A stretch of DNA of 55,777 nt, filler included, from Sphacelaria rigidula (Eukaryota): the NCBI GenBank assembly GCA_964200075.2. It is 3 parts of 3 records of this genome, joined end to end, with 100 filler letters (N's around TTAATTAATTAA, not from the genome) between each part and the next. Parts side by side here need not be neighbours in the genome. Positions count along the whole stretch, not along the records: positions 18,627 to 37,152 come from CAXNAA020000845.1; 2 more parts are not named here. One strand, written 5' to 3'. The position numbers and the translations under genes were made by a program. The notes beneath the pieces were generated by a model. The model was not told the DNA's origin. It saw only the letters and a program-made list of their open reading frames with translations, and searched no databases. Positions 1 to 55,777 of the stretch are shown here, in pieces. Each line of letters starts with the position of its first letter. Within the stretch, counting starts at the first letter, position 1.

Positions 1-400
1 TTTCTGGTATCGCCACTTCCAGAGACAGCCACAGCTTTTACACTGCCTCATGGGTGCGTCACCAACGCATCATTGGGGGGGGCGGGTATCTCCGACAAGG
101 CTATTTGTGGTCTTTGCGCAAAGCAAGCACTCTGAGTGAAAAAATGCGTCAAGTATCTAGTAGGGGAACCAGGTACCGATCCAGCCGAACCACGCGCATT
201 GGCATGCGCCCGTGGGATAGACATGAAGCATTGAAAATTTCGTTCCGCAAGAGGGTGTCGTAAACACACATACATCCACACCAATGAAACAGAAAGGGGG
301 CAGAAAAAAAGCATGACATTGAAAAAAAATCACACACACACATACACACTGCGTCGAAGATCGAAAGTGTTCTCGCTTAGCGCCCCAACGATGTTAGGTA

Positions 401-3400
401 CCTCGGTACACCCCACAACGCCGGCACGACCAAGTGCGCCCACGCCGAACGCGCCACCGCATAGTTCTTGAGGGCTCGAACCATACGGGTTTGCACCACG
501 CGGACCTGCTGACCGCCGCCGGAAGCTGGAGTTACGCCGACCTCGTGTTTCATTACTTGCCAGAACTCGGGCAGGGGATCATTGGGGGAGATACCTGATC
601 AGAGCGGTCGTAATACGGTGCGGGAAAAAAAAGCAGACGAGGACGGGCACCTTTGGTCAATCGATTGACCCTGACGTGTGACCTGATAGGATCCCGAGGG
701 AAGCGCGCCGTGCCGTTACCCATCTTCCTCTTCGGGTTTGCGCGTGTCTGCTGATCCACAAACGGAGCTTACGGTGTTGATACGCTGTACATCCACTTCG
801 GGTCGTTCGTTGCGCTCGTAGTACCCTCGAAATTCGTTGCAGAAAACGTACAGGCAACATGTTACGCGTGGCGTCCATCGCGAACAATAGTCTATGAAAA
901 TCGTCGCTGCTTCGACGACAAGGGTATCTTATCAGAGAATCGCAAAGGACCCTGGTATATTTCAAAAGGCCGCAGCAGTATGCCGACCCGTCGCAACCAA
1001 AATTGCGGTGCTCACTCACCAGCTAATCGGTGGGGCAGCGATGGATACCCAGCAAGAATACCGCGCTCGATCTCGGTGGACGCGAACTCTTCGCACCTGT
1101 CAAACCAGCGGAGAACAAACAACCCACAAAAAATGCATATCGTCGGATCGTGCATGTCGAATCACGCCACATCGCACGAGGAGCAAAACCGTTCGCCGGC
1201 AAATGTGCCCTTGACTGAGAATGTGAGGAGGAGCATGATGCATAGAAGTCAGCCTGAGGTCCTTTGGATGTTCAATCTTGAGCGCACTAGAGATGGACCA
1301 ACGGTCGACCCTCCTCGCGCTGTGAATCGACACCTAGTCGAGTGCATTGAAGCACGCAGGGATATGAACCACGCAGTTCAGCACATGAACCGATAGAATC
1401 TACCGTTTACTCTAGGCTGTTCTCTTCTACACATATTAAAAAATTAAAACCAAAATCATTCGGTGACCGTATAAACCCACAGAAGAATATTTGCCCCGTG
1501 ATCTGCGAGTATAGTATAGCCGCCTTTTTTTGAGAGACTGGCTCGTTTTTGGTGCTTCCTCCGCCCCAAAGTTCAAGTTGCATATTTTCGAAAACGTGGT
1601 TGAGCTGGGTGCTACACCCTGTTTGAGTCAAGACTTGCCGAGAGAGGAATTACTCGCGGGTTTTAGCATGGCAGCAGCCTGCTGAGGGGCATGCCTCTAG
1701 CCCTGCAGTGAAGATGGGTGTATCCCGCCCATTATGTTTATGGTAAGGTACTGGCCAGGCCCCTTGAGCTCCGTAGATAATACATTCTATCAACGCAATT
1801 GACTTATCACAGATCCCGGAAGAGACCACGGGTTACTAACAGGTGAAGCCTACTTTTTGAAAACCGACCCAGGTTTGAGAGAGGGTATTATCAGCACATG
1901 TGCTACATTGCAGCGACACGATGGCCAAGGACTACATGAACGCGACTGCAATCAACGCAAACGAAACTAGACGGGGGGAAAGAGGGGAGAAACAGAAATT
2001 GTGAAAAAGGGTCGAGAAGAAGAGCGCTCTGTACGTACGAAGACGTACGCACGCTGCAGTATCGACAACATTTGGTTTATGTGACATCCGTCACCATCAT
2101 TGTACATTTTGCCCTGAAGATGTTGCCGCCGCACGCCGGTCTGATTGGCACACAGTCAGTGAGGGCGGAAGGAAGGTTGCGACTTTGAAACCCGACAGAT
2201 ACCTCTATGTTCGAGCAAAACCTGTCTTCTATCGTTATTATTATTATTTTATTTGTCGCACTTTGAACCCCTCCCCTTCCTCGGGATGAGTCTGTGGTCT
2301 CAAGGGATCAACCGTTGAACGTGAAAGCATGAGAAGCAAAGGAAGTTCGGCAAGGGCCGATGCCGTGTGAGAGTGCAGATAATCATGATCCAATCCGCGA
2401 TATCATAATGCCATCCATTGCACCAGACATACCTGGGGAGAGATAAGTCGATCCCCCTTGACACTACGGACACGTCCCAAGGAAGGGCAGATGTTGAAAG
2501 TATGGAGTAAACGAAAAACAAATTGACCATACGACAGCAGTGGTACTTCGATGCTTGCCTTGCCACGACGTATCCTTCATGGGGCTGGTCTTCCATGAAG
2601 CTCTGCAGGGCAAGAATGAAATGATCGAGGCTGATATTTCCACCGCTTGCCCCGTTCCAACTGCGCCGAGAGCCCCGCCTACTCACTCCCCTCTCCGCCT
2701 CGTCTCCCGAACCTTCGGACACGCCGCCGCCGCCGACGCCGCCACCACCACCACCAAAGCGCCCACTGTGTAACAAGTGACATCATCAACATGCAGGCGA
2801 AGTAAATAGCGTGAACGCAGTGAGGTGTGCGGCATGCCATGTCAAGACATCACGAACATGAGGGCGAGGCGAAGGCGGGGATGAGGTGCTTACGAGCGTA
2901 CAAAGTACGACAAAGCACAGCACAAGCATACGACATTCCGAGCAAGCTCAACACATCATCCTCATAGGCGAGCACCTGTATGCAGAATAAAACGTGTGTT
3001 TTCGTCGCAAAATGAGACGAAGACACACCAGCGCGTCACTTCGAAGGACAAAATATCTCGGGACTCTTCGGGACAAATTTCGAAGAAATTGATCACCTAC
3101 ACCAATATTCCACAGCGAGAACATATCGACCCTCCGACACCCAAGACCTTAAATACACGGCTCGTTTACCGTTAATGCACCAACTAGTGCCGTGCAAAAC
3201 TCTACTGTAATATGATCGCGACAGAAAAAAAACAGGGCGATAGTGTGTAGCACGGTGGTACGGAAATGGCTACCGCCACACGCAATAGAAACACAACAAG
3301 AAACGAGACAAGTATAGCATGAAAATGGATGCCATGTCAAAACTACAACCACTCGAAAAAATTACCTTTCTCCTTCCCCGGCGCCACCCCCACCACCACT

Positions 3401-6400
3401 GCCACCGTGGAAAATGTGGAAGTGCGCCAGCAGTGCTGCAGGCGAGTTCAACTTTTTCCTGCACTGCGGACATATGAAGCCCTCCACATTGCTGGATGGC
3501 GTGGAGAGCTGCTCTTTTTGTCTTTTCCACTTGGGGCGTAATCGCGTCACCCATTGATGGGGCGCTGCCGCGACCTCACTTCCATCGCCGAGGCCGCCGC
3601 CGGTGGTCGACTCAGTTGTCGTCGTCGCGGTGAAGTCATCGGCAGGGTTTGTCATGACGGTCGCGTCTGGGAGTCAGTATCATGTCGAGGATTTGGGAAA
3701 CAATTACGGTCAGAATGATTCCTTCGAGAGCGTACATGAAAAAAGCTCAAGGGGTCGTACGAGACGCACGTAGGTGACTCGACTTGAAGGAGCGGGTAGG
3801 GTACCACAGTGAAATAACACAAAACTTCAACTTGATTTCAACAGCAACCAGCGCCTGATAGATGTTACCTACGCTGAAAAAACATGTGGCGGGTACCCTC
3901 CAAGGTACCACACAAGCTCTGTGCGCTTTGATTCGTGTGGCGGTTTGACTCGAGTCAGCCCATGGCATACGCTCAAGAGATCGGGCGCTGCCTATTTCAA
4001 ATCCCCTCCACTGAGGATGTGGTAGCCACAGCACTGCAGCAGGCCCTCTCGTACACAAGTTCACCTGACGAACTCCGCCGCCTGCCGGGCGACTCACTCC
4101 GAGCGCGCCCTCTGGCAGGTGTTCGGCACTTCGCAGCGTCAGCGACCGCTAGTACCACCACCATGAATTCCTCAGCCTGGGACGTGAGAACGCGGGTATC
4201 GATAGGCAATCCGACTTCGACGTTTGCCTGAAGATATAGAGGCGACGCTCACGACGCAATTCCTCGGCCGAAATCACTAGGTCGTGATATCCCGCATAGA
4301 ATTGTAACACTTGCGCAAGCAGCCTGCTAGGTCCATCTTGACACGCTCAGGGGGACATGAGCACACGGTCACGAACGTGCTTACACCGTGCCGGTACGTC
4401 GTGTTCCAACGTCCCCGCGTTAGGAAATAGTAGCAACAGTGCCGGGGTAAAACTCTCCTATCTCAAGCCTGGAACGCTGCGAACGTATTGGTACACGCCC
4501 TGCAATTACCCCTCGATGGTGCTCACGAAACCGCACTTCTAAGCTATTGCCAGACACGCACAGGCGAAAGATGCACCTATCCCGGCGACCGGACTTTACT
4601 TTCCGCCACTAGAGAGTACGACGCACCGAAGCAACCAATCCCGAATACTGTTCATCATACCTCGCGACTGATCTCGCTTTCCGTCAGCGCCTTCGCCCTT
4701 AGAAAGTCGCGCAGAAGTTCGACAACATCACGCACGTTCAGGAACTCTTCGTTGGCTTCGTCCGGATTTGACGATGGGGTTCCCTGGGACGCTCCACCTG
4801 ATCGGAAGGGATTGGCACATTGGTAGCTTGTCAGAACATGAGGGGGGCGGTAGTATGGATGCATTGACTCGGCAGACGAAAAAGGACTGAAGGAAATGGG
4901 CACTCGTCGTGGGTGGAGATACTGGAGTATCTCACATGGAAAAATGGAAATTGTGGAGGGGAACATAGTAATGCGGCAGACCATGCACTGTCGGCCTAAA
5001 TAGAACTAGCCAGCCCTGGCTTGCGGTGCTACAGGAGTCAGACATGAACTTCCTTTGTTGTATTGCCTTCATCTTCAACGTACAAGGCGGCGCGATCACA
5101 ATCAAAACCGGCCTCCGGATATTGTCCTCCTGTGCTCCGGCAGAGACTGAACAGACTTTGTCGCCACAGGGACAAGAAGCCGATACTCCCTCACACTCGA
5201 CCCGTCCGTCCATCAAGTGTGGATTGCTAAGAGTACCCGTTTCGACTCTCTGTCGCAAACATCAAACGGGAGGAAGTAGAGGAGTGAAATAACTCAAGTT
5301 CCGCACAAAGCATGACTCACTCGGTGTTTGTTGAAAAGCCGCTCGGAGTTGCTGGATGGCTGCATTCCGCTTGGCATTCGCCTCTTCTAGCAGGCGCTGT
5401 TGAACAGCCTCAAGTTCGAGCTCTTTCTCCTCCTTGCTTTGCGGCGGCTTGAAAACCTGCGATGGCGGTGGCGGAAAATACAGCGCCCATGAAAAAGAAG
5501 CGTGGGCGATCACGTGGAGTGGAAGACCCCATCTCTCCGGCGTATTATAATGCACGTTTGGAAGAAATGAGAGGTCCATCTTCAATGTCCTCTCGTGAAA
5601 CATGACATATACGGGAACGTGCTGCTTTACATGTTTAGCTACGGTGGGATGCTGCGGTGAAAATGAGGCATTAGACGCTCAAGATCGCCAATAGTGCCGT
5701 CGATGAGCATGCTTGAAGCTACACCAGGTGCTCTAAAAGGCACCACGTATAATGCGCCGTGTTCTTTTCCCTACTGTTCGCCAAAAAACGGAAGCGACTT
5801 GATGGATGGTGCGGCGCATCATGAAGCACACCACGCATTTGAGTAAATGCCGCATGGGGCTTCGAATCGGCCGCCTACTGCGTGGACGCGCGTAACGAAA
5901 GGAGGGGGTGTCAAATCGCACCGACTTAGACGACAATGAACACTCGCCACATCCGGCCCAACACGCTCACGCACCCGCACAATGCTCTTCGCCATGGTGA
6001 CCAGAACCGCCACGTCAAGATCGGACACCCGTAACACCAGATCTGACGCGTGCACAGTGAAGTAACGCGCCACAACCTGCGCCGGTTCTGGAAATCGGTC
6101 TTCGTCATCTTGTACTTCAACACCAGCGCTGACTTCTGTGCCTGCTATCCCAGCTCCGTCGGCGTCCGTTCTCTCACTTTTGCTACCCTCCACGACACCA
6201 TCCACCCCAATTTTCTCAGGAGGTCGAAGCTGGCGAACGGGACAGTATTCGTCGGCAAAGAGGCGAACGGCTGCTCGGATGATTGGACTGTTCCGCTGAT
6301 GTTGCCATGGGTAAAAGCACTTCAGTCATGTTCGAAAACTCGAAATTTTAGCCAACATGGCATGCCTCCGCGATTCGCTTTGTGCTTTACGTGGATGAAC

Positions 6401-9400
6401 CACTTCGCGATCAGCAAAGCTGAACGACATCAAGCATTTCCACCACACGTGATCGGCGCCATGAGCATCTTCCCGGTCGTGTTATTGGCTCGGCGGTTTG
6501 AAAGGCATACCGACTCAGAAGAGCGGAAGCACAAAGTCACCAATCGGCGAAGGGAAAACTGCACAATTGTGATCCGGATCGGGAGAACAACATTTCGAGT
6601 CGGGATATTGTTTTTCAGGCTCGGGACATTTTTTTATGTGACTCGCAAGTTCACACGCCTTTGTGAAGCGGTTCGATGATGATCGTGCGCTTTTTCTTTC
6701 CCAACCGGTTCGGAGGCGGTCACGTTAAGTTTGTGCCAGTTTCAAAATGTTCATGAGAGAGGTTGTTGTTCACGTTGAAAAGCAATGCTAAAAATCGCGC
6801 ATATACCTCGGGGGTTGCTTGCCCTGCCGCTACTGACGCCGGCCCCTGCTCAGACGGAACACCACCTGTCGAGGTCTTAGTCCCTGCCGCACCTCCATCC
6901 ACCAATCCCGTTGCAGTCCCGGTCACCGAGGTTGCAGCGATATCGCCACCTTTGCCTTGTTCGCTCGTCAGGGTGCCTCTGTCCCCGTCAATACTTGCGG
7001 GGGATATAGGCGCTGCCAAGGTCCAAGCTATGCTCATGTCAATCTCTTTACTCACTCGACCATCACGGTCAGTGAGCGGGACCCAACGTCGAGCTGGATC
7101 GGCCCCTCCGAATAGAAGCAGCTCTGCGCGTGAGCCAGCGTTGGATGATACGCCGCGAGGGTTGTCTGAGGGACCGGGGTTGACATCTTCGTCCGTCAAC
7201 AAGATCAGCCGCGCCCCACCCCCGCTTGACGCCATGCCGCCCCCGTCACCGCCAACGCTTGACGCCAAGCCAGACTCGACATCACCTAGTAGGCAAGCGG
7301 GGTCCAGTGAGAAGAAAAAGCTCTCTGATGTCTCGTCCGCAACCGTGCCGCTACCGGCCGACGAGCGGGCCCCATTCTTCGTAGCAGCAGAAGGTAACGG
7401 CTGCCGCTCTCCCGCCCCCACGCCAGCCAGGGGACTAACATCTCCTGCCGTTCCTCCAACACTCTGTGCGCTGATAGAACTACTAGCGATCTGTCCTTCG
7501 GCAGATTCCGCGCTACTGGTTGACATTTCCTCCTCAACTTGAACGATATGAGCGTCAACTGAGGCACCGCCGGGCTCCACCGACACGACTACCAAACGTC
7601 TTTGCCCACTCAGATGGCGTAATCGTGGACCGTTGAGCGACGTGTTTCCAGCTCCCTCTTCTTCAGTTCTTGAGGCGACGTCCCGCCAACGATGCAAGCT
7701 AACAGCGAGGCCCGACGGCACCCAGCCAAGACGCAATTTAATGTCTCCAGCTACGTCGCGGAGACTTTGTGGACGAAACCAGGGGCGATATCTCGCCAAC
7801 GCTGACATTATTGCCATATTTTCGCCACGAGTTTTCGATGCCGTCCCCCCTCCCCAACCCCAGCGTCTGCGGAGGGTTTCCGGCGGCGCCGGGATTACCT
7901 CCCCTCGATCGAGGCCACTTCCTTCGCGATCGTGGGAGTTTTCAACACCAGTGCCTTTGCTGGTGATCGCCGCGGCACCGGGAGCGTACAGCGGATATCT
8001 TGCCCAGTCGTCGGGAGCGCCAGGAAGGTCTGCCCACGCTTCGCCCAGCACTTGACCACCCGCATCCCGCAGTCGTATATTTGCCGCGGCTTCTGGCTGA
8101 GCTTCTGCCTCGTCGTCTTCGTCTTGCTCTCCGATTCGCTCCGAGTTTTCGCCACGAATTCCGACCGCGACGGGGTCGATACCTGTGTGACTGTCGGCGT
8201 TTAAGCTCTCTCGAGCGACTCCTGTTGGTGAGGAGTCGTGTGATGGTCCGCTTACCCGACTCGGTCGTTGCCTGCGTCTTCGACGAAGGCGACAGCGGCA
8301 GGCGAACTCGAGCTCGATACTGTTTTCTCTGCCGCTGGTCGGCGGCGCCACCGACGCCGCAAGGAAAGTTCGAGTCTGACCCTCCACCTGTATTCGTGTC
8401 CGCGGTAGTGAACAGCAGCAAGAATAGGAAGTACAGTCAGATCAGGAAGAACCTCCATCAGCGGCTACAACACAGTATCACTGGACAGAAACAACAATCA
8501 GTTTTTTGTCGCCGATGACAAGAAGCACACCACATGAAAAATCACTGGACCGCGCTTACCTCCACCTCGATGGTTGCCGATCTCCTCAACGCTGTCTCTC
8601 CCGCCAACAGTTGCAGCTCCGAAACAGCGACTCGAAACACCCCCGCAACTGTCTCCCCGTTGCCAATATCGCCCACCCTCTCTCCTTTCACCTGTTGTTC
8701 GTCCTCGCCATCAACGCTACCGTCCACGCCCGAGGCCAACACACGACCCTCGTCCATATCCCCCTCTCCGTCTCGAGCCTCAGGTCTACTTTCATCGCTC
8801 AACTGCGCATGTCCGATGGCGTCGACGCCAGTTCCGTGCCCCTCGCGACTGCTCTGCGCCACCACGGTTCCATAGCCGCACTGAACTGAGAAAGGTTCAA
8901 GCAGCGGGCGCGAGTTAGCGGTAGCAAGGCCCTGCCCGAGCCACGTGCGTGCAACTGCCGCCAAGACGCGGTCGCCTCCACCGAGCAGTTGCGCCAAGCA
9001 GCCCGCGTCCCCGCCGACACAGTTTACCCCGTCATTTGGTCTCCTGTCACCACTTGGCCAGTTCTCTGCGGTCACAGGAAATCTCCCCAGCAGCTCTGGA
9101 ACATTCTCGCCATCACCTCTTCGATCGTGCTCCCGCCACCTGGAAGTGTCAGGGTGACGGCTTGATGTGCCTCCCGCGTCTTCCTCGGCGCTGTAGAAGC
9201 AGGGTAGGAGCGACGCCTCGTTCAGTTGAACATCCACAGACTCGCCAGGGCCGGAGCTGCGCATCGTCAGGGCGCCCGAAGAGCGAAACGCAAGAATATT
9301 CTTGCCGCTGTGGCGGCCCGATCGAACGGTAGGGTCCTGCATGAGCAGAAGGTCTACATTTGACCACCGGACATCCATTGACAGCGACCGTCCCGAGAGA

Positions 9401-12400
9401 TACAGATAGTGCCAGCCGGGAAGCATGAATTTCTCGGCGATAGGCCGCTTGGACCCTTCACTGGCCGCCTGCGCTGCTGCAGCCTCCGCCACCGCCTCCG
9501 AAACTGCCTCCGCGGGATCGCCACCCATGTCATTATCGGCGACGGTTGTACCCTCCGGCAGGCCCGGAGAAGCCTTAGTGATCCTAGCTACCCCTTCCAT
9601 CGCGGCCGATGTCTCTTCGGCCACCCTTTGCAGGTCGGAGTGGGAGCTAGCGCCGCGACCTCGTGGCCGCCTCTGCGGAATGCCGTCAGTGCTTGCTGCA
9701 GACGGTACAGCCAACAGGCCCTCTTCGTCGTGAAGGTCCTCGAGAGCCTCTTCCACCAAAGCACCGTTGTCCAGCGTGTCAAGCCGGAAGAGGGCCTGTC
9801 GGAAGATATCGTTCGACCGTCGCTCGCCACTTTTTTCTTCATCTCTCCGCGGCGTGCTCGATTCACGCGCCTCACCCTCTTGTGTAAAAACATCCTGATC
9901 CCGACTGCCATCGCCTGCTTCTCTCGACTCCACGACAGGCCCTTGACCTAAACCCCTCGAAGCTACAGCCTGACCCGCTCGCGAAACAGCGCTCGCAATC
10001 TTTCTCCATCTCTGACTCGCCGCCGCTGGCTGCGGTGTCGCTGCAACCGTAGCAACTGCCGGAGTCTCACCATTTTCTCCTCCTGTACCTGCCTTATCAT
10101 CTTCACCCCCACCCCCTCCCTCCCGCTCGGCAAGTCGTACTATCGCGAGTTTAAGCTCGGGATACTGCCCGCCAGCAGCCCAGCGTCGACGAAAAGAGTC
10201 CGCAACGGTCCGCGCGACTTCCAAAACCGGCGGCAGTAGCGTCCCAGCCTGCACGTTGCGGGCGCTCCCCTCGAGCGACATGCGGTAATCACTCCACATT
10301 CGGAAGGTTCCACCCAACTTTGATACGTCGGCGTCGTTCTCAGCTCCATCTTCAGCAACGCCACCACGTGTTCGCCCGCTGACCCCATCGCTGTCGCCCA
10401 CACCTTCTCCGATCGAATTGATGCCCTTCACGACAGGCCGACCAGGACTCAGTATACACGTAGATCCGTATCCGAGTCGAGCAGCCGTTGCCTCATCGAG
10501 GACGACGGGGTGCGTCAAGGAGCCCGCGGACATGAGCCACGGCAACGCAGGCTCACCATCCACCCCGTTAGCACCTCGTGAGTGCAGTCTGTATGGTTGT
10601 TGAGAGATTGCGCGTGGTTTCGCAAGAAGAATCGTGAGTCGTGCAAATTTCAGTCGCATTCACTCATTGCCATGAGCACAAGTTGCCTAGAAAAATGGGC
10701 AAGCGAGAGGGTGAAACAACGTCCAATCGCAACCAGAAAAAGCACGACTCGGTTTTGCAGAATACTCAAAACCAGACGGAATCTTAGAGTAGGGTCGCAC
10801 ACCCTAGCGCCCTTCCCGTTTGGAAATGTGGGCAGTAATTATCCGAAACGTAACCCATCTCACCGCCTGCTAGCCTTCGTCCGACCTATGAACATTCGGA
10901 ACCGACCCTCCATTTCGCTCGCGAATAAGACCGCCTGCACCGGAGTTTGAAACGCCCTATTCTCGGGCCCGTCTCTATCCGGGTCGGCCTGCTCAAACCG
11001 CGCGACGCAAAAGTATCAAAGTTAGGGAGCACCGCTCTGGGCTGTCAATGATTTCATCGTACTCGTGTCACTGGAATTACGAGCTAGAAGTTTGTTGGAT
11101 TTAATCGAGAGCTACTGCGGGAGAGGTTGTCATTGGCCGTCTCGCAGCACGCGTGCATTTTCAATTTAACCCTGAGTAAGTGTAGCATTCGCAATTTTCT
11201 GTGGTTCAGTCACCTTTTGACAAAGTCGTGCCTCCACCCTGTGTACAACGACTCTTTGGACCATGATCTCTCTCAGGCAGGTGCTGATTTCCCACGCCGA
11301 TAGCTGGAGGCCCTGTATCCTGGCTGCGTAGCGCAGTAGTTCCTCGTACTGGATATGTTGATAAATCATGGGGAGATAAGGGTCAGCGTGGCTGAAAGTG
11401 TTGCATGCATTGGTTGTGTTGCGTATACGTACTCAAGAGGGCGTCCTGATCGAAGTGACTGCACCATAACGTCCCCTGTGCCGAGAGGTGAGCATATCTT
11501 CTCGACACGTTTCGAATAAGCCTCAGATTTGTCTGCATTAAAAAAAAAACTACGTGAACAAGCAATCACGCAGCAAAATCCACGACGCCAATAGTCTCTT
11601 GAACACAAACGCAAAAACTTATCTCAGCACGGGAATCGACCGAGACAGCTCTTGCTTATACGTAAATCCGCAGATATCCCCCTAGCAATGCCAGCAAGTC
11701 CACTCAATGATGTCGAGAAGAAATCGAGGCATCGCCCAAGTCTAGTGGGTACCTGAGGATCTCCTTCTGTAAGATCTCTCATGAATTCCGGATCCAGGGG
11801 AGGATTATCGGTCGGAGGGGGTTCTCCCATGTCCTCCAGGCGCCACCCCCGGGCCTCTTTGCGCAAGAGCAGGATATCACGGTACGACATGTGTCGCTCC
11901 AATTCCTGGCGTTTGGCGCGTAGTGTAAGCCGAGGTATAGTAGCGAAGCATGCGATCGTGGCAGGGACGTAATGACTTCAGAACCGTAACAATGGGTAAC
12001 GTCTAAGTTGTACGCGATGGCCAACTCGTGTTCGTTGCGTTTGCGCGTGGGGGGCAATTGAACTGTCATTTGCGCAGATAAGCAAACAAATTGCCATGGG
12101 ATTGCATCGCAACAAACACATAGCGGATGCCTCCTCGTGCAAGGGAAGCTGATCAGGGTGCTGAGCAGCGAATTTTTGTATTGCAGTCACAACACAGTAG
12201 ATGGACAACATAACCACCGCTATCGCTACGGCCTCTATTAGCACCACGATTCCACATGCCGACAGAGTGCTCCATCCCCACGTAAATCTCACCGCTAACT
12301 TTGCAAGTCGTTCTCTCTGCTGCTTAGTGCCCAGTTTCCTCTCTTCCCGCAGCGTACCGAAAGTCTGGAGGTACTGCCACCTTTGGCCGGCAGACACCGG

Positions 12401-15400
12401 CCTGCAGTCCAGTGCCGCCTGAGGCGGCATGCGGCAGGGAACAATCCAGAATATTAAGAACAGTGGCAACAAACAAGAGCTCGGAAAGAGCCCGAAGCAT
12501 CAGCGCCATCCTGCGGAAGTTTTGCTAGTTTGTTGAACACAGCGGGCCGCCTCCTGACCGGCGATTTTCTCCCACCTCACCCCACTCATATTGCTGCCGC
12601 ATCACACACGCGCAATCTGCCACAAGCACAAGTTGGATATTACTTCGTATGTATTTACGCCTGTTAGCCCCATCTACATGCCCCCCTCTCGACCTCCTTG
12701 TGCCGCATCGTCGCAGGTGGTCCTGTGCGGATCCAGGAGAAGCGTGACTCCGTACAAACCTACGCTGCGCTCGTTTGGGCTGGGTACGCACCTGTTCCCT
12801 GATAGTCGCCTTCCAAGCGCTGTACTTGTAGGGACAGAATGTGCCCAGTAAGCTGAATAGGTACGTCCTCACCTGCCGATATATAGCAACAGATTGACAC
12901 CGTGGGTGTCGGAGCACATGGGCAAAAGTCGGGGTAAGAGCTAGCGCAGATAAAGTAGGGTATCTGCCACTGATGAGGGCTGAAACACGTCCCGCCTGCA
13001 AATATCGGACGACTTCGACGGCATGTGAGCACCAGTATGGCCGAAATAGCTGCAATATGTTCCCACGGTATTTTCGCCTTTTCGTGTGTATGAGTGCACG
13101 TGATGTTTTGTGCAAGACCTTCTTCACCTGAAGTTAATGCTGCAGGGGCCAGTCATTTCTAGTTTTATTCCGGCATTGTTTCATTCACGTATTCATACTG
13201 TATTTACATGTATTCCCACCTCTTCTCCGTTCATTTTGTCTTGTCTGCTTGGTTTCGTTTTGTTCTTCTTGCTGTTCGTTTCCGTTGTTTTGTTCTTCAG
13301 TTCTGATCCGTTCGCTCGTATTATCTGTTGGTTCTTCCCACTTAATTTCTATTTGGCGAGCGCTTCCGTTTCGTTTTCCTTGGGTACGTCTAACTTGTGG
13401 ATAATAACCATGGCTGGTCTCGCAGAGATCAGTAGATTTGCGAAGACCAATCGAAGTCCATTAAATTATCCGGTGTGGCGCACCGGTTTGCAAAAAAGCT
13501 CACCTGATTCGCTTGGACGTTCGCCAACATGCCGAAGAACTCCCCGCGAACACGTAGCCGCTTCCCTCTGCCTCCAGGCATGATCTCGCGGTTGAGGATG
13601 AGCGTTTGGAATATATCAGGAAACTCAACGCGAAAGGTGCCCTCTTCAACCTGAAACGTGAACATATTTGAGTCGCGAATGAATAATCAGAGAAGGAGGC
13701 GTCGGGTCGCCGGCAATATCCCCCTTGCCATTTCTTTTCAGAAAAAACTAATTGGCACCGTTGGAACTTGGAGGAATCATGCCAATGAAAACCAAACAAA
13801 GCTTCCCGTTGAAAGTTCGATCAGTGAAACGGAGCTATGACGAACCAATCGCTCATTTTTCAGTCATGGCACACACAAGATAGTTTCCAACTCCGGTGCA
13901 ACTACGAACAGCCCGCCATGACCTGCCGAAGACCATAAACCCGACGGTCAACACATGGCGGATATCAGCTATTTCTCGCCGCCCGTCCTATGCTGCGTCA
14001 AATCGCACCGTTATGGCCGGGCATTCGGGACTGCGGGATATCTCGTTGTGAGCGTCCACGTAAAACAGCACCCCAGCCACCGAAAATTCGTGCGGCGTAG
14101 CGCCCAGTGACTCCGGCTCCTTCTCCCCCGGCTCACATGAGAAGTGATCAACCAGCATGCCGAAACAGTGACCCTCCCAGCGATCGTCGATTCTGATAAG
14201 AACACGCCGTTAGACGGGGAAATAGGCAGCGATTTAGGGGAATGTTACACCTTGAGCGGCTTGGTTGAGTTACCCATCTGCCCATGCGTCATGATTGTGT
14301 TCGAGGTATGCTTTCCTTTGCGTTCGGAGAAATTGCAGCGAGTTTACTGATTCATGATGCTGCTGGGGGCGCACGTCGCTCAGCCAAATACAGCACGAAT
14401 GCCTATTCATGTTAATCTTTGACAAACTGTTTCACTTCCCAAGTCCGAAACTGCGTTCAGCTCGCGCCTACAAGCAGCAGGCCATCTATGCGCCCCACAC
14501 CGAAAACTGAAAGCGCATCGAGTTTCAACTGTATGTAGAGCACCACCGGTGCGTGGAACTGGCTCTTACAAACCTGGACCCCTGGCCTCGCACATGGCAT
14601 CTCACCTCAGGTGAACATCCTTCACCACAAAAGTGATGTTGTTGATGAGGCTATCTACAATAAAACCCCACTTTTTCATTCTCCTCCCGTACGTCCCCTC
14701 GATGAGGGCCTGGACGTAGTCGGCCGCCCACCGTCGAAACTTGATCGCTTTTTCATAGTAGAATGCCTGACGAGGTAAAGAACACGCCCGGAAAAAAACG
14801 TGCGTAGCCAAAGTGCGAGCTGTTGAGAACACGCCCAGAACATGCGTTGCAGAATTGCGAGCTGAGCAAGGTGAAGAGCAAACCGATCGCGGTGTCATAC
14901 ACAAGCGCATCGTGGTATCACCACCAGGACAGCACGAAATGTGCGACCGTATGCAGCACAGCCGGGGACAAAAATGGCGACGAGTGCCTCCGGCTTCCGA
15001 GTTTAACGGAAGCTTGACCTGGGCCAGAGTTCCTAGCATTCAAATTTCCTTGCCTGAAATCGAGTCTATATTGGGACCTTGCTCCCAAGCACCTGCAGAG
15101 CAATGCGTCGACCTATCGATCTGAGTGCTGCGGGAAAAATGTGGCTTTTTCTCCAGTGTGATGAAATCAGTTCTTGTTCCGCACCTCATCCCATTCGTCC
15201 TCGTGCGTCCTTCGTCCGAACGCCCGCAAGCCAACCACCGTCGCCTTCACAGACCCTAGCCGCAGTAGCTCCGCTGGAGAGATACACACCCTCAGCATCT
15301 CCGCCCTGCAACTCTCGACCTTCATTGGAATCGGGCCGTGCATATATCTACCTCGACGGGCACAAGACAGCAGCATTTGGACGTGATCGTGGTAGTGTGA

Positions 15401-16560
15401 AGCTAGCTGTGCAGAGAGATGTTAAAGGTCGAGTAAATAGCTAAACAGCGTCAGCGGAGGCTGCGTACATGTTTTGAAGGGCAAAGCGAGTCGTGAAAGC
15501 ATGGGAACAGCTCGGGAATGTATACTTGGGAGCATAGTGTTCGGAAAAGAAGCGCCACTACTCAGCCAGAGCAATCGCGCACCATGAACGGCGTGATTGA
15601 TGTTGCTCGCAACTGTAGCGCTACCAACGAGAGGATTCGCGTATATAACGGCGGCAGTTGGTGGTGCCTACAAGTGCAGAATAACTTGCGGGTGAACGAG
15701 TCACAGTCACAGCACCTACAACAAACATGGCACCTAGCCCCATTGATGGTACGCCACCCTACTTGACCAAACACGAGTACAAATAAGTGTAAGGTACGAC
15801 TAGTTGATACCACCGCAAAATATTGTACGTACCTGTTAACCAGAGCAACCAGCCACTGCGATGCAATCGGTCGGTGAATCACCAAAAACATCTGGCCATC
15901 CACCCATTCCACGACCAAACGCCGCTGCCGCCTCCGCTGCATTCGCCCTCCCCCCCGCGCGGCTATCTCTTCCCCCTCCCGCTGCTTACGCCATCGATCG
16001 TGCCGGCACTCCGCCAGCCGTCCTTCCGCCCACTCTCTGCCAATTCTAACTGCTCTTCGCTCGCCCCGCATCCCCGTCCAGCTTTCGTTCTCCTCTTGGT
16101 CATCATCGTCCGCCATCATACCGCTTAATCGAATCACTTCAACCGCCGCTACCTGGACCGTAAAGCCCAGCAGCAAAGGGCAGTACCTCGCGCCTGCCCA
16201 GACAGAGAGGCCCAGAAAAAGAAGAATTGCCGGCGCCGAGAATGTAATGGCGAGGAGAACACCAGCGACGCCGCCCCGAAGGACGGAAAAGACAACGGTA
16301 AAGACTACGGCGACGACCACAGCTGCTGCGCATCCGGTTACGGCAACGGCTGTGGAAGAAGACGGCGTTGGCTGTAGCATTGATCGTGGCGACTGATCCT
16401 GTTGTTGCTGCTGCGTCTGTTGCCTATCCGACTCATCATCCTGATGCTGCCGCTGCTGCTCCTCTTTTTCCTCTTGTAGTTGCTCTTGTTGTTGCTCTGG
16501 CATTTTGCCTCGTCCTGCCTTGCTGTTACAGGTGATATCGATGTTGTTGATGATGTTCAT
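401..16560 (-). CDS. Multi-exon VPS13/chorein-family bridge-like lipid transfer protein; 3' end probably runs off the window start
   Basis: In-frame GT-AG exon chain 16560-15833, 15347-15185, 14766-14606, 14192-14009, 13650-13504, 12872-12792. It gives chorein-N-like motifs (WLVALVNRY, PIPMKVESCRAEMLRVCIS, IVDSLINNITFVVKDVHLRIDDRWEGHCFGMLVDHFS). Exon 11905-11753 (ELERHMSYRDILLLRKEAR) resembles the VPS13 'LE..LS..DI...R..A' motif. Large Gly/Ala-rich exons lie at about 8560-10590 and 6810-8390. Smaller downstream exons are only partly resolved. Confidence 0.8.
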
Positions 16561-17798
16561 ACTGTCGTCGCCGTCACCGTTGTCGTCGTTGTTGTTGCTG
16601 TTGGCGAGTTATTCATCGCTTATCGAAGAACAACGGCGAGCGATTTTGGGTTATTCGCGTAGTGCGGCCTCCTTGCGCTGGCGTCGAATGCTTCAGCTGA
16701 AAACCAACCCACATTCCCTTCGTGCCACAGCTATGCGCCTCAAGCAGAACCTATTGCAGCATGCAAACGGTCTGAACTTAGGGACGAGCCTCCCTGGTGA
16801 CCGGCGGTGCCCTACCAGACTCTCAGATGGATCCTCCGTATATCGGTGTGGACTTGTCCGTCGTTGCTGCAAGAACTGAACTAGTCCAACACTATTGCCA
16901 TGTCTTTTCGGTAACGGCCAGCCTGTTGAAGGGTTATCCTTCACTCCTGCGTCCTACTGTTGTCGGGTTGACTGCCTGTACCAAATGAGTTTTACTCGGC
17001 TGTGCTTGCATACGTAACGTCTTACACGAGTAGCGAAGAGTGCAGGTCCTGGAGTGCTGCAGGAGACCCTCTACTGTGCCGCCGCTTGCTTGTATTCGGA
17101 AGCGTTTTGGTCTCGCTGCAGCATGCACGCTACTGTACGTCTCCCGCACGTTGCTATTGATCGGCGTGTTCAGCAGATTCTGCCGCAAACAACCTATCCG
17201 TAGACAAGCACAACAGCTATCTCGCGTGGACTTGCTTCTGTGGTCAAATAACTTCAACGAGACAGCCTTAGCCGACTGCAACGGCCTGTGCAGAGCAACA
17301 GTACAACAGTACAGTAGTGTAGGAGAAGTTGCCGTAACCGTTTTGAAAACAGTACAGGCCAACACAAGGAACAAATACGTCCTAACTTTCAATGCGTAGT
17401 TACGCTCGTTGACAGTATCGATGGGACTTTTTTCAGCACGGTCGGTGGCAAAAAAATCAAGTTCAGTCCTAGACCGAAGTAGAAAGCAAATTGAATCAAA
17501 GACAGACCTTGCCAACCCACCTGAGGCCTACACAGCGAGCTGGCTCTAGCAATGTAGTACACGATGTCATTTTGAAAGAGTGTCATTTTCCAATTTGTAC
17601 CAGTATCATAGTGTCATGCTACTTACTCGGTGTGGACGGATGTGGGCACCGTACACAGCACACCCGATGATAGCAGGGAGGCCTTGAGGGTACGCAGTGA
17701 ACACCAAGCAACAGCGCACGCGATTTTTGTGCTCCAACCTTCTGCTCTACGGAAATAGCTTATTTTGCCATCTCCAACAAAGCATTGCACACAGTAAA

Positions 17799-17922
17799 AT
17801 GGCTGAGGATGGAGCTAACCCTAAGGCTTACCCTCTGTCAGGAGCGGACCTTACTGTGACCATACTGGACCTCATCCAGCAGGCCTCCAACTACAAACAG
17901 CTGAAGAAGGGCGCTAATGAGG
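17799..17922 (+). CDS. SNU13: SNU13/NHP2L1 (15.5K, L7Ae family) coding exon 1; remaining canonical exons not in this contig
   Basis: [41 protein letters not shown] matches the Snu13 N-terminus (NPKAYPL...ILDL.QQ..NYKQL.KGANE). It is followed by a phase-1 donor G|GTGGGT. Confidence 0.93.
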
Positions 17923-18526
17923 GTGGGTTTTCTATTGGTGTTCAAGTTCTGAGACTTGTTATAAATTCCACGTGAAGAATGAACTGCCAAAAAAGTTGTT
18001 GATACTCTAGCACTTTCACCAAACAACGCGGCCGAACGGTCGACATATTTTCATGTGTTCGACACCAATACACTACAGACGGATCGTGACTGCAAATCGT
18101 CTCGGCAAAATGACAAAATAACATAACAAGCTCTTCTCGAAGCCCCGCCACCAGGCGTTTGGCGCAATGGCAGTGATGACGAAGATTGGAAGATCAGGCT
18201 CAACGGGGGGGACGAATTCATTCAGGGCTATTCATGTTCCCCCCGTTTTACGTTTGTTGCTGACTCAAGGTTTTCCCCCCCTGGCGTCGTCCCAGACACA
18301 AAACTGTCGGATACACTGTAATAGGTCGGCCGGTATCTAGTCTCTGCTCAATCAATGAGAGTGAGGCCGCTCCTTACTAACCCTTTTGGACCGGGCCTCC
18401 AGAACGACCAAGAGGCTGATCAGGAATGACGTGTCTGGCGTCCAAACAAAACAGTGGCGTGCTGCTGAAAATCCGCGTATGTAACTGCAGGGTTATGACG
18501 AAGACCGAAAGTTTCATCTAGTCTAT

Positions 18527-18626
18527 NNNNNNNNNNNNNNNNNNNNNNNNNNNNNNNNNNNNNNNNNNNNTTAATTAATTAANNNNNNNNNNNNNNNNNN
18601 NNNNNNNNNNNNNNNNNNNNNNNNNN
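18527..18626. other. Artificial contig-joining linker
   Basis: 44 N + TTAATTAATTAA (stops in all six frames) + 44 N. Confidence 0.97.
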
Positions 18627-18957
18627 TTCTCTAGACACTCACAAGTTCTTCCCGTCTCTCCGCATGCCTCTCCGGCCCACCTGACGCGGGCGGGGACAAC
18701 AACTTGTCCTGTAATTAATGCTGAGAAACTAGCTCTCAGCCATACGCGTCCACTGTGCGCGCGTCAGAGAAGATGAGCGGTTGGCTCCAGGAGATCGCAA
18801 GCAGCACTGTATATTGCAACCGTTTTGATATAATCGGACAAAAAATATTTTCAAGGGTGTTTACCCCGGTTTGAAATCGTCATCCAGCAGCCTGGTACAC
18901 GATGCCGCCTTTCTACCTTCTTTGGGAGACAAACTCAAGACAATATATAGCCTCAAT

Positions 18958-20579
18958 CACCTCGCCGACTCTTCCCACTCGCTAGACGGCGCCGCGGAAG
19001 GGGCGGATCCTCGAGACTGTGAATCTGGGCCCATCGATGCCCTCGAGTCGGAAGCCCCACTCCCATGAAAAAAGCTGTAGAACGAATTACGCAGGGCTTT
19101 CACACTCCCGCGTCGAGACTGCCTCGTTCGGCGATAGGAAGCGCGGACGAGCAACACGTGGATACTTCGTCAGCACTTTCTAGTAACTGAGCATCCGGGG
19201 GTAATACTTCAGTCTCACCACACCCTGTATCCCCCGGCAGAACCAGCCCTTCTGGCAAAATAGAGATTGCTACGAGGTAACGCAACAGCCAGAGAAAGGA
19301 GTGAGACAACTCGTGCTCAGGGGGGGGGGTACTCGTGCTCAGGGGGGAAATAATAAAACCCATGCTTTTAATGCGGGGACGTTTCGAACCCCCTACTCCC
19401 CTACCGCCCTCCTTCCAACACGGTACGATGAAACACGGCAACAACGGGAACAGGCATTGAGACCAGCCAGGCTCGGGGGGAAGTGAGCGATGTTTGCTGC
19501 TGCTCATATTTTCGGGAAGCATCGTCCAACCAGGTGGTCGTCACGCACCCCCAACCCTCCGCTGTGTCGCAAGACTCGACGCTAGAGTCACCTCATTTTG
19601 ATGGCTGTTGCCGGAACCCTGATCACGCTGCTGCTGCTGCTGCTGCTGCTTCGGCGGCCCAGCAACCGAAACAGTAACCGGCGGCGACGACAACAAGAGA
19701 GGTCGATTATCGATTGAGGTCCCGGTCGAAGCCTCGACTCCCGATATCTCCGGGGCCAACGCCGCCGGCGGTGGTGAAGGAGAAGAGGGAGACACCGCAT
19801 CTTCCAGCGACTGCGGCTGTTGATGCTGGGGCGACGTGTTAAGCTTTTTGGTGGCGTGGGGATCCAGTTCTGCCGGGTCCCCCTCGGGAATAGTAGCAGC
19901 ACCTTCATCTCGTCGAAGCGGAGGGCTGGCACGCCCGCCAGCGCCGCCAGGGGCATGGCTGAGGGACTGCAGAAGTACACGACCGGTTGGCCGTGGCGGG
20001 GAGTTGATCCCGCTCTTGCCGCTCGCTGCGGACAAACTTGTGGGGGAGTGGAGAAACCCCAGACCGTCCGTGGGGGTAATCCTGAGGATGAGGTATGCGT
20101 ATATGTTACGGAAACCTGACGCATCAGTGCACGTTTCAGTTTCATTGTTCTCTGTAGTGTAAGACAGAGCTATCGGTCGTGAAACTCAGGGAGTCGGCGA
20201 GTGGTATGAGCATATGAGTTGGTGTACCGATGCGACACCAGCCAAATTGTGTGCACACTTTAATAAGCACGCGTGTGTGTTGTATGAGAAACGCACGCAT
20301 CCGACGGCATTTTTTCGCGCTCGGGTTTTCATCCTCTCTCTCACCTCAAGACCTCTGCATCGCGCGACAATATGCTGCTGCTGTCGTTGTTATTCAGGGT
20401 TGAAGTTGGAGAGAGTTGCTCGGTCAGATGCTCCAGGTCGCCGATGCTCTTGTTGACGAAGTCACCGAACGCCGCCCTCGGCGCGAGAGTGGGAGGCGAC
20501 ACTATCCCTGCTGTGTCGGTCATGGTCGTGACGGTGGCGTCGATTGTTGGTGTGGCTGTGTTGCAGAGCTTGCCCGCCG
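18958..20579 (-). CDS. Internal exons of an unidentified low-complexity (Ser/Pro/Gln-rich) protein gene
   Basis: Exon 20579-20345 is bounded by TAG and GTGAGA (…PRAAFGDFVNKSIGDLEHLTEQLSP…). Further open segments lie at about 20040-19590, 19270-19165 and 19075-18960, with GT donors. No recognisable domain. Confidence 0.5.
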
Positions 20580-21251
20580 CTAGGTTTACAGGATGATGAG
20601 GACAACAACATGTCACCGGTAGCCTGTGCATGTGCGCGTGCGGTGGAAAAGAAAAAAGCGTGTGAAAAGGGGGCGTTCTGTCGTCTACAGAAACGGGGTA
20701 ATAGGTTACCCCGTCTGTGCAGTAGGTAGAGGCAGAGGGAGAGACGCGGGATGCAAAGTTATGATTGGCCACCGAAAAAAAAAAATGAAACTTGTATTGA
20801 CCAGTGCTCCTTGGTTGACGGCTCACGACAATCATGCCATTTTGGTGCGGGGGAAATGTTGGACATGGATAACGTCAGGCGGCGGACTTTGCCACTTTGG
20901 TTCACATCATTCACGCTGCCACGGCCCTTCGTCGGTATTTTACAAAGAAAAAGGTAGTGCAGGGAGTGATTTTAGCCGACTAGTGTGGGGGATGTTGTAC
21001 ACCATGCGTCACACACATAGCGCGTGTCCTGAGTGACCATTCAGGCCAACACCCCCCACAGAAGAAAAAGTTTTTTGGTGAGGAAATGAAGCCCCTGCTT
21101 GCCCGGTCGCCATCGATTTACAAACGTTTTGGTCCTTGCTTAACTTCGCGGATTTTGCTTTTGTCCGTCGTGTTGATGAGGCGGGATTGAAACCTAGGGC
21201 ATTACGTTCACAAAGCAATTAGACTCGTAATCTTGGTGTGTGTGGTTGACT

Positions 21252-21345
21252 CATTGACTGATTGGTTGATTGGTTGATTGATTGTCGCACGTTAACTGAT
21301 AATCGAGGGGGGCGGCTATGGTCATCATCCACAAGATAGACCGCA
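21252..21345 (-). mobile_element. 3' end of a non-LTR retroelement (LINE/SINE) with (CAAT/CCAA)n tail, copy 1
   Basis: Minus strand reads CTTGTGGATGATGACCA…ATCAGTTAACGTGCGACAATCAATCAACCAATC. The same motif occurs at about 23035-23110. Confidence 0.55.
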
Positions 21346-21452
21346 CCCAGGGTAAAACGAGACGGGAACCCTCGCTGAAGAAAAAGAAAAGTTTCCTCTA
21401 CAATCACCCGTGCTAATTACCCCCTGGATATACATGAAGGAGTTCCCTCGGC

Positions 21453-22125
21453 CTCCACACATGATCATCACATGAACCGTTCACTGACGTAGCTAACGTG
21501 CGAAGAGCGTTCGCTCTGTGAATATTCGCAATATTTTATCCCTCGTATGTATCTCCTTCATCGGTACCCTCCGCCGCAGAAACCAGTAGATTTGGGACAA
21601 ACACGAGGTGGAACATACGGAGAGAACTGAAGAACAAGAACAAGAACAAGACAAAAATAATTTTAGAAAAGCAAAACCAAGCGGAAAAGGGGAAGGGGAA
21701 GGAACGGAGAAGAACTGGTGACAGAAGAGAAAGGAAACAAAGCCGGCCGTTATGATGGCACAAAAGGGTAAAGACAAAAATTATCCCAATAGTTGAAGGT
21801 AAAAATGGCCGGCCCCTGCAGCATGGCTTCAGATAAAAAAAGCCGTGCGCAAGAAGCACATGCCTGCACCTAAACACAACTTGTGGTCAATGCGAAAATG
21901 GTGGGTTTTTTCCTCTACAGTCGCCTGTGCTAATTTCCTCCCTCGATATACATATATATATATATATAAATATATAGTAGTCTCCACAGTCTCCACATGA
22001 TTATCACGTGAAGCTTTCACTGGCGCAGCTCACGTGCGAAGAGCGTTCGCTTTGTAGACATTCTTGATATTTTATCACTCGTATGTATCTTTATGTCGGT
22101 ACACTTCACCGCGGATACCCGTAGA
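21453..22125. repeat. Two diverged direct copies of a ~135 bp segment (21453-21590 and 21991-22125)
   Basis: Shared CTCCACA…ATCAC.TGAA…AGCT.ACGTGCGAAGAGCGTTCGCT…ATATTTTATC.CTCGTATGTATCT…GTAGA. Confidence 0.8.
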
Positions 22126-23032
22126 GTGAAATTTTGGATACCTCTGCACCCCCAATCTCTCCTCCCTTGTGAATATTTTCAACTCTTGGACACCCAAATG
22201 GTGACAAATCTACTACCCTGAAATCGCATTGGTATCACAGTGCAAGTCGACGTCGAACTCGAGTAGTTGTGCAACCACGGTGGCTCAAGTAGAAGACCTG
22301 AACTAACACCAAACCAATAGCAAAGACCAAGCAATTTGACAGCGAAGTACTGAGATCAAGTCGTTGCCGATTATACAGGGTAACAGCAAGTAAATGTTTA
22401 CAAAACAAATTGTGCTCGTATCAGAAGCATAGTAGCTATATTAGAGAGTTTCGGGAAACGCTTTTGTGTCATTTCAGAGTGCAAATATCTCAGGAACAGA
22501 GTGCAAGATTAAAAAGAAAAAACTCATCAAAAAGAGTGAAGGGGATTCCACATTTGACGGAGAGAGAAATACTTTCTCGTTACACTCTGATCCTGAGATA
22601 TTTGCACTCTGGAATGACAAAAAAAAAGCGTTTTCCGAAACTCCCTATTACACTAACCGAGAGGTGTATTTAAGTGTCCTCAACTATTGCAATCCGTGAC
22701 ACCATATTATCATCAAGCACTTTCCACCAACCACCGCACTAGTTCTTGTAATGGGACTCGCGGCTCAAACATGGAAGATTCTCGGCCAACCACACTTGAT
22801 GAACACCGCTCCTGTGGTGTAGGCAGCATGTCACTGCAGTGACGATTTGTAAATGATATTATCCCGCACTGAATGAGGTACACAATCAGTGTAAAAACGT
22901 AGATGCAACAAAACCCGAGCAGCGCCGTACCAGGAAGGCAAAAATAAATTATCGAGAGACAGTAATAAATATGTATAAATACGTATACGTTAATAGATAT
23001 GTATAAATATGTATATATTATGTTTATCGTTA

Positions 23033-23650
23033 TTCGTTGGTTGGCTGGTCGGTTGGTTGTTGCACATTGACTGATCCCCAAGGGGTCCCGACCTGGTCAT
23101 CATCCACAAGACGGACGTGCGCAAAATTCATAAAACGAAAACACTTGCTGAAGAAAACGCGAAGAAAAGGAGAAGACGCTGCAAGAAAGATAGGGACAGA
23201 CGGAGTACATTGAAGAAAAACCGGAGACAAACGACGCAAAAAAAAAAAGGAGGACAGAAAGGGGAAGGGAAAAGGCGGGAGAATAAGAACACAAATAGCT
23301 GGTTTTGATTGAAGTAAAAGACCTGATGACAAATAGAATAGACCGGGAAGGAAAGACGACAGAAAAGAAAAAGAAGAAGAAAAAAGGAGAAAAAAGGAAG
23401 GAAGGAAAAAATAGATAAGGAACGGGAAATAGGCGGTACATGTACGCGGCTCCAAGTATAAGATAGATCGCGCGAGAAACAGAACAAAAAGTGCCGAGGA
23501 AGCTATTTGGTACATACAGGGTACCAAAATAAGGCAAAGGAAACGAAAAAGAAAGACCGACCAAATCAAAGAAGGGGAAATGGAGGAGAGAACGAAAAAA
23601 TGAGTGGAAAAACATTAAAGTTCGAAGGGCACATATCCCGAAAACAAATC
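23033..23650 (-). mobile_element. 3' end/UTR of a non-LTR retroelement with (CCAA)n tail, copy 2
   Basis: Minus strand shows a long T/C-rich tract, then CTTGTGGATGATGACCAGGTCGGGACCCCTTGGGGATCAGTCAATGTGCAACAACCAACC. The 5' limit is approximate. Confidence 0.55.
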
Positions 23651-23799
23651 ATGACCCGCACATGGAGCACTGCGCGGTCGGCGGCGAGAGAGGGACGCCC
23701 AATCGTTGTCTTTCCTCTCTGCTCTCTTCCTCTTTCTCGGGGTCTCGTTCGCACAAGCGTTCTCCTTCCCGGCCATTCACGCCCCCATGAATAGCGTCG

Positions 23800-24559
23800 C
23801 TCCGTATTCCGCTTGATCGTGCGTTTTGAATACACTGTTTTGGACGCTTTTTTTTCAATTTTCAAGTTCGATCCCGAATTTCGTCGGGTCATCGGTTTCA
23901 CAAGCCCGTCCCTGCGTTTCCTTCTCCCCCTTTGCACCCCCTCCCCCTCCCGTCAAAGTCTGGTCCGGCGAAAACCCGGCGTGCTCCGTCCCGGCTTTGT
24001 AGGGATACGAGGTCAATGGTCATACGACGACGGCACGCAAGATCATGAGTACAACCCTTTCCGTCAGAAGAGACGCCGCCCGTAATAATCTTGGGACCCA
24101 CGTTCCTTGTCTAGTATTGCGATTTCGTCTGGCGATCAAGAGGCTCCTCTCTGCAAGGGCGTCTCGATACTCGCATTTCCTCTTCTCAAGTCGGTGGCTC
24201 TGCGGTACCCACTGGTGTGTGTCCGTATCTACTCTGCTGCCCTGAATCCCTCGGGCTTTTATTCCCTTATTTTCAATTATTTTATTCCATTTTGTTTTTG
24301 CTGTTTTTGTTTCCTCTTATTTTTCCTTTTCTTTTGTTTTAGGTCGGCCATTGATTTCTGTGCTTTGTTTTTGTTGACTTGAAAAACAAAAGAAACGTCC
24401 TAGTCTACTATGTCGTTATGTTCGACTTTTTCCTGTCCCTTCTTCTCTTCAACGAGTGTGTCAGCTTTGCTTTGCTTTGCTTAGGAACATCTACCATGCG
24501 ACCACGGCTGGACCCCTAGGGGGTCACTTGAAGTGCAACAATCAATCAATCAATCGATC
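23800..24559 (+). mobile_element. 5'-truncated non-LTR retroelement with (CAAT)n tail, copy 3
   Basis: T-rich tract, then GACCACGGCTGGACCCCTAGGGGGTCACTTGAAGTGCAACAATCAATCAATCAATC, a related terminus with a GACCCC/GGGGTC hairpin. The 5' limit is approximate. Confidence 0.55.
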
Positions 24560-25640
24560 AAATCTTCCCGAGAGTTTCACGTAGGAGAGAACATTTTCCG
24601 CGTTCCAGCGGAAATATGGGAAACACCTACAACAGGGGTCAGCGAAGAGTTGTTGGCAGTTTTTCGCGGTGGGCGTGCTTCAGCGTCCACCTTGAGGGGC
24701 CACAGAAGAGGACTTCGAACACGTCTACTTCCAGCACCCAGACTTCTCAGATCCAGTGGCGCCCCCGATGTTCCTCCACGGTGCAGCACTCGCCCGGACT
24801 GCCGGTTATCCCATCGCATGTGTGGCGCCCTGTGCTTGAACTCGGGTATCAGGTCGATCTCTTCGTCAGTGGGCGGTACTCAGATACATGGAGATATTAT
24901 TCATTCTGGCCTACCGTCGCTCCGCTGCCGTAATGCCCATCGTGCCCGCATTCAGATGGGGTGTAGAAACGCGCATGCTCTCCATGCTCTCCGACACGGT
25001 CCGGTCAAAATGATTAGCACCCTCGCGCAATGGCTATCATCATATCGGTAAGGCTTGTCAATGACCTTGACATGATGCCAGTGTCGTCGCCGTACAGCAC
25101 AGCTCACAGCTGCTGCTTTTATGTCATGTAGCTCTCCTCCTTCCGAGCTCTTACTCGTTTGGCTGTTGTACCGCCTTCTCCTCCTCGCCGCCTTGGTCCG
25201 GCGCTAATTTCCTCCCTCCTTGTGCCTGCCTTTCCTCATCCTCCCTTCCCCCCCTTTTCTCCGGCCCGTAATTTGCACCGTGTCATTGAACATTTGGTCT
25301 CGCAGGGAGGTCTCCGTCACCGTACTCAGGACGGCGACGAAAAAGACGCTGAATAGTAGCCAGCGGGGTCAGCATAAATAAATGTCGGAGCCCCTGTCCG
25401 ATTTCAGTCCGGTCCAATGCCCCCCCGTTATCCATACGTCTGCAGCCCCGCACCCCGTCGTGATATTGGCGAATGACTACAGTATGATCATCTCGGGCAC
25501 CCCGAACCGCGCAAGCACGGTCAGGAATAGGATGCGATCGACCGGGTCATTCGCCTTCTCGGCCAATGAAACACGCGTAGAGCGCAGTGTTCTGGGCTCT
25601 GTCTACTAGTGCGGGATACCAAACACTGGACAATCACTGT
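24560..25640 (-). mobile_element. Decayed RTE-like LINE reverse transcriptase fragment
   Basis: Minus-strand translation across frameshifts gives LYACFI..EKANDPVDRILFLTVLARFGVPEM..VIRQYHDG (RT 'FIDL.KAYDSVDR..LW.VLARFGVP'). It also gives VLYGDDTGI, a degenerate YADD motif, at about 25085-25100. Confidence 0.85.
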
Positions 25641-25853
25641 ACAGGTTTTGTGAAGAAAAAAAAACGTTTATTCGTCGGATAACATCCCCCCCAAACCCCA
25701 AACCCGCTTTCCCTCCCTCCACAAAACACCGAGTATTCACTGCAAGCGCCCAAGTGTCTTCGTTCCATCTACGGGTAGCCTCGGCTCCACTTATCTCTAG
25801 TAAGTGGATAGATTAAGCTGGATCAGCCATGGGTATTTGTTAAGGTCGTGTTC

Positions 25854-26350
25854 TGTAGGATACAGTTTTCTGTATACCCGGGGTATTGTTCCGGGTATTT
25901 ACCGTACCCGACGGCTCTGTGACTTCTGCAAGACTTTCGTACCGGTACCCGATAGTTCTGTGAACTCTGTCAGATTTTCATACCCTTACCCGATAGTTCT
26001 GTGAGTTCTGTAAGCCTTCCGTAACGGTACCGGGGGGCACGGGTATGCTCTTGATAAGATACCCGGTCGCGGGTACGATTTCTGTGCAATCTACATACCC
26101 TATCTGACAGTTCTGTGAGTTCTGTAAGCCTTCCATACCCTTACCCGACAGTTCTGTGAGCTCTGTACGTCATGTTTACCTGTACCCGGAGCGCGGGTAT
26201 GCTCTTGAAGAAATACCCGATAGCCGGTACGGTTTTCTGTAAGCCTCCCACATCGTCCCCGACAAGTTTTCTGTAATTTCTGTAAGATTTGTATCCAGTA
26301 CCCGTACCCAACAGTTCTGTAAGCTCTGTAAGCCTTCCATACCCCTACCG
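25854..26350. mobile_element. Partial MITE-like repeat with ~41 bp internal subrepeats (copy A)
   Basis: Collinear with 27062-27653. Units resemble TTCTGTGAGTTCTGTAAGCCTTCCATACCCTTACCCGACAG (starts 25956/25997 and 26111/26152, 41 bp apart). Confidence 0.75.
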
Positions 26351-27061
26351 GGGGTTAGAGTACACCGTTGTAGACATACCCGTTTGCAGGAACGAGCACA
26401 GGTATATACCTTGGGGAGGTATGGATATGGGTCCAATCCAAACACAACCTCATGACCTGAACATGTACCTCCCACCGATCAACCCACCCTACTCCTTTAC
26501 TCAATACTGCACACTAACAATAATTCGATGTTGGAAAGTTCTTTAGTTCGGAATCTGAAGGGTTACGAGGTACTGCTGAGTGGGAACACGAAACATGATC
26601 AGCACTCCAGAGCGTCAGGATGGATCACCCCCGGACTCGAGTGGTGGCTCGAGCGGGGGCGGTTCATCTGTGACACCAGGGGATCAAGTAACAAGACGCA
26701 CGCCATCGACGTTGATGGTGGTTGTGTCGTGGTCATCAAACCCCTGGTCGTTGTCGACATGCACAGCAAAGAGTATGGACTGCCACCGAAAGTCGTCAAG
26801 GCCATCGGCGATTTTGTCGTGCCCAAGGTCTTCCAGAAAGCGGGCAGTCATGAATGCTCCTTCATGTACTCTCTGGGAGTGTACGTGAAGTCGATAGGTG
26901 CTGACGATCCCGTGCTCATGTACTACTGCGATTGTTCGTGTGGTCTTTCTCTATCAACCCCGCAGAGCCGTTCTGATTTTCCGATAAGTGTCATCTGTAG
27001 TTCGCCATTGTAGTGACGTAGGGTCCACCTCAGGGATGATGATAATACCAAGGTTGTGTTT

Positions 27062-27653
27062 TGTAGAGTACGGTATTCTGTATAGCCGGGGTATTTTCCT
27101 GGGTATTTAACGTACCCGACAGCTGTGTAACTTCTGTACGACTCTCATACCGGTATCCGATAGTTTTGTAAACTCCGTAAGAATTTCATACCGGTACCCG
27201 ACAGTTCTGTGAACTCTGTCAGACTTTCATACCCTTACCCGATAGTTCTGTGAGTCCTGCAAGCCACCCGTACCGTTACCGGGGGCACGGGTATGCTCTT
27301 GATAAGATATCCGGTCGCGGGTACGGTTTTCTTTGCAACCTACATACCATATCCGACAGCTTCTGCGAGTTCTGCAAGCCTTCCATACCCTTACCCGACA
27401 GTTCTTTGAGCTCTGTACAGAATGTTTACTCGTACCCGGCGCGCGGATATGCTCTTAAACATAAACCCAATTGCCGGTACGATTTTCTGCAAGCATCCCA
27501 TACCGTACCTGACAAGTTCTATGATTTCTGTAAGACTTTCAAACCGATACCCGACAATTTTGTAACTTCTGGAAGACTTTCATACCCGTACCCTATATTT
27601 CTGTAAGTTCTGTAAGGAATCTCATACCCTATAGAATATACCCGTACCCTACA
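27062..27653. mobile_element. MITE-like element with imperfect TIRs and ~41 bp internal subrepeats (copy B)
   Basis: Left end TGTAGAGTACGGTATTCT; right end ATACCCGTACCCTACA (reverse complement TGTAGGGTACGGGTAT). Internal ACCCG/TTCTGT subrepeats. Confidence 0.75.
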
Positions 27654-30600
27654 GATCACATTCTTGATATTTTGCATCTTGCACCCGACGAATCGAAGAG
27701 ATGCAACTGCATGCTGCAGCATGGAAACCTGGTCAAGTCCACGAATTCCATGGGGAGCAAAAATTGTAGCTGACGACCGTGCTCTAATGTAGCCAAGAAC
27801 GATAATGTATACCTTTTTCTCGCTTTTGTTTTGAGTAGATTGCGAAGACCCGAAGTACGAGCACCGCAAGCCCATTCTCTGCACTGTCTTGCTTAGATAC
27901 CGTCCGTTATTTCAATCGTTGTTATCAAGAACACACAGCATAATTTCCTTAATGAACAAATACTACGAAAATACCGCGCTCCGATTGCCTAGCGCGTACA
28001 GAAACAGAAAAACAACAAGCATCTGCGATGGAAGATGGCGGTTTGGAATACCGACAGGTACGATGTTTTTGAGCAGAATGTGACCAACATCATTGGAAGC
28101 CTGAGGACGCAAATGGCGGAGAAGTTCGACTCAAGTCCACGACGTGCAGGAGTGCTGACCTCACCCTCGATTACAAAATTTCGGCCAGGTACCGGGGGTG
28201 AGATGAGTCGGTTTCTCGAGACTAAGGATTCATCCCGACGCAGGAAAACGATTAAAAGTATGGTGATGAAATATATGGACTAGAATAAATGGGGGGAAAA
28301 GGGGGGGGGGGGGGGATTGTGCTCGGAACAGCTGCAATTTCGGGAATAGCCCACCAGAGCCGTCCTGTACCCTGAACTGGCCCATCATGGTGAGGTATAC
28401 CTGGTATAAACTTGCCTTGAGCGTCACCGTTCGATACAACGTGCCGATTCGAGCCACTTTTATGCCTTCTGTGGCCATTACTACACCCGTTCATGGACGA
28501 AAAGACGCATGCCTTGACTTTATTCGCACGCGCACAACCTCGCTGTCAACTCTACTCTGAAATCGGTCAAAAATCAAACTGTGTACCTTTTTCTGACCAC
28601 TGTCCATCCCCTTACAGATGGCGCCCGGGAATAAGCAACAATTAGTTGTCGAAAATCAGGCCCGTATTCCCACGCAACACACCAAATCCCACGTAGTTTC
28701 AAAGTTGGAAACAAGGTATGAAGAAACAGTTGAACAATTAAAAACAGCGATCGATGCCCACGAAAGTGAAGGGTAACGTTACCGCTGAGCGTGGTACGGA
28801 GTAGCAAGAAACGATTGAACAACTCCAATCAAGCTTGCTGTACGTGTGCCTGTCTGCATGACCAACGAAAATTTGTGACTCACCGGGTTCTCCCAGACTA
28901 GCCAAACATAGTGATGGAGACAGAAGGAATGATTTGGCTCTTTTTGGAAACGTTTTCCGAGGATCCGCTGTACCCTACTGCACGCCATGGCGTTTCTACC
29001 GCCTCGCTCGGTGGTTTGAACACGCCGGTGAGACCTATCCCATTTTCAACTACGGAAAACGGGGTCAATATTGTTCATACTTTTGCATTTTCCACGCACA
29101 TTTCCCGCATTCTTCTCTTTACTTGGAGAGCTGGACGACCTCTTTCTCGATCATGACACTGTTCGTTTCCACTTCCAGATTTGGAGAAGTGGGCAGCACC
29201 GAAAAACAGTCCCGCTGCTGGCCATCTCATGTATTATATTGCGGAACGTACAGTCGCGATAGTGCCGACGTCGTAACTGACACCATATATATCTAGATAG
29301 TATTTAGCTGTTTTTGGGAGTGACAATGATGATATTGGGCGTTTCGTGGCAAATAGATGGACCGATGAAGCAGACCTCAGAATCAGGACTAACTACAAAT
29401 CAACGCCATTTAATATCGCGAGGCTATATATTTCAAGAAAAGCAGGTAGTGAGCACCTGAGCGCCCACTTGAAGGGAATTTGGGCCTCGAGACCAAATTA
29501 ATCCTTCGACCACCAGGGTGGATCATCTTTTAAATCGGTATCATTTCCACGTGGAGAGTAATTATGAGGCCCTGATAATCTACCCTCGCGGTCGACAGGT
29601 TCAAGCGGGCTTCATCCGCACCCCCTGAGAGGGTGGACGTTAAACGAATCCGCCATGTACAATTTTCTTTACTCCTTCCCACGCTGCTCTTCGATGCAGT
29701 ACGATAATATCCTTTGCACGTCGAGGGATACAGCATCAACTTCGAAGTATTACAGCGCTGCTGCACTCTGCCCATCAGGAGTAGCAGAAGAGTAAAAACC
29801 TGGGCTGCCATCAAGCCACAAGCCATCCACACACTCAGCGAAGAACCGCTTTGGTTTGCTATACACACAAATAGGGTATGAACCACGAAGTACAGTAGGG
29901 TGTAGGCTACAAAGGCTCACTCAACAGAGATGGGCATCACTGCGGGACATCTTTGTTGACTGCGCAATTGTATGCACACGGGTCTGGAGTCAAAAAGATT
30001 TTGCAGTGATGACTGCTAACTTCTGGCATGTGAAAATTGAGTTCTGCACATTTGCGGCGAGTGCGACAATGCGGGATAATCCACGGGAGAGTACATGCAC
30101 CTTCAATTACTGTAAGCGCGTTGGTACATCGTTCCACATACGCGTTACCTGGGCTAGCGAGGAGCTTCGCAAGGCCTACGCGGGGTGCCCTCCGCGCGAT
30201 ACAGCAAGCACTCAAGTGTCCGTCGCTTCTGTACGATATTCACACCGAACAAGGTTTCAGTATCTCATACGCCACGCTGCCTCCTCGATCTTTATCTCGT
30301 TCACCACATGCTTTGCTGGGCACAAGGGGAAGATGAAGGTAGCTGCACGGTCGCTACACCAGCACTGCAGCAGCTGAGCGTCGTACCACGAGGAAAGCCC
30401 GCCGAAGAAGACCGCAGAGGCACCTCTGCTGCTTCTTCCTGCTGTAGTAGCGGCAAGTTCATGTGTGCGGTCTAGGTTAGACAATAGTTGAGCATGAGAT
30501 GGTTTGCAACTTGCATGTCAACATTATACCGCACGGTTTGTGCTAGTCGAAGTCGTTCAATGCGAAACGAAACTTGGGGTTTGAAACGGTTGAAAAATGC

Positions 30601-33417
30601 TCCAGGTTTCTCCGCATTCCGCGCGAACGACAACCTATGGTTCTAATAACTCAATATGTGGACATGGGGGCGGGGGGCATATATATGACGTTATGGCAGA
30701 TACTTCCGGTGCTGGACGACTATCTCCCGCTTCAGGCTGCAAGTCCTCAAGACAAAGGATACTTGTAATATAACTCGTAACTCATAGCTTTCCACTGACA
30801 CTTGACAACAGCAGGCACAACATTTCTTGGATGCGCAACGGTATCACGCCGCACTTGGTGAAATATGACAATTATACGCGATAATAATCTGGAATTGACA
30901 ACTTAAATATTTCACGACGAGAATATCATATTACTCCCCCTTCTCCGGTTCTTGGTCCGGGCCACCCACAGGGTTCAATTCTTCTTCACTTTGGACGATT
31001 TTCAAACATATATCTAAATATAGCACATAAACTTTGAGTACGGTAGCTTGTAAAAATAAATTGATCGGAACCTCTACTGTTGTTGTTATACTGGAATTCA
31101 AGCCGTTGTCGAAATCTAGTCATGATCATTCGGTACTCATATACGATGAAGTCGTTTTCCAAAGGGTCAGCTCTCAGCAGCTGAGAGCTCCTACCGCTGA
31201 ATGCACTGCCTCGTAGTGTGTCCCGACGCGCTTCATCAAGAGCAATCATGACGCAACGCGGAGTTATTCAGGTATCTGTCCTTGTTTTCACGATATCCAG
31301 GTATTTCGAAGTTGCACTGAATTGCAATGGGTTTGTCCGGCACAAACAAAGCGCAACGCGGCATAGAACAAAACGTGGGGCAAAGGCAAGGGGACAGCAC
31401 CGCAGGTTGTGCCGCCGCTGCCGAAGGGCCAATTTCCACCCGGAGGTCATCACATTCAAGTGCTTGGGTTGAATTGAGTCTGGCGGCTTTGCTACTGCTC
31501 AGACTTGCACGCTTTCATTCAGTAGAAGCTGTGGATTCTTGACGGCAAATCAACGAGAAACCCCGCGACAAGGAGGTATATTCAGTGCTGAGATTCTGTA
31601 CAGGGTGGGAGAGGGCAGTTCAGGCGTCGAAGGGTTGGATGCTGTACCTGGGCCACGTACGAGCCGGCACCGGCTTGGTAGCCTCACACAAGTATTACCC
31701 AGGACCGAGGCGTGCAACAAGTTCAAGCTCATGCCATGAAGAATATAGTTTCCGCATGCAGCATACGTGGCCTCGTGCTCATGCTTGCTATTAGTGCAGT
31801 ATCCAGACACGGGCAACTTCTTCTGTTGCAGTGAGGGAGGGCACTTGCGGAAACAGCTGTTCCTTGCTCGGTCGCGCAGGGCGCGCGCAGCTAACTGATG
31901 TACCACGACTATGGCGACAGAACCGTTCGGTACTGTTGCTGTAATGTTGAGCTATTTTTAACTGCACAAGTTGTTTCCCGGCATGAAGATCTCTGCTGGC
32001 ACGAGTACAGACTGCTGTACGGCAGTCTACAATGGCACTATCCCAATGTGCTTTGGAAGCAGTGATACTATACAGCATGCTGGCTTGCGCAGCTTTTCCA
32101 CCGGTGACTGCCGCGGGTGCAGCCACACAGACACACTACACCCTGCACCCTGATATATGCAGTATATTCTGCCTGCGGCTTCTGGATGGTCGGTAGCTCC
32201 AAACGCGGCTCAACAATCACTGCCGAAATCCCTCATTTTGGTTTGATACGCCATAACCGGTTTTTGGCCAACTACTCGCGTTCGGCCTTCAGCCACGAGG
32301 GAAACTTCTCATACGGTTTAACCTGGGAAATATTTGGTTTCTGCTACTCGTGGTCCACAGGTCCATCCACACATATACTGTAGTAGGCCTTGCACTCTCG
32401 GGCCAGAGTTTATCTGGCTCTCTTGAAAACGTCACCCGTCGTCAACACACGCTATTGTCAAGAATCTAAAAATGTAACGGGCTCTCATTTGGCGTTGGGC
32501 TTTATCCCAGTCGTGTGGTGTAGCGCAGGAGGTGTTGACTGGCATCGCAAAACGAACCGCTTAGGATTTCATGTTGTTCTTGGAAAGCACTGCTATCGAG
32601 AAATTGGCGTACCCTAGCATTTGGGCTATTGTTAACCCTTTTTATTTCAAATTTCACGGGAACACGCAGATGAGTGACTCAAGTTTCTGACACCAGACAC
32701 GCATTGCAGGAGACAACTGCGCACACGGCATACCTTCATTGCTTATAGCGAGGCAAGTCCGTTTCGCGCGATGAACCAGTAAAGTTAGAGCACACCCGAT
32801 AGGGTGTGCAATGAGTGCATCATAACTAACAGAGCGACACCGGCGTGGGTTGGTGCGGCTCTCGTGTGCAGTACTTCGTGCGTCGAGTCTTACTGCTCTC
32901 ACCCCCAGTCGTATAAGGAGGATACGTGATATCATCGCCAAAACTTGTAGACAAAAAACGATTGCAGCAAGCCGACCATCTTCAAACATATGACACTAAC
33001 CAGGCTGGGAGCTACCCTCTGCGGTGTGCTGAGCGGTTTGGTTCGCAGCGCACACAATTCCAGGCAAAGTTGTGACAGCACAGCACAGCAGCAGCAGCAG
33101 CAGCAGCAGCACATGAAGTGGCACATGGGTGACACACCTGTGACAGGCCTTCCGCACTCAAGGTTCATACGGTTGGCAAGCTGCTGGAATTCTGGTTGAA
33201 TATTTTGAATGTCTGTAATCGACTGGTCGGAAACCCGAACTCCGGAGCCCAACAGTGCAGTGGAGTACCGTAGAGTTCATGCCGGCTTGATGAGCAAACA
33301 AGAGAGCATCAATGTAACACCTGCTGCACCAGTATATAGAGTACGCCATCGTTGGATCAACATTGCCATTTGCGCCCCCAAAACCGCGACCCGAAAGCAG
33401 GATCGCCTTCCGACGAA

Positions 33418-34053
33418 ATGGCTAGCCCGGGGAAGGCATGAGAGTGTATACGGATAGGATATCGTACCATGTGGTAGGATACCCCAACCAAAGTTCTCAT
33501 ATCCTCACGAGAAATTTTTGCTCTACATCTTGTCCACCTTTTATGAATATGCCTCTTGTCGTGCGACAGGGCCAGATCTTTCTGGATAGCTTCAACCCGA
33601 TCTTGGAGAACGCCATCAAGCCCCGCCTCTCGGATGGAAAGCGGGAGCCATGTGAGCTCAAGGTTTCCGATTTCGATGACGCGATGTACACGCTAGAGGT
33701 GAGCACGCTTCGCAGGCTTCCTTGCGCCTGGCATACTGTAGATGAAAGCCCGTGCCTCAACAAATCCCTCTTGTTCTTACATGATTTACCTGTGACAGCC
33801 TATGCCAAATTGAAAAAAAAAAAAAACGCATTTTCATGCAACCGGTAGCATTTAAGAACCGGTTCTGATTGTATGGGGACGTGTTGTGGTTGCGATGTTT
33901 ATATGTTGCAAGCCTTCTAATTTTTGCTGTACATACTCGTGTTTCCCCCGGGGGGGGGGTGTTGTTGCTCCGATCTCCTTTGCAGGTTCCCCCAACCAGT
34001 CTTACCACGCTTTCTCTGTCCATTGCCATCAGCGGCTGGAAGGAGATCAACAG
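33418..34053 (+). CDS. ARPC2: Arp2/3 complex 34 kDa subunit, 5' exons only
   Basis: Exon 33570-33698 encodes GQIFLDSFNPILENAIKPRLSDGKREPCELKVSDFDDAMYTLE. In-frame exon 33986-34053 encodes VPPTSLTTLSLSIAISGWKEIN. Both resemble the p34-Arc N-terminus (I.L...N.I....…E..E….DFD.V.Y.I…V.IS…KE). The putative start exon 33418-33435 (MASPGK) is tentative. Confidence 0.8.
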
Positions 34054-34745
34054 GTACAGTAACCACGTCTGCTTGCGGTAGCAAACAGAGTTGTTGTCTG
34101 TGTACCATTTCTTTCGTGTCATGTCGGAAACATTCTCGTCGGAGGGAACAGTATAAATATAAGTTCTACTAGCTGTAGATGATATCGTCAACATTTCCTC
34201 GGTAAAGTGCGATCTCGAATACGGTTCACATGGACTTGACGGGAATTTGTGTCTGACGCATGTTGATGGTCCTGTTATAGTGCGGTTGGCCTCTCTGGCA
34301 GGTTCAGAGTAGGGCCGCAGGTTGTACCTATGCTGTACTTGGAAACACTCAGAGGCTAGCGGTTTTTGGCCGCCATTGTAGCGGAACCCCGTAGTATGCA
34401 GTCATACGCTCTGGTGCAGTTGCGGCTCTGTATGATTTGACTAGAACTTTCCTCTTACCGTAGCGTATGGTAAAATGTCGGTTATTTAGAGAAGTGCCGC
34501 TGTTCGATGGCGGGCGCATTTTCCGCGTCAAATATCTGGAGAAAGGGACGATAATTTCGAGGATAGATGGATACTCTGGGAGCTGGGCCAGCCAGCATGC
34601 GCAGGCCCAGGATAAATCGCATCCTCGCCTCAATTTTGAAAGTCGGACTTTCAAACGTGGTTTGGAGAATCGCCAGAGGGTATGATAAAAACAGTAGCTT
34701 TGGGTATTGATATTTTTCATGCTTTCATGAGTTGGGGAGGAAAAC

Positions 34746-35010
34746 CAGGGGTGTAAATGTTACACGTGCCACAACGTTGCACGTTACGTTTTGGCCGAAA
34801 CGTAACGTGCACATAATTTTTGCTAACTTGATGAACGTAACGTCAATTTTTCAAATGAAGCGTTCACGTAACGTTAATTTTCTTCACGTGCTAAACGAAA
34901 CGTAACGTGAACGTTAAATTGCCCAAACGTTCAAAACACGTGATACGAAATGTTGTAACGTGTAACGGGAAACGTTTTATGTTACGTTATACGTTACATG
35001 AAGCGTTGCA
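34746..35010. repeat. Cluster of ACGT-core motifs (GTAACGT/ACGTTAC) after a CAGGG terminus; probable DNA-transposon subterminal region
   Basis: Begins CAGGGGTGTAAATGTTACACGT, followed by many AACGT/ACGTT copies in both orientations. Confidence 0.6.
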
Positions 35011-35430
35011 CACCTCAAGTTCGCAATGAATTTTGAAATCCTAGGAAAGAAAGTAACTATTATACAACGGTATAAGTACAGGCCGTGTATTTTGCTAACA
35101 GTGCGGTTACAAGTAGAGGCTGCACTTTGTAAACACAGTACAAGTGCGTGCTGTACTTGTGACCTTGTACTACAATACTTTGCAAATACAACAGACAAAA
35201 GTAGACAAGGATAAAATCACCCTGTATTTTGGACATACAGCATTATAGTACGAGGTAGTCAGTCATTTGCTCGCGAGAACGGGAGGCAGGCTCGCATCTG
35301 GCAGCGGTGATGTCGGCAATGTCGTGAGTTCTACACCGTCTTGACTGTAAGGTTCAAGGCTACAAGCAGATGCACGTACATTCATGGTACACGCTGGTTC
35401 ACGCTCATCACCCGGAAAACACTCATCGGC

Positions 35431-35709
35431 AAAACTTCACGCCGTTTTAAGGAGTTATCCATTGAAATTTTGCACGAATGTTCTATGGGTCATTATGCAA
35501 CTTTGCAGGAACGTTTTTTTATTTTTTGACTTTTTTCACCGTTTTTCGAGGGTCCCAGTTTTTTGGAGAAACCTCGACCCAATCTGACCCCCGTAAAACG
35601 GTAACAAGAAAAAACCCGAAAAGCCCCGTTCCTGCAAAGTTGTGCAATGTCCCAAAGCATAGTTGTGCAAAATTTCAGGGTCTGACTCCTTGAAACGGCG
35701 TGAAGTTTT
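35431..35709. mobile_element. Foldback MITE with ~85 bp imperfect inverted arms
   Basis: AAAACTTCACGCCGTTTTAAGGAGTTA…TGAAATTTTGCAC…CAACTTTGCAGGAACG on the left matches the reverse complement of CGTTCCTGCAAAGTTG…GTGCAAAATTTCA…TGACTCCTTGAAACGGCGTGAAGTTTT on the right. Confidence 0.85.
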
Positions 35710-35732
35710 CACACCCTGGACAATACAATATG

Positions 35733-37152
35733 TAATATATATTGCCCGCTCAATATATCGACGCGTCGGGTGGTCAAAATATATTGGGCGAGCAATATGA
35801 TGACACGAGAGAGGGTCAATATATATTGTGCCATCAATATATCAAGGCTCGCGACATGCAATATATATCGACCGAACAATATATCACGACACGCGCCACC
35901 TCAAAATATATTGGCCGAGTAATATGTTGGTGCGAGAAGGCACCAATATATATTTGTCGAGTAATATCTTTGCTGTCACCCGAGGTCAATATATATTGAC
36001 GATTCAATATACTCGACACCTGAAGCGCCAATATATGTTGCCGCCCCAATATGTCGTGCGTCAATGCGTCCAATATATGTTGGGCGGACAATACACGAGG
36101 GGACCGACGGTCACAATACATGTTGGTGTAGCAAAACATATTGATTTTTAACATAGATTGGAAAGTGTATTGGAATTAGTATGGTGCGCAGATCTTTGTT
36201 CGCGGGCGCCATTCAAAGACGTATTTTACATGCCGAAAATGCTCAATGTATTCCTCCGCAAGCGTGTTCAATATATATTGGCTGCACGATGGCTATCCGA
36301 TCAGCGTGCGCAATATATATTGGAAACACAATACTTCTGCATGGTTTGCGTTCAATATATATTTGATAACAATATGCTACGCATCGCCTCGACTCGATAT
36401 ATATTGACACTTCAATACATACACGGCCGGCATGCACAATATACATTGAATGTTTTACTCTCGGAGTAACTGCATGTCCAACATATTTTGACATACATTA
36501 CTTCATGATCATGACACGAGTAATATATGTTGTTGCTTCAATATCTCCGAGGACATCTCAACACAATATATATTGAAAGGACGATATTTGTGCTGGCTCC
36601 AATACAAGTATTGGTATCATATTGGAACGTTTTGTATTGTCCAGGGTATAAGCAACACAGCCCCGGTGACCACGGGGGTACCAAAAGGCGCATATCGACC
36701 CGCGTTTCCTGTCGTCGTGATGTTCAGCCAAGATATTTATATTACATGCTGGAAAGGGGATGGCCGGCCCCGCACAGGTGGCCAGATAGGTATCAGGAGG
36801 CATATATACCGGGTCGCCTCTTCTGTCACCATATTTTCTAACTAGTATACACACACATATATATATATATATCAAACGCATTCGACAACTTTCCGGAGTA
36901 ATGCACGCGAACTTCTGCGGCTCCCTTTAAAGCTTTTCCCAATCTGCACGGGCTCCGGCATCCATCGCGTCTGGATCTCTCCTAAAGCGTACACGATACT
37001 TATAATATCTGATATATTTTGACCGGCCAATGCGTTGTCACCCACGCAGACCCAATATATATATATATATTGACCGGTCAACATGTTCTCATCAATGCGA
37101 CCCTAATATATATTGGTCGTGCAATATGCTGTCGCCCAGGCTGCCCCAATAT
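35733..37152. repeat. Phased array: CAATATATATTG-N6-CAATAT-N18/19, period 42-43 bp, with variable spacers
   Basis: Unit starts at 35733, 35775, 35817, 35859, 35902, 35944, 35987, 36029, 36071, 36114, then 36269, 36311, 36353, 36395, 36437, 36479, 36521, 36564. More units lie near 37050, 37104 and 37147, cut by the linker. Confidence 0.9.
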
Positions 37153-37252
37153 NNNNNNNNNNNNNNNNNNNNNNNNNNNNNNNNNNNNNNNNNNNNTTAA
37201 TTAATTAANNNNNNNNNNNNNNNNNNNNNNNNNNNNNNNNNNNNNNNNNNNN
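37153..37252. other. Artificial contig-joining linker
   Basis: 44 N + TTAATTAATTAA + 44 N. Confidence 0.97.
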
Positions 37253-40002
37253 CCCTTTCGGGCAATCAGGCAGAAGAAATCGTGAATTTGGTGATTTTGA
37301 GTCGTGATGATTTGTCCTAACCGTGAATTTATTAGTATGACGTTCTACGTGTACAAAAACACGCGAGCCGATTATGCGCAAAAGCGATCATTTGGCATAT
37401 TTCCCGAAGATTCGATGATGGGGAATTTCACCGTTAATGCCACTATGTGGTAGGCGATTACTTGAAAATACAGCAGTAGCAGCAATCTCTCCCCATAAGT
37501 TCTTGGTAAATTTGGTTCATTTAATAGGCATCGGGTAACGTTCATGATAGCTCTCCCGTCACGTTCCGACATCCCATTCTGTTGTGGCGTATACGGTGCT
37601 GTATATTCTTGTAAAATTCCCGTCATTTTACAGTATTGTCGAAAATAATATATGTACTCTCCTCCACGTTCAGTCCCGATGCGTTGGACTCGAAGTCTTA
37701 GGGGGATTGCTAGATCTTGGATGAATTTATGGAAGTGTAGATAAGGCCTGATATTTACTTTTGATGAAATATATAACCTTCAATCTACGGAAATAATCAG
37801 AAAATTCAGCCATATATTTAAAACCACCAATTGTCCGAGTCGATTGTCTTCGGGTGATTTTGCTGTGTACTTTCATTGGTCATACAAGTGTCGCATGAAG
37901 TAAGTGTGCCTTCGAAATTTACACCTGATTCTGTAATATTCTTTATACTACGCATAACTTGCGCAGACGGGTGACGAAGTCTTTCGTGCCAGACTTCTGC
38001 TCTTACCTCAGTTGAGTTCATCGAAGGACCTTCGGGCTGTTCTACATCAAAAACTTCAGTTGCATACGCAGTGCCTAACCCAACCCCAGGACTGTCCTAG
38101 GAATGGTGGCAGATGCCAGTGCTGTTCCATGGAAGTTATTCTCTGTTCTTGAACAATTCTCAAGCTAATATTATGCAATTTCCCAGTATTATTATTTGGA
38201 ATTGGAATTTTAAGATCACCTACATCAATGTGTGACTTTGTTGAAAACACTGTTGAAACACCCTTGCTGAGGGCCTCGCAAGGAGAAAATACATGTTCGA
38301 CTAGACCTGGAACTATTACAACGGGAAAACGGACAGAGCGTTCAATACCATTGACATCAGTAACCAATGATTGAAAAATGCCTTTCCCTGTGCCTTGTAA
38401 CATGTGTTTTCCTGCTGCTAATATGCTCATGGGTAGATCAAGCTTAACGAGGTCAAGCATCTCCATTTCAATATTAGGAAGTAGGTGGGAATCCCGAAAG
38501 TGATTGCTGGCTCCGCTGTCCACTACCATCGTGAATGGTTTCGCCACATGCATATCAAGAGAATCTTCTAGATCCCCAGCAAGAAAGGTATGCCCGACTC
38601 CGCTTGGTGGAGAAGGTCCCATGACAGTCGCTGCTGAAGGTGTATTTGATTGCTGGACGTTGGTGTACATAGGTACTGTAGTTGACGTGGGAGTTGTAGC
38701 AACTGTGTTCGCCTGATTGACAGGTCCATAATTCTGTATGTTTCGATGGTTATTATTGCTACTACGATCACGGTTATAACTGTTGTTCCGATCATTACCG
38801 CAGCGAGTATTACTATTAAATCCAGAGCTACCACGTGCGTTCTCATTGTTTATTTGATTTTCACAGTCTGAGTTATCATGTTTATTTGTTTTGTGTAGGC
38901 TACAACACTTAACCTGTCTGCCGTTACGCTGCTTCCTCGATCTGCAGTCACGCATGAGGCGACCAGGTTTCCCGCAATTACAACATTTATTCTGAGATGT
39001 GGTGGAAATCGAAGATGAATCTAGGGGGTGATGATGCATACATGGCACTCTCTTTACCTGCAGATTTTCTCACAGATTTACCACGAGCTAAACGATTGAC
39101 ATATAGATTCCTCATAGCGGATTCGATCTGTGACAGGCTAAAACCAGGGTCTTGTTCAGCGTCGTATTTAATTTGATTGTTATCATCAGTTGGTCCTTCG
39201 ATGGCTACATCTGTTAATCGTTCATCACTGACGCTCTCATGCATATCAGTCAATTCGTCTTTGATTTGATATAAATTTGAGAGGAATACATCCGGGTCCT
39301 CACCCTGCGACATGGTTGAATTGTCTAACTGTCTCATCAGAATTGGATGTCGTTGTTTTGATGAATTATGATATTTGGCAATCAAGCCATCCCAAGCTTT
39401 CTTACCGTTAGCAGTCGCTGAACTCTGTGGTCCGAGCCGTAGCATGAAAGTGCTTGCAGGTCCAGTCGTATCTAAATAAAGTATATTGAATAATTGTTCA
39501 TTCGCACGATCGTATGGGACTATTTCATCCTCATTACTAACTCTTCCCCTACTAGTTTTGTCTTCCTCTGAGGTAACGTCCTCTCCTTGAGAACGTGTTA
39601 CTACCGGGCTTGACCTAGTCGTGGATCTATCTTCCACGAACATTCTCATGAATTTCGGTGGGACGGGTTTTACCATTGAGAATTTCCGAAATATTGGGGT
39701 GTGTTGGAGATAAGGCAGCTTCAGTTTTGCCCTTTCACTCCATAAACTCTACGATCTGAATTCCATGACGGTGCACTCTACATCCATAAAAGCTTGATAC
39801 TACAGACTCCTCGACCCAAGCTCTTCACTATTCTGACATGAACAGTTCGACTTGATCCATTCATCAATCCTACGTAACCCTACGGTCAAAACCCGTTCGT
39901 TCTGTATGTTCTACGTTCTACGTTTGTTGCTGTTCATGCTGAACCGTAACTTAATCTACCGCTAAAGTTGTATGCATGTACGAAAAAGATTTCTTTCCAA
40001 CA
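37253..40002 (-). mobile_element. Decayed Ty1/copia LTR retrotransposon (gag, protease, GAG-pre-integrase, integrase); RT/RNase H not in this contig
   Basis: Gag (LFNILYLDTTGPA…GKKAWDGLIAKY…GEDPDVFL), zinc knuckle CCNCGKPGRLMRDC, protease VVDSGASNHF, VWHERLRHPS, and integrase YTAPYTPQQNGMSERDGR occur in copia order, with stops and frameshifts. The terminus TGTTGGAAAG at 40002 (minus) is tentative. Confidence 0.92.
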
Positions 40003-40157
40003 CGTGTCGGACCGGCGCTCCTTGATGGGCAGCTCCCTGGTCGTGTGAAGTACACCCACTTTGCGGCTGGTTCCACCTGAAATCTTATACTATAATTCTT
40101 GTATTCGGGTACTCACCTATGGTCGATTTTTTTCTTTCGGCGTAACACTGTAGATAT

Positions 40158-40497
40158 CACACGCGGCCACTCGGCTACCCCCATAAAAATCCTTCATTAT
40201 CACGAGTTTTATCCTCTCGAGGGTAAAATACGCCCTAGAGGGCATTTCATCCGCAGGTGCGGTCATAAACGGATCCTCTGGAGGGCATCTGATGCTTCAG
40301 TGACTTCCGAGGTCTAAATCCCTAGAGAGTAACAAAAACGATGGTGCTCTAGGGGGGCGCACATCCTCCAAATTTCTCCGGAGGGATGCGCGGCCCTCCA
40401 GAGGCAAAACAAGCCTCTGGAGGCGTTTCTTTTCTCTGGAGGCTCAAAAAGTGGACGGAACAGAGTATTTTGGGGGGTAGCCGAATGGCCGCGTGTG
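40158..40497. mobile_element. Non-autonomous TIR element, CACTA-like
   Basis: TIR CACACGCGGCCA(C/T)TCGGCTACCCCC at both ends, TAT on both flanks (40155-57, 40498-500), and repeated internal CCTCTGGAGG/CCTCCAGAGG-type near-palindromes. Confidence 0.8.
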
Positions 40498-40509
40498 TAT
40501 ATGTCGGCC

Positions 40510-40860
40510 AGAAAACACGGTGACAAAAGAGGCGACCCGGTACATCCGCCTTTTGATACCTATTTGGCCACCGGTGCGGGGCCACCCATCTGCTTCACAG
40601 TATGTAATATATCTTGGCTAAACGTCACGATGACAGAAACCGCGGGTCGATATGCGCCTTTTCGTACCCCTGTGGTAACCGGTGCTGTTTTGCTCATACC
40701 CGGGACTACACAATATGTTCCAATATGGTACCAATGCTTTGTATTGGAGACAGAACAAATATTTGCCCTTTCAATGTTATATTGTGTTGAGATGTCCTCG
40801 GAAATGTTGAAGCAACAACATATAGTTCTCGTGCCATGATCGTGAAGTAATGCATGGCAA
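40510..40860 (-). repeat. Second, inverted, diverged copy of the array-bearing repeat, left part
   Basis: Reverse complement aligns with about 36490-36840 (e.g. GAGGACATCTCAACACAATATA, AAAGGCGCATATCGACCCGCG, CCGGGTCGCCTCTT). Confidence 0.9.
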
Positions 40861-40940
40861 TATATATATATATATATAACAAAACATCCATTTTATCTTT
40901 TTCGGCGTTGAAGAGCCTTGGGTGCAGGTGCACTTTTTCA

Positions 40941-41120
40941 CTTGATTTTAGAGTACAGCGAAACGGAGTCATTCCGTCGTGTCCAGAAGATCTAAGAGGC
41001 CAGTATTTGCTCTTACTTGATTTTAGAGTACGGATAAACGGGGTCATTCCGTCGTTCCCCGAAACTCAGAGAGGCGAGCATTTGCTCTTACTTGAGTACA
41101 GTGAAACGGGGTCATTTCGT
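40941..41120 (+). repeat. 75 bp tandem repeat (about 2.4 copies) near the Helitron 5' end
   Basis: Units start at 40941, 41016 and 41091 (CTTGATTTTAGAGTAC…AAACGG.GTCATTCCGTCGT…ATTTGCTCTTA). Confidence 0.85.
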
Positions 41121-41769
41121 TCTCTCGAGCTCTGACAAGGTAGCATTACATTTCAAGGCAGCATTACATGATTTCCCTTCAGGAGGATTCGGGAGCATCG
41201 CTTCCGCGGCAGTGTTCTGCCCTTTTTTCCTCGGCGTGGCGGTAGACCCCTACAGGCCTTTCAATCGCTCCGCCGTTTTGTACGCTTTCTGTCAGAATCG
41301 TAGCCAGAAGCTCTTGAGACAGGTGCACTTTTTTCACTTACTTTTAGATGACGGCGAGCATGAGTCGCGAACTCTCCCAGTGTACAGAACAGAACGTCTG
41401 TGCTATCATGAGTCGCGAACTTTCTCAACCTCTCTGCCCGCGTGGCGCCGACTGGATGTGGCTTCTCGTGTGCTCCGTGTGTATTCTGCTCAGTTTTTTC
41501 CCGAACAAATCCGGTTGCAACTGTTTTTTGTAAAAGTTTATCATACGCCGCGGGATCCTCAAGTGTAACCCTTATACCGCGAACGTAGTCCATCTGGACT
41601 ATGCATACTTTTCTCAAGTAAAATTGATGCCGATTGAACAGATGACATGCTCTCGCTGTCCAAGGGTTAGACATTTTATGCGTCGGGCTCCGGAATTTCA
41701 TCGAAGGCACCTGCCGACCCTAGCTTGCCCCTGCCCCCACACATCACTCGACACCAGCCATTCATTGTA

Positions 41770-43147
41770 ATGACTTCAAGAAACATTTTTGCTGCGACAC
41801 CGCCAACAAAAAGAAAGACCGCTGCATTTACACACGGCGAAGTCATTGGTCAGTGTGTCGTCGAGGGCTGCGATAAGGCAGACATCACACGCTGCTGCGC
41901 GACGGGTGGCGGGTGCTCCGATTACGCCAAGACCGGGTTCAAGTACAGAATAAGCATCCTCGCCAACCCTTCGCCGTGCTGCACCTGCCTGGTGGACATC
42001 AAGCCGGGTGTGTTGTGCGTGGGAGTCCCCAACGCCAACGGGGAAAAAACTCACACTGCGGGCAAACCAGGTTGGTATTGCGCGTCGTCTTCCCTTTACC
42101 TTTTGTGTGCCGTTTGCTGCACACCGCGTTTTATTGATGTCTGTTTGCAGTACACGGCGCATGTACACAGCGTGTACGCGTTTGACCCCGTATCTATGTT
42201 GGCGATTCAGATCTCTACGGCCTCCTGAAGAGGTTGTCGATATTTTGGGTCAGACACTACAGTTGGATGGCGTCAGAAAACAGTTGTTCTCGTGCGATGT
42301 TTATTGAAGTCTGTCCCCATATCATGGTGGCTATTCGCATCTGTTCGGCCTCTTGAAACAGTTGTCATCGATTTGTGTGTCAGGCGCTACTGTTGAATGG
42401 CCTCAAAAACAGTTGTTTTCGTGCCGTGATTGTCTGTACCCTCCTGTGCACAGCCTACGTCAACACACACCTAAACTGGGAAGACTGCTTGGGGCACAAA
42501 GTCCGATTGGGCAGACACGGGAAAACGGCGTTCAAGTTAATCGAAAAGGTGTAAGCGGACGAAAATTGCGCCGGGGTGAGTCCGCATCACTCTCGTTTTA
42601 CACAGAAGCGTCTCATCATCTGATGAACTGGCATCACATTCACATGAAATACAACAAACTAGAACAGGATACCGGGTAGACTGTGCTTCCGCTCCAGACA
42701 TTGTCGCTGTTGTGTCGAGTGTGCCTCTCCTGCAGACACGTCACCTGCTTGACTCATTTCTCATTACGGAATGTGGTTCTCACTCGTGTGTAGACTGCGT
42801 CTCTGCTCCAGACAGTGCACCGTGAATATTGATAAGGGACACGCCACAATACCGTCTCATGTGTTTTGTGTTCACGGCTCCTCGTTTGCTTCGTGATTGT
42901 TCTGTGTGTTTGAACGCAGGTTTCCTGTACACGCTGCAAAGAGGGAATCGTCGTGGGACAGTACGTGATTTCCACGTACCAACCCGAAGCAGCGGCCCCA
43001 CTCCCCCCGAGCGCACCGCTTCACGCGAAGGACTGCGCTCGTGCGGTATTCGATGACAACCAGGTCCAGTTCGTGGGCGCCGTGCTGTTGGAGGGGCTAC
43101 CCTCCGACAAGGTGGTCACCACAGAAGACGTGAATTTCGAATTCTGA
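41770..43147 (+). CDS. Helitron-borne spliced gene or remnant with two PARP-type zinc-finger-like motifs
   Basis: Segment 1: YRISILANPSPCCTCLVDIKPGVLCVGVP…GWY. Segment 2 (exon after CAG, 42920-43147): VSCTRCKEGIVVGQYVIST…LHAKDCA…FVGAVLLEGL. Both resemble C-x2-C-x3-I-x2-G…H..C of zf-PARP. The splice path is unresolved. Confidence 0.5.
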
Positions 43148-46100
43148 GGTAAGGCGTTGCGCCCAATTCTTCAGTACCCGAAGGTCCCATTTTCAAGTGG
43201 GCTTCCATTTGGCTTTCATGCCCCATTCGGCCATTCCGCCCAGACTTCATTCGGCTCCCGCGCCCCATTCGGCTATTCTGCCGAAAACACATTTCGACGT
43301 TCACAAATACGCCCGAGAGCTACCTTTTGACGAGCTTGAAAGACGTGTTACATCTATTCGAACACGTGCCAAACGTTTTCACCGTGCCATTACAACTGAA
43401 GACGCCACAATCATGCGAATGTAGCATACACGAACATCCAAGGGCGTACACCGTCGTGGCCGTTTCAAATGTTACAGAAACGCGAAAATGTTACCGCACA
43501 TGACGACCAGTCAAACCACACGATATATGAGGTTGTCACAACGGAAAGCACACACACCACGTAGAAGTGCAAGACTTGGAAGCGAAAATAAGCGCTACAC
43601 CTGAAACCAAACTCAGTTCAAGAGTATCAGCGCAAAACAATAGTAGAGTTGGAGTGAAACAGAATGCCAGACCAAAAGCGAAAAAAAAAACACTGCAGCT
43701 GAGGTCAACAGTCTCAGCAGTAACGGGCCTTCAACCGCCGGTATATCACAGCAGCTCAGTTCAAAAGTAAATTCACGTCATTATACGGGTCGCCTATCTG
43801 ACGCCGTCGCGGCTGCGATTTGGCGGTCTGCTGTTCAGGGCACGGTAACCGCTCATCAATCCGCCGCAATGCGTCATCATATCTTATCACTTCGTAAAAA
43901 CGAAATGCAGACAAAAAGCAACGCGCAAATTTGTTGCTGACCGACGCCGACAACAAAACCCGCGACTTGGCGTTGTGACTTTTGGAAACAACACCGTTTC
44001 CCTGCCTGAAGAGCACAAGCTGAAGTACCCGGTTCTGTCCGATCCAAACAATAAAACATGCAACCATTGCGGTGCAATGCTTTGGGCAGAAGAAACGATT
44101 AGTTGTTGCCGTTCCCAATTTACCTCCATTGCCCAACGCGGTACAAGAATTATACAACCAAACATCAGTGATTAACAATCAACGCCAGTTAAATAGTTTG
44201 TTCTCACGGCACTTGGTGCAAGTCCTTCCGGTTGTTGGCAAGGTCCACCTGGGCAATCCATGCTTACGATGTGCGGTGAGGCTTATCGTCGTACTTTCGA
44301 TGCTGGAAACCTGCACGCCAATGAGACACGACCGACATGTAATACTGCGAGAGTTTATATCTTTGACGGCGAGCAGAGGGCACACGGTGAGAGTCTTGGA
44401 ATCGATCCGTCTATCGTTGATTCAATAAGAAACCTGCTTGATGAATATAATTCCTGGGTTGAATCGTACAGAAGCGCAGTGGACGAGATTGTGCGAAATG
44501 GCCATGATATTCACGATGCCCAAATATGCCTCGGTCCCGTCAATCGAACGACTCATGGACCGATTCTAGGCGAATTACCCACGACGTCTGAAATCGCGGC
44601 GTGCATCTTCCAGGAAGACACAACTCAATTGTTCCGACAAGTGTATACTTTCCCACGCAATAGCGATTCAGGTAGAGCCCGATTCGTACCAATATTTAGC
44701 CCCACTTACGAGCCTCTGGGCTACCCCCTCTAATTTTTCTCGGGCAGTAGTGGTAGATCAAAGGGCACCTGGATACCTGGCAAGGGACCCGTTGATGTCA
44801 CTGTCGGACCCGGCGGGAAAAAGGTACCACTAGCGTAGTATCTCAGACAACGACTGCTCTCCGAGCCCCTCTTTCACAGATTAAGTAGAGTGACACAAGA
44901 GTACCTGTGTGATATGTACTCTCGCTATGAAGAACTGTCCCTCCAGTATTCATCTGCTCCAGCAGGACAGAAAGGTGTTACGACGCACAAGGTGTTGGCA
45001 GATGCACCTCAAGGTGGTCGAATCGGTAAGGTATATTGCCGAAGGGTTTTCACGGTCACCCCCGCCAAAATGAAGGAAAACGTTAGAGATGCTCTAGCAG
45101 TCGTTGCAAGAAAGGGTCGTCCCAGTGCAATATCGTCATGACGTGTGACGGGAACTGGGAAGCGATTCAAGCGAATCTTCTCTACCAGGTCAGACTGCAT
45201 ATCATAGACCGGATTTGTGTGCCAGGGTTTTCAAAATAGAAAAGGACGAGCTATTGAAGGGCCTAAGGAGTGGCCGTATATTTGGTCCGGTTAGCTTTGA
45301 AATGAGTGTCATCGAGTTTCAAGAAAGAGGGATGCCCCACATGCATTTAGTAATTGAATTTCACGGACCCACACCCAATCAGATGGGTGAAATGGACGAA
45401 TGGTGCTGGGCAGAAATTCCTCCCGCTGACCTCAACAACGGAAAATCTAGAGAATAGGTGTTGGATCTCATGGTACACAGGCAATGTGGAAGCCACAACA
45501 TGGCATCGCCGTGCATGCAAGACGACCGTAATCGGCCTGGCGTGAAAGTATGTTGTAAAAAATACCCGCAACCATGGCGCGATGCTGCAGTCGTAAGTGG
45601 CAAAACCGGTAGAGCAGAGTACCGGCGTCGTGATACGGGGGAAAAATTTCAATATAAGCAGAAAGAGAACGGCAAATTTGTCGACGCCTTCGCCACAAAC
45701 CAGTGGATCGCCCCGTACAACATTTGGCTTCTATCCCAATACAAGTGTCATATGTGCTCCGATGTTTGCACTGCCAGCGCTGTAGTCAAATGTATTTACA
45801 AGTACATGAACAAGGGCGCTGGCTTCGTGAAAACAACGATTTTTTGCGGTGGCAATGAAATTGAAGCCTACCGTTCGGCGCGATACGTATCAGCGGCCGA
45901 GGCTGCCTGGCGCCTCCTAGGTTTCCACACCATGGACCGTTACCCTTCCGTATCGTCCCTGCGACTACACCTTCCCGACCTACAACAGGTTGCTGTCGAC
46001 GACTCCCTCCCCCGCACTGATCAACTCTCCGCCGCGTAAAACACACGGTCTGACCTCATTCCTTACCTCGGCAGGCCTACTGAGCCCGCACTTGATTCCC

Positions 46101-46885
46101 TGACTTATCTCGATCATTACGAAAAGTATATAGTTAAAAAAGATCGCAAATCTCGAACCACAGGGACTGTTTTCCAAGACACCTACGGCAGTTTCGTTAC
46201 CCCACGTTCTTCGGGAAAACATGTCGCCCGTGTCGTCGCCATCACACCTGATAAAGGCGATGTGTTCTACCTGCGCCTGATTCTTCAACACAAACCGGCG
46301 AGATCATTCCAACAACTGAGAAGTCATGACGGAACCGTGCATGACACTTTCCAGGACGCCGGCAGAGCTATGGGTATCGTCAAACACGACGACGAGTGTA
46401 AGGATCTGTTTGGAAGAGGCCACTGTGTTCAACACGGGTAGACAACTCTGTCTTGTATACTACAGGGTTATCGGTAGCGTGATGTCAGGGGCACCTAATA
46501 TGTTCATGATAGATGTGCCTGCTGGCACAGGTAAAACGTACACGGAAAGTGTTATTTGCGCTCAACTCAGGGCCCGCTCTAAGTTGGTACTTTGTGTCGC
46601 CAGTACGGGTATAGCTGGTCTGCAGCTGCCCGGAGGTTGGACAGCACATTCCATGTTCAAGCTTCCCCTCGATGATAGAAACGTCAGTGGCGCCATGTGC
46701 AACATCGCTGCCGAATCTCAGCGCGCCGAACTGCTGCGAAATGTGACCTCATCGCTTGGGACGAAATTCCGATGAGTCACCGATTTTCTGTTGAAGGTTT
46801 AAACCGCACCCTCCAAGACCTCATGGGCAACACACAGGTAATGCGCGGTAAGACTGAGTTGCTCAGTGGTGATCTAGGCCAAATA

Positions 46886-47060
46886 GGGCCTGTGGTCAAA
46901 CGTGGTAGCGCCGCCGAAACAATCGATGCCTCCATTATCTCCAGCACGCTTTGGATGCATGTCAACCGGATGTGGGCCTGTGGTCAAACGTGGTAGCGCC
47001 GCCGAAACAATCGATGCCTCCATTATCTCCAGCACGCTTTGGATGCATGTCAACCGGATG
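46886..47060 (+). repeat. 87 bp direct duplication (period 88) inside the helicase
   Basis: GGGCCTGTGGTCAAACGTGG…GTCAACCGGATG occurs at 46886-46972 and 46974-47060. Confidence 0.95.
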
Positions 47061-47129
47061 CGGCTCACTATCTCAAAACGCGATCGCGAGGATGCTTCGT
47101 ACGGTGCCTTTGTGCGTAATATTGGAATC

Positions 47130-47388
47130 TGTGACGGTAGCAGGTTGCTAGTACTGCAGCGTCTAAATGCTGTTGAGGGACTCCCCAGTTCCACTGGCCT
47201 CAAGGCCTCAGTTGTCAGCCTTCACAACACCTTATCATTACCGGGGTGCCTCCTGGGCACATGCGCTCCATAAATTACGTCAGGGTAACACCCCTGTGCC
47301 CATGTCATCATCCATCTCATCACTACAGATCCCAAGTCATCATCCAATCATCACCATCTACTTAACGTGGAGGCGTGATTTCGTCACA
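47130..47388. mobile_element. Solo LTR (259 bp) inserted in the Helitron helicase
   Basis: TGTGACG…CGTCACA termini with a 4 bp TSD AATC (47126-29, 47389-92). Removal restores FVRNIGIGTQPH in frame. Confidence 0.9.
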
Positions 47389-49259
47389 AATCGGAACGCA
47401 ACCGCACAGTACTACTGACGACAGAGTTGACGCCGTGCCCTTAGCATACGTTCCCGACACCTCAAATCAGCCTCTAGGTCCTTTCGTCATCGAGAACACC
47501 GATTCTTTTGAAGATTTAATACACTTCGTCTACCCGGGCATTCTCGACGCGGACCCAGCCGAGTTCAAGACAAGAGCCATTCTATCATCGACAAACGCTA
47601 CCATCGACACCATCAATGAGCATATCCTTAATATTCTCCCCGGTGATCTTCTCACAGCGTACAGTTGCGACTCCGTCGATCCTGTTGAAACTGATGGAAA
47701 CACTTTCGACTTCCTCCCCACTGCTGACCTCAACGCCATTGACGTCGCAGGAACACCGCCACATGCCTTGAATTTGAAGTTGAACTCGATCGTCATGATC
47801 ATTCGAAATCTAAATTTTAAGCAAGGCTTAGTTAATGGACAGAAGGCAATTGTTCGTGGATTTTCCACGCGTGTTGTCCATGTTGAACTACTTGACGGAC
47901 TATCCTCGATCGTACTTATTCCCCGAGTGCGTTTTCAAACTAAAGTTGGCCGAAATGGAATTACTTTCATGCGACAACAGCTACCGCTCCTTGTTTGTTA
48001 CGCGCTCACCATCAACAAAAGCCAGGGGCAAACCCTTTCTAAAATCGGACTTGATTTGAGATCGGACGTCTTTACTCATGGCCAACTTAGCGTCGCACTC
48101 AGTAAAGCGCAGAAGCGATCCGCGATCATGTGCTTGACCTTGCCCTCTCGATTGCGTTGTCATTTACGCCGGACTGCATTTGTTGCTGACATTACTTTCC
48201 CCGCTTTCGTTACGGCTGCAAATGACTCTAACCTTACCTTGCTCCTCCTGCCGCCGCCATACGACGATTACATCGGATGCATCCCTTCAGATGCAAACAT
48301 TCACGACGCCGACGATCGACGACATCCTCATCAGTGCGATGACAATGGCTGGATTGAGGCCAAAGGAACGCCCGACCGCTGAAAATTGTTTCGGATAGTT
48401 GGGACTTCGTACTCCGGCCGTATGTGCCATAGTTGGTCGCGTTGCGAGTACTGTGTGCTACTTGACTGTCACGATGCCACGTGGCGGTTGTCGTGTGCTC
48501 AACTGTCCTGCTATTTCTGGAGCCCGTTTCGTACGATAGGTCATGTCTGTGATGTTGAATACGAGGTTGTCCGTGTTTCGGGGGATATCGGTCGCTACTG
48601 TTGGTCCAGTGTTTTTGCTGTTTATGGACAGCTTTCGCACGACGTGATAGTCTGTCATGTTGAATACGTGGTCATCGTTTACCGTGTTTTGGGAGATATT
48701 GGTCGCTACTGTTGGTCGATTGTTGCCTTACTTCTTCCGTTTCTCTTATATATCCACTGCATTGCGGGTATTGTCTGCTTCGTTGTTGCTCACAAAGGAG
48801 GGGGAGTGAATATTTTTTGCCTTTTCAGTTGCTGTTTCTGGACCCTGTTCCGTACCATGGGCGTTTCCGCGGTGCAATAGTACTGGACTCATGGTTGCGA
48901 ACACCGGTGTGTGTCCCTCGCAAGTCTTTGTGTCCCCGGGTATCGGGTTCCTATTCGTTGTTGTGGGTGGAAGTAGTAAATGAGTGTCTTCGTATCTGTT
49001 CTTCGACGGTGGAGGTAGTCTTTTGCCCGTTCTACCGTATCGGTACAATCGTCAAACCATCATTAAGCCTATTCTTCATATCCTGCCCCCGGGACACGGG
49101 GCTCCATACGCACACAGCGCAATATACTGCACTTAAAGCTATGATCTGTTGGGTCACCTAATGCGAGCAACGATGACGGGTCCTCATGTACTTTGGCTAT
49201 CGATCTCATTGAGTGTGGCGGCGGAAGCCGCCGAACCCCTTGTGTGTGTATATATATAT

Positions 49260-49438
49260 ATATATAAATATATATTGGACATGCTGCTCCGGGAACAGAA
49301 AATTTAATGTATATTGTGCATATCGGCGGTGTATGTATTGAAGTAAGTGTCAACATATATATATATATATATATGTATATCGAGTCGAAGGGATGCGCAA
49401 CATATTGTTACCATAATATATATATATATATATATTGA
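49260..49438 (-). repeat. Second copy of the array-bearing repeat, right part
   Basis: TTGGACATGC…AATGTATATTGTGCAT…GTGTATGTATTGAAGT…TATATCGAGTCGA…CATATTGTTA matches the reverse complement of about 36360-36485. Confidence 0.88.
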
Positions 49439-49964
49439 TGCCCCGGGAACAGCTTTTTACGGCTGGAGTGCTCACTATTACGTGATATTACTGGTGCTTC
49501 AAAGAGAGTAAAGAGCCACTGACTATAGAATCACACCCTAACCTCTGAGCACACACCGTACGATATCTGATCATCAACATGTGACTCCAGATGGGCAGGT
49601 TTCAAATAGTAACCGCTTGCCATCAGCGCAGTGACACATATTCTTCACCCTACGGATATGCCAGTCGTGGTCCGCTGCCTGTAACACCAGCTTTGCGTGC
49701 TGATGTGATCACCCGCTCTTTCAAGGATGCTCCCCTCCATTGGAAAGACATTACCGTGGAAAATGCCTCTGTCGCCGTGTGTTGTACGGCTCCCGGCATG
49801 CAAATGCGAATATGACGGGGGCGGACATGCTTCCACATTATGGAAAGGAAAGGGCTCTGCTTAGTGTCCAGCTTGCCCACCCTAGAATCAAGCGTATGTT
49901 TCACGACGAACTCGCTTAGTAAGTCCTCCTGTGCTTCGCTGCTTCGTGTGTGCTCACCTGTCAG

Positions 49965-52900
49965 GTGGTTCTATTCGCTAGGACTGAAGAAAAACTGAAG
50001 CTGGTAGCTGACGAGATCAAGGCTGCAGGGGGCGAAGCTCTCGTTGTGGCCGGCGATGCTTCCAAGGTACGAAGTACTGTACAGCAGTAGCTCTTTTGGG
50101 TCCCCGAGGAATACGAAGATCGCATATCTCCATTGTAGCACTGCGTTCTTTTGGTTTCCTGAGTAGTTTCCTGCTGTTTATTCTCTTGTAATTGCTTTCT
50201 TGTCGTTGCTGGAGCAGGAAGCCGACTGCAAGAACATGGTGGACATGGCCGTGTCTACCTACGGCGGCCTGCACGTGGCGTTCAACAACCACGGCATCTT
50301 CCAGGGTAGTTCGTTCGCCGAGATGACGGATGAGATGGCGACCTCCCTGCTGGACATCAACCTCAAGTCTCTCATCTTCTGCTTCAAGTACGAGGTACGG
50401 ATATCACAGGATCGATGCAAATGTTTACATTTCTGAACACAATTAGGTGTGAACCTGGCACTGTTTGTTAACCCTTCGACCGCCCGGAATTGTTTTCATT
50501 GTATGCGCAACTGGTATAATGGTTTGCTCGAAAATGTCCCAGACTTGAGTGTTTTTCAGTTGAATCACGTCTTAATTTTTTCCGTTTGCGCAGAAGCCAG
50601 CGTGCGCGAACGGCCGATACACGATCAGTCGGACCAATAATGGCCATCTTTCGCCCCTTTTCCCAGATCACAGAGAAGAACCCTGGGAACCCGAAAAACG
50701 TCAAAAATGACAAAAACAAAAGAAGCATAACTGGCTCTTTTTCTCCGGTTCATCGCTGGCAAACGATAGCTGCACCTAGCCCGAAACCACCAGTTCACAT
50801 TATAGCCTTCAAGTACTTCAAAACAAGCAAAAATCGTCGAAATTTCGCCGAAAATTCACAGATTGAACGGCATTTGGTCGAAATTTGGCCATGTTTGACC
50901 GAGCGATTCTAAGGTTGTAGGTCGATTATTTTGTTCTTGTTTTTTCGAGTGGCCATCTCCACAACTATATATTTCCAACGAACCTAGTCATAACATCGTT
51001 AGCACCCCGGTTGACAAGGTACGGCCTATCCCCCACAACGAACTTTACTTATGGGACAGAAGAAGTATGTACATCTCGTGGGGATTTTTTCGATCGGATG
51101 TTCGGTAATTGTGTGCGCGTTTTGTGTGTGTATTGCGTCGTTGTGTGTATGCTTGTGTGGTGTGGCCGTTCAATTAGTACCCACGTGAAACACTACTCTT
51201 CCATGTCTTTGTTCCTGTCCACCGCACAGTCTGGTCCTTTTCTCCTGTTCGTATCGGTGCTCTCTATTATTTTGTTTCGTCCCATTACCGTCAGCGGGTT
51301 TCCCCCTCGACCGTCGTACCTCGGGTGCGTCCGTCACGTCGTAAACACGGTCGGCTTCGTGAGAGATTAATTGACGTACGACAGTCTGTCCATCGATCCT
51401 CTGGGGTACACTTCCCGCAATTTTTCTTCTTACTTTCTAAACTTTGACTCCTTCGCGTTATTCACGCAGATCCCTGCTATGGCTAAGTCAGGAGACAAAG
51501 GATCCATCATCGTCAATAGCTCTGCGATGAGCATCAGGGCAACCGCCATGTCCAAAATCGCGGGTGTGTACGCAGCAAGTAAGGCGGGCGCGAACATGCT
51601 GGTCCAATACGCGGCGATGGAGGTCAGTTTCTCATTTCCCGAACATGAGACAGATCCCGGTGTACATGCTACTGGGGAGTGAGGGGTGTGTGTGTGTGTG
51701 TGTGAGCAGTTCGGGGTTCGATGGATACGCTGATGTTTACAATCCCCGGTGCGTCTTGAAAATAAACGCGCGAAGGATGAGGATTGCTCAAAGATTCGGG
51801 TTGCGGTATCGGAGAGACAACTTCCAAGCGATGCGTGAGTCCATGTATAAAGCCTTCCGAGCGGGACGCGCACGTGTGTTTTTCTGCTATGTGCAAGGTC
51901 TTTCAGGCGGGACGACTGCGTCGATGTAAGGAGTTGTCCAGGCGGGACGCGTGTTGAGGTGAAAATAAATTGTTGCGGGCGGGGCGCACGTGTCCATGTG
52001 CAAAGTCGGGTGGGGGCGGGAGGGGGCAAGGGCCTTGACCAGCTTTTTGCCCAAAGAAGCTAGTTTGAGAATATCGCCGACGGCGGTAAAGAGTACCTTA
52101 CGTGCTCTCGATGTCGACATTCACAGATGCGTCGTCGGGTGCCCACGAAAGTTCACGCATTATCTTCACACGATGCTTGGCACCTGACGGGGTGCTGTAT
52201 TCTCATTTACCGCTATAGTTGTCTACTGTGTGCCTCCACGCCTTCGCGCCGATCGTGACGACCCAAGACCGTCAAATGATCAAATCAAACACTCCCGCCA
52301 TTCGTATACTTGCTTTGCAAATGCAAATCCATATTCATCAAGGATTAAATCAGCCGTCTCGCGTTTCGTCTTGGCTTCGTCTTTTGTCGTTTTTGTTCTC
52401 TTCTCTCTGCCACGATGTCGAACAGCGGCCACCAGAGAAAAAGACATAGCTTGTCGGGATTTGCGTCCATGTAGTCTCCCCAGACTTATCGTCGATGAAT
52501 TAGTTTGCTGGATGGGTACATTCTCGACCAGTAGCACCGGTTATCTGGGGAAGAAGCGAGGGTGCGCGCCTCGCCTACTGTAGCGAAATCTGAAGAAGAA
52601 AATATGATTCCTCCCGGGCTTCGCAGTCGAAGTTGGTGTATTTTCCTTTTATACCACCGGGGTCCGATGCCCATCTTCAAACAGACGTTCGGTGTGTTTT
52701 CTTACGCCCGCCCGCTCAAAAAGGAACATACCTACAAGCAATGTACATGTCGTGCTCTTTTCGCGTCCGCTTTTCCAAGTACATTCCACATTTGGCGCGT
52801 CTCTTACGCGTGTCTATGTGTTGTTGGTTTCTCGAACAAAACACTGCAGGGAGCGGAGGGCAATGTACGCGTCAACGCTGTCGCGCCCGGACACGTGGTC

Positions 52901-53695
52901 ACCGGGATGTATGCGGGGGTATCCGACGAAGCTCTCGCCGGCGTGATCAAGAACAACCAGCTTATCGAGCGCCCTCTCAAGTCAGAGGAGGTGCGCTAGA
53001 GCATATGGCGGAACGATCACGAGAACATCGAGATATGTTCCATGTATATGCTGGTCTTCTGAAAAAGAGAGGAAGGTTGTGTGTTGCGAGGAAGTCGTGG
53101 AGACTTGTTGTCCGAATGGCATGCATAGTTTTTCATCATTGGTTTTTCACGTCCAGCCCGATCACACGCGAAGCAGTTCACACGAACGGGTGTACTCACC
53201 TGGCAGTACAGCTGAGCGTGACAGAGTTCCTCCTCTTCGCCTCTTCCTGCATGGTGAATTGGCGTGTGGTTTGGTCGCTCTTTCTGTCCTGTTGTGAACA
53301 TGCGGGGAACGGTCGAACCGCTGCACAGGCACAAAAACTGCGACAGGGTACCCCGTCTTGACCCACTGCTTTGGGTTTGACCGTTTCGTGTCCATTTTAC
53401 TGTCGTCAGAGTCCCCGCGTCGGCATGGAAAAAAATCAGTTTCGCATGTAAATCATTCACCCTTGAAAAACAAATCCAAATAGAAGGAAGAATGCCTGCC
53501 CCCCGTCGCTCTCCGCCGTCCATGCCGATAATCTCGCCCGACACTCAATGCCGGTCCCCACGTGCCACGCTACATTACCCTGCCGTCGTGCGTTTTCAGA
53601 TCGCTAAGGCGGCGTTATTCCTGGCCTCTGATGATGCTTCCGCTGTCACGGGATCCATCTGGAGTGTCGATGGTGGATGGGCGAACAAGGCTTGA
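49965..53695 (+). CDS. Classical short-chain dehydrogenase/reductase; last five exons, cofactor-binding first exon absent
   Basis: In-frame CAG/GT exons 49965-50066, 50218-50394, 51470-51622, 52850-52990, 53600-53695. Motifs: YGGLHVAFNNHG, GSIIVNSS, YAASK, VRVNAVAPG, LFLASDDASAVTG…VDGG, then stop. Confidence 0.95.
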
Positions 53696-54242
53696 GCTCT
53701 GGGCCACTCTTGATGAGTCTACTTTCTGATCACGCCCACTCTCCATATCCCTTTCCCCCTATCGAGGAAAGCGGAAGGGTGAAAGAGTGGTTACTTCCTT
53801 CGCGGAGATTTTCATCAAGGTCCAGTACTTTCCCCTGTAGCTGTGGCGACACCAGGATGTCGAGAGATACTTGGACAAGTTCGTGAGCCTACGGGAGCGG
53901 ATCGAGGGGATGCCACCCCCGTCTACTTCAGTGGTTTGGTTTTAGATGTATTTGCATACCAGGCAGGGCAACACATTCTGAAACAAACTTGAGTGGAGAT
54001 GCTGTTGACTCGGATAGGGTGGGCTTCGGGATGAGGGGGATATGGCCTGGCATATCCGATAGCGGGAGCACGGTTTGGACGTACAGTTTTTGCCGTCAGT
54101 CAGTCTGTCTCAAATCCGTGGCAGTCGACGTATTGACGACGGCATATTGCTGAGCTGGAAACTGTGATGCTTTGAAGCGCTTATATAAATAATCCAAGGA
54201 AGATCGCCTAGCTGTTCCAAGGGTATCTCGATGGCGGGCGCA

Positions 54243-54401
54243 GGGGGGGGGGGGGGGGGGGGGGGGGGGGGGCGGGCTTTCGCGTTTGGTGTGGATTAGG
54301 TGGCGTGGTGGTTCCAGAGAAACTGGACATATGNNNNNNNNNNTTTTTGTTGGGGCTTTTAAACATAGACCGAGGAGGAGGGGCTGGGGTGGGTGGGGGT
54401 G

Positions 54402-54438
<37 letters not shown>

Positions 54439-54445
54439 GGCGGGG
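54243..54445. repeat. Poly-G tracts and a short diverged direct repeat around a 10 N gap (54334-54343)
   Basis: Two long G runs, each followed by TTTC.CGTTT..TGT.GATTAGGTG…TGGACATATG. Confidence 0.7.
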
Positions 54446-54914
54446 GTGTGACGTCTTTCACGTTTTCTGTAGATTAGGTGTCATGCGTGTTTCAGACACA
54501 ATGGACATATGTCATTACGAATAGTGAGTTTGTGTTCAGCTTGACGTGAAACTTTTCTGTAGTTCATTTTTGTTTCACCATTTTATGTTGAATATCTGTG
54601 CGATTCTATTGCAGTGCGTCATTTGTGTCAATTGTTCTCGGTGCTTCCAGGAAATGATATCCGCCCGTGTCGGAAAGCGGTTGCAACAATGCACACTGCT
54701 GGCTCCAACAAGACTTCGAAGAGCCCGCGGTATACACATGCGAGCGGCGGCGGGCTTGCAGATAGTATTTGGTATGGTACGGTGTACGTTACCGTGTTGC
54801 TGCCGAAAGGATTTGTGTCGATGATACCTGAACGTGGGAGTGTTCTGAATATCCGTGGTCTTGAGGGATCAACCCACCTCTCCCGCGGTGCACGCCTTAT
54901 ATTTTTGCATCGTT

Positions 54915-55200
54915 GATTGGATCAGCGCTGTCGCACGGCATCGGCGATTTGAAAATAAACGATGCTGTTCACATTTTACCAACTGCGAACCGATCTCAGG
55001 AAAACAGCTTGCATTCATCTGCCGGGGATTGAACCTACAACATTCCACCCCAACAGGTTACCCCCGGCTACCCCCGCCCTGACGTTTCGACGAAGGGAAT
55101 TAGATTGACCGTAAGATAACAAAGAAGATGCACCGGTCGGGATTCGAGTCCTCAAGTTTTCGCCCTGACTGGTTCCGGTTTTACCGTTTTACTTCAGCCC
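54915..55200 (-). mobile_element. Probable tRNA-derived SINE remnants (two box-B-like heads)
   Basis: Minus strand has GGTTCAATCCCCGG (about 55022-55035) and GGACTCGAATCCCGACCGGTGCA (about 55129-55151). No complete cloverleaf. Confidence 0.4.
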
Positions 55201-55777
55201 GCTGGGGAATGGTTGCCGAAAACGATCGGGTTGCTCTGCATGTATCCGGCGTCTCGATAGTGTGTTAGCAACGCCTGGCTGTTCTTAATGCTGAGATGAA
55301 ACGTGTGGTACGTTGATTAGCCTTTCGCCCGTGCCCTCGTGGGAAAGAAAATCGACCCGGTCCTGTCATCTGGTCGTGCTCACGGCAGGAGCTAATTCCA
55401 ACACCCGTGGCCGCTGGTGTGCATTATCCGGATATTCGGGACGTCGATAGGCTATCGGCACGTCGAAAAGCAGGGCGTAGAGCATGAAGACCGCGAGCTG
55501 CGAAACGGATGTTCCAGAACGTGAGGCCGCGATAGCCTGCGCGAGCCGTTTTGATTATACCGAATGAGATTCAAATCTGAACATTTTTCTTCCCATATAA
55601 GGCTTATACAATTTAACAGGGGATCCTGAAAATTGGGGCCCATCTCAAAAATGAGGCTCAAGTGGCATTTCGTTTTTGCAAGGATGACGCGAAACACTCA
55701 CGACCGAGGGAAGCCATCTACCACCCGCACGCCACACCCCCCACACCCGACCCCAACATACAGGCGCCGGGACAGAG

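What the first reader, a model, noticed from the sequence alone, without database searches (positions are those of the whole stretch)
35733..36590. Helically phased palindrome array with unique spacers
Seen: at least 18 units of CAATATATATTG-N6-CAATAT-N18/19 at a strict 42-43 bp period. The motif and spacing are conserved while the more GC-rich spacers all differ, unlike an ordinary minisatellite. 42 bp is about four B-DNA turns, so the sites fall on one helical face. A diverged second copy in contig 3 keeps recognisable spacers in the same order over the part it covers. Inference: a dispersed element carrying a selected array of protein-binding sites (transposase subterminal array, iteron-like or chromatin-positioning scaffold), or an array processed into small RNAs. 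No cas-like gene is visible. I recognise no described family.
Basis: partly seen in the sequence, partly recalled or inferred. Interest (0 to 1): 0.75.

Follow-up and report, generated by a model that had tools for sequence, protein, structure and literature searches.

The report
Phased palindrome array inside algal transposon
The array is real: it is the repeat-filled body of a very abundant mobile element of a brown alga, in which a 12-base palindrome and its exact 42-base spacing were kept while everything between drifted, which points to a row of docking sites for a DNA-binding protein.

Summary
Eighteen units of CAATATATATTG-N6-CAATAT-N18/19 lie at 42/43-bp steps in two blocks (35733-36143 and 36269-36605). 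A third block (37011-37152) runs into the contig end.

Across units, pairwise identity is 0.87 in the 12-mer and 0.60 in the 6-mer. In the spacers it is at chance, 0.26-0.28.

The array is not a solitary locus. Contigs of a public run of the coded organism A lay on the stretch 11,454 times, and two other organisms hold it with the same spacers in the same order. Two partial copies sit in contig 3. A translated copy is filed as a Sphacelaria rigidula protein.

Many copies begin at 35710 with differing flanks. An exact 16-nt inverted repeat brackets blocks A and B. Between copies, motif and spacer decay equally, so the motif and spacing were kept by selection in the transposing lineage.

Best reading: phased cis-acting binding sites, probably for the transposase or an accessory protein, in a non-autonomous DNA transposon of unresolved superfamily. 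Binding itself is inferred. This is a new family of a known kind and of moderate interest.

The parts
35710..35733 (+). Left terminus of the mobile element (CACA...) followed from 35713 by the 5' arm of the inverted repeat (ACCCTGGACAATACAA...)
   Evidence: table 7: 79 contigs of run X1 have unlike letters before 35710 (agreement 0.4, so the flanks differ), and 153 have unlike letters behind 35709; inverted repeat I4, 35713-35733 / 36627-36647, 21 nt, 90% complementary; 16 of 16 exact.
35733..36143 (+). Array block A: 10 units of [12-mer palindrome]-N6-[CAATAT]-N18/19 at 42/43 bp, plus one extra degenerate 12-mer at 36132
36144..36268 (+). Non-array segment between blocks A and B. It belongs to the family, because contigs of other organisms run through it.
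   Evidence: table 8: X10 record 12 covers 36068-36363 and X11 record 21 covers 35779-36217.
36269..36605 (+). Array block B: 8 units in the same orientation. Units at 36437 and 36479 lack the CAATAT half-site.
36600..36647 (+). Cluster of half-sites (CAATAC-AA-GTATTG, CATATTG, GTATTG) ending in the 3' arm of the inverted repeat (36627-36647)
36648..36842 (+). Non-array segment colinear with the array in other copies. It holds a small hairpin (5-bp stem, 36661-36677).
   Evidence: the contig-3 copy runs through to 36842 at about 85% identity; no likeness beyond 36842 in that copy. table 8: records of X1, X6, X10 and X11 run through 36650; the hairpin appears in the centroid fold, but the fold of the region as a whole is not better than shuffles (z +0.92).
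36849..36872 (.). (CA)n(TA)n microsatellite inside the repeat
   Evidence: notes that reads are cut at 36842-36881.
36873..37010 (+). Non-array segment, also repeated in the runs and colinear in some copies
   Evidence: table 8: X1 record 8 covers 36530-36976, X6 record 32 covers 36682-37026, X10 record 16 covers 36802-37031.
37011..37152 (+). Array block C: at least 3 units in the same orientation. One palindrome is expanded to (AT)n. Spacers are visibly related to each other. The block is cut by the contig end.
   Evidence: table 7: the X10 loose end at 37062 continues with a further unit.
40510..40865 (-). Partial copy (end of block B and the right-hand segment), cut on the array side by (TA)n
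49258..49423 (-). Partial copy (about 3 units of block B), flanked on both sides by (TA)n expansions

Best explanation
The array is the non-coding body of a very abundant, non-autonomous mobile element of a brown alga. The element is most likely a DNA transposon, but its superfamily is unresolved.

The element starts at 35710. The array begins 23 bp inside that terminus and continues in at least three blocks to the contig end.

The array grew by tandem duplication of a 42-bp unit. In the lineage that kept transposing, three things were held by selection while the spacer sequence drifted to saturation:
- the palindromic 12-mer CAATATATATTG,
- the half-site CAATAT(RT) 6 bp further on,
- the 42-bp spacing, about four helical turns.

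The most likely mechanism is as follows. Each palindrome binds a dimer of a sequence-specific DNA-binding protein, either the transposase or an accessory protein of the still unidentified autonomous partner. The extra half-site gives a third contact. The constant phasing puts all sites on one face of the helix, so bound proteins can cooperate or wrap the DNA into one nucleoprotein assembly. That assembly would mark the element and help bring its ends together.

Shown here: the array, its phasing, the differential conservation, the high copy number, the terminus, and the equal decay of motif and spacer after insertion.

Inferred: selection for binding, the identity of the binder, and the cooperative assembly.
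For: 1. Motif against spacer. Pairwise identity among the 18 units is 0.865 (12-mer), 0.597 (6-mer), 0.264 (N6) and 0.278 (N18).

2. Spacing. All 16 within-block intervals are 42 or 43 bp, although the spacers are at chance identity. Between copies, indels arise at about 4 per 49 substitutions. Saturated spacers of constant length therefore imply selection on spacing (inference).

3. No mutational shelter for the motif. Between this copy and the two in-window copies, mismatches are 13/116 in motif columns and 21/147 in spacer columns. Among the 26 best-supported differences from the family majority that fall inside the two blocks, 12 are in motif columns (46%, against 43% of columns; my count, table 3, which shows 40 of 426 rows).

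4. The family majority is closer to the perfect motif. All 8 listed differences inside 12-mers change toward CAATATATATTG: 35905, 36037, 36137, 36396, 36444, 36482, 36487, 36521 (table 3).

5. Mobile and abundant. 11,454 contigs of run X1 lay on 35300-37100 at 80% identity or more, and about 40-110 contigs (counting capped at 128) carry the alternative letter at each listed array position. Organisms B and C hold the array with 15/358 and 20/439 differing letters and the same spacer order (tables 1, 3, 8). A translated copy is an NCBI 'unnamed protein product' of Sphacelaria rigidula, 73% identical.

6. Terminus. Loose ends with differing flanks lie at 35709/35710 (table 7). An exact 16-nt inverted repeat sits 3 nt inside the terminus, with its partner at 36632-36647.

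7. Growth by duplication. Neighbouring units of block C share 17-20 of 30 bases.

8. Precedent. The piggyBat left end carries three composite sites (a 6-mer plus an imperfect palindrome bound by a dimer of C-terminal domains) at a 44-bp step, and its authors note that several transposons need arrays of subterminal binding sites (passages of PMC11707139). In Ectocarpus, KDZ families have 'complex termini featuring tandem repeats' (supplementary table of PMC12477816).
Against: - No binding protein, transposase or autonomous partner was found. The contig ends inside block C.
- The right terminus and the target-site duplication are unknown, so the class of element is not proven.
- Twenty-one or more sites over 1.4 kb is far more than in the classical subterminal arrays I know of (recalled).
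- The inverted repeat brackets only blocks A and B, while copies run colinearly past it. The architecture is therefore not that of a simple TIR element.
- The count in point 3 of the evidence for rests partly on a truncated table (40 of 426 rows) and on only two partial in-window copies.
- The in-window Helitron remnant and copia gag are not linked to the array by any evidence.
Confidence: 0.55

Rival explanations
1. A decayed minisatellite carried passively inside a transposon. The units are relics of a tandem duplication, and the motif looks conserved for non-selective reasons, such as lower mutability of A/T bases or slippage regenerating the (TA)n core.
For: Units of block C are visibly related to each other (17-20 of 30 bases). 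Spacers of blocks A and B keep a faint likeness (6.87 vs 6.37 +/- 0.11). The palindrome core does slip: (AT)n expansions sit exactly at motif positions at 37053-37072 and in both contig-3 copies. Internal tandem repeats are common in Ectocarpus transposons (supplementary table of PMC12477816).
Against: Between copies the motif decays as fast as the spacers (13/116 vs 21/147), so there is no mutational shelter. Slippage would vary the length of the core. It would not preserve the CA...TG flanks, the separate CAATAT half-site, or the constant 42/43-bp step. The identity contrast of 0.865 against 0.27 is too large for a two- to three-fold rate difference (inference).
Confidence: 0.15
2. The motifs act in RNA. 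The element is transcribed (or is a retroelement), and the self-complementary 12-mers pair within or between transcripts for dimerisation or packaging, or the array is a precursor of small RNAs.
For: Any two palindromes can pair. The transcript of 35710-36650 folds far better than shuffles (z -7.2, 0 of 20 shuffles). Transposon-derived small RNAs are reported in Ectocarpus (passages of PMC12477816).
Against: The good fold follows automatically from repeated palindromes and shows nothing more. A 12-mer made only of A and U is a weak pairing element. Constant helical spacing has no obvious meaning in RNA. There is no Rfam family. The terminus and inverted repeat look like those of a DNA element.
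Confidence: 0.1
3. The sites serve a host or episome function rather than transposition. Options are a phased platform for a host transcription or chromatin factor (enhancer-like or nucleosome-positioning), or a tethering, partition or origin-like array comparable to the plasmid F sopC site or the EBV oriP family of repeats (both recalled), which helps an extrachromosomal intermediate persist.
For: The architecture is that of such arrays: a palindromic site once per about 42 bp, all on one helical face. Four units (168-170 bp) are about one nucleosome repeat (arithmetic; the repeat length in brown algae is not known to me). A giant Ectocarpus transposon carries a ParB-like DNA-binding gene (passage of PMC12477816).
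Against: There is no evidence for an episome, an origin or a partner gene. The elements are dispersed in very many decaying copies, which is what a transposon cis-site predicts. Host co-option of so many copies is unlikely.
Confidence: 0.1
4. A CRISPR-like adaptive array that acquires spacers.
For: A repeat-and-unique-spacer look only.
Against: This is a eukaryotic (brown algal) genome. The same spacers in the same order are copied in many places and in three organisms. The conserved part is 12 + 6 bp, not a 23-55 bp repeat (the repeat length is recalled). No cas-like domain was found in the 70 ORFs scanned. There were 0 matches in viral contigs for the two-unit pattern.
Confidence: 0.01

Closest known systems
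Subterminal transposase-binding arrays of DNA transposons: piggyBat left end (PMC11707139, passages read) and En/Spm TnpA 12-bp motifs (recalled)
   Same: Short conserved motifs are repeated close to a transposon terminus, with non-conserved DNA between them. In piggyBat the site is composite (a 6-mer plus an imperfect A/T-centred palindrome bound by a dimer) and recurs at a 44-bp step, very close to the 12-mer + 6-mer at 42 bp seen here.
   Different: piggyBat has 3 such sites in about 120 bp, whereas here there are at least 21 over 1.4 kb or more. The piggyBac hallmark TTAA is absent: the flanks of the CCC...GGG repeat are CACA and TATA, and the family boundary is at 35710. No transposase is known for this element.
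HINE / DINE-1, non-autonomous Helentrons (PMC4067079, passages read)
   Same: A subterminal inverted repeat lies 2-4 nt from the 5' end (here 3 nt). Central tandem repeats lie between the two arms. A small palindrome follows the 3' arm (here 36661-36677). The 5' flank is T-rich (TTTT before 35710). Copy number is very high and there is no coding capacity. A Helitron-type Rep/helicase remnant lies in the same window.
   Different: In HINEs the 3' end lies 38-60 bp after the 3' arm. Here, copies stay colinear for at least 195 bp, and in several runs about 380 bp, beyond it, into a further array block. The hairpin region does not fold better than chance. No empty site or partner sharing the ends was found.
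Brown-algal giant DNA transposons with repeat-rich ends: KDZ-3/4/5/N1_Ec32, DNA9-N3_Ec32, EnSpm-2_Ec32 and hAT-2_Ec32 of Ectocarpus (supplementary table of PMC12477816, rows read through)
   Same: The host group is the same. [quoted passage not shown] Here the terminus reads CACAC and the inverted repeat is 21 nt.
   Different: None of the three motif strings searched occurs in the readable supplements. The consensus FASTA files could not be read. The 8-bp target duplication expected for KDZ or hAT is not seen around 35710/36650 (GAAGTTTT vs AGCAACAC). The listed KDZ termini (GGGTG, GGGGC and so on) differ.
Plasmid F sopC and the EBV oriP family of repeats (both recalled from memory, not tested)
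   Different: In those arrays the whole unit is conserved, not only the site. They serve partition or tethering of an episome. Nothing here indicates an episome.

Membership tests
Transposable element (dispersed, mobile repeat) | Many copies at different genomic places, with a common boundary and differing flanks | tested here: met
   11,454 contigs of X1 were laid, and 79 contigs have unlike, poorly agreeing letters before 35710; two further partial copies in the window.
TIR (cut-and-paste) DNA transposon | Terminal inverted repeats at both true ends | tested here: inconclusive
   The 16-nt exact / 21-nt 90% inverted repeat starts 3 nt from the left end. Its partner at 36627-36647 is internal, because copies continue past it. 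The true right end is outside the contig.
TIR (cut-and-paste) DNA transposon | Target-site duplication flanking the element | not testable with these tools
   The right terminus is not in the window. No whole genome is held. No relative was found in the metagenome or viral collections.
piggyBac superfamily | TTAA target duplication next to CCC...GGG termini | tested here: not met
   CCCTGG at 35714 is preceded by CACA, and CCAGGG ending at 36646 is followed by TATA. The family boundary is at 35710.
hAT superfamily | 8-bp target duplication and short TIRs | tested here: not met
   For the inverted-repeat-bounded unit 35710-36650, the 8-bp flanks are GAAGTTTT and AGCAACAC. For a longer element this is not testable. 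The CACAC terminus resembles hAT-2_Ec32 by the curators' note only.
En/Spm (CACTA) and KDZ | CAC-type or family-specific termini, subterminal repeat arrays, 2-3 bp (EnSpm) or 8 bp (KDZ) duplication, and the matching transposase | tested here: inconclusive
   The terminus reads CACAC, and a repeat array begins 23 bp inside it. The duplication is not testable. No KDZ, EnSpm or other transposase domain was found in the 70 ORFs scanned.
HINE / non-autonomous Helentron | subTIR 2-4 nt from the 5' end; central repeats; 3' subTIR 38-60 bp and a palindrome 8-35 bp from the 3' end; insertion in TT | tested here: inconclusive
   The 5' subTIR distance (3 nt), the central repeats and a 5-bp-stem palindrome 14 nt after the 3' arm are present. 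However, copies are colinear well beyond the predicted 3' end. The insertion site was seen once only (TTTT before 35710).
Plain (neutrally decaying) minisatellite | All columns of the unit diverge alike | tested here: not met
   0.865 / 0.597 in the motif columns against 0.264 / 0.278 in the spacers. TRF sees only 2.5 units.
CRISPR array | Identical repeats of about 23-55 bp, acquired spacers that differ between lineages, cas genes, a prokaryotic host (features recalled) | tested here: not met
   The host is eukaryotic. The spacer order is fixed in all copies. No cas-like domains were found.
Known RNA family | A match to an Rfam covariance model at gathering score | tested here: not met
   0 matches in the whole window.

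The most novel reading that the evidence does not exclude
The array is not a mere transposase landing strip. It would be a eukaryotic counterpart of plasmid or viral 'centromere-like' arrays (sopC or oriP-FR type). A mobile element of brown algae would use 20 or more phased palindromes to build a long cooperative protein filament. That filament would tether, partition or replicate an extrachromosomal intermediate, or it would define a previously undescribed superfamily whose transpososome needs kilobase-scale wrapped ends.
Probability: 0.07. Interest if true: 0.8.

Novelty: new member of a known kind. Interest (0 to 1): 0.38.

Why it matters
If the reading is right, this family is an unusually clean natural experiment. 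The spacers are mutationally saturated while the site and the phase stayed fixed. It therefore gives a ready-made consensus site, half-site geometry and spacing rule for an unknown DNA-binding protein of a brown-algal transposon.

The family is a major repeat of the genome and will affect assembly and annotation. The contig breaks inside it, and a copy is annotated as a protein in a public Sphacelaria record. The palindromes also seed (AT)n microsatellites.

It does not open a new category. Arrays of subterminal binding sites and repeat-rich transposon ends are known, including in brown algae.

Tried and rejected
- **Whole genome.** None is held (error). Full-length copies, the right terminus, empty sites and the autonomous partner could therefore not be sought.
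- **Public collections.** The two-unit pattern gave 0 loci in viral contigs. In metagenome contigs it gave 2 loci, L001 and L002, which are ordinary 21-bp and 42-bp tandem repeats unrelated to this array.
- **Literature.** The 12-mer as a text string is in 0 papers of the library. It and two terminus strings are in none of the 5 readable supplements of PMC12477816. That paper's two consensus FASTA files and one large table cannot be read here, and they may bear on whether a related family is catalogued.
- **Earlier findings of this scan.** Nothing was found by place, sequence or words.
- **Expression.** No RNA holder is listed. Run X6 is only guessed to be RNA. Its contigs cover the array, but I draw nothing from that.
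- **Higher-order repeat.** A BLAST self-match at a 126-bp offset (68% over 230 bp) suggested 3-unit blocks. Permuting the unit order gives p = 0.14 for offset 3, so this is not established.
- **Neighbouring MITE-like repeat.** I considered that it had inserted into the element with a CACCC(T)GGA duplication. I rejected this because the loose-end consensus of other copies shows that the left stretch belongs to that repeat (table 7).
- **Right end at 36842.** The contig-3 copy loses likeness there (score 35, against shuffled mean 31.8 and maximum 47). Records of X1, X6 and X10 cross it (table 8), and a microsatellite sits there, so this is not accepted as the terminus.
- **Coding.** ORFs across the array are short, and the 43-bp units shift the frame relative to the motif. 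The palindrome has no stop codon in any frame. I rejected this reading.
- **Structure.** The RNA fold of the array (z -7.2) follows automatically from the repeated palindromes. The DNA fold of 36600-36860 is no better than chance.
- **Other array-like clusters.** The half-site cluster at 29001-29500 (4 sites) is not an array.
- **ORF 8542-10659.** It looks like a host gene and not a transposase: no Pfam family, 0 matches among solved structures, and only weak Atlas leads to VPS13/BLTP-like families.
- **Pfam coverage.** Of 188 ORFs of 90 aa or more, 15 were scanned and 55. The 55 were chosen from the 97 ORFs of 100 aa or more beyond position 18626. I dropped shorter overlapping and antisense frames and the frames inside the array.
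Full report
**What is there**

The window is several contigs joined by runs of N (18527-18626, 37153-37252, 54334-54343). The finding lies at the end of the second contig.

The 12-mer CAATATATATTG, allowing up to 2 mismatches, occurs 28 times in the window. Dinucleotide-preserving shuffles give 1.37 +/- 1.22, and 0 of 100 shuffles reach 28. Nineteen of the hits lie between 35733 and 36575.

- Ten hits follow each other from 35733 to 36114, with an extra one at 36132.
- Eight follow each other from 36269 to 36564.
- The 16 within-block steps are 42 bp (12 times) or 43 bp (4 times).
- After N6 (once N5) comes CAATAT, with at most one mismatch in 14 of 18 units, usually followed by RT.

The half-site CAATAT/ATATTG occurs 36 times in 35710-37152 (1443 bp), against 39 times in the other 54,334 bp.

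First, the run is interrupted once, by a non-array segment at 36144-36268. Second, a third block of at least three units in the same orientation starts at 37011 and is cut by the contig end at 37152.

**Motif against spacer**

Pairwise identity among the 18 units is 0.865 in the 12-mer columns and 0.597 in the 6-mer columns. It is 0.264 and 0.278 in the N6 and N18 spacers, which is chance level. Spacers are 55% G+C and motif columns 20%.

With shifts of +/-2 allowed, the N18 spacers match a little better than their shuffles: 6.87 against 6.37 +/- 0.11 of about 18, and 0 of 500 shuffles reach the observed value.

A 126-bp self-match hinted at three-unit blocks, but this is not significant when the unit order is permuted (p = 0.14).

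In block C, neighbouring units are plainly related, sharing 17-20 of 30 bases.

So the array grew by tandem duplication, as a minisatellite does. In the older blocks the spacers have since drifted to saturation, while the motif and the unit length have not.

**It is a very abundant mobile element**

No whole genome is held, so I used public runs and laid the contigs of four of them on 35300-37100.

- In run X1 of the coded organism A, 11,454 contigs lay on the stretch at 80% identity or more: 1079 at 99% or more, 2566 at 95-99%, 4569 at 90-95% and 3240 below 90%.
- At each listed array position, about 40-110 contigs carry the alternative letter (counting is capped at 128).
- Runs of two other coded organisms hold the array with the same spacers in the same order. 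X10 record 10 covers 35709-36066 with 15 other letters. X11 record 21 covers 35779-36217 with 20.
- The tool warns that summed depth is not a copy number, so I give none.

Two partial copies lie in the third contig of the window, both on the minus strand and both truncated at (TA)n runs. 40510-40865 is 84% identical to 36483-36839, and 49258-49423 is 71% identical to 36355-36498.

The translated array (35804-36148) finds an NCBI 'unnamed protein product' of Sphacelaria rigidula at 73% identity. This is another copy that a gene caller mistook for a gene. The only other named relative of anything in the window is an Undaria pinnatifida protein, for a host-like ORF. The source is therefore a brown alga.

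**Ends**

In X1, 153 contigs diverge behind 35709 and 79 diverge before 35710, and the loose letters agree poorly (0.53 and 0.40, table 7).

The stretch to the left (about 35389-35709) is a different, even more abundant MITE-like repeat with 83-nt inverted arms.

The array element thus begins at 35710 (CACA...). Three bases further in starts a 21-nt inverted repeat (35713-35733 with 36627-36647, 90% complementary), whose core ACCCTGGACAATACAA is exact on both sides. It brackets blocks A and B.

It does not mark the right end. The contig-3 copy and contigs of X1, X6, X10 and X11 run colinearly through 36650. Some run on to 36976-37031, that is, into block C.

The contig-3 copy loses all likeness after 36842. 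A microsatellite sits there and other copies cross it, so I do not take it as the terminus. The true right end and any target-site duplication are outside the contig.

**Why the motif must have been selected**

If A/T-only motifs were simply less mutable, they would also be spared in dead copies. They are not.

- Between this copy and the two in-window copies, mismatches are 13 of 116 in motif columns and 21 of 147 in spacer columns.
- Of the 26 best-supported positions inside the two blocks where this copy differs from the family majority, 12 are in motif columns. That is 46%, and motif columns make up 43% of the unit. This is my count, table 3, which prints 40 of 426 rows.
- All 8 listed differences inside 12-mers change toward the perfect palindrome in the majority: 35905, 36037, 36137, 36396, 36444, 36482, 36487, 36521. 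For the 6-mer columns, 3 go toward the motif, 1 goes away from it and 1 is neutral.

The ancestor that spread was thus closer to a perfect array, and this copy has been decaying evenly since insertion. The contrast among units therefore arose before the family spread, in a lineage under selection to keep transposing.

The same holds for spacing. Between copies, indels arise at about 4 events per 49 substitutions. Yet saturated spacers all keep 42/43 bp. In a non-coding, non-autonomous element, what selection can see is cis-acting sites (inference from established transposon biology).

**How it most likely works**

A 12-bp perfect palindrome suggests a dimer. The CAATAT(RT) half-site 6 bp away gives a third contact. 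A 42.25-bp mean step is 4.0 turns of B-DNA, so all sites face one way and bound proteins could cooperate or wrap the DNA.

The array starts 23 bp from the terminus, where transposases and their helpers bind.

The nearest worked example I could read is piggyBat. Its left end has three composite sites, each a 6-mer read by the core domain plus an imperfect A/T-centred palindrome read by a dimer of C-terminal domains, at bp 11, 55 and 99. That is a 44-bp step. Its authors note that several transposons need arrays of subterminal sites for synapsis (passages of PMC11707139).

The steps from 'selected' to 'protein-binding' to 'transposase' are inferences. I put the whole chain at about 0.55.

**Which kind of element**

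This is unresolved.

- *piggyBac.* The CCC...GGG ends of the inverted repeat recall piggyBac, but TTAA is absent and the family boundary is 4 nt further out.
- *HINE / non-autonomous Helentron.* The layout matches the description read in PMC4067079: a subterminal repeat 3 nt from the 5' end, central tandem repeats, the second arm, then a small hairpin at 36661-36677. A Helitron-type Rep/helicase remnant lies at 44839-48382 of the window. However, copies stay colinear far beyond the 38-60 bp that a HINE would allow, and the hairpin region folds no better than chance.
[quoted passage not shown] These are leads only. Their sequences could not be read, and the 8-bp flanks of 35710-36650 do not match each other.

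**Rivals**

- *Passive minisatellite.* This explains the origin of the array but not the differential conservation (0.15).
- *RNA-level role.* Pairing of the palindromes, packaging, or small RNAs. It is not excluded, but the strong fold (z -7.2) follows automatically from repeated palindromes, there is no Rfam match, and helical phasing has no meaning in RNA (0.10).
- *Host or episome role.* An enhancer-like platform, nucleosome positioning, or a sopC/oriP-like tethering array (these two recalled). It fits the architecture but has no supporting evidence (0.10).
- *CRISPR-like acquisition.* Excluded by the fixed spacer order in all copies and by the eukaryotic host.

**Verdict**

The alternatives involving small RNAs or cas are not supported.

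The array belongs to a known kind: transposon ends or bodies filled with phased binding-site repeats, which are also known in brown algae. Here it appears in an unusually long and clean form, in a family I could not find catalogued with the means at hand. Interest is moderate.

Noticed in passing
window 35389-35709: A separate MITE-like repeat directly abutting the array element. It has 83-nt inverted arms (35431-35513 / 35627-35709, 82% complementary). In run X1 its summed depth is higher than that of the array, and there are many 'opposite strands' and deletion joints. No target duplication was recognised.
   Followed up: partly
window about 34748-35015: A stretch packed with short ACGTAACGT / AACGTT-type repeats. 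It begins CAGGGGTGTAAATG... and ends ...GCACACCTC. It looks like another small non-autonomous DNA transposon with subterminal motif repeats (TRF rows at 34954-34997).
   Followed up: no
window 44839-48382 (+): A Helitron-type Rep/helicase gene in pieces across several frames: Helitron_like_N at 44839-45454, PIF1 at 46320-47270, and the Pif1 2B domain in 47366-48382. One array fragment (49258-49423) lies about 0.9 kb downstream. No link between the two was shown.
   Followed up: partly
window 38987-39748 (-) and 37375-37779 (-): A copia-type gag domain (E 1e-6) and a faint integrase hint (E 0.0086, below the cut-off). Together they suggest an LTR retrotransposon remnant next to the 40510-40865 array copy.
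   Followed up: no
window 37053-37072, about 40859-40878, about 49350-49375 and about 49415-49435: The palindrome core has expanded into (AT)n microsatellites exactly at motif positions. Both partial copies in contig 3 are truncated at such runs. The array therefore seeds microsatellites and probably deletions.
   Followed up: partly
window 8542-10659 (-) and 6720-8441 (-): Two long open frames (705 and 573 aa) in a G+C-rich stretch, without a Pfam family. The 705-aa frame has 22 relatives in the protein collection, one of them an Undaria pinnatifida protein, and weak Atlas leads to VPS13/BLTP-like lipid-transfer proteins. It is probably a host gene.
   Followed up: partly
window 51371-53692 (+): Short-chain dehydrogenase/reductase domain pieces in several frames (adh_short, adh_short_C2). 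This is probably an intron-split host gene.
   Followed up: no
window 37153-37252 and 18527-18626: The contig joints are two 44-N runs around a 12-base TTAATTAATTAA linker. They are artificial and not part of the genome.
   Followed up: yes
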